From Bacillota bacterium (GTDB taxonomy: Bacteria > Bacillota > Sulfobacillia > JAUYEG01): a DNA stretch of 64,000 nucleotides. The notes below the pieces were generated by a model. The model did not search any database. It had not been told where the DNA came from and saw only the letters and a list, made by a program, of their open reading frames with translations. The DNA is taken from NCBI GenBank assembly GCA_040766985.1, contig JAXGPL010000011.1, positions 24,095-88,094 on the forward strand, written 5' to 3'. Positions 1 to 64,000 of the stretch are shown in pieces. Position 1 is the stretch's first letter, and each line of letters starts with the position of its first letter. The translations under genes and the position numbers were made by a program.

Positions 1-218
1 CGCTGCGTAAGTCGATTAATCTTAACGTCAAGTTGCTGTTTCTGCCGCCGGAACTGGTCCGTTACGTGCTGGTTCATGAGCTGTGCCATACCGTGCATCC
101 CAACCACTCGCCCGAGTTCTGGCGATTGGTTTCGCGGCATGAGCCGGGTTTCCGTGAACGGCGCAGGGTCTTGCGGCTGGCCGCACGCTACGTGCCCGAT
201 TGGGTCGCCCCCAACTAG
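1..218 (+). CDS. C-terminal part of an M48/YgjP(SprT-like) zinc metallopeptidase (truncated by window edge)
   Basis: YVLVHELCH HExxH motif followed by H..NHS..FW, typical of YgjP/DUF45 proteins. Confidence 0.75.
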   Translation, partial: LRKSINLNVKLLFLPPELVRYVLVHELCHTVHPNHSPEFWRLVSRHEPGFRERRRVLRLAARYVPDWVAPN

Positions 219-255
219 AGTGAGGAGGTCTTGAAGACGAGGTTTGCGGGTGCCT

Positions 256-285
256 TGTCTACGTCCTATCTGGCTAACATATACC
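256..285 (+). promoter_or_regulatory. possible sigmaE-type sporulation promoter
   Basis: CATATACC -10-like box at 278-285 with a TCTA-containing -35 upstream of a SpoIID-domain gene; weak match. Confidence 0.3.
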
Positions 286-330
286 TAGCCTGACATCGGG
301 CACGACCGAAGCAACCGGAGGACTGCTCCA

Positions 331-2589
331 TTGCGCAAACGGAAGATCACTGTATCCCGAAGCAGTAGGCACCTCAATCGCCGTCGCAGGTATCTCGGCA
401 TACTGGTGGCAGGGATACTGCTCGCCGTCGTTGCCGGGATGGCCACGCTTGCCTACCAACGCCGGGGCGCTCTTGATTCGGTCTCGACGTTCATCGCCGC
501 CCTCGCCGAAGGCGATATGGAAGCGGCCAGAACGTATCTCACCCCAGACGCGGCAGGACAACGCGACGCCCTCGAGTCGCTGGCTATCCTCGCCTGTAAT
601 GTCGAAGCGGCTCCCCGCATCGACCCTGGGGTTCGCATCGACTGGCCTGCGTACCTCATCCGCCGCGAGGTCGCGATACCGATTGTCCAGCCCGAAGAAA
701 CGGACTGGGTCAACATCGGTCTGCGGCGCACTTCCGCCGGTTGGCTCGTCTCGCGCCTCCCTGACCTGCTGGCGCACCCAGCCGCGGTCATGGTCCGGAC
801 GGAATCAGCGGGCCCGATTGGTCAGGCCGGCCTGCTGATTCGAGGGCGCGAGATCGCTGTTGACGAGGCTGGCGCGGGGCCACCCGGGCATGAAGTGGGG
901 TTCGCCGTGGTCCTGAGCGGCCGGCTGCTTTCATTCCAGCCGGCCGGGCAGCCGATAGAGCTCTCCAAGCTGGTCCTATTCAACGCTACGGGGCCCGTTG
1001 TCGAAACGGAGACCGAGGGAATCGTCCAGACCGCCCCGGGGCTGGCCCTCTACGACTTTAGCGGGTCCCGGCCCGCCCACCTCGGGCACCTTATCCCCGG
1101 CTCGACAGGACTCCAGGCATATGCGTGGCTGGGCAACGTCTATGCGGTCGCGCAGGTCGAGCCCTTTTCCCCGGCGCGCATCAGGGTCGCCCTGAACACG
1201 ACTGACTTCCTCGGCCTCGAGCACACCCGGGTTGCGGCCAGGTCCGGCGGCAGGCTGACCGTCACCGACCGGCTCACCGGCCGCAAGGTCAACATCAACG
1301 CCGGCACGACCGTCGTCCTCCGCCGCTCCGGAAGCGGTGTCATCGCCGAGACCACCGGCGGCTATCCGCTGCTGTCAAGCGACCTCCGCCTCTTCGTCAC
1401 GGCCGCCCAGGGTGAGCGGATCACGATCACCACCATCGGCCGCGGGACCGGCGCTAGCGGGTTCGCGCCTAGCTACCGCGGGCACATCGAGGTGGCCCCG
1501 GGCAGGGGCAGCGGCGTGAACGTGATCAACGACGTGCCGCTCAACGAATACCTCTACTCCGTCGTCCCCAGCGAGATGCCCGTCGGCTACGGCCTGGAGG
1601 CCCTCAAGGTCCAGGCCGTGGCGGCCCGCGCCTATGCCGTCGCGGCAATGCTCGGCGGCGGATACGTGTCCTACGGCGCTCATGCCGAGGATAGCGTGAT
1701 GTCCCAGGTGTACAACAACGTGCCGGAGGTGCCGGTGAGCAGCCAGGCCGTCGAGGCAACCAGCCTGGAGGTACCCGTGTACCAGGGCGAAATCGTCGAT
1801 GCCCGTTTCTACTCGACCTCCTGTGGCTTCACTGCCAACGCGCACGAGGTCTGGGCGACGAACGGCGAGTTTCCCGGCCAGGTCATACCCTACCTGCGGG
1901 CGGTTCCTCAGACCTCGCTCGTGGAAACCTTACCTGACGAGCAGGCAATGACCGGTTTCCTTAACCGCACCGACCTTGATGCGCCCGAAGCTGCCGCTCC
2001 GTTCTTCCGGTGGTCGGTCACCATGACCCGCGAGGAAATGGAGGCCAGCATCCGCTCAAACCTGCGCCCACGATACGAAGCCGACCCGGGATTTGTCCTC
2101 ACCCTGGACCAGCACGGCCGCTTCGTCTCAAAGGCGGTCCCCTCCGGCGACCCGATCGGCCGCCTGAAGGACATCCGGGTCATCAACCGCGGCCAGGGCG
2201 GCAACATCATGGTCCTTGAGATCGTCGGCACCAACGGGACGTACCGCATCGTCAAGGAGTACAATATACGCTTCACGCTCCGCCCGGTGCAGTACCTTGC
2301 GGGCAGGCCCCCTCTGGCCCTGCGGCTCCAGAACGGCTCGACGCGCAACAACTACTCCATCCTGCCGAGCGCGTTCACGGTGTTCGAGCTGACGCGGGAC
2401 GAGGCGGACGAGGTCACGCAGATCAGAATCGTGGGCGGCGGGAACGGGCACGGGGCCGGGATGAGCCAGACCGGCGCTGGAGCTCTGGCCGCCCGGGGCT
2501 GGAGCTACCGGGAGATCCTGCTCCACTACTACCCGGGCGCGGAGGTCATTGACCTGGCGGCAGAGGAGGGGCCCCCGGCTTCTCCGTAA
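331..2589 (+). CDS. SpoIID/LytB-domain peptidoglycan lytic transglycosylase with N-terminal TM and long extension
   Basis: GGAGG RBS before TTG; YLYSVVPSEMP (catalytic Glu), EALKVQAVAARAYA, GHGAGMSQTGA, ILLHYYPG motifs. Confidence 0.85.
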   Translation: MRKRKITVSRSSRHLNRRRRYLGILVAGILLAVVAGMATLAYQRRGALDSVSTFIAALAEGDMEAARTYLTPDAAGQRDALESLAILACNVEAAPRIDPGVRIDWPAYLIRREVAIPIVQPEETDWVNIGLRRTSAGWLVSRLPDLLAHPAAVMVRTESAGPIGQAGLLIRGREIAVDEAGAGPPGHEVGFAVVLSGRLLSFQPAGQPIELSKLVLFNATGPVVETETEGIVQTAPGLALYDFSGSRPAHLGHLIPGSTGLQAYAWLGNVYAVAQVEPFSPARIRVALNTTDFLGLEHTRVAARSGGRLTVTDRLTGRKVNINAGTTVVLRRSGSGVIAETTGGYPLLSSDLRLFVTAAQGERITITTIGRGTGASGFAPSYRGHIEVAPGRGSGVNVINDVPLNEYLYSVVPSEMPVGYGLEALKVQAVAARAYAVAAMLGGGYVSYGAHAEDSVMSQVYNNVPEVPVSSQAVEATSLEVPVYQGEIVDARFYSTSCGFTANAHEVWATNGEFPGQVIPYLRAVPQTSLVETLPDEQAMTGFLNRTDLDAPEAAAPFFRWSVTMTREEMEASIRSNLRPRYEADPGFVLTLDQHGRFVSKAVPSGDPIGRLKDIRVINRGQGGNIMVLEIVGTNGTYRIVKEYNIRFTLRPVQYLAGRPPLALRLQNGSTRNNYSILPSAFTVFELTRDEADEVTQIRIVGGGNGHGAGMSQTGAGALAARGWSYREILLHYYPGAEVIDLAAEEGPPASP

Positions 2590-2644
2590 CCCCGGCGGGG
2601 TTGATGAAACTTCACGCCTCCCCCTCCCTTTGCAGCTACGTACC

Positions 2645-3999
2645 TTAGTACCACGGCCCCTTTGACTCCCCGCTCGGTTGCGGCAATGGCCTGCCCACGT
2701 GCGGTTCGGTGTAGATGCGGCCTTCCTTGACGATCACGTGCCCGTCGCGGATCACGAGATTGACTCTTGCGAGATCGTTGAGGTCGGCATCCGGACGGCC
2801 CGCGACGACCAGCACGTCCGCCAGCTTGCCCGGCTCAAGCGTGCCCAGCAGATGGTCCACGTCGAGGATTGCTGCGTTGATCCGTGTTGCAGCCTCAAGA
2901 GCCTCAACCGTTGTCGCGCCCGCTTCGGCGAGAAACTGCAGTTCGCGGATATACGCCTGCGGCATGAAGCGGAACCAATCCATGACGATGTCGGTGCCGA
3001 CCCCGATGGTGACGCCGGCCTGCATCATCCGCCGCAGGACCTTCAGATTGGCTTCCTTGGAGAAGGTGAACCGCCGCGAAGTCGACCCGAAGTACCCGCC
3101 CCACAGGTCGAAGATGATCGTGTACGGGATTAACGTCGGTACGGCCTGTGTGCCTCGTTCCGCCATCATCCCGATTGTGGCGTCGGTGCGCGGCAGCGGG
3201 TGCTCGATTGTGTCGCAGCCCGCTTCGACGGCCCACTGGATGTAGAAGGTTTCGGCGTCGCACATTACCTTCAGACCGAGGGTGTGCGCCTCATCCACCG
3301 CCGCGTTGATCTCCTCACGCGAAAAGTGGCTCGCCACCTTGATTACGTCCGCCCCGGCCTTGAACTGCTGGCGCACCGCATTCCGCCAATCGTCCGGCCC
3401 CGAGGCCTCGCGGATCGTTCCGTAGCCGGCGGCTGTCGGTGACAGCCCCTCGGCGGCGTGACCCCCCGTGCCCGTGATCAGGGCGCCACACGCAAAAACC
3501 CGCGGCAGCGGCAGGCGGTTCTGCGCGACCCACGCCTTGAGCCTGAACGGCACGTCACCGTGTGACCCCGCGTCCCGCACGCTGGTGACGCCGCTCTCGG
3601 CCCAAAACCGCAGCCGTTCGATCGCCCGCAGCGTGCAGTCGCTCAGGCTCTGAGCCTGGTCCATCGGGACGCCGGGCTCCGTGTACGTTAGGTGGGTGTG
3701 CGCGTCGATCAGTCCAGGCATGACGGTATGCCCGGATACATCCAGGATCAGTGCATCGTCCGGCCAGCCGGCGCCGTCCGCCGGCAGGATCCTCTCGATC
3801 CGGTTGCCCCTGATCACCACGGAGCCGGGCGCAGCCGGCGAACCGGTCGCCGTCCAAACCCGGCCTCCCTGAGCACAGTCGTCTTGTCGGTGCTCCGGTC
3901 CCGCGTGGGTACCGGGACTCGGCGCGGATCATCGGAAACCGGTGTCTTCGCATCGAGCCATCTGCGCCGCTCGGTGTAACAAATGCTCTCGTTTGCCAT
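2645..3999 (-). CDS. metal-dependent amidohydrolase (single indel near 3868)
   Basis: PGLIDAHTH, GTD, GTLEPGKLAD motifs; GGAGG-ATG at 3999; adding one G restores ...VLRGGRVWTATG... Confidence 0.8.
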
Positions 4000-4163
4000 A
4001 TCAATTCCTCCCAGGGCCGGCTGTCGTGCGCGGCCACAGAGGGCGTGCTTCGGGGCACAGAGCCCGTCCTCCTTCGGGCGGATTGCGACCCCGGAGCGCG
4101 TGCAGGCGCGACGGCCCGTGCCGGTGAACCCGTTGGCAATCCGACCGTAGGGGAGGAAGCGGT

Positions 4164-5147
4164 ATGAAGCTGTTGGTGTTGGGGGGCACGCGTTTTCTTG
4201 GGCTCCATCTGGTTGAGGCCGCCAGGGCAGCGGGACATGAGGTGGCCGTGTTTAACCGCGGGCTGTCCCGCCCCGAGGCGCTGCCCGGGATCGAGAACCT
4301 GCGCGGCGACCGCGACGGCGGCCTCGATGCCCTGGCCGGACGAGAGTGGGATGCGGTGATTGACACTTCGGGCTACTTTCCCCGCGTGGTCGGCCTGGCC
4401 GCCCGGTTCTTCGCCGACCGCGCGGAGCGCTACGTGTTCATCTCGACGATCTCGGTGTACGCCGACTTTTCCCGCCCTGGACTGACCGAGCAGGCCGAAC
4501 TGGCGACCACCGACGCCCCGGCCTCCGAGTCGCGGGACGGCCGGACGTACGGCGCGCTCAAAGCCCTGTGTGAGGCCGAAGTGCTGCGGGCCGTGCCGGA
4601 ACGCTCGCTGATCATCCGGCCCGGCCTGATCGTCGGCCCCCATGACCCGACGGACAGGTTCACCTACTGGCCGCTGCGCGCCGCAAGGGGCGGGACCGTC
4701 CTCGCACCCGATGGGCCGGGCTGCCCGACGCAGTTCATCGATGCCCGGGATCTGGCCGCCTGGACTGTCCGTATGGCCTGCAGGGGCGGGACTGGTATCT
4801 ACCACGCCACGAGCCGTGCCGGTCAGTTCACCCTCGGCGATGTCCTGCAGGTGTGCCGAAGTGCGGTTTCCGCCGCGTCGGATCTCGAGTGGGTTTCCGA
4901 GGAGTTCCTGCTCAGGGCGGGGGTGACGCCGTGGATGGACCTTCCCCTCTGGGTTCCCGAGGCCCAGTCCGGGATGCTCATAGTCTATTGTCGCAAGGCT
5001 TTCGGGGCCGGACTCAGTATCCGTCCTATTACGGAAACCGTTACGGACCTGCTCGCGTGGGCTGCGACAAGGAGTGCCGCGCAATTGCGTGCAGGTCTGA
5101 GTCCCGAGCGCGAGGCCGCTCTGCTCGAGCAATGGAGGAGCCGCTAA
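4164..5147 (+). CDS. NAD-dependent epimerase/dehydratase (atypical SDR)
   Basis: GGTRFLG Rossmann motif, YGALK, IRPGLIVGP; GGAGG RBS. Confidence 0.85.
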   Translation: MKLLVLGGTRFLGLHLVEAARAAGHEVAVFNRGLSRPEALPGIENLRGDRDGGLDALAGREWDAVIDTSGYFPRVVGLAARFFADRAERYVFISTISVYADFSRPGLTEQAELATTDAPASESRDGRTYGALKALCEAEVLRAVPERSLIIRPGLIVGPHDPTDRFTYWPLRAARGGTVLAPDGPGCPTQFIDARDLAAWTVRMACRGGTGIYHATSRAGQFTLGDVLQVCRSAVSAASDLEWVSEEFLLRAGVTPWMDLPLWVPEAQSGMLIVYCRKAFGAGLSIRPITETVTDLLAWAATRSAAQLRAGLSPEREAALLEQWRSR

Positions 5148-5223
5148 ACCATTAAGTGCCATATCGGCCGCTGCTGGCTGGCGTGTTTTGCTAGGGCAGA
5201 ATATGCCCAAAGGAGGTGAGACG

Positions 5224-5451
5224 ATGGAGCGTTACGACGACAAGAACAAAGAGGACAGGGACAACTTCAAGGATTGGGACAACAAGAACAACGACGACAA
5301 GAACCTCGATAAGAATATCAACAAGGACAACCTCAACAAGGATAAGGATAACCTCAACAAAGACAACTTTGGCGAGGGCAACCTCAACAAGGACAACGAC
5401 AATCGCTCCGAGTTCTCGGAGGATCTTGCGCCACGCCGGAGGCGCCGCTAG
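5224..5451 (+). CDS. small Asn/Asp/Lys-rich repetitive protein (75 aa)
   Basis: strong AAAGGAGGTGA RBS; NLNKD repeats; C-terminal EFSEDLAPRRRRR. Confidence 0.7.
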   Translation: MERYDDKNKEDRDNFKDWDNKNNDDKNLDKNINKDNLNKDKDNLNKDNFGEGNLNKDNDNRSEFSEDLAPRRRRR

Positions 5452-5595
5452 CCCTCCTTATACTTGCCTGCTGACCTGTATGTTCCCGGGGGCGCACCAT
5501 ACCAGGTGCGCCCTCTTGGCGCCGGTTCGCCTCCAGCCCCCCGTTTGGAGTCGGCCACCCGGCGGAGATTCCGCGCCATGACCAACACTTTTTCC

Positions 5596-5622
5596 GGAAC
5601 TCGCCCGTGGTCGAATCGTCAA
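5596..5622 (+). promoter_or_regulatory. ECF-sigma-type promoter
   Basis: GGAAC-N16-CGTCAA directly upstream of the I42 inhibitor gene. Confidence 0.5.
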
Positions 5623-5654
5623 ATGCCGTGGAAACTGGAGGAGGTGAAATTCAG

Positions 5655-6041
5655 ATGAGAAACAGGGGTCTTGTCGCAGCAATCGCCCTCGTCGTAGTCC
5701 TTGCGGTAGGCTTTGTGGTGGTGGCTCACTTCCGCAGCGCAGAGGCTCTTTCCGAGGGGAAGGAGCGGGTGATCAACCTCAAGGTTGGCGACACATACAC
5801 GGTGGTTCTCGACTCGAATCAGTCAACGGGCTATTCATGGGCGCCCACCTTTGACTCCGCCTTGCTTGAACTGGTAGACCAGGAGTTCACGGCGTCGACA
5901 ACGATGCTCGGCGCAGCCGGCCAAGAGCACATCCGATTCAGGGCTCTTGCCAAGGGGACCACGGAGGTGCGGTTCGCCTACCAGCGGGCCTGGGAAGGCA
6001 ACGCTGAACGGGTCGCAACCTACCAGTTCAACATCAAGTAA
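5655..6041 (+). CDS. secreted/membrane-anchored chagasin-family (I42) cysteine protease inhibitor
   Basis: N-terminal hydrophobic helix; SNQSTGYSW, LGAAG, YQRAWE loops match the NPTTGY/GxGG/RPW chagasin motifs. Confidence 0.8.
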   Translation: MRNRGLVAAIALVVVLAVGFVVVAHFRSAEALSEGKERVINLKVGDTYTVVLDSNQSTGYSWAPTFDSALLELVDQEFTASTTMLGAAGQEHIRFRALAKGTTEVRFAYQRAWEGNAERVATYQFNIK

Positions 6042-6049
6042 GGGTTTCG

Positions 6050-6409
6050 TCAAAGCGTGCGGCGAAGGTGGTCCGGGCCACCTTCGTTTGCCGCATCTGT
6101 CCTCTCCTGGTCTCCTGTCGCACGTACGCGACCTGTGTACCTGTCAACGTGCTGCACCGCTCCGCACGAATCGCACACGAACTGCTCCAGCTCGCGCCGC
6201 ACCTCGTTGACCGTACCACACTCGGTGCAGGTCAGTGGCCAGAAGTCCCCCTCATTGGTGCCGATCATCGCGAGGGTGGTAAAAGACAGCAGTGTAACGA
6301 CCCAGGCCGGGGGAAAGACGAACCCCAGCCCGAGAGTAGCCAGAACGACTGCGGCAGCGGTCAGCCTGGCTTGCCTTGCCGAGGCTTTCTTAGTCGTTGG
6401 GTCTCTCAT
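6050..6409 (-). CDS. small membrane protein with C-terminal zinc ribbon
   Basis: two hydrophobic segments followed by CTEC...CDSC. Confidence 0.6.
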   Translation of the reverse strand: MRDPTTKKASARQARLTAAAVVLATLGLGFVFPPAWVVTLLSFTTLAMIGTNEGDFWPLTCTECGTVNEVRRELEQFVCDSCGAVQHVDRYTGRVRATGDQERTDAANEGGPDHLRRTL

Positions 6410-6627
6410 ATGCGCTCAGTAAGAGAATCGGCAGAGTCAAACACTACTTGAGGTTTCCAGTAGCGAATCTTGCACCTGTTTGCGCTGACCGCAGGAACCG
6501 CGTCATCGGGCCGTCGTGAAGGGGAGGCTACCCATGCCATTGCGGTTATGTCAAATCTGCTGCATCCGCAAAGAGAGGCCCGGGTGTCCTGACGGATACC
6601 CGGGCGCACGTTCGCCGCGCGTTATGA

Positions 6628-6927
6628 CTACCTACTGCGGGGTTGGCTCTGGGAGCCCTGCGTCAACTGGTTGCCGATCTTGTAGACGTTGTCCACCTGG
6701 TGCTCGTCCTTCTCCTGTTTGCTGATGAACGTCTTGCAGCACGTCGCCTCACATCGCCCGACCGGGGTGTCAACCTGGCTGATCATGGAGGCGTCCATTC
6801 CGTGGAAGGACTGGGCGCCGACCTGGTCGCCGGTGATGACGATCGACGAAGCCTCGCAGTAGTTGCCCGTCATCCAGTAGTGGCAGTTGCTGACGCTACA
6901 GCGGATCCGTTCCTTGTCCGGGCTCAT
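6628..6927 (-). CDS. DUF1540-family Cys-rich small protein
   Basis: CSVSNCHYW...C.ASSI and CCKTF motifs; AAGGAGG RBS. Confidence 0.8.
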   Translation of the reverse strand: MSPDKERIRCSVSNCHYWMTGNYCEASSIVITGDQVGAQSFHGMDASMISQVDTPVGRCEATCCKTFISKQEKDEHQVDNVYKIGNQLTQGSQSQPRSR

Positions 6928-7049
6928 TTGGTCCCCTCCTTTGGTGGTCTAGGTACGCTGACAGAGCGTCACCAAATCGCAAAATGTAGCTTGCCCAGGA
7001 TGCCGCCTGGCGCCCGCGTGGCGGCGCCGCGATAGGAAACCGCAGTTCG

Positions 7050-8210
7050 ATGCTGAAACTTGCTGGACGAGAGGGGGCGTTAACCCTGCATACTGCAACT
7101 TACGCCCAACGTGCCGCATCGCTCCAGACCCTTCTGGGCCGTGTGCCGCGTGTCGAACTGGGCATCTGGCCGACACCCGTGCAGCACCTACCGAGGCTCG
7201 GCCGTGCGCACGGGGCTCGCAACCTGCTGGTCAAGAGAGACGACATGTCCGGCCTTGGCCTCGGCGGCAACAAGGTTCGCTCACTCGAATTCCTGCTCGG
7301 GGCGGCGCTTGCAGAGGGAGCCGACACGGTGATTGCAGGAGGCGGGCTGCAGTCCAACCTCTGTCGCCTCGCGGCGGCGGCCGCGGCAAAGCTCGGGCTG
7401 GAGTGCGTGCTGGTGCACAACGATGAGCGCCCCGGTTTCTACCAGGGGAACATGTTGCTCAACCACCTCGCCGGGGCGCGCCAGGTGTTCGCAGGGCCCG
7501 TCGGCGAAGACGAGCGCGAGGCCCTCTGCGATTCGATCGCAGCGCAGGTCAGGCGCGACGGCGGCCGTCCGTATGTCATCCGCAACGGGGCATCAACCTC
7601 GCTGGGAGCTCTCGGGTACGTTCGCGCCGCGCTTGAGCTGTATGGGCAGTCGGTTTCCATGGGTCTCGACCTGGCCAACGTCGTGATCGTCGGCGCGATG
7701 GGCGGCACTGCTGGTGGGCTGGTGCTTGGACTTGCCCTGTTGGGTGCGCCGTTCCGCGCCCACGTGATCAGTGTTGAGTACCCGAAGGACGAATTGGCCC
7801 GGCGTCTTTTGGAGCTCGCCGCAGGCGCCCTTGACGTTCTGGAGAGATGCAGGCTGCCGCATGAGCCGCATCTGGCGCCTGCGTCGTTCGATACGGCAGC
7901 AGTGGTATGGGAGGAATACCTCGGGCCCGGCTATGCCCTCGACTCGGACGACTCCCGGGCTGCTCTCTTTGCCGCGGCCAGGCTTGAAGGGCTCTATCTT
8001 GAGCCCGTCTACACCGCAAAGACCCTCGCCGGATGTCTTGACCTCCTTGAGTGCAACCGCATCGAACGGGACCGGGGTTGCTGCTTCTTTCACACTGGGG
8101 GAAGCGGTGCGCTGTTCGGGCTGGCCGGCAGATTGCAGCCGCAAGATCCGGGCCACAAGGTCAATTCAGCACAGAAAAGGGCCGATAACGAAGGTATCAA
8201 GGAAGGGTGA
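7050..8210 (+). CDS. PLP-dependent D-cysteine desulfhydrase / ACC deaminase family protein
   Basis: PTP, KRDD..G...GGNK (PLP lysine), QSN, EPVYTAK, FHTGG. Confidence 0.85.
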   Translation: MLKLAGREGALTLHTATYAQRAASLQTLLGRVPRVELGIWPTPVQHLPRLGRAHGARNLLVKRDDMSGLGLGGNKVRSLEFLLGAALAEGADTVIAGGGLQSNLCRLAAAAAAKLGLECVLVHNDERPGFYQGNMLLNHLAGARQVFAGPVGEDEREALCDSIAAQVRRDGGRPYVIRNGASTSLGALGYVRAALELYGQSVSMGLDLANVVIVGAMGGTAGGLVLGLALLGAPFRAHVISVEYPKDELARRLLELAAGALDVLERCRLPHEPHLAPASFDTAAVVWEEYLGPGYALDSDDSRAALFAAARLEGLYLEPVYTAKTLAGCLDLLECNRIERDRGCCFFHTGGSGALFGLAGRLQPQDPGHKVNSAQKRADNEGIKEG

Positions 8211-8252
8211 CAGCATTGGGCCCACCTCTTCACGGTCTGCCGGGAGATTAAG

Positions 8253-9932
8253 ATGGATGCCGCGCCGGATCGCCGTACGGCAGGTTTCGGACCATCCGGG
8301 CCGCATCTCGACGTTGAGGCGGTCACTGACCCAGCGTTGCTTGAAACCCTCAGAGTCCTTAAGCCGGACCACTACTATGATCTCCTGCAGGTCGTCGGTT
8401 CCGCCGCGGCAGGCCTCGACCTTGTCGCCCCCGGCCAAGTTCTGGCCCGATTCACGCTGCCCGATGCCGGCGACGCTACGGACACCGCCTCAGAAGATGG
8501 GCATTCAGGCGTCGGCCAGGATTACGACGGCGGCACCCGTGTGCTCGCCCGCACCGCCGGCCATGGCACGGAGTTCGATGCCGAGAGCCTCACGGTTGTC
8601 GCCCGCGCCGCCGGGATCGTCCTGTACGACGGAGAGCAGGTCGGTGTGATGCCGCTGGCGCGCGACGGCCGAGTCGAGGTCGCCGTAAACGCCGACGCGA
8701 GTGAAGCACACGCAACCCTCACCCCGCCGGGGCCGGAAAGCAAGCCGGTCTCGGTCGCCGACGTCGCCCAAGGACTGGCTTCCTCTGGAGTCCGGTTGGG
8801 CGTGGATCAGGCAGCTATTGAGCAGGCCGTAAGCGAGCTTGAGGCGACGGGCCAACGCGTGTGCGCGAAGGTGGCGTCGGGGCGCCGGCCGCAGCCCGGG
8901 ACCGATGGCGCCATCGAGTACCTGGTCGACATCGGAAACCTGCCCGTCGCGGCGGACAGCGGCGACAGGATTGATTTCAAGAACCTCAACATTATCTGCG
9001 GCGTCGAGCGCAACCAGGCTCTCGTCAGGCGAATTCCGGCGACTAAGGGCGTACCTGGGTATACCGTGACCGGGAGGATCCTGCCGGCCAAGGACGGCCG
9101 CGAGGCGCAGCTACCACTGGGTTCAAACGTTCAGGTCGATCCAGGAGACCCGAACGTCCTCCGTTCGGCCATCGACGGCAATCTCAGGGTGGTCCAGGGC
9201 AAGATCGAGGTCAACAAGAGCTTCACTGTCCCAGGGAACGTGGATTACTCCACCGGGCACATCAAGTACGATCATTCGGTGGTCATCCGCGGCGACGTCA
9301 AGGGCGGCTTCAACGTCGAATGTGGTGGGGACCTCGAAGTCAAGGGAGCCGTTGAGGACTGCGGCGTGCGCGCCGGAGGCGGCGTGCTGATCCGCGGCGG
9401 GTTCATGGGCCAGGGGGCGGGGATGATCCGGGCCGGCGGAGCGGTGCGACTTGGCTTCGGCCGCAACCAGACCGTGCAGTGCTCGGGCCCGTTGATCGTT
9501 GAGCGCGAGGCGATCAACATGACCCTCCGGTCGGACGACTCCGTCTCTGTCGCCGGGCTTCTCGTCGGCGGCGAGGTCATGGCGCGCAACCGCATCGAGT
9601 GCCGTATCGCGGGCAACCCCAGCGGTTCGCGAACAAGGCTTGAGGTCGGCGTGGTGTGTGAGCTGGTTCAGGCCGCTGCCGGCCTGGCCAGGGAGATTGA
9701 GGTGATGCGCCGCCGCCACCAGCCCGAACAAGAGGTCGCCGTGCTGGAGCAGCGGCATAAAGCATTGCTCGAGCAAGCCTACGCGATCGGTTCGGCGACC
9801 ATCGTCGTCAAGGAACGAATCAACCCCGGTGTGCTGGTCAAGATCGGAGCGGCCCCGGTTATCAGATTTGCCGAAGAAACCCGCGGCCCCGTCGTATTCA
9901 CCCTTCGTGACGGCGAGGTCAAGATTTCCTAG
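8253..9932 (+). CDS. DUF342/FapA family protein
   Basis: RIDFKNL, GYTVTG, VDYSTGHI and beta-helix repeats typical of FapA. Confidence 0.8.
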   Translation: MDAAPDRRTAGFGPSGPHLDVEAVTDPALLETLRVLKPDHYYDLLQVVGSAAAGLDLVAPGQVLARFTLPDAGDATDTASEDGHSGVGQDYDGGTRVLARTAGHGTEFDAESLTVVARAAGIVLYDGEQVGVMPLARDGRVEVAVNADASEAHATLTPPGPESKPVSVADVAQGLASSGVRLGVDQAAIEQAVSELEATGQRVCAKVASGRRPQPGTDGAIEYLVDIGNLPVAADSGDRIDFKNLNIICGVERNQALVRRIPATKGVPGYTVTGRILPAKDGREAQLPLGSNVQVDPGDPNVLRSAIDGNLRVVQGKIEVNKSFTVPGNVDYSTGHIKYDHSVVIRGDVKGGFNVECGGDLEVKGAVEDCGVRAGGGVLIRGGFMGQGAGMIRAGGAVRLGFGRNQTVQCSGPLIVEREAINMTLRSDDSVSVAGLLVGGEVMARNRIECRIAGNPSGSRTRLEVGVVCELVQAAAGLAREIEVMRRRHQPEQEVAVLEQRHKALLEQAYAIGSATIVVKERINPGVLVKIGAAPVIRFAEETRGPVVFTLRDGEVKIS

Positions 9933-9951
9933 CCCCGCAAACCCCACAATG

Positions 9952-9981
9952 GAAGGAATTGGCATACACTCCCCCGAATGA
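9952..9981 (+). promoter_or_regulatory. sigmaH-type promoter upstream of comEA
   Basis: GAAGGAATT-N12-CCCGAATGA (AGGA 9954-9957, GAAT 9976-9979). Confidence 0.6.
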
Positions 9982-9992
9982 TCCTCTGAGGG

Positions 9993-10652
9993 ATGCGGCG
10001 CAGGTCTTCCGACGGGGCTGCGTCCCATGGAGAGCAAGTGCCCACACGCAGGTTGTTGCTGTTCTTTCTAGTCGCTGCGCTGGCCGTTGGCGCACCTGGA
10101 TGCCGGGGCACACCGGACCGCCGGACCAACGTCGTCGCCGCCGGCGGAGGGGCGGTTGAGCCTGGCACTTCGTCCCAGGGAGAAGGTCCGGGAGAGCAGC
10201 CGCTGATCGTCGAGCCCGAGCCGTCACCGCTGTACGTGTATGTCAGCGGAGCCGTCGCACATCCGGGAGTGTACCAACTGCCGCCCGGCGCCCGCGGCTG
10301 CGACGCGCTTGCAGCCGCAGGCGGGTCAGCCAAGGATGCCCGGCTTGAGCTGGTCAACCTTGCGGCGCCGTTGTCGGACGGTCAACAACTGCATATCCCT
10401 TCGCGGGCAGAGGCTGCGGCGTCAACGCAGCCGGGTGTGGATACGGTGGCACGCGGCCCCCTTAACGTCAACCGGGCGACTGCCGGGCAGTTGGTGGAGT
10501 TGCCGGGCATCGGCGTCGTACTTGCGGGGCGGATCATCGCTTACCGGGCCGAGCACGGCCCGTTCGCCAACGCCGACGAGTTGCTGGCCGTGCCAGGCAT
10601 CGGAGAGAGCAGGCTCAAGGACATCAGGCCGCTGATATCCTTCGGGCCCTAG
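9993..10652 (+). CDS. comEA: competence DNA-binding protein ComEA
   Basis: N-terminal TM, VYVSGAVAHPGVY SLBB domain, helix-hairpin-helix LPGIG...VPGIG. Confidence 0.9.
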   Translation: MRRRSSDGAASHGEQVPTRRLLLFFLVAALAVGAPGCRGTPDRRTNVVAAGGGAVEPGTSSQGEGPGEQPLIVEPEPSPLYVYVSGAVAHPGVYQLPPGARGCDALAAAGGSAKDARLELVNLAAPLSDGQQLHIPSRAEAAASTQPGVDTVARGPLNVNRATAGQLVELPGIGVVLAGRIIAYRAEHGPFANADELLAVPGIGESRLKDIRPLISFGP

Positions 10653-10683
10653 GCCGGAGCCGCGTCGGGGGCGGCCCGCTGCT

Positions 10684-11904
10684 TTAGACGCTCAGCGCAA
10701 ACAACACTCCCGAGGTCGCCGCCACCGCCAGGAGGAACGGCCAGTAGACCCGGTAGATCGCAAGGATCCGGCACCTGAAGTGCTCAAGCGTCAGGACCTG
10801 GCACATGTGTAATGGGGACCCGAAGTAGGCCAGAAAGGTCGCGGTGAACATCAGGGATGTGTATGGCACAATTGGGTCCCCCGCCTTGAGCATGGGCATG
10901 AGCAGGGGGAAACATATCGCAACGCTCGTCGACTGCGAGGCCGACACCAAGCCGACCAGCACCGGCACGATGATGAAGAAGACGGCGGGATGCCAGCCGT
11001 TTCCCGCAAGAGCGAGCACAATACGTTCAACGGTGCCGCCGGCCTGCATCAGCCCGCGGAAGACCATTACGCCGACCATCGCCGCTACGAGCTTGCGGTC
11101 AATGCCCCTGTAGAAGATGGCCGGCTCAAGCCTGCCGTGTCTATAGCCGAGCGCTGTCGCAAGAGCAATGCCCCCCAGGAGAGACAGGTAAAGCGGCCAG
11201 TTCAGCACCAAAGCGAGAGCCAAGCTCAGCAGCAACGGCCCACCGGTCAACAAGAACCGTGGCAGATCCCGCCAGGGGTTCCAGGTCTCGGCCTGTGCGG
11301 TTTCACGCGGGCCGTCCCGCAACAGCAGCAGGTATCCTGCCACCCCGCCGACGAGGGTGATCGGCCACTGGTAGGCAGCGATCCTTTGAATTGACACGTT
11401 GGTCAGTTGGGATGCAAGAATCAGGCTCGGGCCGAACGGATAGATGAAGAACCATATATGTCTAAAGACCAGGTTGATGGCTGCCTTGCGTTCGCGGGTG
11501 TAGTCCAAGCGTTCGGCAAGCCGGTCGACGAGCGGCGCCGATATGACCGCGCCGCCGAGCACGGGCATCAGTCCGATCAGCCCGGGTATCGCGACCAGCG
11601 CCGCGCGCGTGCTGCGCAGCAGCCTGACCAGCGCGTCCACCATTTGACCGAGCAGGTCGAACTCCTGCATGAGCCGCGCGAGCAAGCCGATCAGGGCTAC
11701 GGTCAGGGCAAACTCGATGGTCTGCCACGCTACCGCCGACTGCCACGCGACCTGCGCCGCACGCACTGGGCCGACCCTGGAAGTCAGGCCGAGGGCAAGT
11801 GACGCAGCCGCCATCGCGTACATCAGGTGGACCTTGCGGTTGACCAGATAGAGGATCAGTCCAAATGCCACTATGACGCCTGCGATTTCGAGCAATAAGG
11901 TCAC
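10684..11904 (-). CDS. DUF401-family integral membrane protein
   Basis: multiple TM helices; PGLIGLMPVLGGA, N..FRH, SPLHMC motifs. Confidence 0.75.
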   Translation of the reverse strand: MTLLLEIAGVIVAFGLILYLVNRKVHLMYAMAAASLALGLTSRVGPVRAAQVAWQSAVAWQTIEFALTVALIGLLARLMQEFDLLGQMVDALVRLLRSTRAALVAIPGLIGLMPVLGGAVISAPLVDRLAERLDYTRERKAAINLVFRHIWFFIYPFGPSLILASQLTNVSIQRIAAYQWPITLVGGVAGYLLLLRDGPRETAQAETWNPWRDLPRFLLTGGPLLLSLALALVLNWPLYLSLLGGIALATALGYRHGRLEPAIFYRGIDRKLVAAMVGVMVFRGLMQAGGTVERIVLALAGNGWHPAVFFIIVPVLVGLVSASQSTSVAICFPLLMPMLKAGDPIVPYTSLMFTATFLAYFGSPLHMCQVLTLEHFRCRILAIYRVYWPFLLAVAATSGVLFALSV

Positions 11905-11984
11905 CTGATTGCGAAGAGAGTGAGCAGCAATACGGCGAGGAGTTGGACGGCGGCAGTAAAATTCCTGCTAGGTGTGTTGCATGC

Positions 11985-12572
11985 CTAGGTAATCTCTCGG
12001 CGGCCGCGGATGAAGCCGCGCAGTTCGGACCAGTGCTTGGCAATCACCGCGACGGCCAGGCCCAGGCCCACAAGGCCATGCAGCGGACTACCGCCGCCGA
12101 TCACGTACATCGCAACCGGGAGCGCCGTGAACCCCAGCACCACAGACGCGTAGCTGTCCTTCAGTAAGGCCAGGCCGACAACGTACGCCACGACGGCGGG
12201 AGCGATCGCCCACGGCATGAGCACGCTGAGGGCGCCGGCCGACGCTCCGATGCCTTTTCCGCCCCTCAACCCGAGCCACGGCATCCAATTGTGGCCCACG
12301 ACAGCGGCAACTGCTGCCGCGCCCATGACCGCCGGGTCGCCCATGTACAGCCGCCCGGCGAGCCAGACAGCCAGAGCGCCTTTACCGAGGTCGGTCAGGC
12401 CGGTTAGGACGCCGGCTGCGGCGCCGACGTTGCGGAACGCATTCATTCCTCCAACGTTACCGCTGCCGACCACGCGGATGTCCTTACCTCCGCCGAGCAG
12501 GCGGGTGTAGAGGTATGCGGACGGAAAGGAGCCGATCAAGTACGCCAGACCTAGATAGCACGCAGGATGCAC
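11985..12572 (-). CDS. plsY: glycerol-3-phosphate acyltransferase PlsY
   Basis: YLIGSFP, DIRVVGSGNVG, GHNW...GGKG motifs; GGAGGTGA RBS. Confidence 0.9.
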   Translation of the reverse strand: MHPACYLGLAYLIGSFPSAYLYTRLLGGGKDIRVVGSGNVGGMNAFRNVGAAAGVLTGLTDLGKGALAVWLAGRLYMGDPAVMGAAAVAAVVGHNWMPWLGLRGGKGIGASAGALSVLMPWAIAPAVVAYVVGLALLKDSYASVVLGFTALPVAMYVIGGGSPLHGLVGLGLAVAVIAKHWSELRGFIRGRREIT

Positions 12573-15150
12573 GATTGGTCACCTCCCCGGGACCTGATTC
12601 CAGTCCGGCCAGGCAGCGCCTTCCCGGCCTCGTCGTCGGGGCAGGGTTGGCGATAGGCGCCCTGAGCGCTGAAGCGGCATGTGCCCCGCTGTGGTCGAAC
12701 CGGCCTTGCCCGGTTGTCACCCCTTGGTTACGATATGCTGTTAGCGGCGTCGCAGTATGCCTGGTGTGGTTCCGGGTCCGCCCACGAAGCGCAAACGTCC
12801 GTTACACACCGGTGGCCGCGGCCGCCGCCGCGGCCCTCTGCGGCCTGGTCCTTGCCCTCGGGACGGCAGAGGCCATCTCGGCATCGCCGTACCGCGCCCT
12901 TGCGCTGGCCGGCGATCGTGAAGCCCGCGTCGACTGCTGGGTAACGGGCGCCGCGCGGCGCGTGGGCGATAGGTGGCTGATTCCGATCCAGGCGGTCGGC
13001 CTAGACGGAGCGCCGGCAGCCGGGCGCCTTGAGGCGGCGATCCCACGTGAGGTGGCGCAGGCGGGCCCGCCGCAGCCGGGCGCCCCCTTGACCCTTCAAG
13101 GCCGGCTGTACTTGCCCGGAGAGCAACTCAATCCGTACGAATCCGACTATCGCCGGGACCTTGCGCGCGAGGGCGTGTGCGCGCGGTGCGACGTCCGTGC
13201 GCTAACGCAGCGATCTGTTGGCCCGGCCACACGGCTGTGGCAACTCGTCCGCCTTCTCCCGGCACGCCTCGCGGGATGGTGCTCGCTCCGGCTCGGCCGC
13301 CTTGTCGAGGCCCATCTTCATGGTGACGAACAGGCCCTGGCGCTGGCGTTTTTGCTTGGCGACCGCACGCAGCTGCGGGAAGCGCCGCTCCAGTCCGACC
13401 TTGAGGCGGCCGGCGGCCTGCACCTCGCGGCGGTCAGCGGGCTTCACGTCGGACTCGTTGCGGGGGCGGTCGCGGCGGCTGCATCGCTCTTGCGGATGCC
13501 GAGGGGCACACGCACCGCAGCCGTTCTGGGCACTGCGTCCTTGTACGCGCTCGTCTCTGGAGCAACGCCCTCGGTCCTGCGGGCCCTGGTGATGGTCGGA
13601 TGCGTGACCTTGTGCCCCAGAAGGCGCCGGGCGGTGGGCCTCAATAGCCTTGGCTGCGCCGCGCTATTGCTGATTGTTCGCAGGCCGCTGATCGCCGGGG
13701 ACGCGGGGTTTCAATTGTCGTTTATGGCAACGCTCGGTATCCTTGCGGCAGCCGCGGGTCCTGTCGCCAAAACGGGCCCGGCTTCCGCGGGTGCCGGGGT
13801 GCGCAAGTTGCGGGGTGTCCTCACGGCTGCGCGGGCGAGCCTGTATGCACAACTTGCGACGATGCCCGTGATGAGCCACTGCTTCTATCGCCTTGCTCCC
13901 TGGGCGCCCATCAACAACCTGGTGCTGCTGCCGCTCGGCGGGGCCTGCATCACGATCACCTTTGCTGCGGCCTGCCTCGGGCTGATCTGGCAGCCGCTGT
14001 TCGGCGTATTCGCCCCCTTGCTCGCCGCTGCGTTACGGATCCTCGCCGCGACCGCTCACTATATGGGGAGGTTCCCCGGGAGCATGTACGTCACAGGGCA
14101 TCCCGGCATTCCAGCATGCGCTCTCAGCGCAGGATTGATGCTTTGGTACCTGCTGTCGGCGGGCGTAACCGGCGGTACGGTGCAGCCGCGCTGGAAACCG
14201 GCAGCCGCCGTTGCGGCGTCGATCTTACTTGTTGTGGTCTATCCGGCGGTCGTGCACCGTCCTCCTGGTGGGCTCGCCGTGTCGTTCTTCGCCGTGGGGA
14301 GACTGCGCGCTGGTGAGGACGGGTCGGACGGCGTCCTCGTCGACTTCGGTCCCCCCGGCGCCGGAGGCGCGCCGGGCCTGGTCGCGCTTTTCCCGCAGCG
14401 TGCTGCCTTACTCCGCGCGACCAGGTGCTTTCCGCAGTTGGCGGTACCTGCTACACACCCTCACGCTGGGATCATCCCGGCGGGCTCGCGGACGCCATGC
14501 GGGCGTACCCGGGCATGCGGGTCGTGACCCGCACAAGGTTCCTCGCGGAGACCGTCACCTCGGCGGAGGGCCTGGAGCCTTCGCCGCTCCCGGCCGCGCG
14601 GATCGTCGCCCTCGACAGGCCCGTCGCCGTCACGCTTCCGGCGGCGGCCGGCGCCGCCGACCGTGGCTCGCCGGGTGGGGCAGGGGCCGCCCAATGCCTT
14701 TTGCGGCTCGAGCTATTCTGGGCGGAGGGTCTTTCCGATGAACTCGACGCCAATGAGCACTGCATCCTGTGTCGGACATATCTCGTCTCCGCCGGTGACA
14801 ACCAACCAATCTCGCAGACGCTATCCGCGCTGTTGGCAGCCGACGCGGGTCTGGAGGCCGAAGCGGCGCTGCTCGCGGCGTCGCCGGGGGTAGCCCTCAA
14901 GGCCGCCTTGCTAAAGGCGGGTCATCACGGGAGCAGCGGATCGAGCGGCGCCGGCTTCCTGGAGCGGGTCGCACCGCTGCTGGCGGTGGTCAGTGTGGGA
15001 CCCAACCGATTCGGGCATCCCGGCCACGATGCCCTCGCACGGCTGCACAGCGGCGGCCGTATTGTCCTCCGCACCGACAGCGATGGCTGGGTCGAGGTCC
15101 GCCTCGGCGGGGCGGAGCTCACATGGCGGGCATTTCACGGGCGTCCGTAG
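12515..15150 (+). CDS. comEC: DNA internalization competence protein ComEC/Rec2 (frameshifted ~14290-14520; start uncertain)
   Basis: HLAAVSGLHV competence domain, GFQLSF; metallo-beta-lactamase-like THPH/WDH and KAGHHGS, VSVGPNRFGHP, RTDSDG split across frames. Confidence 0.85.
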
Positions 15151-15196
15151 GGACAAGCACCGGATCGGGCGAAGAACAACTGCGGAGGTGGGCACA

Positions 15197-16306
15197 GTGG
15201 CCAAGCCCAGGTACTTGAGCTATAAGGGAGCGCGATCGGCCATTGACGCCGGCCGCCTTCACCGGCTGTACGTGATGTGGGGCGACCCGTACCTCGTCGG
15301 CAAGCTGGTGGACATGCTCCGGGCACGGCTCATCTCCCCCGGCGCTGAGGACTTCGATTTCGCGCGTCTTGACGCCGCCGCGACGGCTCCGCTCGAGGTC
15401 ATGGCGGCCGTGCGCGCGGCCCCCTTTGTCTCACCACGGCGGTTGGTGGTCCTTGAGAGGGTCAGGTGCCTCAAGGGGCGTACGCGGGCGCAGCCAACAC
15501 CCGAGGACGAACAGGCGGACGAGGGGCAACCCGCCCCGGGCGGCGATTCCGACTGGGAGCTTGCCCTTGCCGACCCGCCGTCGACGACGTGCCTGGTGGC
15601 TGTCACCGAGGGACAGCCCGACGCCCGGCTGCGCCTGACCAAGGCGCTCGAGCCGCGAAGCCAGTTCGTCGAGTGCCAGGCGACGGGCCGGGACGCACAG
15701 GCGCTCGCGGCGGACATCGTGCGCGAGACGGTCAACCAGTTGGGCATGCGTATGGACTGGCGCGCGCAGAACCTGCTGGTTTCCACGGTCGGCACGGATT
15801 GCGGGCAACTGGTGAGGGAGTTGGAGAAGATCAGGTTATGGGCCCGTGGACGCCAGGTTGGCGAGCGCGACGTGTTGTTGTTGTGTCCCCGCACGGCGCA
15901 GGCGGACATCTGGCAGTTGCTTGATGCGGTGGAGGCCGGGGACGCGGGCGAGGCCCACCGGGTCGTGCGCGCATCGCTTGCGCGCGGGGAGAGTCCCGTG
16001 GCGCTGGTTGCTTCGCTTGCCAGCCAGATCCGGATCATGGCCAGGGCCAAGGAACGGGCTGATTCGGGGGTGCCGCCGCGGGCACTGCCGGGGGTTCTCG
16101 GGGCAAACAAGTTCTGGGTGGAGCAGTCGCTCCGGCGGGCGCGCCTGTTCTCGCAGGCCGCGTTGTACAAATCGCTGCGTGAGCTCGCGCGTATCGATCT
16201 GGGGATTAAGACAGGGTCGCTTGACCCGGAAACCGCAGTCGAGGCATTCGTCCTCGCCCTCTGTGTCGCCAGGGGCGCGGGGCAAAGCAAAAGGGCCCGG
16301 GATTGA
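15197..16306 (+). CDS. holA: DNA polymerase III delta subunit
   Basis: GGAGGTG-GTG start; PF..RRLV, ELEKI, DLGIKTG motifs; synteny comEC-holA-rpsT. Confidence 0.85.
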   Translation: MAKPRYLSYKGARSAIDAGRLHRLYVMWGDPYLVGKLVDMLRARLISPGAEDFDFARLDAAATAPLEVMAAVRAAPFVSPRRLVVLERVRCLKGRTRAQPTPEDEQADEGQPAPGGDSDWELALADPPSTTCLVAVTEGQPDARLRLTKALEPRSQFVECQATGRDAQALAADIVRETVNQLGMRMDWRAQNLLVSTVGTDCGQLVRELEKIRLWARGRQVGERDVLLLCPRTAQADIWQLLDAVEAGDAGEAHRVVRASLARGESPVALVASLASQIRIMARAKERADSGVPPRALPGVLGANKFWVEQSLRRARLFSQAALYKSLRELARIDLGIKTGSLDPETAVEAFVLALCVARGAGQSKRARD

Positions 16307-16315
16307 CCCGGGCCC
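16289..16315 (-). terminator. intrinsic terminator for rpsT (possibly bidirectional)
   Basis: GGGCCCGGG-N5-CCCGGGCCC hairpin followed by a T-run on the minus strand. Confidence 0.65.
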
Positions 16316-16334
16316 ACGTTAGCGGCAGACCTAC

Positions 16335-16625
16335 CTACGCCTGAGGCGCCTCGTTGTTAACCGCCTGTTTGGAAGCCAAAAGCTTTGCCAGCCTCGACTT
16401 GCGGCGGGATGCGGTGTTGCGGTGCAGGACGCCCTTGCTGACTGCCTTGTCCAGCAACCGGGATGCGCTGCGGAGGTGCTCAGCCGCGGCTGCCAGATCG
16501 TCTGCCTCGCAAGCCGTACGGACCTCACGGACAGCGCCCTTGACTGTGGATTTGATCTGAAGGTTGCGTGCCTGGCGGATCCGGTCCTTCTTGGCTGACT
16601 TGATGGCAGACTTGATGTTGGCCAC
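16335..16625 (-). CDS. rpsT: 30S ribosomal protein S20
   Basis: (M)ANIKSAIK...LDKAVSKGVLHRNTASRRKSRL. Confidence 0.95.
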   Translation of the reverse strand: MANIKSAIKSAKKDRIRQARNLQIKSTVKGAVREVRTACEADDLAAAAEHLRSASRLLDKAVSKGVLHRNTASRRKSRLAKLLASKQAVNNEAPQA

Positions 16626-16676
16626 TGAAATCCCTCCATAGACATAAAACGGGCCGGTCGGAGGACCGACGGTCAG

Positions 16677-16705
16677 ATAATACCATGCAGGCGCGGTGCG
16701 AGCAA
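16677..16705 (-). promoter_or_regulatory. sigmaA promoter of rpsT
   Basis: minus strand TTGCTC-N17-TATTAT with extended -10 TG. Confidence 0.6.
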
Positions 16706-16739
16706 CACCGCCCGCCACATAGCCCGCCATATCGTTGTT

Positions 16740-16769
16740 GCATAGGCCTTGCCAAGCGTGGAAAGCATA
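16740..16769 (+). promoter_or_regulatory. sigmaF/G-like forespore promoter
   Basis: GCATA-N15-GGAAAGCATA versus consensus GYWTA-N15-GGnnAnAHTR. Confidence 0.45.
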
Positions 16770-16804
16770 TGCGAGCAACTGATTCGCAAAGTGGAGGTTG
16801 GACC

Positions 16805-17140
16805 ATGAGAGGCTGGTTTGGCACGATCATCCGGTTCATCGTTTCTGCGTTGGTGCTTCTGTTTGTGGGCTTTTTAGTCCCCGGGTTCGAGGTCGCAGGG
16901 TTCTGGAACGCCCTTCTCGCCGCCGTGGTCATCGCTATCGTCGGGTATCTCGTGGAGCTGGCCTTGGGGCACCGGGTTTCACCGCAGAGCCGGGGCGTGG
17001 TCGGTTTCATAACGGCGGCCGTCGTCATCTGGTTGGCCCAGTTCGTTGTGCCGGCGATGAGCGTCACTCTGATCGGCGCCCTTCTGGCGTCCTTCATTAT
17101 CGGTCTCGTGGATGCAATTGTCCCAACCGAGTTACGCTAA
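16805..17140 (+). CDS. phage-holin-family (4-TM, YvlD-like) membrane protein
   Basis: four short TM segments, PGFEVAGFWNALLAAVVI motif; GGAGG RBS. Confidence 0.75.
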   Translation: MRGWFGTIIRFIVSALVLLFVGFLVPGFEVAGFWNALLAAVVIAIVGYLVELALGHRVSPQSRGVVGFITAAVVIWLAQFVVPAMSVTLIGALLASFIIGLVDAIVPTELR

Positions 17141-17273
17141 GCACAGCCCGCTTCGGCGGGTGTGAACCTTACTCCCTCCCCCTCTTGTCCCGGCCGGCAA
17201 AACGGCCGGGAACTTTTTTGCTCAACTGGCATAGGCTTGCTACTGTCAGTCCTTCGTTTTCCGGAGGTGCGCC

Positions 17274-18659
17274 TTGGCACAGCTATCTATCGGCGGGCCG
17301 AAGCCGCGGCGGGCGGTGCTGCTTGTTGCCTACGTCGTACTCCTTTCGCTCGCGGCGCTCGCGGTATTGGACATCGGTTCGCTGTTCATGCCGGGCTCGA
17401 TCCCGGCGTCCTCGTCCGGCAGCAGTGGTTCCGACCGGCCGGACGTGGTCGACCCGCGGTCGCCGGCAGCCGGAATCGTCAGGCGTTGGATGGACATCTT
17501 CGGCAGGGACGGCCTGAAGATAATCCTCGAACTGGTGATTCCCGGCCTGCGGCCGGCCGTGCCGGTGCAGGGCCCGGGAGGCATGGTATGGCAGGGCAGG
17601 CAAGGGCCCGACCTGTTTGGCTATGCCCTTCGCACCTTCACATCGATCACCCCGGGCGATCCCGGGTCGCTGCTCGCGGCCCAGATTACGGGCCTGCGCA
17701 CAGTGGCGATGGCGGCGAGGGGCACCGTCGAGATCACACCGGACGCACCCGGCGAGGGCGAGTCTTGGACACCGCCTGCGTCCGGCGAGGGATGGCAGGG
17801 TGACGCCTCCTCCGGGGGCAACTCAACGAGCGGCATACCGGAGATGCCGGCCGGCGGCGGATCGGAGACGGGCGCCGGCGGCTTAGGAATCATCGACTGG
17901 GGTCCGGCAACCGCCCCTGTCGTGGCGGTGTACCACAGCCACGCGATGGAGTCTTATCTGCCATGCGTTAAGATGGTCGGCGCCGGCACAACCGGCAAGA
18001 TGGACGCCGAGGAGGCCTTCTCCGACGACCCGGAGATCACGGTCGTCCGCGCGGGCCAGGAACTGGCGGAGGTCCTGGCCAAGCAGTTCGGGATACCGAC
18101 CATCCATTCGCGGCGGTTTCACGATTCGGGCGGCAGGCTCGGGGCGTACGTTCAGTCTGCCGAAACCGTCGAGCGCTTGCTCAATCAATATCCCTCCCTG
18201 CGCGTATTGATCGACGTGCACCGTGACGCGCCGCGCCGCGAACGCACAACGGCGGTCGTCAACGGGCAGAGCGTGGCGCGCATTCTACTCCTGGTCGGGT
18301 CCGACGTTAAGCTTGCTCACCCCAACTGGGAGAGCAACTACGGCTTTGCGCTGGCCCTCCACCAGGCGATGGAAAACCTCTATCCCGGCCTGTCGCTCGG
18401 GATCATGGTCAAGGAGTCCAGGTACAACCAGCACTACCTGCCGCACGCTATGCTCGTGGAGATGGGCGGTGTGGACAATTCGATGGAGGAGGTGCTGCGG
18501 TCGACGAGGATGTTCGCCACCGCCCTGGTGGCGGTGATGCGTGCTGACCCGACGCTCGTGATTCCCCGTACCGGTGGCGTGACCTGCGGTAGCTGGAAAC
18601 CTCTCCGGCAGGCCCCCTTCCTTGGATATCAATGGCTGCCGGTGCTATGGTGGGCTTGA
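17274..18659 (+). CDS. spoIIP: stage II sporulation protein P (amidase/endopeptidase)
   Basis: N-terminal TM; YHSHAMESY, IDVHRDA, RYNQH...LVEMGG.DN motifs. Confidence 0.9.
   Translation: MAQLSIGGPKPRRAVLLVAYVVLLSLAALAVLDIGSLFMPGSIPASSSGSSGSDRPDVVDPRSPAAGIVRRWMDIFGRDGLKIILELVIPGLRPAVPVQGPGGMVWQGRQGPDLFGYALRTFTSITPGDPGSLLAAQITGLRTVAMAARGTVEITPDAPGEGESWTPPASGEGWQGDASSGGNSTSGIPEMPAGGGSETGAGGLGIIDWGPATAPVVAVYHSHAMESYLPCVKMVGAGTTGKMDAEEAFSDDPEITVVRAGQELAEVLAKQFGIPTIHSRRFHDSGGRLGAYVQSAETVERLLNQYPSLRVLIDVHRDAPRRERTTAVVNGQSVARILLLVGSDVKLAHPNWESNYGFALALHQAMENLYPGLSLGIMVKESRYNQHYLPHAMLVEMGGVDNSMEEVLRSTRMFATALVAVMRADPTLVIPRTGGVTCGSWKPLRQAPFLGYQWLPVLWWA
18622..18651 (+). promoter_or_regulatory. sigmaA-like promoter of the hrcA operon
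   Basis: TTGGAT-N18-TATGGT with extended -10 TG, just upstream of CIRCE. Confidence 0.45.
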
Positions 18660-18686
18660 TTAGCACTCCGCATCCCCGAGTGCCAG
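18660..18686 (+). promoter_or_regulatory. CIRCE element (HrcA operator)
   Basis: TTAGCACTC-cgcatcccc-GAGTGCCAG (consensus TTAGCACTC-N9-GAGTGCTAA) upstream of hrcA. Confidence 0.92.
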
Positions 18687-18748
18687 CCGCGTCGAGCTGA
18701 CCCGGTTGGCTCATCGCCATCACAACGCTCTTCTGTGGAGGGAGATCC

Positions 18749-19780
18749 GTGCCGCTCAACCGGCGGAGGAGCTTGATTCTCAAAGCCGTCGTCGAAGAGC
18801 ACGTTCGCAGCGGGCAGCCCGTCGGCAGCAGCCAGATCGTCAGGCACTATGGCCTTCAGGTCTCGCCTGCGACAGTCCGCAACGAGTTGGTTAAGCTCGA
18901 AGACGACGGATACCTCACCCAACCGCACACCTCTGCGGGCAGGACGCCGTCCGACCTGGGCTATCGCTTTTACGTCGATAACCTCCTTCCGTCGTCCGAG
19001 CCGCTCGCCGCCGATGAGCAACTGTTTCGCGGATATCTCGCCAACTGCGGCCACGACGTCCGCAACGCCGTGCGGTCAACCGCACGGTTTCTGGCGGATG
19101 TGACCTCATACATCGCAGTAGTGCTTGCGCCTGACGTAGGCATGACGCAGATCCGCCAACTGCACATGCTTCCGGTTTCACCGGGGCAGGCCCTGATGGT
19201 TGTCGTCCTCGAGAACGGAGTCGTCCAGCATCGCCTGATGGATCTGCCGAGCGGGCTCGCCCGGTCGGACCTCGAACACCTCTCCCGCGAGTTGCAGACC
19301 GCTCTGGCGGGGTGCACAGCGGATGACCTGCCCGGAGCGGTGGGCCGCCTCTGGCGCTCGAGTCTGGCGCGCTACGGCGACGCGCTGGAGCGGGCGACCG
19401 TCGCGCTGATCGATGTGCTCAAAGCCGGCGGGCCCAATGGCGACAGGTTGTACCTCGGCGGCACATCCAACATACTTAACCTGCCGGAGTTCCGCGATGT
19501 GGAGAGGCTGCGCCGGGTGCTCAGCCTCCTGGAGCGCGAGGCGTCGATGTTCGATCTGCTCGTCGAGCGGGCTGCGGAAGGCGGCGTGACGGTGACGATC
19601 GGTGCGGAGAACCGCGCGGCGGAGATCCAGGCCTGTTCACTGGTCACCACGACCTACGTTCTGCCCGGCGGCGGCAGGGGGATCGTCGGCCTGCTCGGGC
19701 CAACCCGAATGGACTACGGTCGGGTCGTTGCACTGCTGGGGTTGGCTGGCTGCCACCTCGACCAGGTCTTCTTGGAATGA
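18749..19780 (+). CDS. hrcA: heat-inducible transcription repressor HrcA
   Basis: SPATVRNEL..LE..GYLTQPHTSAGR, GPTRMDY. Confidence 0.95.
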   Translation: MPLNRRRSLILKAVVEEHVRSGQPVGSSQIVRHYGLQVSPATVRNELVKLEDDGYLTQPHTSAGRTPSDLGYRFYVDNLLPSSEPLAADEQLFRGYLANCGHDVRNAVRSTARFLADVTSYIAVVLAPDVGMTQIRQLHMLPVSPGQALMVVVLENGVVQHRLMDLPSGLARSDLEHLSRELQTALAGCTADDLPGAVGRLWRSSLARYGDALERATVALIDVLKAGGPNGDRLYLGGTSNILNLPEFRDVERLRRVLSLLEREASMFDLLVERAAEGGVTVTIGAENRAAEIQACSLVTTTYVLPGGGRGIVGLLGPTRMDYGRVVALLGLAGCHLDQVFLE

Positions 19781-19792
19781 CGGCGGCTCCGG

Positions 19793-19819
19793 CGGCCTTC
19801 TCCCGGTGGGAGAAGGCCG
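19793..19819 (+). other. perfect 12-bp hairpin between hrcA and the chaperonin gene (mRNA processing/stabiliser or attenuator)
   Basis: CGGCCTTCTCCC-GGT-GGGAGAAGGCCG. Confidence 0.55.
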
Positions 19820-19846
19820 GCATTGTTTTGTCTAAGGGGTGTGTCA

Positions 19847-21430
19847 ATGAGCGTTAAGCAGGCGGCACACGGCAGCGAAGTAGATGAGCGGCTGGCCGCG
19901 CTGAGCACCAATGTCAACGCGGTGCGGGCAATCGCTTCGGCTGTTGAGGGCACGATCGGCCCCAAAGGTCTTAACACGATGCTCGTCGACCGGTTCGGCG
20001 ACGTGACCATCACCAACGACGGCATCACGATCCTTGAGAAGATGGAAGCCTCACACCCGGCGGCGCGCCTCGTGATCAACACCGCCAAGGCCCAGGAAGA
20101 CGAAGTCGGCGATGGAACCACTACGGCAACGATTATGGCCGGGGCGCTACTTGCCGCGGGGTTCAACCAGGTGGTCAAAGGAGTGCCTGTGACGAGGGTT
20201 ATCGAGGGCGTCAAGCTCGGCGTGGAACGGGCGGTCGAGGCCATCTCCTCGCGCGCCCAGCAGGTGACCGGACTCGACGATCCCCGGTTGTACCAGGTCG
20301 CCCTGATCGCCGGGCGCGGCAACCGCGACATCGCCCAACTGGTTGTGGAGGCCGCCCGGCTGACGGGCAAGGACAAGCTGACCGAAAACGGCTTCAAGCT
20401 TGCCGATACCGTGATTGCGGAGGAACGGGCCGGCAATGAGGTGTTCCTCGGGACGATCGTCGATAAGGAACCGCTTAACGATCAGATGCCCAAAACCCTG
20501 TCCGACGTCAAGCTGCTCGTGATCGACGATGCCCTCGAGCCGGACGAAGTCGAGGACGAGGCGCTCGCGACGGAGGCCGGTTTCCGCAAGCTGATGGAGA
20601 ACCGCGAGCAATTCCGTACAAACCTCGGCAAGTTAGTCGACCTTGGCGTCAAGTGCATCGTCGTGGACCGCAGTGTGGACGACGTTGCGGAGGAGGTCCT
20701 GACGGACGCAGGTGTGATGGTGCTGCGCCGGGTGACGTCCCGCGAGTGGCGGCGTGTCGCGGAGCACTGCGGCGCGAGGCCCGTCAAGCGTCCGGCGCTG
20801 CGGCGCGAGCCCGGCGACCTCGAACGCTTTCTCGGGCGCGCGGCGCGGGTGTGGCAGGACGAGAAGCTCGAGCACGTGAGGGTCGAAGGTGGTACCGCCA
20901 AGCCCATGGCGACTATCCTGGTTGGTGCGGCGACCCGCGAGGTGGTCGCGGAGCGGGAACGGATCGCCAAGGACGCCGCGGGCGCAGTGCAGGCCGCGGT
21001 TACCGGTGGGTTGGTTGCCGGCGGCGGCGTCGCGGAGCTTGCGGCTATCCCGGCTCTGCGGGCTGCCCGCGGCGGGGTCCGCGGGATGGCCGCCTACGGC
21101 CTCGACTGCGTCGAGGAAGCCTTGCGGCGGCCGCTTGCCCAGATCGTGCAGAACGCCGGTTTCAATGCACTGGAAAAGGTCGGCGAGGTCGAGGCCATCC
21201 ACGCCCGCGACGGCCGGGCAACGGTGGGTATCGATTGCGATACCGGCGAGACCGCGGATATGCTCGAGCTTGGGGTCGTCGACCCCGTGGCCGTTAAGAT
21301 CCATGCGCTGCGCGCGGCCGGGGAAATCGCCGAGGCGATCCTGCGGATCGACACAATCATCCGCAAGCGCGAGGAATCGCCGGATGGAGCAGGCGCGGCC
21401 GCAGGATTGCCCGACCTTCATCGCGACTAG
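19847..21430 (+). CDS. thermosome-like TCP-1/cpn60 chaperonin (group III-type)
   Basis: GTIGPKG, ITNDGITIL, EVGDGTTT, ERERIAKDA, AGGG, VVDP..VK, ILRID motifs of group II/III type; no GGM tail; no groES adjacent. Confidence 0.88.
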   Translation: MSVKQAAHGSEVDERLAALSTNVNAVRAIASAVEGTIGPKGLNTMLVDRFGDVTITNDGITILEKMEASHPAARLVINTAKAQEDEVGDGTTTATIMAGALLAAGFNQVVKGVPVTRVIEGVKLGVERAVEAISSRAQQVTGLDDPRLYQVALIAGRGNRDIAQLVVEAARLTGKDKLTENGFKLADTVIAEERAGNEVFLGTIVDKEPLNDQMPKTLSDVKLLVIDDALEPDEVEDEALATEAGFRKLMENREQFRTNLGKLVDLGVKCIVVDRSVDDVAEEVLTDAGVMVLRRVTSREWRRVAEHCGARPVKRPALRREPGDLERFLGRAARVWQDEKLEHVRVEGGTAKPMATILVGAATREVVAERERIAKDAAGAVQAAVTGGLVAGGGVAELAAIPALRAARGGVRGMAAYGLDCVEEALRRPLAQIVQNAGFNALEKVGEVEAIHARDGRATVGIDCDTGETADMLELGVVDPVAVKIHALRAAGEIAEAILRIDTIIRKREESPDGAGAAAGLPDLHRD

Positions 21431-21460
21431 TCACAGGGCTCGGGTTATGTGAGGTTTGAG

Positions 21461-22696
21461 ATGGCCAACGACCAGGATTACTACGAGTTGCTCGGCGTAA
21501 GCCGCGACGCGTCGGAGGATGAGATCAAGCGCGCCTTCAGGCATCTGGCGAGGCGTTACCACCCGGACGCCAACCCCGGTGACCCCACCGCCGAGGAGCG
21601 GTTCAAGAAGATCAACGAGGCGTACGAGGTCTTGTCCGACCCGCAGAAGCGTGCTACGTACGACCGTTTCGGCAGGGCTGGGCTTGGCGGCCCGGGCGGT
21701 GCGCCAGGGCCCGGTGGAGGGTTTGCGGGCTTCGAGGACATCTTCGACATGTTCTTCAGCGGCTTCGGCGGCGGCAGGCCCCAGGCCAGGCCGACCGGGC
21801 CGATGCGCGGCCCCGACCTGGAGATGGCCCTGGAGATCGAGCTTGAGGAAGCCGCTGTGGGACTGGAGCGGGAGATCGAGATCAGCCGCATTGAGTCCTG
21901 CAATATCTGCGGCGGCAACGGCGTCCGGCCGGGCTCGCGTCCCGAGCGGTGTACTGTCTGCCGCGGCACGGGGCAGGTGACAGCCTCACAGAGCACCATT
22001 TTCGGCCGGATCATGACGACGCACACGTGCGAGGCATGCGGCGGGCGCGGTTTCGTCGTCACGGACCCGTGCCCGGAGTGCGGCGGGCGAGGGATGGTCC
22101 GGCGGGTGCGTAAGGTCACGGTCAGCATCCCGGCGGGGGTTTCCGACGCCGGCAGGCTTCGCCTGCCCGGCCAGGGACAGGGCGGCATCAACGGTGGGCC
22201 GGCCGGCGACCTGTACGTGGACGTCCGGGTCAAACCGCATCCCGTCTTCACCAGGCGCGGGCTCGACATCGTCGCCGAAGCGCCTGTCAGCTACATCCGC
22301 GCAGCCCTCGGCGGCACGATCGAGGTTGAAACCCTGTTCGGCCGCGAGCAGTTGGCCCTCCCGCCCGGCACGCAGCCCGGCGACGTCTTCGCCATCCGCG
22401 GCAAGGGGATGCCCGAGGTGCGCGGGCGCAAGCGCGGCGACCACCACGTCTTGGTCAAGGTGCAGATCCCCGACAGGCTCACCCCGCGGCAGCGCGAGTT
22501 GCTGACCGAACTTGCCCGCGAGAGCGGCGAACCGCTTCCCGGCGAGAAGCCCCCCTTGGCGGCGACCAAGCCCGGTGGCAGGCGTCCCGGCGTTGCCCGC
22601 GCCGCCCGTCCCGGCAAGCGCAAGGGCGGCAAGAAGGGCCTGTTCGACCGTGTCAAGGAGGCCCTAACGGGAGAGCCCGATGACCAACTTGACTAG
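21461..22696 (+). CDS. dnaJ: molecular chaperone DnaJ
   Basis: J-domain HPD, G/F region, four CxxCxGxG repeats. Confidence 0.95.
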
Positions 22697-23600
22697 CCCC
22701 GGCCCCGATCCCGCGCCGGAGGACGACCGGGTCTGGTGGGAGATCACCGTCAGGGGGGGGCCCGCCTCGCTTGACCTCTCAGGCGAAGCCCTGCGGGATA
22801 TCGTGCCGGCAGGATTCATTGAAACCGCCGACGGCATCACCGCATACCTACCTGACAGGGAGACCGCCGAGAAGGCCGCTGCGGCCGTCACGGCGGCAGG
22901 CGCCGTATCCGCTCAGCTGCGGCCTGTGGCGGAGGCGGAGTGGGGCGTCTGGCGCAGGGCGTTTCGGCCCGTCGCAGTCGGTGAACGGCTGCGGATCGTG
23001 CCGGTTTGGGACGCCGCGGTCCCCGCGGTCTCCGCGGGGCTGGTCGCCCACGACGCACCGGGCGACGTCACAGTCGTCATTGAGCCCGGGCTGGCCTTCG
23101 GCACGGGCGACCACCCCACTACGGCGGCCTGCCTGCAGCTTCTTGAACGACTGGTGCGTGAAGGAGCTGAGGTGCTCGACGCTGGTACGGGATCGGGCAT
23201 CCTCGCGATCGCTGCCGCGCTTCTGGGTGCCGGCCGCGTGGTCGCGGTAGATATCGACCCGGTCGCGTGCCGGTCCGCAACGGCCAACATCGCGCTCAAT
23301 CCGGGTGCGCGGGAGAAGGTTTCCGTGTGCTGTCGGGACATCGCGGAACTTGCGGAGGCGGAGGGTGGACCGGTCTTCGACATTATCGTCGCCAATCTCA
23401 CCAGCGATGTCGTCATCGCCCTGCTTCCGACGCTGCTCCAGAGCCTCGTCGCTGGCGGCCGGATGGTGTTGTCGGGTATCAGCGTCGAGCGCGAAGGCGA
23501 CGTTATGCTCGCGCTGGACGCGGCAGGACTCGCCCCCGTCGACCTGGCGAGGGAACGCGGTTGGCTGACGGTATGCTGTGAACGGGGGGGAGGACTGTGA
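22680..23600 (+). CDS. prmA: ribosomal protein L11 methyltransferase
   Basis: [36 protein letters not shown]. Confidence 0.9.
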
Positions 23601-24420
23601 GCGCCGGGCCCAACGGGGTACACCGGATCGTCCTCACGGCAGAGGAGATCAGGGGAAACCGTGTTCTCCTGACCCGGGAAAACACCCACCATGTCCGCGA
23701 GGTTCTGCGCCTCCGGCATGGCGCCGTCCTGCGCGGGCTGGTGCCGCTCACCAGCGAGCCGGCGAGCGGCGGATACGACCTTATCCTGCGCATCGACGAG
23801 ATGCGCTCAGGGCGGCAGGCCTGTGAAGTTGGGGGCCATATCGAGCTGGGTACGGAGCCGCCGCTGGCCGTCACGGTCTGCCAGGGGCTTACGCGCTCGG
23901 AAAGGTTTGAGTATTCGCTCCAAAAGTGCACCGAGATCGGCGCGCGGGGCTTCCGGCCGGTCCTGACGGCACGCAGCATCGTCCGCCTGGATGCGTTACG
24001 CCACCTCCAGCGGCTGGGCCGCTGGCGCCGGATCGCAGAGGAAGCAGCCCTCCAGTCGGGGCGGGCGCGCATCCCGGAGGTGAGCGAGGTGGTCAGGCTC
24101 GGTGAGTTGTGCGATCTTGCCACGGCCTCGCCCGCCCAGCTGATGCTCGTCGCCTACGAGCAGGAGACCACCCCGCTTCGCGACGTGCTCCGCCGCGCCA
24201 CCACGAACGGCAGGCCGCAGACGGCTCCCGTGGTTGTCGGCCACGAGGAGACGACCTCGAACGCGGGGAAGTGGGGCTACGCTGGCTGCGGCCGGTTTCA
24301 TCCCGGTGAGCCTTGGCCCGCGCATCCCTGCGGACGGAAACCGCCGGTCCCGTGATCCTTTCGTTACTGCTCTACGAGCTGGCCGACCTGGGTGGCGGCT
24401 GCTGGGTGGCAGTCCCGGTG
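23597..24420 (+). CDS. rsmE: 16S rRNA m3U1498 methyltransferase (frameshifted C-terminus; end approximate)
   Basis: HH..VLRL, QKCTEIG, EAALQSGR; SLGPRI and LRTETA appear in shifted frames. Confidence 0.85.
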
Positions 24421-25886
24421 ACTGAGCAGGGTGCGGCCGACCGATCCACGCGCCGCGGCACGCGGGCAGGCCTTCCTGACCCTCGGCTGCAAGGTCAACC
24501 AGTACGATTCGGAGGCGATGGCCGGGGCCCATCCGGGCGCTAGGGTGGGAAGTGATCGAGCGGCCCGAGGACCTGCTCGGCGGACCGGACGTAATCGTCG
24601 TCAACAGCTGCGCGGTGACGGCGCGCGCCGCAGCCAAGAGCCGCCAGGCCGCGCGCGCGGCAGCGCGAAAGCACCCGGGCAGCCGCGTCGCGTTGGTGGG
24701 CTGCTACCCCCAGGTCTTCCGCGATGAAGCCCGTCAGGTCGAAGGCGTTGCGGGCATCGCCGGCACGGGCAGGCATTGCGCGCTAAGCCTGTTCGAGTCC
24801 ATCCTGCGCGGGCCCAGGCCTGCGGGCAATCCGGACGTAACGCGGCAGGAGCCCCAGGAGGCTCCCCTCGACTTCCCGGCGACATTCGAGAACCTTCCGG
24901 CAGCGCCGGCGGCGGGCAGGGTCCGCGCGTTTCTCAAGGTGCAGGAAGGCTGCCAGATGAACTGCGCCTACTGTCTGGTGCCGCAGGCGCGCGGTCCGCA
25001 ACGGTCGTGCCTGCCGGAAGCCGCTCTGGCCGCGGCCCGCTCGCTGTTGCGACACGGGGCGCGTGAGCTCGTGTTGACAGGTATCCACCTCGGCGCTTAC
25101 GGGCGCGACCTCGCCGCCGGGGAGCGGCCCGCCGCCACGGAACGGCCCGCCGCCGCAGAGCGGCACATCGCCGGCGAATCGCTCGCCTGCCTGGTCACGG
25201 CCTGCCTAGGCCTGCCCGGCCTGGTGCGCCTCCGTCTCTCCTCGATTGAACCCACCGACATCGACGAAGGCCTGTTGAGGGTATTGGCGTCGGACCCGCG
25301 GGTCTGCCGTCACCTGCATATCCCGCTTCAGAGCGGTTGCGACAGGACGCTCGCAGCGATGCGGCGCCATTACGACACCGCCGGCTATGCGGCGGTCGTC
25401 AGGCGGGCGCGTTCCGCCCTGCCCGGTCTCGCCGTGAGCACCGACGTTATGGCGGGGTTTCCAGGAGAAACCCGTGCCGACTTCGACGCCACCGATGCAT
25501 TCATCCGGGAGATGGGCTTTATGCGGCTTCATGTCTTTCCGTATTCGCCCCGGCCTAACACGGTTGCGGCGACGTTCGGCGGGCAGGTGCCGGGAAAGGA
25601 GCGCGAGAGGCGGGCCCGGCAGTTGATTGCGACCGGCAGGGAACTGGCGGCATCCTATAACCGTCAGTTGCTAGGCAGGGAGACGGGAGTGCTTCTGGAA
25701 AAAAACCCTGTACCTGCGGATATAGCGGGGTTTCCGGGCTATGCAAACGAAGGCCTGACACCGGATTACGTCCGCGCCGCAGTGTCTTCCACGCAACCGT
25801 ATCCGGCGGGCACGCTCGTGATGATCCGTGTGACGGGGGCCGACGCCGACGGCGTGACCGGTCAGGTGAGCGCACAACCGTCCTGA
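24418..25886 (+). CDS. mtaB: tRNA t6A37 methylthiotransferase MtaB (indel near 24530; start approximate)
   Basis: TLGCKVNQYDS, NSCAVT, radical SAM CQMNCAYC, HIPLQSG, GFPGET. Confidence 0.88.
25113..25166 (+). repeat. 3 x 18-bp in-frame tandem repeat inside mtaB
   Basis: gccgccggggagcggccc/gccgccacggaacggccc/gccgccgcagagcggcac = AAGERP AATERP AAAERH. Confidence 0.8.
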
Positions 25887-25977
25887 CTAGACCATACGCT
25901 GTGATACGCATGGGACGACCGGACCGTTGCGGCTTTTGGGCTAGAGAAGGACCGGGCAATCGACAGGGAGTGGGCGA

Positions 25978-27219
25978 ATGGGCGAAGGCAAGCGAGGACG
26001 GCTGCGCGTTGGCGTGGTGTTTGGGGGGCGTTCGGGTGAGCACGAGGTGTCGCTGCTCTCGGCGGCCTCGGTGATGGCGGCGCTCGACCCGGCGCAGTAC
26101 GAGGTCGTCCCGATCGGCATTACCAAAGAGGGCAGTTGGCTAGCCGGGCCGGCCGCGCTCGAACGGCTGCGTGCGGCAGCGATGCTGCCGGCCAGCGGAG
26201 CGATGAAGGCCCTGGCTGCGGCCAACCCAAGGTTCGATCCCGCAGATGCGCACGAAGTCGGACTGCTGCCCGACCCGAGCAGGCGTGGGCAGCTGGAACG
26301 CCTCACACCAGGAGCGGTGCGCGAGGCCGGCGGCGGTGAGGCCGGCGGCGGCACGGTGACGCTGGCCACGGTGGACGTCGTGTTCCCGGTGTTGCACGGG
26401 CCGTTCGGCGAGGACGGCACGATCCAGGGGCTGCTTGAGTTGGCAGGGCTGCCGTACGTCGGCGCCGGCGTCTTGGGATCGGCCCTCGGTATGGACAAGA
26501 TCGCGATGAAGGACGTCTTCCGCGCCCGCGGGCTGCCGGTTGTGCGGTACATCGGGCTCACGCGCGCGGCAATCGAAGCCGACCCGCCGGCGGCTGAACG
26601 GCCGGTGCTGGACCAGCTCAGGCTGCCGGTCTTTGTCAAGCCCGCCAATCTCGGCTCAAGCGTCGGTATCACCAAAGTCCGCGCGCCAGACGAACTCGGC
26701 AAGGCCCTTCGCATCGCGGCCAGGTACGACCGGCGCGTCATCGTCGAGGAGGGCGCCCCTAACGCCCGCGAGATCGAGTGTAGCGTTCTCGGCAACGACT
26801 TTCCCGAGGCCTCTGTGCCCGGCGAGGTCATTCCCAGCCGCGAGTTTTACGACTATTGCGCCAAGTACATCGACGACGATTCGAGCCTGGTCATCCCGGC
26901 CGAGCTTCCGGCGGAGGTAGCGCAGGAAGTGCGCCGGATCGCCGTCGCGGCCTTTCTGGCGCTGGACTGCGCAGGGATGGCGAGGGTTGACTTCTTCGTC
27001 GGCCGCGACGACAACCGCATCACACTCAACGAGCTCAATACCATCCCCGGCTTTACCACGATCAGCATGTACCCCAAGCTCTGGCAGGCCAGCGGCATCA
27101 GCTACGAGGAGCTACTCAAACGGCTGATCGCGTTGGCGATCGAGCGGCACCGCGACCGGCAGCGCAGCAAGACAACATATTCGCCGTTCGAGGAACCCGG
27201 CGGGCGGTATGACGGCTGA
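25978..27219 (+). CDS. ddl: D-alanine--D-alanine ligase
   Basis: [49 protein letters not shown]. Confidence 0.93.
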
Positions 27220-27658
27220 GGTAGCGCGCGCAGACCACGATACCGAGCCGGCGTACCGCTTCGACTTGCCCCTCAGTCCTGGCGTCTTCATCAGGCGTGC
27301 CGGCCGCTTCACAATGGAAGCCCGTCTCTCCGACGGCACTCCCGGCCTGCTGCATCTCCCCAACGGCGGCCGTCTCCAGACCGTCCTTCTTCCCGGCGCC
27401 CGGGTCCTCTACCGGCCGCGCAACCGCGGACCACGCAAGGGAGAAGGTCCTGCTCGCGTCACAGACGGCAGGGCCACGCTCGTCGAGGTCGCCGGGGATG
27501 TCGGCTGGGTCACGGTGGACGCAACGCTCCCCGCAAGAGCCCTGTCGCACATCCTGCGGGCGGCCGCCGGGGCCGGCCTGAAGGTCGTGGCATATCACCT
27601 CGAGGCGTCGCCGGATCGAATCCGCCTCGCGCGGCGGCCGCCGGTGGAGTTGTCCTGA
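27209..27658 (+). CDS. sfsA: SfsA-like protein lacking the nuclease core (internal deletion or pseudogene)
   Basis: F.RR..RF, HLPNGGRL..LLPG N-terminal OB-fold and an SfsA-like tail (G.KVVAY...I.L...PV.L), only 149 aa. Confidence 0.6.
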   Translation: MTAEVARADHDTEPAYRFDLPLSPGVFIRRAGRFTMEARLSDGTPGLLHLPNGGRLQTVLLPGARVLYRPRNRGPRKGEGPARVTDGRATLVEVAGDVGWVTVDATLPARALSHILRAAAGAGLKVVAYHLEASPDRIRLARRPPVELS

Positions 27659-27816
27659 CCTTACCTGTGCCGCGTGTAGGAGCCGTGCGGAAGATTCGCT
27701 GCCCGAGCCGACACGGTCCTGGAGGATTGGCGGTATTTTGTGCCAAACTGATGGAGGCGGGTGCGGCGGCAATGCCGTGCGCGGGGCGCGACCAGAGATG
27801 AACGGAGGGGTTAGCG

Positions 27817-28008
27817 GTGAAAGTCAAAGTGACCGAGGAGTGCATCGCTTGCGGAGCTTGCGTGGATATCTGCCCGGAGGTCTTCTACCTTGGCGACGAC
27901 GGGTTTGCCCATGTCAAGGAAGAAGAGGCTAAAAAGCCGGAGAACGCCGAGAAGATCCGCGAGGCGGCCGACGGCTGCCCGACCGAGGCTATCGAGATCG
28001 AGGAGTAG
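27817..28008 (+). CDS. single-cluster 4Fe-4S ferredoxin
   Basis: CIACGAC...CP...CP; acidic 63 aa; GGAGG RBS. Confidence 0.92.
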   Translation: MKVKVTEECIACGACVDICPEVFYLGDDGFAHVKEEEAKKPENAEKIREAADGCPTEAIEIEE

Positions 28009-28170
28009 CTTCCCGGCCCGGCACATGACCGGCCGTCGTTCAAAGTGATTACGCACCAGGCAGGCGGCGTTGTGCCGCCTGCCTTCGCTCGCATTGCCCC
28101 GTTGCCGCCCGGCCGGTCGCCGGCCGGGCCTTCCCGGCTTCACACGCGGCTGCAATGCTGCTTTAGCGTG

Positions 28171-28200
28171 GGAGGATTGGCACGTTTTGGACACGAATAG
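28171..28200 (+). promoter_or_regulatory. sigmaH-type promoter upstream of HIT-rpsU
   Basis: GGAGGATT...CACGAATAG (AGGA-N18-GAAT). Confidence 0.45.
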
Positions 28201-28258
28201 TAACAGGCCTCAAATGACTCTACCTTGCACTTGATGTGCACTGAGGGGCCTGATATCT

Positions 28259-28620
28259 TTGATGGAGGTGCGGCGGCAGTTGGACTGCATCTTCTGCGCG
28301 ATTGCGGCCGGCAGGATCAAGAGCGATATCGTTTACAGCGACGATCATGTGGTTGCGTTTCGCGACATCAACCCGGTGGCACCGGTGCACGTGCTGGTCA
28401 GCCCACGCAGGCATATCGGCTCACTGATGGACTTGGGCCCGGACGACGGCGAGATGCTGTCAGCTATTCACCAGGCCATTCAGAAGATAGCTGAAGAGCA
28501 GGGGATTGTGACAGCGGGTTTCCGGGTCGTGGTCAACATCGGTGAGGGTGCCGGCCAGACGGTCGGCCATCTCCACTACCATGTCTTGGGTGGCAGAGCC
28601 CTCGACTGGCCCCCGGCTAG
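28259..28620 (+). CDS. histidine triad (HIT) nucleotide-binding protein (stop masked by a 1-nt indel)
   Basis: [23 protein letters not shown]; one extra C gives the canonical WPPG-TAG end. Confidence 0.88.
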
Positions 28621-28666
28621 GAGAGGCCTTCCCCGTGCTGAGACGGTGGAGGGAGGGATATGCAAG

Positions 28667-28841
28667 ATGTCCGAGGTCAAGGTAGGCAAGGATGAGACGC
28701 TTGAGAGCGCACTAAGGCGCTTCAAGCGGCAGACTCAGCGCTCGGGCGTTCTCAAGGAGGTCCGCAAGCGCGAACACTATGAAGCCCAGCGTCAAGCGCA
28801 AGAAGAAATCTATCGCCGCGCAGAGGCGCAAGCGGCGTTAG
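28667..28841 (+). CDS. rpsU: 30S ribosomal protein S21 (2-nt indel near 28782)
   Basis: [21 protein letters not shown]...KREHYE then [15 protein letters not shown] in a shifted frame; GGAGG RBS. Confidence 0.9.
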
Positions 28842-28881
28842 CCGGCGCGCCCGCGGGGCGTAAGGTCGGTTGATCGGAGCT

Positions 28882-29343
28882 ATGCCAAACCTCAAGGATC
28901 GCCTGCAACAGGATATGAATGAGGCGCTGCGCGCCCGCGAAGCGGGCCGCAAGCGCCTCTCTGTTATCCGCCTCCTTCGGGCCGCCGTGCTCAACGCCGA
29001 GAAGGAGCGCCCCGGCGGGCTCGATGACAGCGCGGTGTTGGCCGTGCTCTCCCGGGAGGGCAAGCGGCTGCAGGGAGACATCGACGAGTTCCGCCGCCTC
29101 GGCCAGAAGGAGCGGGCCGACGAGCTGGCTGGCGAACTTGAGATCGTCAAGGAATACCTCCCGCAGCCACTCAGCGCCGAGGAAGTCGAGGAGTTGGCAC
29201 GCCGGGCCGTTGCCGAGGCTGGCGCAACCAGGCCGCAGGAGATGGGCAAGGTGATGAAGGTGCTCATGCCTATGCTTCAGGGCAGGGCAGACGGCAGGCT
29301 TGCCAGCGACATTGTCAAGCGCCTGTTGGTAGGTGGAGCCTAG
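28882..29343 (+). CDS. yqeY: GatB/YqeY domain protein
   Basis: LKDRL..DM..A, YLPQPLS.EE, MGKVMK; follows rpsU. Confidence 0.88.
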   Translation: MPNLKDRLQQDMNEALRAREAGRKRLSVIRLLRAAVLNAEKERPGGLDDSAVLAVLSREGKRLQGDIDEFRRLGQKERADELAGELEIVKEYLPQPLSAEEVEELARRAVAEAGATRPQEMGKVMKVLMPMLQGRADGRLASDIVKRLLVGGA

Positions 29344-29615
29344 GCAGCACCTCTCAGCCGGCCCCCAACATGCCCGCACCAAGACCGCGGTTCCAGTCCA
29401 GATTGTTCTTACCAGACTTCGTGCGCCCCTTTTTCGTTGCCAGGGAGTGCAGGTCACGGCGTATCCTTCGGGCCGGTGGGGAGCCTAGAAGCCCGTGGGA
29501 GAAGGGGTAGTGCTTCTGCAATCAAAGCTATATACTAGTAATAGCAGATCGGCATTACCGGTCCGGCGCATCCAGGTGACCGGAGAGTCAGGACCGATCA
29601 GGAGGAGGCATATCC

Positions 29616-31031
29616 GTGTATCAAAAGCTCATGGGCAGCCTCCAGGCCCGCAAGCCGTTGACTTCGGTGATCTTCCTTGCGGCAATGCTCGCGCTTCTCT
29701 TCGCCCAAGGCGTGGCCGTCGCTGCCCCAGGTGTGGGTTCCTTAGTTGCGCAAACCACGCCAACCCCCGCTACGGAAGGCGAGGCGGCTCTATCCGTGCT
29801 CCTGCCCATTCCCACGGACAAAGTCCATGTCTGTCGGGTCACGGGCACGGTCGACCCCGGGATGGCGCGCTACATAGGCAGGGTCATCCGCGATGCCTCT
29901 ACCGAGGGCGCATCGGTGCTACTCGTGGTCGATAGCCTTGGCGGGAGGGTTGACTCCGCTCTGGAGATCCGCGACCATCTGCTGCGCGCGGATATCCCCA
30001 CGATCGCTTATGTAGAGGGACGCGCTTGGAGCGCCGCCGCCCTTATCGCAATGGCTGCGGAGCGGCTGATTATGCAGCCCGGCAGCAGTATCGGAGCGGC
30101 CGAGCCGAGCCCGTTGACTGTTAAGACGTTGGCGGCGGTGCAGTCGGAGTTCGAGGCCACCGCCGAGGCTCGTGGCCGCGATTCGATGCTTGCCGCGGCT
30201 ATGGTCGACTCTGATGTCTCAATCCCCGGCCTGGTCGAACGCGGCAGGCTGCTGAGCATGACCGCGGGTACCGCCGTCGAACGCGGGTTCGCGGACTCGA
30301 CTGCTCCTACACTGAGGGAGGCCCTCAATCTGGTCGGGCTCGGAGCGGCGGCCCAGACCGATGTGCCGATGAGCGCGGCTGAGAAGCTCGCGCAGCTTGT
30401 CACGCACCCGGCCGTGGCCCCCGTCCTGCTGACCATCGCCCTCGTCGCACTGGTGGTGGAGGTCTTCACGGCGGGATTCGGGGCGGCGGGGGTTGTGGGC
30501 CTGGTTTCTCTAGCGCTCTATTTCGGCGGCCATCTGATTGCCGGTTTCGGCGGGTGGGAAGTAACCGCCCTGTTTGTCCTGGGGCTGATCCTACTGATGA
30601 TTGAGACATTCGTGCCAGGGTTCGGCATCTTCGGGATCGGCGGTATCGCCTCAATGATCGGCAGCTTCTACCTTGCCTCGCGCAGCAGCGCCGATGCCCT
30701 GCGCTCCCTGGTCATCGCGGTCATTGCCAGCCTGCTGCTGTCGGTCTTCCTGCTGCGCATAGGAATGCGCCGCGGCTGGTTCAGCAGGCTGATGCTCGGC
30801 CAGTCGTTGGCAGCCGACCAGGGTTTCATCGCCCGCGAACAGCGCACCGACCTGATCGGGCAGCGCGGCGTAGCCACGACGATGCTGCGTCCGGCGGGCA
30901 CGGCCAGATTCGGCGAGGTTCTCGTCGATGTGGTCAGTGAAGGCATGTTCGTGCCCGCGGGAACCTCCGTCACCGTTGTTCGGGTCGAGGGGCCGCGGGT
31001 GGTGGTTTCGGAAACCAAAGACGCACAATAA
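29616..31031 (+). CDS. nfeD: NfeD-family membrane-bound serine protease
   Basis: SLGGRV, AWSAAA, TM bundle, C-terminal LRPAGTA OB-fold; precedes floA (yqeZ position). Confidence 0.85.
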   Translation: MYQKLMGSLQARKPLTSVIFLAAMLALLFAQGVAVAAPGVGSLVAQTTPTPATEGEAALSVLLPIPTDKVHVCRVTGTVDPGMARYIGRVIRDASTEGASVLLVVDSLGGRVDSALEIRDHLLRADIPTIAYVEGRAWSAAALIAMAAERLIMQPGSSIGAAEPSPLTVKTLAAVQSEFEATAEARGRDSMLAAAMVDSDVSIPGLVERGRLLSMTAGTAVERGFADSTAPTLREALNLVGLGAAAQTDVPMSAAEKLAQLVTHPAVAPVLLTIALVALVVEVFTAGFGAAGVVGLVSLALYFGGHLIAGFGGWEVTALFVLGLILLMIETFVPGFGIFGIGGIASMIGSFYLASRSSADALRSLVIAVIASLLLSVFLLRIGMRRGWFSRLMLGQSLAADQGFIAREQRTDLIGQRGVATTMLRPAGTARFGEVLVDVVSEGMFVPAGTSVTVVRVEGPRVVVSETKDAQ

Positions 31032-31050
31032 AGCCTGAACGGAGGAATGC

Positions 31051-32082
31051 GTGTTGTTCTACCAGCAGCCGGTTCTGTTTCTCGTGCTCCTGGGCCTTGG
31101 GTTCATCGTCCTGACGGTCATCCTCAGCTTCATACCGGTCGGACTGTGGATATCGGCCAGGGCGGCAGGGGTGCGCGTCGCGTTCGGTACGCTGATCGGT
31201 ATGCGGCTCCGTCGCGTGCCGCCGGGGATTATGATCGGCGCCCTGATCAAGGCGACCAAGGCGGGCATCGAGGTCAACATCAACAAGCTCGAGGCCCACT
31301 TCCTTGCCGGCGGCAACGTTGACAGGGTAGTCAACGCGCTCATCGCTGCCCAGCGTGCGGCCATTCCGCTGGAGTTCGAGCGGGCGGCTGCGATCGACCT
31401 CGCCGGACGCGAAGTGCTGCAGGCAGTACAGATGAGCGTCAACCCCAAGGTCATCGAAACGCCTGTCATCGCCGCCGTGGCGAAGGACGGCATCGAGCTT
31501 AAGGCCAAGGCCCGCGTGACCGTGCGCGCCAACATCGAGCGTCTGGTCGGCGGCGCAGGCGAGGAGACCATCATCGCCCGTGTCGGCGAGGGCATCGTCA
31601 CAACGATCGGTTCGTCGAGCACCCACAAGGAAGTCCTTGAAAACCCCGACTCGATTTCCCGCACGGTCCTCTCTAAGGGCCTTGATGCGGGTACGGCGTT
31701 TGAGATCCTGTCGATCGACATCGCCGACGTCGACGTCGGCAAGAACATCGGGGCCCAACTCGAGACCGACCGGGCCGAGGCCGACAAGCGGATCGCCCAG
31801 GCCAAAGCCGAGGAGCGGCGGGCCATGGCGATCGCACGCGAGACGGAGATGCGCGCTACGGTCCAAGAGATGCGGGCCAAGGTCGTAGAGGCCGAAGCCG
31901 AGGTACCCAAGGCCATGGCCGACGCCCTGCGTGAGGGCAAGCTCGGTGTATTTGACTACTACAACATGCAGAACATCCTTGCGGACACAGCGATGCGCGA
32001 GGGCATTTCCCGCGGCGCGGGCGGCGCCGGCACAAGCCAGTCCACCACGGCGTCACAGCAGCCCGGTCCGGAGCGCAAGTGA
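31051..32082 (+). CDS. floA: flotillin-like protein FloA (YqfA)
   Basis: [45 protein letters not shown]. Confidence 0.93.
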
Positions 32083-32104
32083 CCTCCGCAGGAGGTGAAG
32101 ACCA

Positions 32105-32728
32105 GTGCAATACGCGGCGCTGATCGTCTTCATCGTCATCGCCATCATTGAGAACCTGGGCAAGGCCCAGCGGCGGGCGACTCAGGCGCGCGAACGCGAA
32201 GAGCGCGCACGCCGGGCGGGCGGCGGAGGTGTCCCGCAGCCAACCCCCGCGCCGCAACTGAGCAGTGCGCGCACGGCAAGGCCTGCGGGCCGGACGCGCC
32301 AGGCGGCGCGACGCGCTCCTGTCACCTGGCGCGAACCCGGGCCGACGTGGCCTTCCAGGAGGGATGCCGGCGGGATCTCGAGCAGGACCCCGGTGACGGT
32401 GCCAGTGTTCCCGGAGGCCATCGACACCGCGCTCGAAGAGCAGTACACGGGAAGCATGGGCCACATCTCCGGCGAAGGGATTAGTGCTGAGTGGGACATC
32501 CCTGCGGACCATCCGGAGTGGGAGCTGGGCGATGCGGACCCGTTCCTGCCCGTTCGGGTGCCGGCCTTGATCGCCGGCCCTGCAGCCGACGGCGTGCGCA
32601 TGCTCACAGGGCAAAGCGAGGGCGGTTCGGGGGCCGCGACCGCGATCGTTTTGTCGGAGGTGCTCGGAGGGCCGCGTGCGTACCGGCCATGGCGTGGCCG
32701 CACGGGGCGCCGCCACCCGATGACATAA
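32105..32728 (+). CDS. hypothetical membrane-anchored protein (yqfB position)
   Basis: GGAGGTGA RBS, N-terminal TM, C-terminal AIVLSEVLGGP motif. Confidence 0.65.
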   Translation: MQYAALIVFIVIAIIENLGKAQRRATQAREREERARRAGGGGVPQPTPAPQLSSARTARPAGRTRQAARRAPVTWREPGPTWPSRRDAGGISSRTPVTVPVFPEAIDTALEEQYTGSMGHISGEGISAEWDIPADHPEWELGDADPFLPVRVPALIAGPAADGVRMLTGQSEGGSGAATAIVLSEVLGGPRAYRPWRGRTGRRHPMT

Positions 32729-32741
32729 CCTCACCTTGGGG

Positions 32742-32771
32742 GCATGATTGACGCCCGGCCCACCATAGATT
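32742..32771 (+). promoter_or_regulatory. sigmaE-type promoter of yqfC-yqfD
   Basis: GCATGAT-N15-CATAGATT; yqfCD is sigmaE-controlled in B. subtilis. Confidence 0.55.
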
Positions 32772-32831
32772 CTAGAGGCGGGCCGGGCCTTGCTCTTCCG
32801 GTTGCCCGTGCTGTGCGGAGGGGTGGGGACG

Positions 32832-33170
32832 TTGCCGAGGGAACGGGGCATGCGGCCGGTTGGCCACCGGATCAGCGATATGCTCGAACTGCCCAAAGAG
32901 GTGTTCTTCGACCTGTCGCGGGTGGTGATCATCGGCAACCTGCAGGTCAGCGTCGAGAACCATCACGGCCTTGTCGCCTATGACGGCACCAGTCTGACAC
33001 TCAACCTGCGGACCGGACAGATGGCCATCGAAGGCGAGAACCTGGTGCTGGGTCTCGTCGGCGCCAACGAGATCACTGTCACGGGCCGGATCAAGGCCGT
33101 CCGTTTCCCTCCACCCGAGGAGCGAAACCCGGCATTGCCGGCGGGCGGCGCTCCCGCCGGCCACAGTTAA
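32832..33170 (+). CDS. yqfC: sporulation protein YqfC (YabP/YqfC family)
   Basis: LELP.EV..DL, VENH.GL..Y, I.G.NL motifs; synteny. Confidence 0.85.
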   Translation: MPRERGMRPVGHRISDMLELPKEVFFDLSRVVIIGNLQVSVENHHGLVAYDGTSLTLNLRTGQMAIEGENLVLGLVGANEITVTGRIKAVRFPPPEERNPALPAGGAPAGHS

Positions 33171-33174
33171 GCGC

Positions 33175-34392
33175 ATGGCGATGCCGCGTCTTTCCCGGAC
33201 CGTCCGTGGTTACCTCCGGCTGTCGCTGCGCGGCAGGGCCGTGATGGCTTTCATCCAGGCGGTGGCCGAACAGGGCATCGACCTCTGGAACCTGAGGGAG
33301 GTCGGCGGGGGATACGAGGTTTGCGTTCTGGCGAGCGACTTCCGTCATCTGAGGGGTCCGGCCTGGGAAACGCGGACCAGAGTGCGCATCCTGCGTAGGC
33401 AGGGTTGGCCGTTCCGGCTGCGGGGCCCCACGAGCAGCGCCCTGGTCTACGGGCTGATCAGCTTCATCGGCGTGCTTTACATTCTAGGCTCGTTTGTGTG
33501 GCGCATCGAGATCAGCGGCCTTGAGCTCATGTCCGCCGGGGAGCTATTGGAGGGCCTGGAACGGGCCGGCCTGCGCGTCGGGGTGCCCAAGCGCCTGCTG
33601 GATACCACAGCCGTCGAGGACCGGCTGTTGCTGGCGATGCCTCGTCTCTCGTGGGTTTCCGTTGAACTGCGCGGCACGACTGCCAGGGTCACCGTGCTGG
33701 AGAAAACCACACACGACGAGATCCTCCGGGACATGCTGCCGGCGGATATCGTAGCGGGGAAGGACGGGCGGCTCGTAACGTTGATCGCGCTGGAGGGGAT
33801 CCCAAAGGCGAGAGAGGGCGATTGGGTCGAGGCGGGGCAGGTTCTGATCGCCGGAGACCCTAACGCCTGGGAGTACTTCGGCCGGACGCAGCCGACCGAC
33901 CCATGGCCGCCGCCCAACCTCCGCGCGCGAGGCATCGCGGAGGCAAGCGTCGTGTACGACCTGCAAATCGAAATGCCCTACGTGCTCGAATCGAAGCGGC
34001 GCACGGGCGCAACATGGCGTAGGACTGTGCTCAGAATCGGCGTGCGCCAGGCCATCCTGACGGGGACCGGTGACATGCCGTACGAGCACCATGAACTGGA
34101 ACGCCACACGCTGACCTGGCGGGGAGGCCAGGGCGAAATCCTTGCAGAACTGTCGTCTCTAACCTATTATGAGGTCGAACGTACCCGCGAGGATCTGGGC
34201 CTCTCGGGGGCTCGTGCCGAGGCGGAGGCGTGCCTGCGGCGGGATTTTGGACAGATGATTCCCCCGGGAGCCGTTATCGTCTCGGAGCAAGTTACGGCAG
34301 AGCAGTTGCCGCACGCGGTGGCCGTGCGTCTCATGGTCGAGGTGATCGAGGACATCGGGCAGGTGCGCACAAGGAGTTCCTCGGCCCCCTGA
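33175..34392 (+). CDS. yqfD: sporulation protein YqfD
   Basis: TM, W.IEISG, DIVAGKDG, GQVLI.G; between yqfC and phoH. Confidence 0.85.
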   Translation: MAMPRLSRTVRGYLRLSLRGRAVMAFIQAVAEQGIDLWNLREVGGGYEVCVLASDFRHLRGPAWETRTRVRILRRQGWPFRLRGPTSSALVYGLISFIGVLYILGSFVWRIEISGLELMSAGELLEGLERAGLRVGVPKRLLDTTAVEDRLLLAMPRLSWVSVELRGTTARVTVLEKTTHDEILRDMLPADIVAGKDGRLVTLIALEGIPKAREGDWVEAGQVLIAGDPNAWEYFGRTQPTDPWPPPNLRARGIAEASVVYDLQIEMPYVLESKRRTGATWRRTVLRIGVRQAILTGTGDMPYEHHELERHTLTWRGGQGEILAELSSLTYYEVERTREDLGLSGARAEAEACLRRDFGQMIPPGAVIVSEQVTAEQLPHAVAVRLMVEVIEDIGQVRTRSSSAP

Positions 34393-34470
34393 GATGCAGC
34401 CGGCAGCGTGCCGGCTGTTTGGTATTTCGGGGGCGTGAGTCCCCGGCCAGCGAGGGGGTCCCAAAGCCTG

Positions 34471-35517
34471 GTGCAGGACGACCGTGAGCTTCACCGGGAA
34501 ATCCATTCGGTTGAGATCAGCAGTGTTGGCGAGGCCCTAAACGTCTTCGGCCGAAACGATCAGAATCTCAAGCTTATTGAGCGCAGTTTCGGCGTCCGGC
34601 TGGTGCCGCGGGGCGACGCCATCAGCATCGAGGGCGCGGACGAGGATATCGCCCGCGCGGGCGATCTGCTCCGGCGGATCATCGACCTGCACCGTGCCGG
34701 GCATTACGTGACGGGGCAGGAGCTGCGCTATGCGATATCGCAGGCCAGGTCGGGCAACGTCGACGTGCTGACAGACCTCTATTCGGACGTCATCATCACC
34801 ACCAGCCGCGGCAAGCAGATCCGCCCCAAGACCATCGGCCAGAAGAACTACGCCCAGGCGATGCGGCGGGATTCCCTGGTTTTTGGAATCGGGCCGGCCG
34901 GCACGGGCAAGACCTATCTGGCGATGGCGATGGCCATCGCGGCGTTTAAGAACAAAGACGTGGCCCGGATCGTGTTGACGCGGCCGGCTGTGGAGGCAGG
35001 CGAGAAGCTCGGGTTTCTACCCGGCGACCTGCAGGACAAGGTCGACCCGTACCTCAGGCCGCTGTACGACGCCCTCTATGACATCATGGGGATCGACGCT
35101 TTCCGACGCAACATGGAGCGCGGCCTGATCGAGGTCGCCCCGCTCGCGTACATGCGCGGGCGAACCCTCGATGATTCGTTCGTCATCCTTGATGAAGCGC
35201 AGATCACGACCCACGAGCAGATGAAGATGTTCCTGACGCGCCTCGGGTTCGGCTCCCGGGCGGTCGTCACCGGCGACGTCACGCAGATCGACCTGCCCAA
35301 AGGCACCGAATCCGGCCTGCTCGAGGCCCGCAGGGTGCTGGCGGACACCGCGGGGATCAGCATCGTCCACCTCACCGACCAAGACGTCGTGCGGCACGAA
35401 CTGGTCCAGCGGATCATCCGCGCCTACGAGAAGTATGAACAGCAGCGCGACGAGCTGATCGGCGCCGCGTCGCCGACGGAAGCCGACCGGGAACGGGAAT
35501 CAAGGGAGGAAAGGTAA
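34471..35517 (+). CDS. phoH: PhoH-family ATPase
   Basis: GPAGTGKT, RPAVEAGEKLGFLPG, YMRGRTL, DVVRH. Confidence 0.93.
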   Translation: MQDDRELHREIHSVEISSVGEALNVFGRNDQNLKLIERSFGVRLVPRGDAISIEGADEDIARAGDLLRRIIDLHRAGHYVTGQELRYAISQARSGNVDVLTDLYSDVIITTSRGKQIRPKTIGQKNYAQAMRRDSLVFGIGPAGTGKTYLAMAMAIAAFKNKDVARIVLTRPAVEAGEKLGFLPGDLQDKVDPYLRPLYDALYDIMGIDAFRRNMERGLIEVAPLAYMRGRTLDDSFVILDEAQITTHEQMKMFLTRLGFGSRAVVTGDVTQIDLPKGTESGLLEARRVLADTAGISIVHLTDQDVVRHELVQRIIRAYEKYEQQRDELIGAASPTEADRERESREER

Positions 35518-37679
35518 TGGCCACGCCGCAGCCGCAGACCGTCAACGGTGCGCCGCGTCCGGGTGCGCCGCCGCCCCGAGAGCCGCGCCGCGGGGCTCTG
35601 GGCCACTTTTCGCGGCTGATCGTCGGTTTTGTGATCCTGGCGATCCTGGCGGCCATCCTCGTGGTCAACAACATGCCCAAGGGGATTGCGCTGGTGGTTG
35701 GCTCGGTGGCGCCGCAGGATTTCCTGGCTCCGCGCACCGCTGCGGACTCCTATGCCACGGAGCAGGCCCGCGAGCGGGCCGCCGCCACGGTCCCGGACTA
35801 TTACCGGTTTGATGCCACACTTGCCGCGAGCGCGGGAGCAAGGATCGACAAGCTCGCCTCGGACATCAACGCGCTCTTGGGGGACAGTTCGCTTTCGGGG
35901 AGCGCGTTGGAGACTGCCATCGCAGCTCACTTCGCCGGCGACACGGCTTTTGACATAGCCGCCGCCATCGTCGATATGGGAGTGCAAGGTTGGAGCCAGG
36001 TGGCGACCCAGGTCCGCGAAGTGGTGGTCAGCCGGATGGGTGTCGAGGTCGACGATCAAGCCGTATCCGAGGCGCGGAAGTCGGCTGCGACGGAGATCAG
36101 GCGCATGGGCCTCTCCGGCCCGCTTACTGACGCGTTGGTCGCCATCTCCACCAAGGAGATCCAGCCGACCGTCGTCCTCGATGTCGAGGAAACCAACCGC
36201 CGCCGGTCGGCCGCCATGGACGCGGTCGAGCCGGTGATGATCCTGCAAGATCAGATCATCGCCCGCCGGGGCGACGTCCTAGATGGCCATCAAATCAGCC
36301 TTATGCAGGACTTCGGTATGCTGCGGGCGCAGCTTGATCCCATGATCATCGCCGGCAGCCTGCTGCTGGCAGTCATCCTGGTGGCCGGCATGAGCGTATA
36401 CCTATACCTCTATGAGCGTGACACCTTTGACAACGCCTCACGCCTGTTGCTGGTGGCGGTAGTCGTCGCGCTGGTTCTGGTCGCGACGCAGTTGTCGCGC
36501 GGCCTCTCGGGCTACCTCGCGCCGGTCGCCGCCGGCACGATGTTGATCGCTTCACTGCTCGCGCCGCGCCTGGCCCTCTTCGTTGGGCCGATGCTATCGA
36601 TCGCCGTGGGGCTGATCCTGGGCGGCGAGGTCAGGTTTCTGGTGGTGGCCCTGGCGGGCGGCCTGATCGGCGTCTTCAGCCTGACCTTGGTCGGCCAACG
36701 CTCGGACCTGACGCGGGCGGGGCTCTTGGTGGGTTTCGGCAATGTCGTTGTGGTGCTCGCCTTTGCGCTGATCCGCGGTGAGCCGTTGTCCACACTCGGC
36801 GCATGGCGGGACATGGGCTTCGCGTTCGTCAACGGCATCATCTCCGCGGTCCTGACAATAGGCACGCTGCCGTTCTTCGAGTCGACGTTCGGCATCCTCA
36901 CGGCGGTGCGGCTGCTCGAACTCGCCAACCCCAACCAACCGCTGTTGCGGCGGCTCCTGGTCGAGGCGCCGGGCACCTACCACCACAGCATCGTCGTCGG
37001 AAACCTGGCCGAAGCCGCTGCCGACGTGGTCGGCGCGAACCCGCTGCTAGCCAGGGTCGGTGCCTACTACCACGACATCGGCAAGGTGGTGCGCCCCTAC
37101 TTCTTCATTGAGAACCAGATCGGCCAGGAAAACCCCCACGACAAGATATCGCCGAGCCTCAGCGCGTTGATCATTACATCGCACGTCAAGGACGGCGTCA
37201 CCCTGGCCGAGGAAGCCCATCTTCCGCCGCGGATCGTCAACTTCATCCGGAGCCACCACGGTCGTACGCTGGTTTCGTTCTTCTACCGGCGGGCGGCTGA
37301 GGACGGCAAAACCGAGCAGCTTGACGAAGAGGATTACCGCTATGACGGGCCGCTGCCGCAGACGCCCGAAGAAGCCATCGTTATGCTGGCCGACGCCGTC
37401 GAGGCTGCGGTACGCGCCATGCCGGAGCCGACGCCGCCCCGGATCGAGGCCCTCGTCAAGCAGCTGATCCGCGAGCGTCTGGTCGACGGGCAATTGGCCA
37501 AGTGCGACCTGACTCTGCGCGACCTGGACCGCATCGGCGAAACCTTTCTCCGGGTCCTGATGGGCATCTTCCATGCCCGCATTGAATACCCGCAGAACAA
37601 GGATGATCTGATCCGCCAGATCCACGAGAGCGGCATCGATGAGGATTCCCCAAAGCCGCCCGAACCCGAGGTGGAGTAG
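35517..37679 (+). CDS. pgpH: 7TM-HDIG phosphohydrolase (c-di-AMP phosphodiesterase PgpH-like)
   Basis: extracellular domain, 7 TM, APGTYHHS, YYHDIGK, HHG, MLAD. Confidence 0.88.
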   Translation: MATPQPQTVNGAPRPGAPPPREPRRGALGHFSRLIVGFVILAILAAILVVNNMPKGIALVVGSVAPQDFLAPRTAADSYATEQARERAAATVPDYYRFDATLAASAGARIDKLASDINALLGDSSLSGSALETAIAAHFAGDTAFDIAAAIVDMGVQGWSQVATQVREVVVSRMGVEVDDQAVSEARKSAATEIRRMGLSGPLTDALVAISTKEIQPTVVLDVEETNRRRSAAMDAVEPVMILQDQIIARRGDVLDGHQISLMQDFGMLRAQLDPMIIAGSLLLAVILVAGMSVYLYLYERDTFDNASRLLLVAVVVALVLVATQLSRGLSGYLAPVAAGTMLIASLLAPRLALFVGPMLSIAVGLILGGEVRFLVVALAGGLIGVFSLTLVGQRSDLTRAGLLVGFGNVVVVLAFALIRGEPLSTLGAWRDMGFAFVNGIISAVLTIGTLPFFESTFGILTAVRLLELANPNQPLLRRLLVEAPGTYHHSIVVGNLAEAAADVVGANPLLARVGAYYHDIGKVVRPYFFIENQIGQENPHDKISPSLSALIITSHVKDGVTLAEEAHLPPRIVNFIRSHHGRTLVSFFYRRAAEDGKTEQLDEEDYRYDGPLPQTPEEAIVMLADAVEAAVRAMPEPTPPRIEALVKQLIRERLVDGQLAKCDLTLRDLDRIGETFLRVLMGIFHARIEYPQNKDDLIRQIHESGIDEDSPKPPEPEVE

Positions 37680-38176
37680 TGGCGGCGTTGCTGATGATCA
37701 CCAACGAGACGGGCACGGCCATCGACGGGAAGACCGAGGCCTTGCTGGAAGCCGTTGCGCGCGCCGCAGTCACCGCCGGCGGCGGCGGCCGCCCCGAGCG
37801 ATGGCGTGTCGATCTGACGCTGGTTTGCGATGAACGGTTGCGCGAACTAAGTCGCGAGTACCTTGGTGCGGATCACTACACCGACGTAATGTCCTTTTCG
37901 CAGTTGGAGGACGGCAAGGCGGATGCCGAGCCGCCCGTCCGCGGCGGGCCGAGGGTCCGGCTGTTGGGGGATGTCGTGGTTTCAGTGGATCGTGCCGCCG
38001 AACAGGCGGCCGCACACGGTCACGGGCTGCCGGCGGAGCTTGCCCTGCTGGTGGTGCATGGGGTGCTTCACTTGCTGGGTCACGGCGACGAGACCCCGGA
38101 TGATGCCGCCGAAATGCGCCGTCTGGAGAACACTGCCATGGCTGCGGCCGGCGTCGCCGTCCGAGGGCCCGGCTAG
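37679..38176 (+). CDS. ybeY: rRNA maturation endoribonuclease YbeY
   Basis: TDVMSF, LGDVVVS, HGVLHLLGH. Confidence 0.9.
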   Translation: MAALLMITNETGTAIDGKTEALLEAVARAAVTAGGGGRPERWRVDLTLVCDERLRELSREYLGADHYTDVMSFSQLEDGKADAEPPVRGGPRVRLLGDVVVSVDRAAEQAAAHGHGLPAELALLVVHGVLHLLGHGDETPDDAAEMRRLENTAMAAAGVAVRGPG

Positions 38177-38218
38177 CCGCCCGGCCCAGACCGGACTTCG
38201 CCGAATAGGGGATCGAGA

Positions 38219-38932
38219 GTGCTCAAACGTCTTCGCAACTACCTCATCACCGGCGCCGTCGTCCTTGTTCCGGTGGTCCTGACTTGGTACGTGCTGCTTT
38301 CTCTGTTCCGTTTCCTCGACGGGATGACAGCGCGGTGGGTCGTGGTCTTTCTGGGCCGGCCCGTGCCGGGCCTCGGGATGCTGGTGACGATCGGAATCGT
38401 CCTGATCACCGGTATCCTGACGCGCAGCTTCCTCGGCCGCGAGTTGATCCTGCTCGGCCAATCGATCCTGCAGGGTACCCCCATCGTTCGGAGCGTGTAC
38501 AACACAATCCGGCAAATCGTCGACGCCTTCGCGGTCACGGACCAGACTGCGTTCAAGCGGGTCTGCCTGATCGAATACCCCCGCAAAGGGGCCTACTCGA
38601 TCGCCTTCGTCACATCGACCTCCGGGCCCGCGCCGGCGGCGCCCGGCGCCGAGGACGCTCAGGACCTGGTGTCCGTGTTCCTGCCGACCACACCTAATCC
38701 AACCTCGGGTTTTCTGCTCTACCTGCCGCGTACCGACATTACGCCCCTCGACATGTCCGTAGAAGAGGGTCTTAAGCTGGTTATTTCGGGTGGCGTGATC
38801 ACGCCTGCGGCCGGCGCACATGCAGGGGTGCAGGCGGCCATGCGCGGGAGGGCGGAAGCGCGGGGGGAGACGCCGCGGGAGACCGCCGCGGCACAGCGCC
38901 GGACGCGCAACCAGCCGCGCAGGCGCCGCTAG
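38219..38932 (+). CDS. DUF502-family membrane protein
   Basis: P.VRSVY, EYPRKG, VFLPTTPNPTSGF. Confidence 0.85.
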   Translation: MLKRLRNYLITGAVVLVPVVLTWYVLLSLFRFLDGMTARWVVVFLGRPVPGLGMLVTIGIVLITGILTRSFLGRELILLGQSILQGTPIVRSVYNTIRQIVDAFAVTDQTAFKRVCLIEYPRKGAYSIAFVTSTSGPAPAAPGAEDAQDLVSVFLPTTPNPTSGFLLYLPRTDITPLDMSVEEGLKLVISGGVITPAAGAHAGVQAAMRGRAEARGETPRETAAAQRRTRNQPRRRR

Positions 38933-38981
38933 AGCCCGGCGTTCCCCGCCGGTCGAAACTCCCTGCTGCAATTACCGCAGG

Positions 38982-39010
38982 GCAGGACCATCCGCCCTTG
39001 TGCTGAATAG
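38982..39010 (+). promoter_or_regulatory. sigmaH-type promoter upstream of the DUF3048 gene
   Basis: GCAGGA-N17-GAATAG. Confidence 0.45.
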
Positions 39011-39032
39011 CAGGTCCTGGAGGGATTGCCAT

Positions 39033-40211
39033 TTGTCCTGGTCACTGCTGCGCGCGTTGAAGTTGCCGTCGGCAAGGTTGCCGTCGGCAAGGTTGCGGTC
39101 ATCAAGGTTGAGGTCAGCGGGGTTGATGCCGGCGAGGCGGCTTTTGCTGCTGCTCATCGCGGCCTGCTTGCTGCCGTTGGCGGGCGGCTGTGACGAGCCG
39201 GTTTCCGAGAACGATCCGCCGCCCCCCCCGCCGCCCGTCAACTGCCCGTTTTGCGGCGAAGAGCTTCCGGCCGGCACGGACCTCAGGCACCGCCCCCTGA
39301 TGGTCATGATCGACAACCATCCCGCGGCGCGCCCGCAGACGGGGCTCACGCATGCCTGTATGGTGTTCGAAGTGCTTGCCGAGGGTGGAATCACGCGGAT
39401 CGTGCCGGTTTTCGTTCACGGCCTGCCGGAACGGGTGGGGCCGGTGCGTAGCGCGAGGCACTACTTCCTGGACCTTGCCGTCGGGCTGGATGCCTTGTAT
39501 ACGCACGCCGGCCAGAGCCCTCAGGCGATCGTCGACCTTGTCAAGCTGCGCGTGGCGGACCTCAACGAGTTTGAGTTGGAGCAGGCATTCTGGCGGGATT
39601 CGGTGCGGAAGTCGCCACACAACCTCTACACCTCGATCCCCCTGCTGCGCAGCGCGGCGGCGAGCAGGAAGGGCTACCGGGTGACGCGCGAGGAGACCGG
39701 GAGCCGTTGGCCGTACCGATGCGGTGTGGCAGGCGAGCAGTGGGAGGGCGAGGCGGGGACAGGTTTCGAGGTAACGTGGCCATATAGCTCCGGGCGCAAC
39801 GTGGTGAGCTTTGAGTGGCACGCCCCGGCTGCTCCGGCCGGCGAAGGGACGGATTCCGGCTCAGGCAGCGACCCCGGCTACTACGAGCGAAGCGTCAACG
39901 GCCAGCCGCATATCGATGAGGAAACCGGCGAACCACTTCGCGCGACGAACGTTATCGTCGCTTACGCGAAGTTCTGGCGCATCGCTGGGGACACTGAAGG
40001 ACGGTTGGACGCCGATTTGACCGGGACGGGCAGGGCCGTTGCGTACAGCAGCGGGCGGGCGCTCGAGGTGACATGGCGCAAGGCCGGCCGGCAGTCGCCT
40101 CTGGTGTTCGTCGACGCCGCGGGCGAGTTGCTTTGGCTCCCGGCCGGCCAGACCTGGATCCTGATCGTGCCCAGAGAAACGCAAGTCAAGGAGCTTGAGC
40201 CGGCCGGCTAA
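39033..40211 (+). CDS. DUF3048 (YerB-like) lipoprotein
   Basis: GGAGG-TTG start; LAGG-C lipobox-like, VMIDNHPAARPQTGL, EGGITR, GPVRSAR, PHNLY. Confidence 0.82.
   Translation: MSWSLLRALKLPSARLPSARLRSSRLRSAGLMPARRLLLLLIAACLLPLAGGCDEPVSENDPPPPPPPVNCPFCGEELPAGTDLRHRPLMVMIDNHPAARPQTGLTHACMVFEVLAEGGITRIVPVFVHGLPERVGPVRSARHYFLDLAVGLDALYTHAGQSPQAIVDLVKLRVADLNEFELEQAFWRDSVRKSPHNLYTSIPLLRSAAASRKGYRVTREETGSRWPYRCGVAGEQWEGEAGTGFEVTWPYSSGRNVVSFEWHAPAAPAGEGTDSGSGSDPGYYERSVNGQPHIDEETGEPLRATNVIVAYAKFWRIAGDTEGRLDADLTGTGRAVAYSSGRALEVTWRKAGRQSPLVFVDAAGELLWLPAGQTWILIVPRETQVKELEPAG
39060..39134 (+). repeat. 5 x 15-bp degenerate tandem repeat in the signal-peptide N-region
   Basis: aagttgccgtcggca/aggttgccgtcggca/aggttgcggtcatca/aggttgaggtcagcg/gggttgatgccggcg. 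Confidence 0.8.
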
Positions 40212-40234
40212 CGCCGCGCGAAGGGCGGAGGAAG

Positions 40235-40651
40235 ATGGAGGAGTTGGCGGATCCCAGAGGGCTCGTTCAGAGCGCAACGCATGCCCGGGGGCTGGCGTAC
40301 TGTCCTTATTCGGGATTTGCCGTCGGCGCCGCGGTGTTGACGGGGCAAGGGCGGGTGTTCACCGGCTGCAACATCGAGAACGCCGCCTACTCCAACACAG
40401 TCTGCGCGGAGCGGGTCGCGCTGTACAAAGCCGTGAGCGAGGGGTGCACCGATATCGTGGCAGTCGCCGTTGTTGCCGAGGGGCCGGCCGGGCCGCGGCC
40501 GTGCGGTTCGTGTCTTCAGGTCCTGGCCGAGCTCGCGCCCCGGGCGGAAATCTTCCTCGCCACTCCGGACGGCTGCTTGGAACGCACGACCCTGCCGGAG
40601 TTGTTGCCGCAGCCGTTCAGATATCGGGCCCGGAACGAGGGCCCGCGATGA
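40235..40651 (+). CDS. cdd: cytidine deaminase
   Basis: PYSGFAVGAA, GCNIEN, CAERVA, PCGSCLQ. Confidence 0.93.
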   Translation: MEELADPRGLVQSATHARGLAYCPYSGFAVGAAVLTGQGRVFTGCNIENAAYSNTVCAERVALYKAVSEGCTDIVAVAVVAEGPAGPRPCGSCLQVLAELAPRAEIFLATPDGCLERTTLPELLPQPFRYRARNEGPR

Positions 40652-41565
40652 GCGGCCAGTCCGCCCCGCCCGGCGGCGCCTCCGGCTTCCGCAGCGGATT
40701 CGCGGTTCTGCTGGGGAGGCCCAACGTCGGTAAGTCCACCCTGACCAACGCCCTCGTCGGCCGCAAGATCGCAATCGTGGCCGATAAGCCCCAGACCACC
40801 CGCAACCGGATCCTCGGCGTCGTGCCGGGGCCAGGATACCAACTGGTCATCGTCGACACCCCGGGTATCCACCGCCCACACCACCTGCTCGGCGAGAGCA
40901 TGGTCGAAACAGCGGTCGACGCGCTCGAGGCAACCGAGGCCATCCTGATGGTCGTGGAGGCCAACGAGCCGCCCGGGCCCGGCGACCGGTACGTCGCGTC
41001 TTACCTCGGCAGGACCAGCACTCCGGCGTTTTGTGTCGTCAACAAGATGGACCTGGTCGGGGCGGAGGGTCTGGCCGGCGCGATGGATGCATATGCGCGG
41101 CTGGCGCGGTTCAGGGCGGTGATCGCGGTTTCCGGGCTGACGGGGGACGGCATTGAGCGGCTGCGTGAGACCGTTGCAGAGGTCCTGCCGCCGGGGCCCA
41201 TGTACTTTCCGGAGGGAACGGTGACCGACCAGCCGGAGCGGTTTGTGGTCGCCGAAACCGTCCGCGAGAAGCTGATCGCCCTGACCGAAGAGGAAGTCCC
41301 ACATTCGATTGCCGTCGAAGTCCAGGAGATGCTTCGGCGGGACAACGGGATGCTGTTCATCCGGTGCCAGATCTACGTCGAGCGGGCGAGCCAGCGCGGC
41401 ATTGTCCTCGGCGCGGGCGGCAGCAAACTCAAGGAAGCAGGCCGCCTGGCCCGGGAAGAACTTGAGCGGCTGTTCTCCGACCGCATTTACCTTGAGCTGT
41501 GGGTCAAGGTCAAACCAGATTGGCGAAACCGGCAAAGAGACTTGCGTGAACTCGGCTATCGGTGA
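40648..41565 (+). CDS. era: GTPase Era
   Basis: GRPNVGKST, PQTTR, DTPG, NKMD, KH domain, LELWVKV. Confidence 0.95.
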   Translation: MSGQSAPPGGASGFRSGFAVLLGRPNVGKSTLTNALVGRKIAIVADKPQTTRNRILGVVPGPGYQLVIVDTPGIHRPHHLLGESMVETAVDALEATEAILMVVEANEPPGPGDRYVASYLGRTSTPAFCVVNKMDLVGAEGLAGAMDAYARLARFRAVIAVSGLTGDGIERLRETVAEVLPPGPMYFPEGTVTDQPERFVVAETVREKLIALTEEEVPHSIAVEVQEMLRRDNGMLFIRCQIYVERASQRGIVLGAGGSKLKEAGRLAREELERLFSDRIYLELWVKVKPDWRNRQRDLRELGYR

Positions 41566-41584
41566 AACAACCCGCCTCTTCGAG

Positions 41585-41593
41585 TGGTATAAT
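41585..41593 (+). promoter_or_regulatory. extended -10 sigmaA promoter of the mgtE leader
   Basis: TGgTATAAT. Confidence 0.6.
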
Positions 41594-41637
41594 GGCTCGG
41601 ACTGAAATCCACCCCTTCTTTTCCGGGAGGTGAGACA

Positions 41638-41727
41638 CTGGAATCCCAGAGTACCGACGGCCTCGATTGCCTAACGTACCGGGCGTCAGGCCTGGAGATG
41701 CGGCTAATCAGCTTGGTGCAACAATAA
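41638..41727 (+). CDS. putative 29-aa leader peptide (CTG start) upstream of mgtE
   Basis: GGGAGGTGA RBS 4 nt before CTG; open frame (M)ESQSTDGLDCLTYRASGLEMRLISLVQQ-TAA. Confidence 0.45.
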   Translation: MESQSTDGLDCLTYRASGLEMRLISLVQQ

Positions 41728-41822
41728 CAGGGCAGGGTTTCGTGTTCTGACCTCCTGCGCGTTGGTTCTTCAGTAGCGCGGCCAAGACACGGCTGCCTGC
41801 CCGAGCGAACAGGCGAGGTCTC

Positions 41823-43186
41823 GTGGACCGCGAACTGCTTAAGCTCGTCACTGACATCCAGGAGCTCTTGGCCCTGGATGATGCCAAGGCCCAAAAGCCT
41901 ATCTCGACAAACTCCACCCGTCCGACCTCGCCGAGGTCATCGAGGAACTGCCGCCGGACGACGGCGCGCGCCTTCTGGCCCTCACCGACGAGGAGGACGC
42001 GGCCGAGGCGCTCGACGAGATGGACGGGCAGACCCAGCGTGAGGTTATCGCCGAGCTGGAGTCCCCCGAGATCGCCGGGATCCTCGAGCAAATGGCGGAC
42101 GACGATTTGGCCGACCTCATGGCCGAGCTGGGCACCGAAGAGGCCGAGCGGGTACTCGGCATGCTGGACAAGGAAGACGCGGCCGATGTAAAGCAACTCC
42201 TCGGCTACCCGGAGGATACCGCCGGCGGTATCATGACCACGGATTTCTTCTGGGTCCCGGAGATGTACACCGCGGCCAAGGCCATCGACCACCTCCGCCA
42301 CCAGGCGCGCGAGGTTGAGACCGTCAACTACATCTATGTGCTGGGACCGGCCGGCAGGCTGCGCGGGGTGCTCAGCCTGCGCGAACTGCTGGTTTCCGAT
42401 CCCAGCGTTCCGGTCCGCGATGTAATGGAGAGGGAACTGGTCACCGTGGCCGTGACCGAAGACCAGGAGGAAGTCGCCCGCGCCGCAATGCACTACGACC
42501 TGCTGGCTGTGCCGGTGATCGGTGACGACGGCAGGATGCTCGGCATTGTCACTATCGACGACATCATCGATGTCCTAGACGAAGAGGCCGCCGAGGACAT
42601 GCACGGTGTGGCTCACGGCGGCAAGGTGTTGGAGGAGGCTGAAGCAGCCAGGCACGGCGTGTGGGCGCGCGTACGGCTGCGCCTGCCCTGGCTGATCTTG
42701 TTGATGTTCGGCGATTTTCTCTCAGCCAACGTCATCAGCAGATTCGAGGGCGTCCTCTCGACTTTCGTCGCCCTTGCCTTCTTTATCCCGGTCCTGATGG
42801 ACATGGGCGGCAACGTCGGGACGCAGTCGCTCGCCATGACGGTGCGCGGCCTTGCGACGGGCGAGATCGACCGGAGCGACCTGCCGCGCCTGCTGTGGCG
42901 GGAGAGCGGAATAGGCATCACGCTCGGCATCGTGTGCGGCACCTTGATCGGCCTCGTCGCAATGGTCTGGCAGGGCACTCCGGTCCTGGGTATCGTAGTC
43001 GGCTCGGCCATGGCCGTCACAATGGGCCTGGCCGCGATCCTTGGTACAGTTGTGCCGATGATCTTCGACCGCCTTGGAGTCGACTCGGCGGTGGCGTCGA
43101 GCCCGTTTATCACTTCGTCTGTCGACGTATTCGGCCTTCTTACCTACTTCGCAGTCGCGACGAGGGTGCTCCACCTTCTGACGTAG
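41823..43186 (+). CDS. mgtE: magnesium transporter MgtE (indel near 41895)
   Basis: LHPSDLA after frame correction, YPEDTAGGIM, CBS pair, RLPWL, GGNVGTQS, SPFITS..D. Confidence 0.9.
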
Positions 43187-43210
43187 CTGCGCCAAAGAGG
43201 AGCTGCTGCA

Positions 43211-43969
43211 GTGGCTTCGTACACGACCGAGGCCGTGATTTTGCGGGCCAGGGACTTCGGGGAGGCGGACCGCCTGCTGACCCTGTTCACCCTGACCAAT
43301 GGCAAGGTCACGGCCAAGGTCCGCGGCGCCCGCAAACCCAAGAGCCGCCTCGCCGGAGCCACCCTGCCGCTCACTCACGCCGAGGTTATGCTTTGGCAAG
43401 GCCGCTCCAACATCCATACCCTCACCCAGGCGGTCAGCCGCGACGCCTACGCCCCCCTGCGCGACGACCTGCGGCGCCTGGCCCTGGCCAATCTGGCGGC
43501 AGAGATGGTCGACCTGCTGACCGAGGAGGGCTCCCCCTCATCGGAGACGTACGTCGCCCTTCTTCAAACCATGGCCTTGATCGCCTACGGCGAAGCCCCG
43601 GCCCTCGCGGCCTACTCCCTAGCCTTCCGGATGCTGCGGGCAGCCGGCCTGCTTGCGCCCCTGCGGCGATGCGCCGATTGCGGCCGGGCGCTGGATGCCG
43701 GGCGCGCGATTGCCTGGTCGGCCGCCAGGGCGGCGTTCGTCTGCGGCGAGTGCCGGCCCGGTGACGAACCCGTTGCGAGGGTGCGGCCGGACACGCTGGG
43801 GGTGCTCGGGGTCCTCCTGGAGGGCTCGCCGCGCGTGCTCCGGGCCCTGCGGGTGGATGATGCGGTCGCCCGGCAACTCCGGGTGGTGCTCTGGGATTCG
43901 CTTAACGTCCACCTCGACAGAAGGCCGCGGAGCCTTGATTTTCTGGATGCGTTGCGGGCGAGGCCCTGA
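43211..43969 (+). CDS. recO: DNA repair protein RecO
   Basis: GEADRLLTLFT..GKV....GARKPKSR, CADC...CGEC zinc finger. Confidence 0.92.
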   Translation: MASYTTEAVILRARDFGEADRLLTLFTLTNGKVTAKVRGARKPKSRLAGATLPLTHAEVMLWQGRSNIHTLTQAVSRDAYAPLRDDLRRLALANLAAEMVDLLTEEGSPSSETYVALLQTMALIAYGEAPALAAYSLAFRMLRAAGLLAPLRRCADCGRALDAGRAIAWSAARAAFVCGECRPGDEPVARVRPDTLGVLGVLLEGSPRVLRALRVDDAVARQLRVVLWDSLNVHLDRRPRSLDFLDALRARP

Positions 43970-44185
43970 ACCCGATGTGGACCCGCGGAGACCGTGTTAC
44001 CAGTTTACTTGGTCTCTCTGAGCACCAATTCTGCAGGACCTGGTCACAGAACGACCGCGATAGACCTTCATGGTCGTTTTGGGCCCCCATCTCACCGAAT
44101 GAGGGCCCCGCGAGTACGCATTGCCGGCGCACGTGGATCCTTTGAGACCAGATCGCCAGCCGCAGCGCCAGCATGTCCATTTGCC

Positions 44186-44215
44186 TTGACACCCGGGGCT
44201 CGGCCTTGTTAGAGT
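44186..44215 (+). promoter_or_regulatory. sigmaA promoter of glyQS
   Basis: TTGACA-N18-TAGAGT with extended -10 TG. Confidence 0.6.
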
Positions 44216-44299
44216 CTCGGTGAAGCCGGGCATTCACCGCCCGGCCGAACGCCCCCGGCCGTGCGCCAGGGCGCGCAGGATGGGACAACATAATACCGC

Positions 44300-44495
44300 C
44301 CCGACGATGGAGAGGATTAACCTCGGCGGGCCCGTTAAGAGAGCCGGCGGTTGGTGCGAGCCGGACGAGTCACGAGGCCAAGGCGCTCCGGAGGGGAGCC
44401 AAATGAGGTGGGCCGGCCGTTTCGGCCGGTCAAGCAGGGTGGAACCGCGGCGCAAAACCCGTCCCTGCCCGTACCGGGCAAGGGCGGGTTTTCGG
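44300..44495 (+). promoter_or_regulatory. glycine T-box riboswitch
   Basis: AGAGA and GGTGCGA stem-I motifs, GGC (Gly) specifier at 44382-44384, T-box AGGGTGGAACCGCG 44436-44449, terminator 44454-44492; upstream of glyQS. Confidence 0.9.
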
Positions 44496-44574
44496 TTTGG
44501 ATGGGCCAGCCGTACCGCCGTCGCCCAGGCAGCGCAGTGCCAAACGTATGACGCCGACGATGGAGGTGGTCATC

Positions 44575-45468
44575 CTGTACCTGCAAGACCTGCTGATGCG
44601 CCTGGAGTCCTACTGGACCCGGCAGGGGTGCGCGATCTGGTTTCCGTACGATGTCGAGAAAGGCGCAGGCACGATGAACCCGGCGACTTTCTTCCGCGCC
44701 CTTGGCCCCGAGCCGTGGCGGATCGCCTACCTCGAACCGTCGCGCCGCCCCGTCGACGCGCGGTACGGCGAGAACCCCAATCGGCTTTACCAGCACCTTC
44801 AGTATCAGGTGCTGCTCAAGCCCTCGCCGGACGACGTTCAAGAGGTATACCTCGCCAGCCTTGCCGACCTCGGGATCGACGCCCGGGCGCACGACATCCG
44901 GTTTGTCGAGGACAACTGGGAGGCGCCGACGCTCGGCGCCTGGGGCACGGGCTGGGAAGTCTGGCTTGACGGCCAGGAGATCACGCAGTTCACCTATTTC
45001 CAGCAGGTCGGCGGCATCGATGTGCGGCCGGTTGCCGCGGAGATTACCTACGGCCTTGAGCGGATCGCGTCGTACGTCCAGAGGGTGTCGTCGGTGTACG
45101 AAATCCAGTACTCCGCCGGCCTGTCCTACGGAGACATCTTCCATCGTGCCGAGGTGGAGCATTCGGTCTACAGCTTTGAGCTGGCCGACACCGACATGCT
45201 GATGCGGGCGTTTGAGATGTACGAGGGCGAAGCGCGCCGCGCGCTCGACGGGGGGCTCCTGCTGCCGGCCTACGACTACGTTCTCAAATGCTCCCACTCG
45301 TTCAACATCCTCGAAGCGCGCGGAGCAGTGAGTGTGGCGCAACGCACAGCCATGCTCGGGCGCTGCCGGCAGCTCTCGCGGGCATGCGCCCGGACCTACC
45401 TGGCACAACGGGAGGGCATGGGGTTTCCGCTGCTCGGAGCCACTAGCAGAGGGACGGTGACCGCGTGA
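44575..45468 (+). CDS. glyQ: glycine--tRNA ligase alpha subunit (probable CTG start)
   Basis: [52 protein letters not shown]. Confidence 0.95.
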
Positions 45469-47620
45469 TGGCCGCGACTTCCCCGGAAACCAGAGACCTG
45501 TTGTTCGAGCTGGGGTTGGCCGAGGTGCCGGCCCGGTTCATGCCGGACGTGGTTTCTCAGTTGGCCGAACGGCTGGGCGAGGCCCTTGGGGAGGCCGGCC
45601 TCGGCCACGGTGACGTCCGCACCTATGGCACGCCGCGCCGTGCCGCCGTCGTGGTATGTGGCCTCTGGACCAGGCAGCCCGATCGCACGCAGGAGATCCG
45701 GGGACCGTCCGTCAAGGCCGGGATTGGCGCCGACGGCGAGCCGACCAAGGCAGCGCTGGGCTTCGCGCGCTCCCAGGGGCTCGGCGTGGACCGGCTGGTG
45801 CGCCGCGACGCAGGCGGGGGCGTGGAGTACCTGTATGCTCTGAAGGTCGAACCAGGACGGCTGACCGCTGAGTTGCTGCCGGAGATGTTGCCTCGCGTGG
45901 TGCTTGGGATGCAGTTTCCGCGCAACATGCGGTGGGGGCCGTACGAAGTCAGCTTCGTCCGCCCGATCCGCTGGCTGTTGTGCTTGTTCGGTAACCGCCC
46001 GTTGCGGATCGAGCTTCCGGGACTGCCGCCGGGGCTGAGCGAGCCGCCGGGGTCGAGCCGCGGGCATCGTTTCCTCGCCCCGGGGCCCGTCCACATCCAG
46101 AGCCCGGCGGGTTATGTTGATTCGTTGCGCACCGCCGGGGTCATCGTCGATCCGGCCGAGCGGCGAGAGACCATCGTCCGCGGGGCACAGAAGCTGGCCG
46201 CTGACGCCGGTGGGGCCGTCGATCTACGGGAAGACCTGCTCTCTGAGCTAACCTGGCTCAGCGAACACCCCACGCCGGTTCTCGGCGGCTTCGACGCCGA
46301 GAACCTGGTGCTCCCCGAACCGGTCCTGGTTACCGTAATGCAGCACCACCAGCGCTTCCTGTCAGTCCGCCGCGCCGATGGGCCGGGCCTCGGGCCGTGG
46401 TTTGTGGGCGTCCGCGACGGCGGCCGCGAACACCTTCCGACCGTCCGCTCCGGCTACGAGACCGTGCTCCGTGCACGCCTGGCCGATGCGCGCTTTTTCT
46501 TTGCCGAGGACCGCAAGTGGCTGCTGTCCGACCGGGAGGCCGAGCTTGAGGATCTCGTCTACCAGGAGAAACTCGGCACGATGGGCGATAAGGTTCGCCG
46601 CCTCAAACCGCTGGTGCTGGCCATCGCCGAGCTTTTTGAGTTGGACGCCGGCAGCCAGATCAGAGCCGTCCGCGCCGCTCAACTAGCCAAATGCGACCTG
46701 GTTACGCAGATGGTCCGCGAACTGCCGGAGTTGCAGGGTGTGATGGGCCGCGAGTACGCCCTCCTCGACGGTGAGCCGGCCGAGGTCGCGGCCGCCATCG
46801 GTGAGCAGTACCTTCCCGCCGGCGAAGGATCCACACCGCCGTCGACACCCACCGGGCTCGTCCTATCGGTTGCGGACAGGCTCGACGCCCTTCTGGGCCA
46901 CTACTGGGCCGGCGTTCGCCCAACGGGGTCTCAGGACCCCTACGGCATGCGCCGCGCGGCGCAGGGTATTGTGGCAGGGCTCTTGGCGCAGGGACGCCAC
47001 CTCGACCTCAACCTGGCCCTCGACGCGGCCGCTGAGGTCTACCGTGCCGCCGGGTTCGCCGAGCAGGCGCTCGAAACAGCGCTGCCAGAGGTGCGTACGT
47101 TGCTCCAAGCCCGCGTCTCCGCCGCCCTTGACGAGGCCGGCGTGGCGTACGACGAGATCAGCTGCGTGCTCGGGGCGACGGGGCTGCCGTGCGACCCGGT
47201 GGCGCTGATGGCGGCCGGCAAGGCCCTCGCGCAGGCACGAAGCGAAGCCTGGTTCCGGGACGTGAGCGCCGCCGCCGTGCGCGCAAGTGGCCTCGGCGGC
47301 CGCGCAGCGACCGAGAGCGGTGCGGCACAGCCGGATCCTGTTTTGTTTGAGAGCGACTTTGAGCGCGAGCTTCATTCGGCGCATGCCGCGGTGGCGGCCG
47401 GGGCGGCCGAACACCTGGCAGCGGGGCAGTTCCATAGACTACTGGCGCGGGCTCGGTGACCTTGTTGGTCCCGTGAACCGCTTCTTTGACGGAGTCTTGG
47501 TGATGGCCCAGCAGGAGAACCTTCGCCGCAACCGCTTGGCTCTGTGCCATCAGGTCCGCGTCGCTTTCGCCGGTGCCGCGACCCCAGCCGTCGTCTGGCC
47601 GGGCGAAGGCAATCCTAGAT
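45465..47620 (+). CDS. glyS: glycine--tRNA ligase beta subunit (indel near 47440; end approximate)
   Basis: [43 protein letters not shown]; [11 protein letters not shown] in a shifted frame. Confidence 0.92.
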
Positions 47621-47643
47621 TGTCGGCGGGTAGGGAGAAGTCG

Positions 47644-48508
47644 ATGAAACAGAGGCGCAGACGCAAGCCGCCCGGGGTCGGACCTCTTCTCCGACCGCCC
47701 GGTTGTGTACGTCGTTTCAGACTCGATCGGCGAAACCGCCGAACTGGTCACCCGCGCCGCCCTGAGCCAGTTCAACAGCGGGCGCGTCGAGATCTTCCGC
47801 ATTCCCTATGTGGAGGATGAGGAGGGCATCGGCGATGTCCTCGACCAGGCGCAGGGACATCGGTGCATCATCGTCTACACGCTCGTTCTGCCGGAGATGC
47901 GAGAGAAACTCCGGGCCCGGGCGGAGGAGGCGGGAATCCCGGCCGTCGACATTATGGGGCCGATGATGGATGCCCTTGCGAGCATCGTCAGCACGCAACC
48001 CAAGCTGCAGCCGGGCCTGGTGCACAAGCTCGACGAGGAGTACTTCCGCCGCGTCGAGGCCGTCGAGTTCGCCGTCAAGTACGACGACGGGCGTGACCCG
48101 CGCGGCCTGCTCAAGGCCGATGTGGTGCTTATCGGCGTGTCGCGCACCTCCAAGACGCCGGTCAGCCTGTACCTCGCCAACCGCGGCATCAAGGTCGCCA
48201 ACGTTCCGCTGGTCCCGGAGTTGCCGGCTCCTGAGGAGTTGACCCTGCTACCGCGCGGCCGGGTGATCGGACTGACCATCGATCAGGTTTCCCTGCAGGG
48301 CATCCGCAATGAGCGGCTTCGCACGCTCGGTCTCGCCGTTGGCGCCGATTACGCCGAACCCCTGCGTATCGAGCGGGAGTTGGAGCACGCAAACGAGGTC
48401 TTCCGCAGGCTTAACTGCCCCATCGTCGAGGTGACCGGTCGTGCCGTGGAGGAGACTGCAAGCAAGGTGCTCGAACTCGTCCAAAGGTACGGCTCGCAAC
48501 AAATCTAG
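47644..48508 (+). CDS. ppsR: pyruvate, phosphate dikinase regulatory kinase/pyrophosphorylase (PpsR/YqfL; likely extra A after ATG)
   Basis: VSDSIGETA, YDDGRDP, GVSRTSKTP; adjacent to ppdK. Confidence 0.9.
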
Positions 48509-48524
48509 CAAGGAGGTCCTGGGG

Positions 48525-51259
48525 ATGAAGTCGGGAGCTAAGTGGGTGTACCGGTTCGCGGAGGGCGACGCTTCGATGCGCGCCATCCTGGGAGGCAAGG
48601 GAGCAGGGCTCGCGGAGATGACCCGCATCGGCCTCCCTGTGCCGCCGGGCTTTACGATCAGCACGCGGGCCTGCATCTCCTATAGCGCCGACCCTGGCCA
48701 CAGGCTGCCCGTGGGGCTGGATGAGCAGGTCGAGACCGCGCTCACCGCCCTTGAGGCGGAGATGAACAAGCGATTCGGCGACCCCGCCAACCCGTTGCTG
48801 GTGTCGGTGCGTTCCGGCGCAGCGGTTTCGATGCCCGGGATGATGGACACTATCCTCAACCTCGGCCTCAACGACGAAACCACAGCGGGGCTGGCCCGGC
48901 AGACCGGCGACGAACGCTTCGCCTGGGACTGCTACCGGCGTCTTCTGGCCATGTTCGGCGAGGTCGTCATGAAGTGCAGCGCGGGCGCTTTCGAGGCCAT
49001 CCTCGAGGACGCACGCGAACGAGCCGGGGTCCGGCACGATCACGAGCTTCCGCCCGAGGACCTCAAGGATATCGCGGCACGCTTTCAGGCGACGATCAGC
49101 AGGTCCGCCGGATGCCCGTTTCCGCAGAACCCCCGCGAGCAGTTGACGCTCGCCGTCCAGGCCGTGTTCGAGTCCTGGAACAACGACCGCGCGCGGGTGT
49201 ATCGCGACCTGAACAAGATTCCCCACGACCTCGGCACGGCAGTCAACGTCCAGGCGATGGCTTTCGGCAATCTCGACCTCGAGTCGGGCTCGGGCGTCCT
49301 CTTCACCCGCAACCCTTCCACCGGCGAGCCGACGATCCTCGGCGAGTACCTCCCCAAGGCGCAGGGCGAGGATGTCGTCGCCGGCATCCGGACGCCGCTG
49401 CCAGTCGAACGGATGCGCGAGACGCAGCCCGGCGTGTACGCCGAGCTGGAGCGGGTTTCCAGGTTGCTCGAGCAGCACTACCGCGAAGTCCAGGACATCG
49501 AGTTCACAGTCGAGCGTGGCCGCCTCTTCTTGCTTCAGACGCGTTCCGCCAAGCTCACCGCCGAGGCCGCCGTCCGGCGCGCCGTCGACTTCGTGGCGGA
49601 AGGCCTGATCGACAAGAACGAGGCGGTTCGCCGCGTCCCCCCGGAGGCGGTCGAGCGGCTGCTGCACAGGCGTATCGACCCAGCCTCCAAGGTCGAAGTC
49701 GTTGCGCGCGGGCTCCCAGCTTCGCCGGGGGCGGCCACCGGGGCTGTCGTGTTCGACGCCACCCGCGCCGAGAGGCTTGCCTCGCGCGGCCAGCGGGTCC
49801 TTCTGGTCCGGCCCGAGACCACTCCCGACGACATCCACGGCATGGTTGCCGCCCAGGGGGTCCTGACCAGCCGGGGCGGGATGACCTGCCACGCCGCTAT
49901 CGTCGCCCGCCACATGGGCAAGCCGTGTGTCGTCGGGTGCGACGAGTTGCGGATCGACCTTGGCACGGCGGTCGTGGCGGTGCGGGGCAGGCAGTACGCA
50001 GAGGGTGACGTCTTGTCCATCGACGGCGCGACGGGCGAGGTCGTCGCGGGCGAGGTTCGGATGATTGAGCCTGAGCTGTCGGACGCGTTGCTGCAGATTC
50101 TGGCGTGGGCGGACGATGCACGCAAGCTCGGCGTGCGTGCCAACGCCGATACCCCGCCCGAGCTGCGCGGGCGCGGGGATTCGGGGCGGAGGGAATCGGG
50201 CTCTGCCGGACCGAGCACATGTTCATGGCCCAGGACCGGCTGCCGGTGGTTCAGGAGATGATCATGGCGGAAACCGCCGAGATGCGCGCGGTCGCCCTCG
50301 CCAGGCTCCTGCCGATGCAGCGCGGTGATTTCTACGGCATCCTGGCGGCCATGGATGGGCTTCCGGTCACCATCCGGCTGCTCGACCCGCCGTTGCATGA
50401 GTTCTTGCCGAACATCCCGGACCTCGAACACGAGGCCCGCCGCCTCAAGCGGCGCGCGCGGAAGTACAGCAGGGAGGCCAACGTCAACGGCGGCGGGGCC
50501 CAAGCCGTGGCGGCCGTGACGCAGGCCCAGGCCAAGGTCGACGCCGCTTTGGAGCGACTGGACCGGGTGCAGCGGATGATCCGCCGTGCCCGTGCCCTGG
50601 CCGAGGCCAACCCCATGCTCGGTCTACGCGGCTGCCGACTGGGCATTGTCTTCCCGGACATTTACGAGATGCAGGCGAGGGCGATCTTCGAAGCAACGGC
50701 CCGCCTCGTCGCCGAGGGCAGGGATCCGCGGCCCGAAGTGATGATCCCGCTCGTCGGGCATGTCAAGGAGTTGGCTGCTACGCGTGCGGCCGTTGAGGCC
50801 GTGGCGGCCGCGATCGTCGCGGAGACGGGCCGGCGCCTGCCGGTCGTGATCGGGACGATGATCGAGCTCCCGCGCGCCGCCTTGACGGCCGGGGAGATCG
50901 CGACGGAAGCCGAGTTCTTTTCCTTCGGCACCAACGACCTGACGCAGACTGCCTTCGGCTATTCGCGCGACGACGCCGAGGGCAAGTTCCTGCACCACTA
51001 CATCCAGACGGGCATCCTCAAGGAGAACCCGTTCGCTGTCCTGGATCGCGAAGGTGTCGGCCAACTGGTGAGGTACGGGGTCGACCGGGGCCGCGCCGTC
51101 AGGCCGGGGCTCAAGATCGGTATTTGCGGCGAACACGGCGGCGAGCCCTCGTCCATCGCTTTCTGCCACGAAGCCGGGCTTGATTACGTGAGTTGCTCGC
51201 CGTACCGTGTGCCGATAGCGCGTCTGGCTGCGGCGCAAGCAGCGTTGGCCGAGAGCTAG
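48525..51259 (+). CDS. ppdK: pyruvate, phosphate dikinase (indel near 50160)
   Basis: [53 protein letters not shown]. Confidence 0.95.
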
Positions 51260-51312
51260 CGCACATAGCCGCGGCCGGGACAACAGGCTTTGCCCCTGTT
51301 CCCGGCGAACCT

Positions 51313-51346
51313 ACCCCCAGGGGTGTCCCCCTGGGGGTGGTTTCTT
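51313..51346 (+). terminator. intrinsic terminator after ppdK
   Basis: ACCCCCAGGGG-N4-CCCCTGGGGGT followed by GGTTTCTT. Confidence 0.55.
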
Positions 51347-51347
51347 C

Positions 51348-52475
51348 GTGAGCGGCGATATCGCCGTCCAAACCTTGGTACGCGAGCGGCTGGAACGGCA
51401 AGAAGACCTTCTGCTGGCGCCGGAGGCGACGCGCAGCGCGCTGTCGCGCGGGCGGCAGAGGCCGGAGGAGCCTTGCCCGACGCGTACGGCATTCCAGCGG
51501 GACCGCGACCGGATCGTCCACAGTAAGGCGTTCCGGCGGCTCAAGCACAAGACCCAGGTGTTCATCGCGCCCGCCGGCGACCACTACCGCACGCGGCTGA
51601 CGCACACGCTCGAGGTTTCCCAGATTGCGCGGTCGATCGCCCGGGCCATCGCCCTCAACGAGGATCTCGCCGAAGCCATCGCCCTTGGCCACGATTTGGG
51701 GCACACGCCTTTCGGGCACCTCGGCGAGGACGTGCTCGACGAATGCCTACGCGCCCTGAAGGGGGACGGCGGACCGCCGGGGAGCGGTTTCAGGCACGCT
51801 CAGCAGAGCCTGCGTGTTGTCGAAGTGCTCGAGGGCATGGGCCGCGGGCTCAATTTGACCTGGGAGGTGCGCGACGGCATTCTCCAGCACTCCGGGGACG
51901 GCACCCCGGGGACGAGCGAGGGCTGCGTCGTGCAGCTGGCCGACAGCATCGCCTACCTCAACCACGACATTGACGACGCGGTTCGCGCGGGTATCCTCCT
52001 GCCGGAGCGGATCCCGCCGGTGGTCACGCGCGTCCTCGGCGACCACCACTCGCAGCGGATCAATACCATGGTAGTGGACGTAATCCGGCGCTATGCGAGC
52101 GACGGCCGCGTCGGTTTCAGCCCGGCGGTTAAGGAAGCGCACGATGAGCTGGAACGATTTATGTTCGAACACGTCTACCTCGGGGAGTACACCGCCGTTG
52201 AGCGCGAGAAGGCGGCCCGCCTGCTGAAGCTGCTGTTCGAGTGGTACGTCCGCGATCCGGGCGAGCTTGCCGGCCAGGATGCGTGTTCGGGCGACCGCGG
52301 CGGCGGCGAGCCCGGCGCGGCTCCTCTTGCCGCGGGCGACGTTCCCCGGGCAGTCGCCGACTATATCGCGGGCATGACCGACCGTTTTGCCATCGAGCAG
52401 TTCGAGACGCACTACGTGCCGTCTCCGTTGCGGCCCGACGACCTTCGTTCATCGCTCCGGAAGGATATGTCCTAA
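51348..52475 (+). CDS. dgt: deoxyguanosinetriphosphate triphosphohydrolase-like HD protein
   Basis: [46 protein letters not shown]. Confidence 0.9.
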
Positions 52476-52477
52476 CG

Positions 52478-54500
52478 GTGTCGAACTCAGGCAGGTCTTT
52501 TTTTGATAGCGGCTTTATCGACGAGGTGCGGGCAGCCGTGGACATCGCCGAAGTCGTCGGCGAGACCGTTGCCCTCAAGCGGCAGGGGCGCAACTACCTT
52601 GGCTTATGTCCGTTTCACTCGGAGAAGACGCCGTCATTCACTGTTTCCCCCGAGAAGCAGATTTTTCACTGCTTTGGCTGCGGCACCGGGGGAGACGTCT
52701 TTAGTTTTGTGGCGAAGCGGGACGGCCTGTCATTTCCGGAAGCCGTGCGTAAGCTTGCCGAGCGGGCAGGTATTCGCGTGCCTGAGCCTGATCTCACGCC
52801 GGGCGAGGCCAAGCGGCGCTCTGAACTGGACCAGTTGCGCAACGTGCTTGAGATGGCGTCGGCCCAGTACCGGCGTTGGCTGTGGTCGGATGCGGGGGCG
52901 CAGGCACAGCAGTTCTCGAGCGGCGCGGGATTCGAGCCGGGAGACGCTGGTGCAGTTCGCGATCGGCTGGGCGCCGCCGGGCTGGGACGGCCTGGTCAAC
53001 GCTCTGGGCAAGCGGGGCGTTACTGCGGAGTGGCTCGTGCGGGCCGGGCTCGCGAGCGAGGCCGAGGACAGGCGGCGGGTGTACGATCGCTTTCGGTCGA
53101 GGGTTATGTTCCCGATCTGGGACCAGCGCGGCAGGACGGTGGCCTTTGGTGGCCGGATCCTGCCCGGCTCGGCCGATGAGGACAGGGCGCCCAAGTACCT
53201 CAACTCACCGGAAACCGAGATTTTCGTCAAGGGGCGCCAGCTTTACGGCTACCATCTGGCCCGCGCGGCGATCCGTGAGATGGGACGGGCGGTTATCGTC
53301 GAGGGTTATGTGGATGCGATGACGTGTCACCGTGCCGGTTTCCGTAACACAGTCGCGTCCCTTGGTACGGCCTTGACCGTTGCGCAGGGGCGGATGCTGA
53401 TGGCCCAGACGCGCCAGGTGCTGGTGGCTTACGACGCGGACGCGGCAGGGCAGGGCGCGACCGTGCGGGGGCTTGACGTGCTGACCAATCTCGGCGCCGA
53501 TGTGCGGGTGGTAAGGCTGCCCGAGGGCAAGGATCCCGACGAGTGCATCAGCCGCGGCGGCCCGGAAGCGTTCGCGCATGCAGTGGACGGAGCGCAGGAT
53601 TACGTTGTGTACCGGTTCGACCTCGCGGCGAGGGAGGCGGCGGCCCGTTTTGGCACCGGCAGCGCGCGCGCCTCGGCGGCCATCGCCGCCGCGATTGCGC
53701 CAACGCTTACCTCGTTGGACAGTGCGGTTGCGAGGGAAGCATATGTCCAGCAGTTTGCCCGCTCCCTCGATGTAAGCGAGGCGAGTCTTTGGGCCGAGTT
53801 GCGCCGGGCGGTACAGGCGGAGCGAGCGGGCAGGCGGCGCGTCCAGGTGGTACGCCCGGGCGACCGCGGCGGGGCGGCGGCCGAGGAGTCCAGGACGCCC
53901 GCCCGCCAAGGGCATAACCCCAGCTTGGGCAGGGATAATAAAGGAAATACTGGGACAGCGTTACTTGGGGGGCCGGCGTACCGCAAGGCCCAGGAGCAGT
54001 TGATTGGGCTGATGCTGGTCGATCCTGAACACATGGCGCAGGTGCAGGCCAAGCTAAAGCCGGATGAATTCCCCGACGAGGCGTGTCGCGGGATCGCGCG
54101 GGCCCTTTTCCAGATGGCGGCGACCGGGACCTTGGCGGGATCAGCCGGCGCGGCGGGCGGCACGGGCGGGGCGAACGAAGCCGGCGGGGCGAACGGAGCG
54201 GGCGACACCGCTCGCCACCAGCTTCTCCGGGTGCTGGAGTTGAGTGGCCAGGCGGAGGCGGCGGCCCTGTTGACCAGGCTGCTGATGGCCGAGGGCGTAC
54301 CGGCGCCCGAGATCCGTGGCCGCGTATGCAGTGACTGCATACGGTTTCTGCAGGAATATAGCAGGAGTAATAGAATTAGCGAAATCCGACAGGAAGTACA
54401 ACGAGCCGAACGGGAAGGGAGAGCAGTACCGACTCGCCAGCTTGAGGAACTCTCAAGACTGATCCGCGAGAGCAAGGGGAACTCTTCGCCGACCGTCTGA
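52478..54500 (+). CDS. dnaG: DNA primase (indel(s) near 52915-52935)
   Basis: CPFH...CFGC zinc finger, [35 protein letters not shown]. Confidence 0.93.
54350..54378 (+). promoter_or_regulatory. sigmaH-type promoter inside the dnaG 3' end, upstream of sigA
   Basis: GCAGGAATA-N11-ATAGAATTA, an AT-rich patch in GC-rich coding DNA. Confidence 0.6.
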
Positions 54501-54578
54501 CGTATAGAGTACCATCCCGGTCCGACCGTGGTGGACGGCCCACTGGATCACGGAAGCGCTGAAGGGGAACTTCATCTG

Positions 54579-55697
54579 ATGGATTCGAAGGTCTTGAGTG
54601 CGGAGGGCGTAAAGGAGCTGCTTTTGCGCGGCAAAAAGCGTGGCGTCCTGACCTATCAGGAGATCATGGACGTCCTGCAGGCCGAAGACCTATCGCCCGA
54701 GCAGATAGAGGAAATCTACGATAAGCTCGCCCAGATGAACGTCGAGGTTGTCAACGACCTCGCCGAATCTGAGCGTTTGCGCAAGGATGACGGACAGACG
54801 GACGGCGAGACCGCCGAGGAAGAGGAAGAAGAGGACGCGGCCGGCGAGATAGCGGTGCCGGAAGGCATCTCGACCGACGACCCCGTTCGGATGTACCTCA
54901 AGGAAATCGGGCGCGTGCCGTTGCTGACCGCCGAAGACGAAGTCAGTCTGGCCAAACGCATCGAGGCGGGCGACGAAGAGGCAAAGCGCCAGCTCACTGA
55001 GGCCAACCTGCGTCTCGTCGTGAGCATCGCCAAGCGCTATGTCGGACGCGGCATGCTCTTCCTGGACCTGATCCAGGAGGGCAATCTAGGCCTGCTCAAA
55101 GCGGTCGAGAAGTTCGACTTCCGCAAGGGCTTTAAGTTCAGCACCTATGCGACCTGGTGGATTCGCCAGGCTATCACGCGGGCTATCGCTGACCAGGCGC
55201 GGACGATCCGTATCCCCGTGCACATGGTCGAGACGATTAACAAGCTGATCCGTATCTCGCGCCAGTTGCTGCAGCGGCTCGGCCGCGAGCCGTCCGCGGA
55301 GGAGATCGCGACGGAGATGGGGATTACCGAGGACCGCGTCCGCGAAATTATGAAGATCGCGCAGGAGCCGGTTTCCCTGGAAACCCCGATCGGCGAGGAA
55401 GAGGACAGCCACCTCGGCGACTTCATCGAGGATCAGGATGCCCCGGCGCCTGCCGAGGCTGCGTCGTTTTCGCTGCTCAAGGAGCAGCTTGAGGAAGTGC
55501 TGGGCACGCTCTCGGACCGCGAGGAGAGGGTGCTGCGGTTGCGCTTCGGACTCGACTACGGCCGGCAGCGGACGCTAGAGGAAGTCGGCTACGTATTCGG
55601 TGTGACGCGCGAGCGGATCCGTCAGATTGAGGCCAAAGCGCTGCGCAAGCTGCGCCATCCGACGCGGAGCAAGAAGCTCAAGGACTATCTGGACTAA
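54579..55697 (+). CDS. sigA: RNA polymerase primary sigma factor SigA
   Basis: [47 protein letters not shown]. Confidence 0.97.
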
Positions 55698-55757
55698 AGA
55701 CGGCGACGCAGGTCGGTTGATAGCCTTCGGTTTCGGTGCAGAGGTAAAGCTCAAAGT

Positions 55758-55788
55758 GCCCCCCCGCGGACGGCTCGGGGGGCTTTTT
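55758..55788 (+). terminator. intrinsic terminator after sigA
   Basis: GCCCCCCCG...CGGGGGGC followed by TTTTT. Confidence 0.7.
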
Positions 55789-57127
55789 GATGAGGGGGGC
55801 GGCGGATGTGGGGACGCATCGGCGGCCGGGCGAGGACCGGCAGCGCTTGTTTTACGGCTACTGGATAGTCGCGGCAACCTTTGTCATCCAGATGCTCGTC
55901 AACGGTTGCGGGATGTACGCGTTCAGCCTGTTCGTCAGGCCCCTTGAAGTCGCCTTTGGCTGGACGCGTGCCGGGATAATGCTCTCGCTCGTCGTTTACA
56001 ACGTTGTAACGGCGGCCGCGTCACCGGTCATCGGGCGGATCGTTGATCGCTACGGGCCGCGGCGTGTGATGGCCGTCGGAGCGCTGACCATGGGCGGCGG
56101 GCTGGCGGCCCTCAGCATGGCCACACAGCTATGGCACTACAACATTGTTTGGGGCTTGGTCGGCTGCGGTGTGTGCGCGACGGGATTCATCCCGACGACC
56201 GCGCTCCTGTTCAAGTGGTTCAACCGGCGCCGCGGCCTTGCGGTCGGGATCATGGGCGCGGGCATCGGGACGGGCGGGTTCGTGATGTCACCGCTGATCG
56301 GCGGGCTGCTCATCCCGCGCCTCGGCTGGCAGGGAGCCTTCCTAGCCCTCGGCGCGGTTGTAGCCGGAGTGTGCGCTCCGCTGGCCCTGCTGGTGGTGCG
56401 TTCCGAACCGGCCGAAGTCGGGCAGTTCGTCGACGGCATCGCCCCGGAGGACTCCGAATCGCCGGCGGCCAGTACCCGGGAGCGTGCGGGGGCAGGAGGA
56501 GCCACGCTCCCGGAGGCCCTCCGTACGCCGTCCTTCTGGCTGATGGCCGGCTCATTCACCCTCTTTAGTTTTGCGATGAACGCTATCTTCCAAAACCAGG
56601 TGCCGCACCTGCAAGATATCGGTTTCCCGGTTGCCGCTGCCGCGTCTGCCCTGTCCGCGGTCGGCATTGGCAGCGCAGTCGGCAAGCTGGCGTTCGGTTG
56701 GGTGTGCGACTGGCTGCGACCGCGGTACGTCTTCACCTTCGGGGTGCTTGTCCAGTTGGTGTCCGCCGTCATCTTGATCAGCATCCGGGCCCAGTCTTCG
56801 TTGGCCCTGATCTGGACGTATGCCGTGCTCTACGGCATCGGCATCGGGTGCTGGCCGATCATGAGCATGGTCGTCAGCGACACGTTCGGGCTGAGGCACT
56901 ACGGGGCCGTCTACGGGGTGCTTAACTTGATCCACCTGCTCGGCGGTTCCGCGGGCGCTCCGTTCGCGGGCTATGTGCACGACACGACGGGCAGCTATCA
57001 GCTGGCCTTCGCGGTCTTCGTCGCAGCGTTCGCGCTCGCGGTGCCGATGATCGTGATGAGCGGGCGGACGCGGGCCGGGGTGGCAGGGCGGTCGGCGCGC
57101 GAAGGACAGGTCATCGGCGGGCGATAG
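55787..57127 (+). CDS. MFS transporter (OFA/MCT-like)
   Basis: 12 TM pattern, GRIVDRYGPRR motif A, WFNRRRGLA. Confidence 0.85.
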   Translation: MMRGAADVGTHRRPGEDRQRLFYGYWIVAATFVIQMLVNGCGMYAFSLFVRPLEVAFGWTRAGIMLSLVVYNVVTAAASPVIGRIVDRYGPRRVMAVGALTMGGGLAALSMATQLWHYNIVWGLVGCGVCATGFIPTTALLFKWFNRRRGLAVGIMGAGIGTGGFVMSPLIGGLLIPRLGWQGAFLALGAVVAGVCAPLALLVVRSEPAEVGQFVDGIAPEDSESPAASTRERAGAGGATLPEALRTPSFWLMAGSFTLFSFAMNAIFQNQVPHLQDIGFPVAAAASALSAVGIGSAVGKLAFGWVCDWLRPRYVFTFGVLVQLVSAVILISIRAQSSLALIWTYAVLYGIGIGCWPIMSMVVSDTFGLRHYGAVYGVLNLIHLLGGSAGAPFAGYVHDTTGSYQLAFAVFVAAFALAVPMIVMSGRTRAGVAGRSAREGQVIGGR

Positions 57128-57360
57128 GTGGGCGTTTCCATCAGGGCCGACGTTTCCACTGCCGTTTTGTGCCGGCGTGGCTATGCCATGTGGGTAGGGA
57201 GACCATCTTTTCGCCCGCAAACCACTGGCGGGCTGCCCACAGCCGTTGCTCGCGCTCCGGCTATCGACAGCCCGCCTACAACACCCGCCGGCGGCGGCGG
57301 TTGCCCGTCGGCCCGCCCCGCAGTGTTACAGTCCTTAGGGCAGATCCGGTTCGGTCAAGT

Positions 57361-57992
57361 CTACTTCAGGATGTGAATCCACTCGCCGAACAGGAACTGC
57401 AGCCGCCCGATGAACAGGCTGATCCGGGCCATGACCGTGGTCCCGAAAGACGCCCCGAACCCGATCATCATCGCCCATTTGCCGACTTCGCTTGTGGCCA
57501 TCAGGACGCGCTTTAAGCCCTGAACAATGCCCGGGTCCGTCGGATTGATCCGCGCGGTCACGGTGAAGAAAAAGTACGTCAACGTGCTCGCGACGCACAC
57601 CACGAAGATCACGTTGTTGACGCTCGTCAGAGGGAGCATCGTCGCACGGACCTGGCGCATGAAGTTGGCGTCAAGCTGGCCGGTGATGGTGACGGCGCCA
57701 GCGACAGATCATGAACGACAGCGGATCCGGCTGGTCCAGGCGATCTTCGGAAACCAGCGCGCCAACAACAGAAGGCCGCCGCCAAGGGAAAAATCGGCCA
57801 TAGCTTGGAGCCGCTGAGAAGTTGCACCGCCATCTCCTGGATGTTTGTAAAGCCCATGACCGGAAAGGTGCGCGCCGTCAGGCCAATCAGCAAGTGCTCG
57901 GTGATCCTAAAGAACGCGTTCTCCTTATAGAGGTAGCTGTACGCTCCTATGGTCGCCAGGGCCGCAACCCATACGCCTACGCTCTGGCTCAT
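57361..57992 (-). CDS. uncharacterised multi-pass membrane protein, gene 4 of the DUF6754-like operon (indels ~57700-57800)
   Basis: MSQSVGVWVAALAT..YSYLYKEN.FFRI.EH...; C-terminal YFFFT...GFGASFG.TVMARISL.IGR.QFL; ATGA overlap with gene 3. Confidence 0.7.
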
Positions 57993-58815
57993 GCGGTAGC
58001 CCTCCCTGTCCTGGCGCCTTGCACCACGAAGAATAGGACGTTGCTGATGATCATCAGGACAACAAAGTAAAGGTGGCCGATCGATTGAGCGTCCATCGCC
58101 GCTATGCCTTACCCGGCGTCTTGGCCAGGTATTCGTACTCTGCTGCACCGGCCATGCCTCCGAGAAGACCCTTGAGCTGGCCGGAGGACAGGAATACGAG
58201 GTGGCCGACAATGCCCGGGCCGACCGTGCCGACGATGGTCGGTGTGCCGAATTTGGCCTCGATCTGGCGGATGAACCACCATCCTGCGTCGCCGGAGGTG
58301 AACGCGGCGCAGAGATCGATGTCCTGGATCCCGCTGATGCCATCCATCAACGGCAAGTCCTCTATCGGCGTGTTGTAGTAGTCGGTGTCATACATGCCGC
58401 GTAGGTCCTCGCCCAAGGCCTGGACGGCGGTCTCCTGCCCGGCGCGGTAGGGCATCAGCACGATGTCGGAGCCGTAGACGTACCCGTAGTCGGGAGCGAC
58501 CTGTTTGACCAGCCGGTCGCCGTACATGACGCCCTCGGGCACCAGGGTGACAATGATGATCTTGTGGCTGTTGGCCATCAGGTGCTTTGCGATGGCAAGG
58601 GTCTGGGGCCAGTTTTCAGCTTCGCTCGCCGGAGCCACGTCGGCGCAGATGATCGCGGTCGAACCGGCCGGCAGTGAGTCCACGAACTCATAGGCCATGC
58701 GGGCAGGGTCGCCAACGCGCAGCGGGAGGCCCAGCGGTTTATACAGCGGCAGCATGATGCTCACCACCAGGATCACGTAAAGGAAACGAACGTCAAGGTG
58801 CAGCAGCCTATTCAT
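57989..58815 (-). CDS. uncharacterised membrane-anchored protein, gene 3 (indel near 58105)
   Basis: N-terminal TM, globular alpha/beta domain, SGQL.GLLGG..GAAEYE; frame correction adds MDAQSIGH plus a C-terminal TM ending at the ATGA overlap. Confidence 0.7.
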
Positions 58816-59438
58816 TCACCGACACCCCCCAGGTGCCCGCGCTCGAGGCCGAGGATCACGCGCATGCTCAAGGCGGTCATGCCCAGCGCCGCGCCAATCG
58901 TGATTCCGCGGAGGGCTGCGGTGTTCGGTATGTCGAGCAGCCACGCGGAGATCACGGGGATTTCTGACCACATCGCGTAACCGACGCCCACGCTGCCGAG
59001 CATAACGATCATGCCCGACGCCAGAAGAACCGCCGACTGCGCGTTGCGCACACGGAACGCCCGCCAGGTTGCACTGGTCATGTAAAAGACGGTCGTCGAG
59101 TACCACGTCGCGCTCAACGGCTGGTAAAGGTTGTTCCAGAAGAACTGGTACGCCGGGTGCTTGGGCGATGCCAGAAGGCCAAGCCCAAGGTAACCGTATA
59201 GGGTAACCAACAGCAGCAAGCTGTACGGCCAGTACGCCCGCCGTTCGCGCGTCCTGGTCAGGTGGATGCGGGTTAGATTGCCCATCCCGAGGGCCAGCGC
59301 GAAGGCCGCCAGGATGATCCGCCAGCTGACAAGCTCCCTGCTGATGGTGCCTAGCGCGGGTACATTGAAAAAATAGTCAACGAGTACGATGCCGCCGGCG
59401 ACCATGCCGATCCATACCGGCAGCTCTTTTCTCAGCAT
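58812..59438 (-). CDS. uncharacterised multi-pass membrane protein, gene 2
   Basis: about 6 TM, RAFRVRN, RGITIG.ALG, R.ILGLER; GGAGG RBS. Confidence 0.75.
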   Translation of the reverse strand: MLRKELPVWIGMVAGGIVLVDYFFNVPALGTISRELVSWRIILAAFALALGMGNLTRIHLTRTRERRAYWPYSLLLLVTLYGYLGLGLLASPKHPAYQFFWNNLYQPLSATWYSTTVFYMTSATWRAFRVRNAQSAVLLASGMIVMLGSVGVGYAMWSEIPVISAWLLDIPNTAALRGITIGAALGMTALSMRVILGLERGHLGGVGE

Positions 59439-59478
59439 GTTCTAACCCTCCCATGTGCCTTCGGAACTCGCCGGGCGG

Positions 59479-60240
59479 TCATTTCTTGATCAGATCAACC
59501 AGCAGGTTGCTCTTTGCCGTGACCAGGATCGAGCCAAGCACGATCAGGCCCACCGCCAGGTACTTGCCCATCTCCTGGCCGACCAGGAAACCTACCTGCG
59601 CCGGGTTCTTGGATAGATAAGCGCCCGCGGCAAAGATCTCCTCGCCGATCAGCGAGTAGTCACAGCACGCGACAAAGAACGGAAGCTGGTGGGTGTTGGC
59701 TGTGCCCGAGATCTGCAGGGCGCCGACGACGTTGCCGGCCTCGGCGAAGATTAGCGATTCGTGGTAGTAGTTGCCGAACATGAACGTGGCTGCGACCCTC
59801 TCGCGCTGCAGGATGCCGAGCACGGCTGCGCGCAGCGAGGTGTCTGCCAGGTATCTTACGTCATCGGGGTTGTAGGATTCCTCGCGTCCCACCTGACGGT
59901 AGGCGCCGCGGATGATTTCCTCGGAGATCGGTTGGGTTTCCGGTAAAGCGTTACAGACGATCATCCTGGCTTCGTGTTTGGCAACCTGCTCTGCGCAGTA
60001 GCGCATGACCTCGAACGCCGCGAAGGTCTGAGCATCAAGGGCGCCGGTGGGCTGGATGAATGCCGCGGGGCGGCCCATTTCAGTAATGCGTCCTACGGCC
60101 TCGTCAATAGCATCAAGACCTGGTAGACGACGGATGGGAAGATTGCCGGTGCGGCGGAACTTATGAATGGCTTGCCAGGCGACAGCCAGGAGCAGAACGA
60201 AGACAACGAGTACGGAGAGCCGTCCGTCTCTGATGATCAA
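59479..60240 (-). CDS. DUF6754-like membrane protein, gene 1
   Basis: AAGGAGG-TTG start; IRRLPGLDAIDEAVGR.TEMGRP, QLPFFVACCDY.LIGEE.FAAGAYLS motifs recognised from memory. Confidence 0.72.
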   Translation of the reverse strand: MIIRDGRLSVLVVFVLLLAVAWQAIHKFRRTGNLPIRRLPGLDAIDEAVGRITEMGRPAAFIQPTGALDAQTFAAFEVMRYCAEQVAKHEARMIVCNALPETQPISEEIIRGAYRQVGREESYNPDDVRYLADTSLRAAVLGILQRERVAATFMFGNYYHESLIFAEAGNVVGALQISGTANTHQLPFFVACCDYSLIGEEIFAAGAYLSKNPAQVGFLVGQEMGKYLAVGLIVLGSILVTAKSNLLVDLIKK

Positions 60241-60375
60241 GGGGTTTCCTCCTTCGTGCGGGCAAGAGCCGCCGAATAATGATTGTCCGGTCTCAACTGG
60301 GTAATCACAGCGTCGGCCACGACGTGCACGACACTGACCACCGCGCTGCTCGTCCCCCCTGGGCTTGGCAACGGC

Positions 60376-60450
60376 AATATAGTCAGGATCATCCCGGCTA
60401 AGGTGATCGGGCCCGTCCTGGTAAAATGTGGTCAGGCCCATCCCGGCTAA
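60376..60450. repeat. pair of 26-bp direct repeats (22/26 identical, 49-bp period)
   Basis: aatatagtcaggatcatcccggctaa (60376-60401) and aatgtggtcaggcccatcccggctaa (60425-60450). Confidence 0.8.
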
Positions 60451-60538
60451 TGAAGGCGACTCACCCCCCAAGGAAACCGATTGGTATCTGCGTGCGCTTT
60501 GCCGGGCTAGCTCCTTCCCGGGCGCATGAGGGTAATAG

Positions 60539-60797
60539 AAAACCCCAGCGGCACATCCCTCGCACACAGGCCGCCTAGCCCTGTGGCTGGAAACCCTCCC
60601 GCTGGGGTTTTTTATGCCCACGGTGTGGCGGGTTGGATCCTGGCCGGCCCAATCTATCGATCGGGCCGCGAACCGCTGCCATTCTCTCCGGCAGCCTGCC
60701 TCGCCTGGCGCCGCTCGGACCTGTCGCTCAACGCTGCATCGCGCCTTTGCACTTCGGTGCGATGCCCGGCCGCCGAACCCAAGGCGCCCTTCCAACC
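60539..60797 (-). ncRNA. putative structured cis-regulatory leader RNA with terminator-like stem
   Basis: closing stem GGUUGGA/UCCAACC, three internal hairpins, then a 13-bp stem AAAACCCCAGCGG/CCGCUGGGGUUUU. Confidence 0.5.
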
Positions 60798-60945
60798 AGT
60801 GAAACCTACCCTCTACCCGCCCCTGCGCAGCTGGTCCGCGAACGGGCAGGTATTAGTCCCAAATCTACAGTCAGGACCAGCTACTGTCGCTTCCGAGGGC
60901 AAAAAGCACGAAACCGTGTGTGTTCGTCAATTGCGGGGCGGGGTG

Positions 60946-61046
60946 GTGGGGGTGTCTGGAAAATTCAACCATGTCACCAAGCTCCAGTGTTGCGCCGTCA
61001 ACACCCCCGATGTGGGGGTGTCTGAAACTTCAACCATGTCATCAAG
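60946..61046. repeat. two ~36-bp direct repeats separated by 30 bp
   Basis: GTGGGGGTGTCTGGAAAATTCAACCATGTCACCAAG and GTGGGGGTGTCT-GAAACTTCAACCATGTCATCAAG. Confidence 0.85.
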
Positions 61047-61231
61047 TGCAGATTGTGTGCGATTATGCTCAGGAGGCCAGGTTTGTGGAAACCGTGATCT
61101 CGAACGACCACAAAGGCGCTTTGAGGTCGTTTGGGAGCACACGTCTTGCGAAATGAGGATCGGGAAGGTACAGGTTTCCAAGAAAGTGTGCTCTGCGCGA
61201 CCATATCACATCAGCGAAGCACACGCTGGCC

Positions 61232-61317
61232 TTGTGGTAGATTCGCGGTTCGGCATATAATGTTTGGTGTTGATGTTCGGTGTTAGGTTGCCTTAGCGGC
61301 ACGAAGTGGTTTACAAT
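61232..61317 (+). promoter_or_regulatory. tandem sigmaA-like promoters of the tRNA gene
   Basis: TTGTGG-N18-TATAAT and TTGCCT-N18-TACAAT. Confidence 0.45.
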
Positions 61318-61334
61318 CGGTTTGCGTGTTTGAT

Positions 61335-61409
61335 TCCTCGCTAGCTCAATGGTAGAGCATCCGGCTGTTAACTGGAGTGGTTGACGTTCGAGTCGTCCGC
61401 GAGGAGCCA
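61335..61409 (+). tRNA. tRNA-Asn (GTT)
   Basis: acceptor TCCTCGC/GCGAGGA, D-arm GCTC/GAGC, anticodon loop CT-GTT-AA, TTCGAGT T-loop, encoded CCA. Confidence 0.9.
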
Positions 61410-61416
61410 GTATACC

Positions 61417-61455
61417 AGGGCTTTGGTGAGGGAAACCCGCCAAAGGCCCTTATTA
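61417..61455 (+). terminator. hairpin after tRNA-Asn
   Basis: AGGGCTTTGG...CCAAAGGCCCT followed by TATTATT. Confidence 0.45.
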
Positions 61456-62740
61456 TTGTCCAAGCGCGCACCGTATCCCGAGCCTGTCTATCCACTGTGG
61501 GCCTGGCAGGCCAATGTAGTCATGCTTGGGCAATCCATTTACCTTCTGGAAGCAAGCCCCTAGACACAATGGAAGGGCCGCCCCTTCGCTATGACGTAGG
61601 TTATCGGGGTTCGCGAGAGCGGAACTCGACAACTGGCCGCAGACTAGCCCACTCAACTAGGCAAGTCGAGCCGCACCGGGAACCGGCGGGCGCGGACACG
61701 GTTAGGGAGAAACTCTCGTGGTTCCTATGATAAGGCGTCAAGCCCGGAACTCACGCACACTTAGACCGAGGCAGAAAGCTCCCCGACGGATCAGAGTCAT
61801 GCGTTACCCAACACGCGAATATCAGGCTGATCCACCGTCGTAACGCCCCGCCCGCCTGCCGTTGCTGGCGCGGTGCGGAACAAAGAATAGGCGTAGTCAC
61901 GTGCCTCTTGACACGGCCCTTCCATATCAGGAGCCTGTCTCCTTTCGAGAAGGAGGTTCGGTACCGTGAGCCCAGGACCGGGCGCGGCTTCGGTGGCCTC
62001 TTCCTTGAGGGCTGCGGTGCTCCCTTGCGCGCTATCTGTAAGAATATGTCGAGCAATAGTGTCTCCCGCCCCTTCACTGCTATATGGCATATGATATGCA
62101 GAGTTGGGCCAACTTCTCCAGGAAACGTATTGGTGCGTCCAGGGCTTGCCAATAGGTGTAACTGCCAGCGGGGGATGTCTCTCCCACGGGCGAAACGCAG
62201 AATGGGTTGCTCCTCAAAACAGCCCCAGCCCTGCGGGACGCTATCATGGACGGTTGTGTGCCATTCTCCCTGACTGTTTGTCATCACGGAGTATTGGAGG
62301 AAAGCCCTGGAGGAAAACGAGTTGCATGCCCTGCAGGCACGGCATGGCCTACGCGTATACCAGATCACCGGGCGAGCGATTGAGAGGATGTCTGGCGTGA
62401 GAGCCACATTCGGGCGTTACTCCAGATAGCCGCAATGATCTCTTCGACAGTGCCAAGCTTGATGAGATGCTGAGCGCAATGGTGTTGACTTCAGGGGCGT
62501 CTATCGAGGCTCGGGTCTTCGTTCCAACAGAAGCTTGAGCGCCCTGCGTCTGACGGACTGGTGTTTCTGGCCGACCCGTCGCAGATGAACATCTCGTCTC
62601 CAATCCGAACCATGACTTCATGCCGGGGGTGTATTGAAGCTAGAGAACCTCGGGCTCGTGCCTCGGTAAGTCCGGGTCGCTTACCATAGGACGGCTGACG
62701 CGGGGTAGTTGACCCAATGCAGAGTTCGCCAGCACGGTTC

Positions 62741-63317
62741 TGGAGTTGCTCCTGTTTTCGTGGACAGTCTGACGCTATGTAGCGACTGCCCTTTGATTGC
62801 ACCGATTCTTGCCTTTGCTGCGAGTTCGCCATTATCCTCTCGTAGTCATCTGGACTCACATACCCGAGGGCGGAATGACGCCGCTTCCGGGTTGTAGAAC
62901 CCCTCAAGGTACCCGAAGATCGCCGTTGCCAGGGCCTTGCCTGGTTGGCCAGTGGTCTCGGTCTGGGCAGCCCGTTTGCAGACTGGCGAAGAAGCTCGGC
63001 CATCGCGTTATCCAAGGCGTCGCCCACTGTGCCCATTGAGCCCAGGATGCCCGCCTGCTCAAGCCGATTGCGGAAAGTGACGGCGGTATATTGCGAACCG
63101 TGATCTGAATGGTGATCAGGCTCTGGGTCGGCTGCCGCGCTGCCAGACGGCCATGTTCACGGCCCTCAACACGAGATCCGTCTTGGCTCGAGCATCCATC
63201 GCCCACCCGACAACTCCTCGGTGGAGTACGCATCTAGCACTGTCGCTAGGTATAACCAACCCTCGCCGGTGGAGTGCTGGAGTAAGATCGGCGACCCACA
63301 ACTGGTTTGGCCTAGAC
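62741..63317 (-). mobile_element. degraded IS3-family element (transposase C-terminal part plus terminal IR)
   Basis: RPNQLWVADLT, VVGWAM, DNAMAE, RRHSALGYVSP fragments over several frames; terminal TGGAGTTGCTCCTGTTTTCGTGGACA at 62741. Confidence 0.82.
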
Positions 63318-64000
63318 TGCGTAATCCAGTGAATTCGACCACTCAGTCCAGACGAAAGTGACCACCGATTCCAATCCATTCCTCGACCAGTGAATCCAGC
63401 CCATTGCGACCACCTGTCGGAGCGAAGAGCGACGCACGGCGTGTTCAACTCTTGCTCTTGAGTGGTTTGGTGTTCAACCCTGGGTTGGTCCTTCCGCATG
63501 GATTCCCCTTCATCTCGATTTTGTGAGCGTAGTGCACGAGCCGGTCGAGGATGGCGTCGGCCAGTGAGATCGGGCACCACGCTATGCCAGTGTTCGAGCG
63601 GAGCCCGGCTGGCGACGACGGTGGAGAATCGCCGGCTGCGTCCGCTGATGACCTCAAGGAGATCGCGACCCTCAGATGGAGTAACCGGGCGCAAGGCCCC
63701 AGTCGTCGAGGATGAGGCGAGTTGTGTCCAGCCAACTGGTTCATGCGCTTGGGATATGAGCGCCGTCGCCTTTGGCTAGCGCAACATCCTCGAGGATCTG
63801 TGGCACCCGGGATTATGCGGAACAGTCTGCCGGCAGGCGGCGTTGCCGAGGGCGCACGCAATGAAGGTCTTGCCGGCGCCAGTGGGGCCGGTGATCACCA
63901 CGTTCTGCCCACGGGCCAGCCAGTCGCCGGTCGATAGGTGCCTCAGCAGGCTGCGGTCGAGGCCGCGGGGTGCGTAATCGATGTCCTCAAGACAGGCGCT
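63318..64000 (-). mobile_element. istB: IS21-family element: frameshifted istB helper ATPase and right end (continues past window)
   Basis: GPTGAGKT Walker A, LDDWG Walker B, ADAILDRLVH, GESMRK; end TGCGTAATCCAGTGAATTCGACCA with four TCCA...GACCA internal repeats. Confidence 0.85.

Follow-up and report, generated by a model that had tools for sequence, protein, structure and literature searches.

Organization of the locus

The window analysed, a stretch of 64,000 nucleotides, carries the gene order CIRCE, hrcA, a 12-bp hairpin, a group III chaperonin gene, a 30-nt gap, a type I dnaJ, prmA, rsmE and mtaB. Its upstream neighbours are comEC, holA, rpsT and spoIIP, and spoIIP ends at 18659, upstream of CIRCE. 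The features are as follows.

18622..18651, + strand: candidate sigma-A promoter within the 3' end of spoIIP (TTGGAT, 18 nt, TGC-TATGGT with an extended -10), read by eye and tentative
18660..18686, + strand: predicted CIRCE operator (HrcA binding site), TTAGCACTC-N9-GAGTGCCAG
18749..19780, + strand: hrcA, heat-inducible repressor of 343 aa (Pfam HrcA, E 1.3e-56; TIGR00331, 273.5 bits against a cut-off of 197.2)
19793..19829, + strand: hairpin and T-rich tail in the hrcA-chaperonin spacer, 12 bp, G+C-rich, a terminator-like or processing element
19847..21430, + strand: group III (thermosome-like, with built-in lid) chaperonin of 527 aa, matching 5x9u; stop codon TAG at 21428-21430
21461..22696, + strand: dnaJ, type I Hsp40 (Pfam DnaJ, DnaJ_CXXCXGXG and DnaJ_C; TIGR02349, 425.6 bits against a cut-off of 377.2)
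22680..23600, + strand: prmA, ribosomal protein L11 methyltransferase (Pfam PrmA, E 3.6e-58), overlapping dnaJ by 17 nt
23597..24355, + strand: rsmE-type RNA methyltransferase (Pfam Methyltrans_RNA, E 1e-25), overlapping prmA by 4 nt
24552..25886, + strand: mtaB-like radical-SAM methylthiotransferase (Pfam Radical_SAM, UPF0004)

Every element from CIRCE to mtaB was found where the original prediction had placed it. The prediction that grpE and dnaK are absent between the chaperonin stop (21430) and the dnaJ ATG (21461) was confirmed by the 30-nt gap, which carries a GAGG ribosome-binding site. Also as predicted, neither lepA nor hemN is present between spoIIP and hrcA. LepA_C and HemN_C domains gave no match in the whole assembly, which at 84.8% completeness does not establish that they are absent. 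The reading frames throughout 18749-25886 are all intact and of normal length. A consensus promoter scan, at its threshold, found no promoter at the locus.

The CIRCE at hrcA has two mismatches to the consensus, both within the right arm. When up to three mismatches were allowed, only two sites were found in the 2.36-Mb genome, this one and a perfect one in front of a groES-groEL pair, and the reversed pattern used as a control gave no match. The genome has the features of an HrcA/CIRCE regulon, namely an HrcA repressor gene and CIRCE (9-N9-9) before the predicted regulated operons. The hairpin stem (19793-19819) consists of 12 pairs, 9 of them G-C, with a 3-nt loop and is followed by GCATTGTTTT. 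The 81-nt segment containing it folds with z = -2.25 (2 of 200 shuffles fold equally well), and similar hairpins were counted by eye in about 13 of 22 folded hrcA-chaperonin spacers. Because the chaperonin start codon lies just 27 nt past the stem, there is no space for a separate promoter.

Identity of the chaperonin and DnaJ

The chaperonin had been predicted to be a thermosome-like, GroES-independent group III protein of the Carboxydothermus type with no groES neighbour, and judged by its sequence this identity is correct. Among PDB entries, Ch-CPN (5x9u) matched with E 2.4e-134 and 451.8 bits over residues 8-509, versus about 227 bits for the best natural group II chain. The ancestral construct 9rwq, which we take to be that of group III, scored 639 bits. 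All thermosome and GroEL NCBIfam models stayed under their own cut-offs (299.7 bits vs. 671 for the thermosome model; 188.2 bits vs. 352 for the best GroEL model, NF009487). Group III chaperonins are distinguished by an alpha6-alpha7 loop six residues shorter and by an Arg (R155 of Ch-CPN) in place of the conserved Lys of group II, as stated in PMC5635000. In the window protein, the nucleotide-sensing loop (query residues ~155-163) shows 2+3+1 = 6 gap positions against the group II ancestor 9rwp but aligns without gaps to 5x9u, where R157 pairs with R155 of Ch-CPN; R157 is invariant in 29 sequences. The built-in lid region (Ch-CPN 223-263) also aligns without gaps, and the sole cpn10 gene of the genome adjoins groEL on another contig. 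The phylogeny that had been proposed as a check places the protein within homologues that include those of Sporomusa, Heliobacterium and Tepidanaerobacter; this tree was built from sequences recovered with the window chaperonin as query and contains no group I or group II outgroup.

PMC5635000 and PMC5220055 place group III genes, "with one exception", in the operon of DnaK. The window gene does not lie inside such an hrcA-grpE-dnaK-dnaJ operon, as it has hrcA upstream and dnaJ downstream and grpE-dnaK is missing. Such a position belongs to the gene context of most group III members, not to the protein itself.

The DnaJ has a J-domain with HPD, a G/F region, four CxxCxGxG motifs and the C-terminal domains, and is a complete type I protein. 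All eight cysteines of its zinc motifs are invariant in 21 sequences. To our knowledge, the sole established role of an HPD J-domain is to stimulate an Hsp70.

A second heat-shock operon

The genome-wide search proposed earlier for dnaK, grpE and groEL/ES located all of them outside the hrcA operon. There is one full-length dnaK (NF001413, 988 bits), which lies on contig C34 in the order MerR/HspR-like regulator, dnaK, grpE, a second dnaJ (dnaJ2) and clpB, and the only GrpE matches of the genome are directly 3' of it. The dnaJ2 gene, a remnant in the deposited assembly, encodes a J-protein without a zinc finger. Of the two explanations originally offered, the one in which dnaK and grpE moved elsewhere is borne out by this operon. 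The C34 operon is also the ordinary grpE-dnaK operon that, according to the original prediction, would make the locus a simple rearrangement.

The best NCBIfam match of the C34 regulator is HspR, at 79.4 bits and below the cut-off of 105, and its MerR helix-turn-helix domain matches with E 4.5e-18. We scanned for the HAIR operator, assuming the motif CTTGAGT-N7-ACTCAAG. With N7 and up to four mismatches, one weak match was found upstream of 18 loci of this second type; with N5-9 and up to three mismatches, 2 of the 18 had a HAIR-like repeat, compared to 0.56 expected. Neither scan found a repeat upstream of the C34 operon itself.

Distribution in the class and alternative explanations

Among the 41 genomes of the class, 23 have the chaperonin. 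The 20 chaperonin loci, the window's included, comprise nine with the chaperonin directly before dnaJ, seven with a mini DnaK lobe between the two and four with the order chaperonin-grpE-dnaK. The mini DnaK lobe is a free-standing lobe IIB mini-protein of seven sister genomes, whose gene overlaps the chaperonin gene, dnaJ or both (L014, L025). The layout is lineage-wide. Sixteen genomes have no grpE-dnaK beside the chaperonin gene. In 15 of them, a dnaK of the second type, 73-84% identical to that of the window's genome, occurs elsewhere; the exception (G038) has dnaK fragments only, on other contigs. By tblastn, no dnaK of the second type was seen in the four chaperonin-grpE-dnaK genomes; one of these (G012) gave an additional match to the Hsp70 family, of no assigned type.

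Genomes lacking the chaperonin but having a second-type dnaK read hrcA-dnaJ (G002, G020, G027) or hrcA-grpE-dnaJ (G007, G008, G035, G034). The regulator operon of G007 and G034 is without grpE, which there stays in the HrcA operon. Since these relatives show the same loss of dnaK, the chaperonin did not replace grpE-dnaK. The original description of a chaperonin "in place of grpE-dnaK" misstates the history, because relatives without a chaperonin lost dnaK, and some of them grpE too, from the HrcA operon likewise.

We estimate with a probability of about 85% that the locus is what remains, under HrcA/CIRCE control, of the classical heat-shock operon of Bacillota after grpE and dnaK left it, and that a complete Hsp70 system is encoded in the second operon. 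The classical order before the loss is hrcA-[group III chaperonin]-grpE-dnaK-dnaJ-prmA-rsmE-mtaB, and in a survey of species-representative genomes 31 of 36 loci have chaperonin-(grpE)-dnaK-dnaJ. Because DnaK and GrpE are kept in the second operon, the locus represents an ordinary rearrangement of gene order, shared across the lineage, rather than a folding machine that does without Hsp70.

The chaperonin-dnaJ junction might have been misassembled with grpE-dnaK dropped, as the original prediction had cautioned, and local errors do occur elsewhere in the assembly, in the grpE-dnaJ2 region. However, the direct junction recurs in eight further genomes of the class that were assembled independently, among them G001 of the same family, the only dnaK and grpE of the genome sit in a different, conserved context, and the frames around the junction are intact, so that we give this explanation practically no weight. 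A further reading, which develops the second explanation originally offered, is that DnaJ passes unfolded clients straight to the lidded chaperonin, the pair having evolved as a unit uncoupled from Hsp70 after dnaK was lost. The two genes were kept together under HrcA in 16 of the 20 chaperonin loci after dnaK left, they are only 30 nt apart in the window, and operon context has already prompted suspicion of a partnership between the chaperonin and the Hsp70 system (PMC5635000 and PMC5220055). This proposal found no support and is very improbable, given that 15 of these 16 genomes encode a full DnaK at another locus, that DnaJ retains HPD and a standard type I build, and that hrcA and dnaJ are also adjacent in relatives without the chaperonin, which show the same dnaK loss. 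That adjacency argues for an inherited operon order and against any chaperonin-specific coupling. A related idea, that the lasting partner of the group III chaperonin is the HrcA regulon with DnaJ rather than DnaK, and that DnaJ or the mini-lobe hands clients or a regulatory signal to the chaperonin, is improbable too, if slightly less so; selection may then have held the chaperonin gene glued to dnaJ after dnaK departed. If true, bacteria would have an equivalent of Hsc70-CCT coupling that does without a full Hsp70 in cis.

The second operon might also be a foreign replacement instead of relocated genes: an HspR-type dnaK-grpE-dnaJ-clpB operon would have come from a different lineage, after which the native grpE-dnaK of the HrcA operon were deleted. 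The second-type DnaKs form one clade with support 100, and the same branch splits them from all HrcA-operon DnaKs, those of the class included, to which they are no nearer (62-68% identity) than to those from outside it. In the phylum sample, nine genomes of other classes have a regulator-dnaK pair with DnaK 78-85% identical, and the seven mini-IIB relics indicate that dnaK was deleted in place, not lifted out whole. On the other hand, common descent with the HrcA-operon DnaKs of the class was not rejected by the AU test (p = 0.67), the tree with an all-class DnaK group being 10.8 log-likelihood units better, and a DnaK tree of sequences from a single phylum cannot name a donor. Acquisition from another lineage is a serious possibility, yet we think it unlikely.

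Proposed working of the locus

In the reading we prefer, a remnant of the classical operon beside a second Hsp70 operon, HrcA would repress both groES-groEL and hrcA-chaperonin-dnaJ through the two CIRCE sites, and protein-folding stress would derepress both operons. According to PMC11313650, cleavage between hrcA and grpE in B. subtilis decouples HrcA from the remaining operon. Compared with this RNase Y cleavage, the window has a structured spacer 3' of hrcA, and its hairpin, if cleaved, may similarly make the repressor level independent of the genes that follow. The group III chaperonin probably folds its clients without GroES, whereas the type I DnaJ, presumably made from the same transcript, would act in trans with the DnaK of the second operon. 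The heat-shock genes appear to be divided between two repressors, with the chaperonin remaining in the HrcA half.

Comparison with known systems

The locus combines well-known parts in a variant gene order. Carboxydothermus hydrogenoformans and other Bacillota (hrcA-chaperonin-grpE-dnaK-dnaJ; 5x9u/5x9v) have a chaperonin of the same group, with the short loop with Arg and the lid, likewise directly behind hrcA and CIRCE. They differ in keeping grpE and dnaK, both missing from the window, between the chaperonin gene and dnaJ. The published case for a partnership of DnaK and group III chaperonins rests largely on their shared operon. This link is broken in 16 of the 20 chaperonin loci of our class sample, where the chaperonin stays with hrcA and dnaJ; therefore the neighbourhood argument speaks no less for a common control by HrcA, and perhaps for DnaJ, than it does for DnaK.

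The order in B. subtilis is hrcA-grpE-dnaK-dnaJ-prmA-yqeU-yqeV, flanked by comEC, holA, rpsT and spoIIP upstream and with dnaJ-prmA-rsmE-mtaB downstream. The window shares this flanking order but lacks grpE-dnaK and lepA-hemN and has the chaperonin in addition. A further comparison, offered as a lead, is with the T. thermophilus operon, dnaK-grpE-dnaJ-dafA-clpB. Like it, the C34 operon brings together dnaK, grpE, a zinc-finger-less J-protein and clpB; no DafA was seen in C34, and its first gene is a regulator.

In mycobacteria, dnaJ2 lies downstream of CIRCE-hrcA, and HspR controls an operon of dnaK, grpE and dnaJ (PMC13435591). The lineage of the window resembles this actinobacterial split (CIRCE-hrcA-dnaJ2 and HspR/HAIR dnaK-grpE-dnaJ1-hspR) in having a separate dnaK-grpE-dnaJ operon with a MerR-family regulator. 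In Actinobacteria and in some of the chaperonin-less relatives dnaJ is directly 3' of hrcA, whereas in the window the group III chaperonin gene lies between them. The regulator gene is last in the actinobacterial operon but first in C34, where clpB is last; C34 further differs in its HspR score below the cut-off and in having no HAIR repeat found upstream. The host also is no actinobacterium but belongs to a spore-gene-bearing (spoIIP), high-G+C Bacillota lineage, in which the heat-shock genes are split over two regulators in much the actinobacterial way.

Apparent frameshifts in the second operon

The deposited assembly has several frameshifts in grpE, in the N-terminal half of dnaJ2 and in the C-terminal tail of dnaK, all within about 1.1 kb (approximately positions 6300-7420 of the C34 locus, L007). 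Read literally, the deposited letters would leave the cell with no nucleotide-exchange factor. These breaks could mean that grpE and dnaJ2 are true pseudogenes in the strain, leaving DnaK without an exchange factor and the DnaJ of the HrcA operon as its only J-protein. We regard this as highly unlikely. The intact GrpE pieces are 71% identical to GrpE of G001, in the range of their neighbours (HspR 81%, DnaK 84%), so there is no sign of decay, and errors limited to so short a stretch suit a badly polished region. Moreover, contigs from three of the four public runs compared (X1, X2 and X3, two studies) have in common a single version of this stretch that departs from the deposited one by at least 12 insertions or deletions, whereas their match to the flanks is near-perfect, at 0-2 differences per 0.9-1.8 kb. 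Because these contigs agree on different letters, the frameshifts are most likely a local assembly error. At the two comparable sites, 6566 and 6593, the alternative letters shift toward the intact G001 ortholog.

Organization of the HrcA operon

The gene order from 12515 to 27219 of the window is comEC, holA, rpsT (minus strand), a gene for a small membrane protein, spoIIP, hrcA, a gene for a Cpn60/TCP-1 family protein, dnaJ, prmA, rsmE, mtaB, and ddl. The original prediction had described this operon correctly in its gene order, CIRCE, hairpin, and start and stop positions. Its features are listed below.

Features of the HrcA operon in the window
From 18660, one base past the spoIIP stop: CIRCE repeat, TTAGCACTC-N9-GAGTGCCAG
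18749-19780: hrcA
19793-19829: hairpin 3' of hrcA, 12 pairs (9 of them G-C) with a T-rich tail
19847 (ATG, 27 nt past the hairpin stem) to 21430 (stop): chaperonin gene
21461 (ATG, preceded by a GAGG ribosome-binding site): dnaJ
prmA: 17-nt overlap with its upstream neighbour
rsmE: 4-nt overlap with its upstream neighbour

The HPD J-domain and the zinc motifs of the encoded DnaJ are both intact. The whole 2.36-Mb assembly contains only two CIRCE sites when as many as three mismatches are allowed, the one in the window and a perfect one before groES-groEL on contig C34 of the same genome. A reversed CIRCE pattern used as a control had no match in the whole assembly. Hairpins akin to that of the window are found in about 13 of 22 hrcA-chaperonin spacers (counted by eye). 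A consensus scan of 18300-27400 returned no promoter, and the possible promoter listed in this work is a reading by eye only.

The small membrane protein between rpsT and spoIIP (16685-17140, plus strand) belongs to the Phage_holin_4_2 family (E = 1.2e-17); in B. subtilis this interval is occupied by gpr. Neither the LepA_C nor the HemN_C domain was found in any part of the assembly of this genome, which is 84.8% complete; this is probably due to the incompleteness.

The chaperonin belongs to group III

Among solved structures, the chaperonin is closest to an ancestral construct (9rwq, 639 bits) and Ch-CPN of Carboxydothermus (5x9u, E = 2.4e-134 over residues 8-509). The scores of natural thermosomes go up to about 227 bits. 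The NCBIfam thermosome, CCT, and GroEL models all fell under their cut-offs. According to passages of An et al. 2017 (PMC5635000), the defining trait of group III is a loop shortened by six residues relative to the nucleotide-sensing loop of group II, in which Arg155 replaces a conserved lysine. Alignment of the chaperonin to a group II ancestor places exactly six gap positions at the loop. Alignment to Ch-CPN has no gap at the loop or in the lid region and pairs Arg157 of the chaperonin with Arg155 of Ch-CPN. Arg157 is conserved in all 29 aligned sequences. These sequence features place the chaperonin in group III, and the Ch-CPN match, shorter loop, Arg157, and gapless lid bear out its earlier assignment to this group.

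A full dnaK lies in a second operon

The genome has one full dnaK gene, located on C34 (NF001413, 988 bits). The gene order there is a MerR/HspR-like regulator gene, dnaK, grpE, a second dnaJ without zinc finger (dnaJ2), and clpB; C34 also carries groES-groEL. The original prediction had offered two explanations for the absence of grpE and dnaK from the HrcA operon. One was that these genes lie elsewhere, and the C34 operon, of the kind it had named as evidence against its own proposal, agrees with this. The other was a folding module uncoupled from Hsp70, in which DnaJ works directly with the chaperonin. It finds no support, as a full DnaK is encoded on C34. A complex prediction with the chaperonin (527 aa, 29-row alignment) and DnaJ residues 1-360 (21-row alignment) scored 0.00 in both runs, which speaks neither for nor against binding. 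The observation behind the original prediction was right, and its more exciting reading is not supported.

The C34 regulator scored below the cut-off of the HspR model. The HAIR repeat was not found in this genome, looking for it ahead of the regulator-dnaK operons yielded no usable match, and no shared HAIR repeat was present in 18 such upstream regions. By eye, most of these 18 regions have a near-consensus promoter of the TTGAC...TATAAT type (for example, at 9620-9700, minus strand, of L007, the extract around the C34 operon).

Several frame shifts in the deposited assembly disrupt the end of dnaK, the whole grpE gene, and the 5' half of dnaJ2. This broken stretch of about 1.1 kb lies outside the window (L007, about 6300-7450). 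Contigs from four public sequencing runs were compared with the C34 locus. Those of three runs, from two studies, differ from clpB, dnaK, and the regulator gene at 0-2 positions per 0.9-1.8 kb, and share one common alternative version of about 6325-7450 of L007. This version has at least 12 listed insertions or deletions, and each contig shows 18-53 gap positions. At the two comparable sites, 6566 and 6593, the change is toward the version of G001, a genome of the same family in which grpE (202 aa) and dnaJ2 are intact. The unbroken GrpE pieces are 71% identical to GrpE of G001, in line with the neighbouring genes. From these comparisons, the frame breaks are likely a local assembly fault.

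Gene order across the class

The chaperonin is present in 23 of 41 Sulfobacillia genomes, our own included. Twenty loci were obtained (own included), with the order hrcA-chaperonin-dnaJ in nine, hrcA-chaperonin-small ORF-dnaJ in seven, and hrcA-chaperonin-grpE-dnaK in four. Among the three remaining chaperonin genomes, G015 has dnaK about 1.6 kb behind the chaperonin gene by coordinates, and two loci stop at a contig edge. Judged from gene order, the hrcA-chaperonin-dnaJ layout is a lineage trait. In one locus (L028, on contig C245 of G023) the chaperonin match is split into residues 1-38 and 39-510, separated by about 860 nt and in the same orientation, which suggests interruption by a mobile element, intron, or intein.

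An Hsp70-family match was found in all 41 class genomes. Of the 16 genomes that lack grpE-dnaK at the chaperonin, 15 have a dnaK in a second context, 73-84% identical to that on C34; in the sixteenth, G038, dnaK occurs only as fragments on other contigs. In 18 of 23 genomes a MerR/HspR-like gene lies immediately 5' of this second-type dnaK. Where grpE-dnaK is still present behind hrcA, the DnaK shares 62-68% identity with that on C34 and a second-type copy is lacking. Second-type dnaK also occurs in chaperonin-less genomes, whose HrcA operon reads hrcA-dnaJ in G002, G020, and G027 and hrcA-grpE-dnaJ in G007, G008, G035, and G034. Since the same loss is seen in chaperonin-less genomes, loss of grpE-dnaK tracks the second dnaK locus and not the chaperonin. 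In G007 and G034 the regulator operon lacks grpE and the HrcA operon has it; wherever readable, each genome has one GrpE locus, in either operon. G014 carries two second-type dnaK genes (L048, L131). One is behind a MerR/HspR-like gene, and the other, long-branched, is in a dnaK-dnaJ-clpB order where the regulator was not seen.

The second-type DnaKs form one clade, split from all HrcA-operon DnaKs by a branch with support of 100. A tree with all class DnaKs together was not rejected by the AU test (p = 0.67). Relocation of dnaK and its replacement by a foreign gene are each compatible with these tree results. A chaperonin tree of 55 rows was built by a quick method and leaves the base of the class unresolved. 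Its starred branches force only one change, and the number of grpE-dnaK losses cannot be counted from it.

A remnant of DnaK between the chaperonin gene and dnaJ in seven relatives

The small ORF of seven relatives encodes 83-108 residues, whose alignment with subdomain IIB in the ATPase domain of DnaK shows 27-43% identity.

Mini-IIB genes in the loci of relatives
L011, 3092-3346, plus strand
L014, 3068-3349, plus strand
L012, 3110-3433, plus strand
L015, 3129-3455, plus strand
L020, 1207-1461, minus strand
L025, 1190-1468, minus strand
L028, 1196-1456, minus strand

No trace of mini-IIB was found in the window. The L014 gene has an 11-nt overlap at the chaperonin stop and one of 8 nt at the dnaJ start, and in L025 the mini-IIB ATG overlaps the chaperonin stop. 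When the predicted structure (pLDDT 90.8) is superimposed on the IIB lobe in DnaK structures, TM is 0.85-0.87 and the rmsd is about 1.1 Å over 85 columns. A collection of 5.8 billion proteins yielded 25 mini-IIB cluster representatives of 79-111 residues. Three of these carry just the name 'Hsp70 family protein' and two that of 'molecular chaperone DnaK'. Mini-IIB marks the site of dnaK excision, and it seems to have been kept as a gene. Its dN/dS of 0.25-0.77, with synonymous sites saturated (pS 0.5-0.7), gives only a hint of purifying selection.

Proposed regulation and known likenesses

HrcA would repress groESL and hrcA-chaperonin-dnaJ(-prmA-rsmE), and DnaJ would act in trans with the DnaK encoded elsewhere. 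The hairpin behind hrcA may fix the amount of repressor message relative to that of the chaperones, by analogy with B. subtilis, where a passage of PMC11313650 attributes this balance to cleavage by RNase Y in the interval from hrcA to grpE. In mycobacteria, dnaJ2 is behind CIRCE-hrcA and dnaK-grpE-dnaJ is under HspR, as stated in PMC13435591. The division of heat-shock genes between two regulators in our genome resembles this, with a second regulator that is MerR/HspR-like only.

In PMC5635000 and PMC5220055, group III genes are said to belong to the DnaK operon 'with one exception', the basis on which a partnership with DnaK was proposed. The targeted passages of the group III chaperonin literature contain no description of hrcA-chaperonin-dnaJ without dnaK; the published 'one exception' may or may not match it. 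The locus is a lineage-wide gene-order variant joining two known layouts.

In a survey of species representatives, 31 of 36 group III loci have the order chaperonin-(grpE)-dnaK-dnaJ, including Sporomusa, Heliobacterium, Tepidanaerobacter, and Peptococcaceae. Chaperonin-dnaJ was found in two of the 36, which are identical to G001 and G006 of the class. In two Armatimonadota loci the order is hrcA-chaperonin-grpE with no flanking dnaK, and in one WS1 locus the chaperonin stands by itself. The regulator-dnaK pair occurs in nine genomes of other classes, among 29 loci read from a 301-genome sample of the phylum.

Follow-up and report, generated by a model that had tools for sequence, protein, structure and literature searches.

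A conserved DUF6754-based four-gene membrane module in a Bacillota bacterium, a tentative candidate for the substrate-specific unit of an uptake system served by an actin-fold ATPase

Results

Genes of the operon

The window, a stretch of 64,000 nucleotides from a contig of a Bacillota bacterium, contains the following features.

59479-60240, minus strand: gene A, 253 aa, DUF6754 protein; TTG start with GGAGGA upstream
58812-59438, minus strand: gene B, 208 aa, polytopic membrane protein, read from the open reading frame (ORF); ATGA overlap with C
57989-58815, minus strand: gene C, 275 aa in the restored frame, with an additional G read behind 58104
58102-58815, minus strand: gene C as assembled, 237 aa with a stop at 58102, followed by a separate 35-aa ORF at 57989-58096
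57361-57992, minus strand: gene D, 212 aa, polytopic membrane protein, with six indels read
57361-57992, minus strand: gene D as assembled, split across three frames (three-frame translation)
60241-60480, minus strand: upstream leader; an additional T behind 60252, present in other contigs, falls inside
57707-58104, strand not applicable: seven positions with differences of 1-3 bases from independent contigs, probable assembly indel errors

The four genes form a tight operon, A-B-C-D, at 57361-60240 on the minus strand, as an earlier sequence-only reading had proposed, and the junctions between them are overlapping or short. Both ATGA overlaps reported there were found, at the B/C junction (58812-58815) and between the end of C and D (57989-57992). 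The two motifs it quoted also exist, GEEIFAAGAY in A and GAAEYE in C, each directly before the second membrane helix. Genes for an ATPase, an EII component or a classical binding protein are missing from the operon, again in agreement with that reading.

In the assembly, C is cut short and D runs over three frames, and further copies in the source genome are broken too, as would be expected of a decaying pseudogene set with real frameshifts. This explanation was rejected and seems hardly tenable. Logan contigs from three sequencing runs of two studies (runs X1 and X3 of study P1, run X2 of study P2; these labels designate runs, not genes), mostly at least 99% alike, differ from the window at eight places: six in D (+CC behind 57707, +G behind 57722, +G behind 57780, +GCG behind 57820, -1 at 57863 and +G behind 57873), one in C (+G behind 58104, in three runs) and one in the leader (+T behind 60252). 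Applying by script the seven of these changes that fall in C and D yielded uninterrupted frames, 275 aa and 212 aa long; restored C aligns end to end with its L020 paralogue (173/275 identical) and restored D with D of L001 (120/210 identical). One of the runs, that in which the stretch is best represented, may itself be the source sample, which makes the contigs incompletely independent. No RNA run contained the stretch. By eye, the indel positions are short base runs. Many unrelated genes of the same assembly are split likewise, and the DUF6754 matches of every other genome lack internal stops. The apparent fifth, small ORF and the interruptions of C and D are thus most likely products of assembly indels.

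Using tblastn with an intact paralogue operon, we recovered the order A-B-C-D, on one strand, in 37 of 37 complete units (the window included), which come from the source genome and at least 20 other genomes. This recurrence is far beyond chance, and the description of a DUF6754-based membrane set whose four genes always occur together is borne out.

The attenuator-like leader of the sequence-only reading found no support. A search of Rfam at E <=1 over positions 55000-64000 of the window gave one tRNA and otherwise sub-threshold chance rows, while at gathering score the 11 paralogue loci gave only an RNase P fragment. A terminator scan of the strand of A showed no hairpin of this type ahead of the gene, and the fold z-score of the leader is -1.98, with 4 of 200 shuffles folding equally well. 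On these three grounds a riboswitch or attenuator upstream of A was rejected.

Properties of the four proteins

A matches Pfam family DUF6754 (PF20539) with an E value of 5.7e-77 and 258.8 bits (cut-off 27), over profile positions 9-253 of 257. Its predicted layout is an N-out membrane helix, a cytoplasmic Rossmann-like domain (residues ~37-211) and a second membrane helix (AF2 model, pLDDT 91.7). C is likewise laid out as a membrane helix, an outward Rossmann-like domain and a membrane helix; its fold, a single Rossmann-like lobe, was taken from the model of a 64%-identical paralogue (pLDDT 96.1), and its paralogues (269-280 aa) have the C-terminal helix. The net charge beside helix 1 of A is +3.8 on the domain side versus +0.5 on the N tail, and in C positive charge lies on the tails, with a neutral or negative domain side. 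By the positive-inside rule, the domain of A would be cytoplasmic and that of C outside, on opposite faces of the membrane. The two globular domains had been described as having similar C-terminal motifs. They share the Rossmann-like fold class but appear to lie on opposite faces, and hhalign did not establish homology of A and C (probability 42% over 80 columns) or of B and D (6%).

B shows about six hydrophobic segments when counted by eye, as well as the conserved motifs FYIxSAAYRAFR and LGLERxHLGG, with R126, R177 and G197 invariant in an alignment of 36 sequences. The alignment of D comprised 34 intact relatives. A is the best-conserved subunit (mean pairwise identity 48.5%, against 39.9% for B and 40.0% for D) and C the least conserved (35.4%).

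DUF6754 is only catalogued as a Pfam family, and B, C and D are without any family. In Pfam and NCBIfam at E <=1, these three gave no match except a sub-threshold DUF3094 line for B (E 0.62), and the Protein Atlas neighbours of B are all "hypothetical protein". No paper on DUF6754, PF20539 or PF13941 was found, and none of the papers listed for GlmL and actin-fold ATPases was relevant. A-D gave no match to ABC transporter families (ABC_tran, BPD_transp, ABC_membrane; Pfam, E <=1), with nothing for B and D among PDB sequences, nor to PTS EIIA/B/C/D domains (Pfam and NCBIfam, E <=1), DctQ/DctM or TctA/TctB (Pfam), or EcfA/A', EcfT or a six-helix S component (Pfam and NCBIfam). No relative of solved structure was found among PDB sequences with profiles of the four subunits or of the protein X introduced below. 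Fold searches with A and C (VIA, Foldseek) returned generic Rossmann-like structures only, with a top VIA Z of ~10, many ties and Foldseek TM-scores of at most 0.39; such lists exclude no family that is missing from them. Compared with single lobes of ABC sugar-binding proteins, C reached VIA Z scores of 8.2-8.9, tied with unrelated Rossmann folds including dehydrogenases. The claim that the subunits match no characterised transporter or enzyme therefore holds at the level of sequence, and the folds of A and C have no outstanding match.

Some natural A proteins are longer and have exported Fn3, PKD or PQQ-propeller domains at the N terminus and, in one case (P0272), a TctC solute-receptor domain. 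The A relatives of ~460 aa (three scanned) were considered as A-B fusions and rejected, since they are extended N-terminally, with DUF6754 at the C-terminal end, and no likeness to B was found in P0241. The C relatives of 445-474 aa, considered as C-D fusions, were rejected as well, their extra part being a C-terminal exported domain. No A-MutL fusion was present among 49 longer A forms, which is weak evidence of absence.

Copy number and genomic neighbourhood

The source genome contains 13 diverged module loci (27-64% identity), and its relatives have 1 to 28 DUF6754 matches per genome. About one thousand distinct A and C proteins were found at E <=0.001, among them a DUF6754 protein assigned to Anaerobranca gottschalkii, a cultured carrier, and the Atlas clusters of B, and of the protein Y described below, span several phyla. 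Neighbouring genes encode, among others, amidases, M24 creatinase-like proteins, racemases and asparaginase. Judged by its neighbouring genes, the source organism may ferment peptides or amino acids. The module is weakly associated with peptidase neighbours: peptidase-type ORFs make up 13/132 of the flanking ORFs versus 5/148 in random regions (p 0.048), or 8/148 by a broader count (p 0.18), and regions with a peptidase number 7/13 versus 4/12 (p 0.43). The neighbours of the C3b copy (390-459 aa) are not the X-Y pair described below and have no significant Pfam match.

In the source genome and in G001 alike, one conserved module locus is set between FtsW/RodA on one side and M23/M50 genes on the other. 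Together with the Fn3, PKD and PQQ-propeller ectodomains of natural A forms, and with Rossmann-like domains that bear no transport signature, this location would fit a non-transporter platform for signalling, anchoring, export or envelope assembly, in which the ectodomains of C and A bind envelope or external polymers. Actin-fold proteins do dock on membrane proteins in pilus and division machines: PilM docks on PilN, and FtsA acts at the division site. We nevertheless consider such a platform distinctly unlikely, taking into account that 13-28 diverged copies per genome would be unusual for an assembly machine, that most loci sit among catabolic genes, and that one A form carries the TctC receptor domain.

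A candidate actin-fold ATPase and its partner

Outside the window, the source genome carries the gene set X1-Y1-X2-Y2 (G000 C2:64430-71554). X1 (E 1.5e-121, 406.8 bits) and X2 (E 3.8e-124, 415.3 bits; cut-off 27) cover the GlmL/MutL family PF13941 over its full length and are ~150 residues longer than GlmL/MutL. In all of 33 X sequences, the two ASKHA phosphate motifs (ATDxGSTTTKA and DxGGATTD) are unchanged, and X also matches Hydantoinase_A weakly (E 1.5e-5, 1.3e-4 and 5.5e-6). The classical short GlmL/MutL form of the source genome adjoins an aminomutase at C16. Y2 shows a weak TIM-barrel-like similarity (NanE, E 0.06, the other structure matches of Y being worse) and barrel-sandwich features (RnfC_N / Biotin_lipoyl); in the Protein Atlas it falls in "hypothetical" clusters only, and no catalytic site was identified in Y. 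The X-Y core is 65-84% identical across families.

This pair co-occurs with the module. A Y2 orthologue (E < 1e-120) was found in every one of the 19 other DUF6754-positive relatives versus 1 of 21 negatives. Of 150 genomes sampled across the phylum, seven have both, two DUF6754 only, one Y only and 140 neither; related genomes are not independent, and co-occurrence p-values are therefore overstated. The DUF6754-positive genomes without a Y match are G056, which is 78% complete, and G140, whose DUF6754 hit is partial. X-Y lies directly behind D on the same strand in eight genomes (G002, G004, G005, G013, G018, G026, G027 and G036), and single-copy genomes contain eight-gene clusters of the form ABCD-X1Y1-X2Y2. 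The source genome has about six X-Y pairs for its 13 modules, 12 of which have no adjoining X-Y, and other X-Y pairs in it adjoin ABC-transporter genes. In other genomes the counts are out of proportion (14 Y-like to 3 DUF6754 matches in G030, 11 to 1 in G016). Because of this disproportion and the location beside ABC genes, X-Y is not dedicated to the module alone, and it could be an enzyme pair.

Fold prediction of A (residues 30-220) with X2 gave ipSAE values of 0.70, 0.63 and 0.60 (median 0.63), compared with 0.00 for the best of three controls. Among solved complexes 116 of 157 attain that ipSAE mark, as do 2 of 215 mismatched pairs, a calibration only roughly valid here since our own alignments were used. 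At least 85% of contacts are common to the runs, with partner pLDDT of at least 78. The predicted interface of A on X2 comprises residues 47-57, 88-90, 170-175 and 194, including the invariant motif GRxTEMGRP; 8 of its 16 positions show full or at least 90% conservation, versus 41 of 253 across A. A is thus predicted, by modelling, to dock on X at GRxTEMGRP.

These data bear on the sequence-only view of the operon as a self-contained, ATPase-free ion or solute translocator (a secondary transporter) to which X-Y is unrelated. It is in keeping with the operon's lack of an ATPase gene, with the 12 of 13 loci that have no X-Y beside them, and with G056 and G140. We regard it as very unlikely, given the co-occurrence of Y (19/19 versus 1/21, and 7/2/1/140 in the wider sample), the eight genomes in which X-Y directly adjoins D, and the docking predicted at an invariant A motif against controls of 0.00; it would also leave without reason why the cytoplasmic domain is the most conserved. 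The statement that the module has no ATPase is thus correct for the operon itself, but probably not in functional terms, as a detached X-Y pair co-occurs with the module, adjoins D in some genomes and is predicted to dock on A.

Somewhat less improbable, though still unlikely, is a facilitator coupled to a trapping enzyme: ABCD would be passive or ion-coupled, and X-Y an ATP-dependent enzyme pair (kinase-like or hydantoinase/oxoprolinase-like) seated on A, so that accumulation would be chemical and not mechanical. The ASKHA superfamily membership of X with Hydantoinase_A matches beside MutL, the barrel-like features of Y2, the surplus of X-Y paralogues over modules in some genomes and their location at ABC-transporter genes, the amidase, creatinase-like, racemase and asparaginase neighbours, and the predicted A-X docking are all compatible with it. 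There is also a precedent in glycerol kinase, which has been proposed to act at the glycerol facilitator (GlpF). A motor, however, fits better than a substrate-specific enzyme where one conserved X-Y core serves up to 28 diverged modules, and no catalytic site came to light in Y.

Discussion

The reading that we prefer, tentatively and at a little under an even chance, is that the operon encodes the membrane unit, specific for its substrate, of an uptake system that is modular and powered by an actin-fold ATPase. The presence of 13 diverged modules beside about six X-Y pairs led us to read the module in this way, and an expansion into old paralogues is usual among uptake units of that kind. 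A, B, C and D would constitute one heteromeric inner-membrane module, in which B and D (~six helices each) form the membrane core, while C places its variable Rossmann-like domain outside and may set specificity. Inside the cell, the DUF6754 domain of A would offer its invariant GRxTEMGRP face to cytoplasmic X, and ATP turnover by X-Y might be relayed via A to the membrane core. Probable substrates are amino-acid- or peptide-derived nutrients. Assembly into one complex, transport and its direction, energy coupling and substrates are all features that we infer, and the importer role is a plausible guess.

A bolder form of this proposal, which we hold to be doubtful, is that the system represents a new class of primary active transporter, powered not by a P-loop, P-type or rotary ATPase but by an ASKHA GlmL/MutL-like ATPase-partner complex that would energize interchangeable four-protein units (up to 28 per genome) via GRxTEMGRP. 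We know of no ASKHA-driven transporter.

If the preferred reading holds, this widespread gene set would be a membrane machine absent from textbooks. It would provide a role for the orphan "long GlmL" actin-fold ATPases, would account for many of the unknown membrane proteins of bacteria from anaerobic digesters, wastewater and sediments, and could be a main route of nutrient entry in peptide or amino-acid fermenters. The eight-gene ABCD-X1Y1-X2Y2 clusters are compact units that can be cloned and tested.

Comparison with known systems

The locus is first of all a DUF6754 cassette: A is a full-length member of the family, A-B-C-D are neighbours in every locus read, and the X-Y pair is also present in the genome. 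TRAP and TTT transporters are resembled in the outward alpha/beta domain of C, anchored at the membrane, and in the A form fused to a TctC receptor domain; C, however, is a single lobe and not a two-lobe receptor, and the cytoplasmic domain of A, with its ATPase link, has no counterpart there.

X1 and X2 resemble GlmL/MutL of the glutamate mutase operon in matching PF13941 with the ASKHA motifs kept. They differ in that X is longer, is paired with Y instead of a B12 mutase and is tied to a membrane module. PilM-PilN, FtsA and the glycerol kinase-GlpF pair share with the predicted A-X complex a cytoplasmic ASKHA protein binding the cytoplasmic part of a membrane protein, although no sequence or family relation was found and copy number and context differ.

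In ECF importers, many substrate-specific membrane units share one energizing module. The module described here has no match to a P-loop ABC ATPase, EcfT or an S component, its candidate ATPase is of the actin fold, and it consists of four proteins with a domain on each side of the membrane. Its likeness to ECF and shared-ATPase ABC importers is one of logic only: many diverged membrane units, and a far better-conserved cytoplasmic ATPase module encoded elsewhere or beside one of them.

Organization of the four-gene module

The minus strand of the window carries, between 57361 and 60240, a compact set of four genes (A-B-C-D), so that the tight coupling described in the sequence-only reading is borne out; both ATGA overlaps reported there are real, one lying at the B/C and the other at the C/D junction. 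The genes are:

59479-60240, minus: A, TTG start behind GGAGGA, 253 aa
58812-59438, minus: B, 208 aa
start at 58815, minus: C, 237 aa as assembled, 275 aa once indels are applied
57992 to 57361, minus: D, three frames as assembled, 212 aa once indels are applied

A is a full-length member of the Pfam family DUF6754 (PF20539; E 5.7e-77), and B, C and D have no Pfam or NCBIfam match. The proposed attenuator-like leader was not recovered: upstream of A we found neither a riboswitch nor a terminator, and the fold signal was mild. The neighbours of this copy are uninformative:

52503-54500: dnaG primase
54528-55697: rpoD-type sigma factor
55787-57127, convergent with the operon: MFS transporter, one flank of the module
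61335-61406, plus: tRNA gene (55.3 bits), the other flank

The ORFs beyond the tRNA gene (61750-64000) resemble insertion-sequence debris by eye, among them an integrase-core-like fragment (about 62494-63036) and a P-loop IstB-like ORF (63776-64000) that runs off the window end; none of them has a Pfam match at 1e-5.

Frameshifts in C and D

As assembled, C terminates early (237 aa) and is followed by a 35-aa ORF, and D is scattered across three frames. In intact paralogues, C has 269-280 aa, with a C-terminal membrane helix corresponding to the 35-aa ORF, and D is a single frame of 196-218 aa. Logan contigs from four metagenome runs were aligned to the module; three of them, X1 and X3 from one study and X2 from a second (labels distinct from those of the ATPases below), differ from the window by eight small indels, of which seven fall within C and D (57707-58104) and one at 60252. 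Applying the seven by script produced open frames of 275 aa (C) and 212 aa (D), both alignable end to end with relatives. As read from the sequence, the indels sit in short runs of bases. Other, unrelated genes of the same assembly (G000, the genome of the window; contigs C2 and C12, loci L081 and L085) are likewise split: DUF4438 into ORFs of 136 and 201 aa, an SBP_bac_5 gene into ORFs of 334 and 275 aa, and Y1 (see below) into two frames. No stops occur within DUF6754 matches among 40 relatives. We therefore take the frameshifts to be assembly errors and not gene damage, with the reservation that the run in which the stretch is best represented may itself be the source sample. A true pseudogene, broken in C and D just as the assembled frames read, is highly improbable given the restored frames. 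Indels of 1-2 bases seem to be frequent in this assembly, and frameshift or pseudogene calls anywhere in this genome need caution.

Copy number, conservation and flanking genes

A tblastn search with the window's proteins against G000 (2.36 Mb, 84.8% complete) revealed 13 loci, every one ordered A-B-C-D; four copies read through without breaks in the assembly, single breaks affect most of the remainder, and two are heavily broken. One locus holds a solitary C gene that shares 64% identity with C of the window. This gene (L020, C23:131071-141900; 5001-5840) is intact (280 aa), lies just downstream of an M55 D-aminopeptidase and has the final residues of a B gene upstream of it; it could be either a remnant or a C that stands by itself. 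The single module of another genome, G004, also has M55 upstream (L067).

The subunits co-occur, as the sequence-only reading would have it: with an intact paralogue operon as query, all 37 complete units (38 loci, at least 20 genomes) keep the A-B-C-D order. In an Ignavibacteria contig (L004), two complete tandem modules share a strand; B-C-D of a third opens the locus and another A gene closes it. DUF6754 is present in 19 of the 40 relatives (1 to 28 matches per genome) and in 9 of 150 genomes of a phylum-wide sample. About 1000 A and C homologues (E <= 0.001) bear either no name or "DUF6754 domain-containing". A is the best-conserved subunit (mean pairwise identity 48.5%), whereas C is the least conserved (35.4%).

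Modules are only weakly associated with peptidases. Of the ORFs in the G000 module flanks, 13/132 are peptidase-type, against 5/148, or 8/148 by a broader count, in 12 random regions called alike (p 0.048 or 0.18); by region, the figures are 7/13 and 4/12 (p 0.43). In other genomes, such an ORF lies within three ORFs of 7 of 21 units. A DUF362 protein with 4Fe-4S domains is encoded just upstream of a module at four loci of four genomes (L019, L056, L062, L072), accompanied in L062 by DUF4438, which also occurs near X1 in G000 (L081). In G033 (L060, 2022-5780), a module is preceded by a gene for ribonucleotide reductase that contains an intein and a LAGLIDADG domain.

Predicted structure and topology of A and C

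In the AF2 model of A (pLDDT 91.7), two membrane helices flank a Rossmann-like alpha/beta domain (residues 37-211), and the model of an intact C paralogue (pLDDT 96.1) has the same layout. Fold searches returned generic Rossmann-fold matches only. Foldseek gave no match for A at E <= 1e-3 and a single best match for C at 6.9e-4 (TM 0.29); in VIA the best Z was 10.2 for each (2cun_B for A, 1kjn_B for C, the latter also reaching 9.9 with A), with many tied rows, and single lobes of sugar-binding proteins matched C at Z 8.2-8.9, tied with dehydrogenases. Homology between A and C was not supported by hhalign (probability 42%), and B against D scored 6%.

In A, the side of helix 1 that faces the domain has a net charge of +3.8 and the N tail one of +0.5; in C, the values are +1.2 and +3.1 for the two tails but +0.2 and -0.8 towards the domain. 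By the positive-inside rule, these opposite senses place the A domain inside and the C domain outside. The longer natural A forms, with added exported N-terminal Fn3, PKD or PQQ-propeller domains, fit this placement. One natural protein (P0272) joins a TctC solute-receptor domain (first 106 profile positions, 94.2 bits) to DUF6754. A non-transport platform, for which the generic fold matches leave room but against which this receptor fusion counts, is decidedly unlikely.

Association with an actin-fold ATPase pair

G000 has seven matches to PF13941 (the GlmL/MutL family of actin-fold ATPases). A classical short form adjoins an aminomutase; longer forms, of 514 to about 660 aa, account for most of the rest, and a partner protein without significant Pfam match usually follows them. 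The ATPase is here termed X and the partner Y. Two pairs form one string, preceded in L081 (C2:59463-75022) by an asparaginase II gene, DUF4438 and an FHA-domain protein:

G000 C2:64430-71554: X1-Y1-X2-Y2

Between families, X orthologues are 65-84% identical, and they retain the ASKHA phosphate motifs. A Y2 orthologue (E < 1e-120) was found in all 19 other DUF6754-positive relatives and, among the 21 negative ones, only in G009, with a weak match in G017. In the phylum sample, 7 genomes have both DUF6754 and Y, 2 only DUF6754 (G056, 78% complete; G140, a partial DUF6754 match), 1 only Y and 140 neither; p-values for such co-occurrence overstate it, as the genomes are linked by descent. The gene neighbourhood says more: X-Y directly follows D on the same strand in eight genomes, most of which have one or two modules, as the eight-gene string A-B-C-D-X1-Y1-X2-Y2 in G002, G004, G005, G018, G026, G027 and G036, and as X2-Y2 in G013.

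When A(30-220) and X2 were folded together, each chain with its alignment, ipSAE was 0.70, 0.63 and 0.60, with a median of 0.63, and none of three controls exceeded 0.00. Of solved complexes, 116/157 reach this mark, as do 2/215 mismatched pairs; the calibration applies only approximately, since own alignments were used for the fold. The runs have at least 85% of contacts in common, with partner pLDDT of at least 78. The predicted A interface (residues 47-48, 50-51, 53-57, 88-90, 170, 173, 175, 194) consists of the family's invariant GRxTEMGRP motif and D194, and conservation is complete or at least 90% at 8 of its 16 positions, compared with 41/253 overall; that of X includes the invariant SGGxDGG stretch (168-177) common to X1 and X2. 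The model supports binding of A to X2 via the GRxTEMGRP face. An ATPase-free transporter, as the four genes had been read within the window, is improbable beside this predicted docking and the D/X-Y adjacency.

The numbers of Y-like genes and modules are not proportional (14 for 3 in G030, 11 for 1 in G016), and other X-Y pairs in G000 adjoin ABC-transporter genes (L082, L085); X-Y may therefore serve additional partners or be an enzyme pair. The latter would suit a facilitator with a docked trapping enzyme, a reading with which the predicted docking also agrees; we regard it as unlikely, if less so than the other alternatives.

A candidate ATP-driven uptake unit

The best-supported picture, held tentatively and at a little under an even chance, is that A-B-C-D is an ATP-driven uptake unit. 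A, B, C and D would form one four-protein inner-membrane unit; the inward domain of A would plug into the conserved ATPase-partner engine (X-Y), and the outward, fast-evolving domain of C would meet the substrate. Each genome holds many diverged A-B-C-D units.

A literature search by DUF6754, PF20539 and PF13941, at the level of index entries, returned no publication. New here are the eight-gene adjacency in this class, the docking prediction on a bacterial copy, located to the invariant motif of A, the TctC-fused form of A, a check of the peptidase link against background, with a sobering outcome, and the evidence that the breaks in the window are assembly errors. The logic of A-B-C-D with X-Y is similar to that of ECF and shared-ATPase ABC importers, but no part of it belongs to those families.

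Follow-up and report, generated by a model that had tools for sequence, protein, structure and literature searches.

The DNA analysed here, called the window, is a stretch of 64,000 nucleotides from a Bacillota bacterium. Its minus strand carries an operon of four genes headed by a DUF6754 gene, preceded by a long leader with a putative promoter, a candidate riboswitch aptamer and an intrinsic terminator (Table 1). The leader was analysed as a region of 281 nt (60810 to 60530). At other DUF6754 loci, the spacer between aptamer and gene is ~150 to 560 nt long. A 438-codon open frame (59479-60795) crosses the leader. This frame is a high-GC artefact; the Pfam match to DUF6754 begins at residue 191 and the TTG start at 60240 is preceded by GAAGGAGGA.

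DUF6754 is a multi-copy family, with at least 12 matches in genome G000 and a presence in 79 of 201 genomes of the class. The AlphaFold model of the protein (pLDDT 84.7) shows a Rossmann-like domain flanked by two TM helices. A Foldseek search of this model against the PDB returned generic alpha/beta folds only (best E 6.4e-3), the ESM Atlas returned DUF6754 clusters only, and the word DUF6754 was absent from the literature searched. The partner genes 2-4 had no family match in Pfam and NCBIfam. The order of the operon is kept in the window and in the genomes G082 and G123, where DUF6754 is followed by proteins of ~207 aa, 237-287 aa and ~210 aa. The operons of G082 and G123 continue past gene 4 with an M14 carboxypeptidase, giving a five-gene form, whereas the window has no M14 gene directly past gene 4.

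Table 1. Features of the leader and the operon, with positions counted from the first letter of the window.
Feature	Position	Strand	Basis or remark
Putative -35, GCGACA	60885..60890	-	aligned with TTGACA of orthologous loci L102 and L103
Putative -10, TAGATT, 17 nt past the -35	60862..60867	-	aligned with TATCTT (L103) and TTAAGT/TAAGTT (L102)
Conserved start-proximal sequence GGGACUAAUAC	60850..60860	-	invariant in window, L102 and L103
Candidate ykkC subtype 2a-type aptamer, long form P0-P1-P1a-P1b-P2-P3	60585..60797	-	match to covariance model R1
P0 5' strand GGUUGGAA, then unpaired G 60789 (A5, G6 equivalents)	60790..60797	-	pairs with 60592-60585
P1 5' strand GGCGCC	60783..60788	-	pairs with GGCGCC 60712-60707
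Conserved core UUGGGUUC (family: UAGGGUUCC), U for A, one C absent	60775..60782	-	column counts
P1a/P1b arm, 44-nt insertion relative to the model, cap GCAUCGC/GCGAUGC	60722..60774	-	R1 alignment
GGUCCGAGCGG; G 60714 and C 60713 are the G48 and C49 equivalents, C49 being a subtype 2 marker	60711..60721	-	PMC6031431
P2, GGCG 60705-60702 / CGCC 60630-60627, around a 69-nt insertion (two hairpins and UCCAACC)	60627..60705	-	
ACAC between P2 and P3; C 60625 equivalent to the C that pairs with the ppGpp guanine	60623..60626	-	present in most members; role from PMC6003355, PMC6031431, PMC9881157
P3 hairpin CCGUGGG-CAUAAAAAA-CCCC-A-GCGG; A 60603 where PRPP riboswitches have G	60599..60623	-	rule from PMC6031431
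P3-P0 linker GAGGGU, 6 nt (4 nt in relatives; 2-nt insert)	60593..60598	-	alignment
P0 3' strand UUCCAGCC	60585..60592	-	identical in L103
Intrinsic terminator AAAACCCCAGCGG / CCGCUGGGGUUUU, structured apical part, then CUAUU	60539..60611	-	MFE of full leader
Spacer of ~300 nt from terminator to start codon; Shine-Dalgarno GAAGGAGGA 60255-60247	60241..60538	-	
DUF6754, operon gene 1, TTG start, 253 aa	59479..60240	-	PF20539, E 2.5e-76
Gene 2, 208-aa membrane protein	58812..59438	-	40-45% identical to gene 2 of G082 and G123
Gene 3, 237 aa	58102..58815	-	39% identical to gene 3 of G082 and G123
Gene 4, start uncertain, weak relative of gene 4 of G082 and G123	57627..58010	-	blastp E 4e-10 and 1e-6 over ~80 residues against gene 4 of G082 and G123

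The 281-nt region had a minimum free energy (MFE) of -141.4 kcal/mol, compared to -120.5 +/- 5.0 kcal/mol for 200 dinucleotide shuffles, none of which was as good (z -4.16). The structure of the leader thus exceeds chance, and a strongly structured non-coding element with a hairpin and a U run at its end is real. All stretches named in a preliminary description of this DNA were found on the minus strand, at the positions given there. These are GGUUGGA (60797-60791) and UCCAACC (60637-60631), which had been paired there as a helix P1, the hairpin GCUGCC/GGCAGC (60695-60690 and 60680-60675, with a loop of 9 nt), the hairpin GGCCCGAUC/GAUUGGGCC (60667-60659 and 60654-60646, with the loop GAUA), the cap GCAUCGC/GCGAUGC of a long bulged arm, and the terminal 13-bp stem formed by AAAACCCCAGCGG (60611-60599) and CCGCUGGGGUUUU (60551-60539). 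The results below support the general proposal that the operon is preceded by a leader of the riboswitch type, with an intrinsic terminator.

Comparison with Rfam, which had been suggested as a check, gave no match at the element at gathering thresholds; for the whole window and the loci of nine relatives the only match at this score was tRNA-Asn. Selection by E-value over 58000-64000 also gave no match at the element. The Guanidine-I/ykkC model RF00442 (gathering score 63 bits) covered the 5' half of the element only, with 12.9 bits (E 6.7). A paralogue on another contig of the same genome (L002 1420-1534) reached 50.5 bits (E 5.1e-8), still under the curated 63. As Rfam is silent at its gathering thresholds, the check looks negative without a custom model. 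A similarity search with the 281 nt in the genome and 60 relatives returned pieces of 22-38 nt only. These short pieces recurred in many genomes and led to the identification of the RNA family: the relatives' loci contain a compact RNA with CUAGGGUUCCG, GGUCCGAGCGG and ACACCGUGGG..AAAA..CCC.AGCGGCAAGUUCC. A covariance model (R1) was built from eight short relatives. It matched the window at 60793-60587 over all 115 model positions, with 57.8 bits (E 1.6e-11) in the search of the loci and 45 bits (E 2e-7) in the whole-genome search, and placed an insertion of 44 nt in P1b and one of 69 nt in P2. R1 matches were found in 87 of 151 genomes of the class and in 26 of the 33 genomes of another family, f6; the order is represented in the genome set by G000 and G001 only.

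Further support for the common fold is provided by an alignment of 53 sequences (A2), in which 95.5% of the cells pair and double changes occur at 20 of 29 pairs. In P0 double changes were seen at all 4 model pairs and in P1 at 5 of 6, and compensatory changes are numerous in P0, P1, P1b and P2 alike. The covariation score was 0.373 versus 0.126 for shuffles (0/500 reached the observed value) and at most 0.072 for controls with slid partners; A2 was fitted to the model, and the covariation result is therefore biased towards this structure. The helices covary across the 53 aligned members. Other members of the family often carry insertions as well (P1b, up to 91 nt; P2, 39-54 nt), so that the additional stems seen in the window are decorations on variable arms. 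Judged by homology, the leader belongs with the known ykkC riboswitches, among which it is unusually long, and does not represent a new class. The aptamer type is common in the class, tolerates P1b insertions of up to 91 nt and P2 insertions of 54-69 nt, and is missed by the Rfam thresholds. A candidate new riboswitch class is thereby removed and refiled under the (p)ppGpp-type ykkC RNAs.

This homology changes the architecture that had been drawn for the leader. The junction is closed, by homology, by P0, formed by GGUUGGAA (60797-60790) and UUCCAGCC (60592-60585), and not by GGUUGGA/UCCAACC. The stems attributed to the junction exist, but they are placed differently: the two small hairpins make up the P2 insertion and the long bulged arm corresponds to P1/P1a/P1b. 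P0 arose unforced in the unconstrained fold of the aptamer alone, and the same 8-bp P0 can form in the orthologous locus L103. The unconstrained aptamer fold had -106.7 kcal/mol, compared to -100.3 kcal/mol with the homology fold enforced. UCCAACC lies inside the lineage-specific P2 insertion, and its pairing with GGUUGGA is therefore at most an alternative or a decoy. In thermodynamic terms, both the conserved 5' core and the 5' strand of P0 are possible pairing partners of the P2 insertion. Competition of UCCAACC with the true partner in P0 is a matter of speculation; in related contigs, G-U pairs would be retained after A-to-G changes at 60634 and 60633.

According to the literature, the ykkC subtypes can be told apart by few positions. 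Subtype 2 has a pyrimidine where guanidine-I has the A of GAG-A-G (PMC6031431), and subtypes 2a and 2b have an extra helix P0 in which the two tails pair, together with a conserved A and a G that stays unpaired (PMC6031431, PMC9881157). The first C of the ACAC between P2 and P3 pairs with the guanine of ppGpp (PMC9881157, PMC6003355, PMC6031431). PRPP aptamers have a conserved G96, which is non-G or absent in ppGpp aptamers (PMC6031431). Good ppGpp binders have a purine linker of 4-5 nt between P3 and P0, and those with 3-nt linkers bind poorly (PMC9881157). The window has the markers of subtype 2a: the ykkC fold with stacked P1-P1a-P1b, P2 and a P3 whose loop is A-rich, C 60713, P0 with the AG tail, ACAC and a non-G at position 96, which is A 60603 in the window and U in nine DUF6754-associated members from family f6. 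The description of the leader as matching no known class thus gave way to that of a ykkC homologue with the markers of subtype 2a, the (p)ppGpp type (PMC6003355, PMC6031431, PMC9881157). The subtype 2a (p)ppGpp riboswitch (Sherlock, Sudarsan and Breaker 2018, PMC6003355) shares with the window P0/P1/P1a/P1b/P2/P3, GAG-C-GG, ACAC, the absence of G just ahead of the 3' GCGG and a linker rich in purines. They differ in length (~213 nt in the window, ~105-112 nt in known examples; PMC6003355 and PMC9881157), in the 44-nt insertion of P1b, in the 69-nt insertion that makes P2 a three-way junction, in the U for the conserved A of CUAGGG and, as assembled, in a UUCCG short of one C and a linker of 6 nt.

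Other members of the ykkC group were considered and rejected. The PRPP riboswitch (subtype 2b, structure from T. mathranii; PMC6031431) has the same fold including P0, and the two types can differ by a single nucleotide. Its defining G96 is A 60603 in the window, and there is no purine-synthesis context. PRPP-like relatives of the class, one before purE/purB (L090) and one before a xanthine/uracil permease (L096), differ from the window. Guanidine-I (RF00442, subtype 1) represents the parent fold, and its elements GGGUUC...GGUCCGAG give the sole Rfam signal. It was rejected on the score of 12.9 versus 63 bits, on C in place of A (GAGAG), on ACACCG/GCGG in place of ACACGG/GGGAG, and on the presence of P0 in the window; the true guanidine-I members of the class (L097 and L098) look different. 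Subtypes 2c (NUDIX/HAD hydrolases) and 2d (EamA/TauE transporters) were rejected on their gene associations (PMC7266159), as the window has DUF6754 and its partners.

To determine which genes follow relatives of the aptamer, at most two ORFs after each of the 53 aligned matches were translated, and 83 ORFs belonging to 51 loci were compared with Pfam, the window gene being scanned apart. The first recognisable downstream gene was ilvN and/or ilvC in 25 matches. A Liv-type binding protein (Peripla_BP_6) came first in six, an SNF symporter in five and DUF6754 in three (the window, L061 and L066); in three more the downstream gene had no family. An ilvE-type aminotransferase and leuA followed two matches each. 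An ABC ATPase, SBP_bac_5, glutamate synthase, purE/purB, a xanthine/uracil permease and an amino-acid permease were found once each, and one match (L073) had no ORF in the available DNA downstream. This regulon fits the amino-acid theme published for ppGpp riboswitches, which likewise stand before genes for branched-chain amino-acid synthesis, glutamate synthase and transporters. The canonical paralogue in the genome of the window lies in tandem with a T-box-like leader before ilvN, an arrangement reported for ~40% of the branched-chain amino-acid examples (PMC6003355, PMC9881157). We infer the ligand from sequence markers and gene company only, and on this basis window positions 60797-60585 are likely to hold a subtype 2a-type (p)ppGpp aptamer in long form which, with the terminator at 60611-60539, would control the operon.

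The association with DUF6754 recurs. Most DUF6754 copies lack an aptamer, and R1 found none besides that of the window at the 30 best-scoring DUF6754 loci. In a tblastn search covering 30 loci of family f6, nine (L061, L066, L117, L119, L120, L123, L127, L130 and L134) had an aptamer directly upstream of DUF6754 and gene 2 on the same strand, all with ordinary cores. Together with the window and the metagenomic orthologue L103, the order aptamer-DUF6754 is seen in 11 loci in all. A T-box motif with at most one mismatch was not found upstream of 42 DUF6754 loci, and Rfam gave no match at gathering score at 20 of these. The T-box result is weak evidence, because the T-box model scored far under threshold even on the clear tandem case of this genome. 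DUF6754 with three membrane proteins lies outside the published ppGpp associations (branched-chain amino-acid genes, glutamate synthase, natA-type ABC, selB and rex), as listed in the available portions of the literature. A highly multi-copy, uncharacterised membrane system of DUF6754 and three partners that is repeatedly placed under an alarmone-type switch is a useful lead, and the ilv/leu genes and amino-acid transporters that share its regulon provide a testable hypothesis for its role. The preliminary description had expected the ligand to reveal the substrate of the operon. An alarmone names none; only the company in the regulon hints at amino-acid supply.

The conserved 5' core expected of subtype 2a is UAGGGUUCCG, and the window reads UUGGGUUC-G. 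Its second deviation, the absent C, falls in a column with C in 51 of the 53 aligned members, U in one and a gap in one. Linkers of 6 nt, as in the assembled window, are not among the cases described in the available part of PMC9881157. Orthologous DNA was examined for these three oddities. A metagenome scan with the DUF6754 protein returned 12 loci. In L103 (79% aa identity), the synteny with tRNA-Asn and the promoter are kept and a short-form aptamer lies directly upstream (L103 1110-1241, 90.5 bits); it has CUUGGG as in the window, a canonical UUCCG and the linker CAAG. No public run contained half of the sampled words. Contigs with at least 90% likeness to the region were obtained from four public runs (X7, X9, X1 and X4, belonging to three studies). 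In all four runs the long form is retained, the U of CUUGGG is present, and an extra C after 60775 restores UUCCG. The contigs of X7, X9 and X1 have two letters fewer at 60593, giving a 4-nt linker, GAGG; X4 had no coverage there. Two of the three oddities are thus private to the assembly of the window, and both lie at short homopolymers. The missing C at 60775/60774 and the extra GU at 60594-60593 may be strain mutations or assembly errors. The U in place of A characterises the lineage, as judged from the window, L103 and the contigs of the four runs.

These deviations could mean that the window copy is a decaying relic, in which indels in core and linker have abolished binding and which acts as a constitutive leaky terminator or is being lost. 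We consider this unlikely. Two near-invariant columns are altered in addition to the 2-nt linker insert, and the score of the window is among the lowest of the subtype-2-like R1 matches. In L102, the locus with the closest DUF6754 orthologue (82% aa), synteny and promoter are kept and the aptamer was lost or never present: with filters off, R1 gave at best 10.8 bits and no aptamer at L102 and L104-L108. The switch is thus dispensable in the lineage; L104 and L105 (63%) have a different leader. Compared with the near-identical contigs, the leader (60300-60936) also has 14 substitutions and 19 gap letters, against none over 59846-60299. Against decay, the terminator is intact, as are P0, P1, P2 and P3, the stems of the inserted hairpins pair perfectly, and the P1 of L103 (GGUGUC/GACGCC) differs from that of the window with pairing preserved. 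The canonical letters in the variants of all four runs likewise count against decay.

The shared U raises another explanation, namely that the window and L103 represent a variant of subtype 2, with U for the A beside the pocket-forming internal loop, that senses a ligand other than (p)ppGpp, related to the DUF6754 complex. CUUGGG in the window, L103 and the four runs stands against A in 51 of 53 members (U in two), and the ykkC fold is known to switch ligand by single changes (PMC6031431). The available portion of that paper does not say what the A of CUAGGG does. This explanation is very unlikely to be correct, since the reported ppGpp contacts are kept (AG tail, G-C of GAGCGG, ACAC and purine linker). 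The nine DUF6754-associated aptamers of f6 have the ordinary A, so that the gene association does not track the U. Moreover, one relative before ilvN/ilvC (L075) also has a U adjoining GGG. A (p)ppGpp aptamer remains the preferred reading.

A conserved promoter lies upstream of the leader, and nothing puts the start of transcription downstream of 60539. The proposed promoter was not among the calls of a consensus promoter scan; its -35, GCGACA, is under the threshold of that scan and was assigned from conservation only. A consensus terminator scan found no terminator at the leader, which is explained by the long loop. The terminator region (60632-60530) has 77.7% identity with L103. The terminator arm AAAACCCCAGCGG (60611-60599) consists of the end of the P3 loop, the 3' strand of P3, the A at position 96 and the GCGG that pairs with CCGU, the share of P3 being 60607-60599. 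Since the 5' arm of the terminator is also the 3' strand of P3, aptamer and terminator are mutually exclusive, and folding of the aptamer would block the terminator. This is the design of a ligand-ON switch and reverses the ligand-OFF logic that had been proposed. The same overlap of P3 and terminator was found in the DUF6754 leaders of G082 and G123. For the full leader, -118.3 kcal/mol was calculated with the homology fold enforced, compared to -139.2 kcal/mol for the terminator form. ON switches under kinetic control usually show such an energy gap. The window shares the design of a P3 antiterminator with an intrinsic terminator with the (p)ppGpp riboswitch. For ilvE of D. hafniense, PMC6003355 describes P3 as the antiterminator, with ppGpp-dependent read-through shown.

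We infer the start of transcription and the ON response as follows. The promoter shared with the orthologous loci would most likely start transcription near 60855. In the absence of ligand, formation of the terminator would end it at the U run close to 60539. A rise of (p)ppGpp, as in amino-acid starvation, would cause P0, P1/P1a/P1b, P2, P3 and the junction pocket to fold. The folded aptamer would keep CCCC-A-GCGG (60607-60599) in P3 and make the 5' arm of the terminator unavailable. The polymerase would then read through into the four-gene operon of DUF6754 and three unannotated membrane proteins. In this way, the leader probably turns on an uncharacterised membrane-protein operon.

RNA from this region is represented in two of the public runs. 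The contigs of the RNA runs X7 and X9, which belong to one study, fall within 60253-60820 and none lies on the DUF6754 coding region; such contigs cannot show RNA ends. Pieces at 60520-60804 and 60492-60820 span aptamer and terminator, and contig ends differ between the runs. These pieces and the ~300-nt gap to the start codon could be taken to indicate that the ~320-nt unit from promoter to terminator is mainly a stand-alone small RNA with incidental control of the operon. The chance of this is slight. Contigs show neither ends nor levels of an RNA and come here from a single study, any such riboswitch is expected to yield a terminated leader in its OFF state, and the order of aptamer and gene recurs in the 11 loci. 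Next to no credence can be given to an undescribed class in which GGUUGGA/UCCAACC closes the junction and CCCGC (60633-60629) pairs with GCGGG (60602-60598) as a ligand-OFF antiterminator: the complementary stretches exist, the MFE fold of the full-length leader contains a similar closing helix and the A-to-G changes at 60634 and 60633 would retain G-U pairs with GGUUGGA, but the homology to ykkC subtype 2 runs from end to end, neither L103 nor any of the 51 other aligned members has the insertion that contains UCCAACC, the GCGG of GCGGG pairs conservedly with CCGU in P3, and the published class is an ON switch (PMC6003355).

A bolder reading concerns the subtype 2 aptamer in the lineage of the window and L103. 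Its pocket-adjacent A-to-U change might alter sensing or add a second checkpoint, to which, in the window, the large P2 insertion with its P0 decoy could contribute. The four-protein membrane complex of DUF6754 would then be a previously unknown system that takes up amino acids or peptides and is linked to the stringent response. We regard this combination as quite improbable. The operon may help to supply amino acids or peptides, as the company of the aptamer in the regulon hints. As a potential source of the ligand, the genome has one RelA_SpoT match, in an open frame of 749 aa.

A second locus of the genome that carries the window, L002, holds a paralogue of the leader. Within positions 1255-1890 of this locus (contig C21, about 5660-6290) lies a canonical short-form ppGpp-type aptamer, which scored 106 bits with R1, a covariance model built from eight short ykkC relatives, and is accompanied by a promoter and a terminator. 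A T-box-like leader follows on its 3' side; it carries a GGUGGUACCGCG box and reached only 17 bits with RF00230 (E 0.18). The order of aptamer, T-box-like leader and ilvN-type gene is the tandem arrangement reported for ppGpp riboswitches in PMC6003355. The class also contains other kinds of ykkC core: PRPP-like ones precede purE/purB (L090) and a xanthine/uracil permease gene (L096), and guanidine-I-type ones are present at two further loci (L097 and L098).

Two metagenomic DUF6754 loci have in common a leader of ~250 nt that is unlike that of the window (L104, 1200-1500; L105, 830-1100), and the DUF6754 homologues behind it share 63% amino acid identity with the window protein. The promoter of this leader is TTGACG/TATAAT, and it carries one or two terminators rich in GC. 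Comparison with Rfam gave no fitting family, only terminator look-alikes. In the DUF6754 leaders of genomes G082 and G123 (L061 and L066), reading by eye revealed a shared strong Shine-Dalgarno sequence 3' of the riboswitch terminator, followed by a short open frame starting with MGI(A/T)V. This frame may encode a leader peptide or constitute a second control layer.

Features around the leaders, with coordinates of the window unless a locus is named
Feature	Position	Strand	Remarks
~35-nt repeat, two copies, GACAUGGUUGAA.UUU.CAGACACCCCCAC	60940-61073	minus	between tRNA-Asn and leader promoter
Direct repeat UUAGCCGGGAUG..CCUGAC, twice	60372-60439	minus	inside 300-nt spacer from terminator to start codon
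tRNA-Asn(GTT)	61335-61409		divergent from leader
192-aa frame	63116-63694		near tRNA-Asn; weak fragments of rve and IstB (E about 6e-4)
Shine-Dalgarno and short open frame	L061, about 1400-1300	minus	by-eye reading
Shine-Dalgarno and short open frame	L066, about 1420-1300	minus	by-eye reading

Around the window leader, one copy of the ~35-nt repeat showed a weak likeness to Rfam UptR (31.2 bits, E 0.04; the gathering score is 100). The spacers of the DUF6754 orthologue loci L102 and L103 hold UUAGCC motifs similar to the direct repeat, and the synteny of tRNA-Asn and leader is retained at both loci. The weak, fragmentary rve and IstB matches suggest that the 192-aa frame is an IS remnant.

A contig from the public DNA sequencing run X1 was identical to the window over 59846-60299, comprising coding sequence and 59 nt 5' of the start codon, whereas it differed from the leader (60300-60936) by 14 substitutions and 19 gap letters. 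Strain mixture, recombination and local assembly error are candidate causes of this contrast.

Within the operon, gene 3 (58102-58815) and gene 4 as predicted (57627-58343) overlap by ~240 nt in different frames. Gene 4 can be aligned to its relatives only from about residue 111 onwards; the explanation would be either a start close to 58010 or a problem with the frame.
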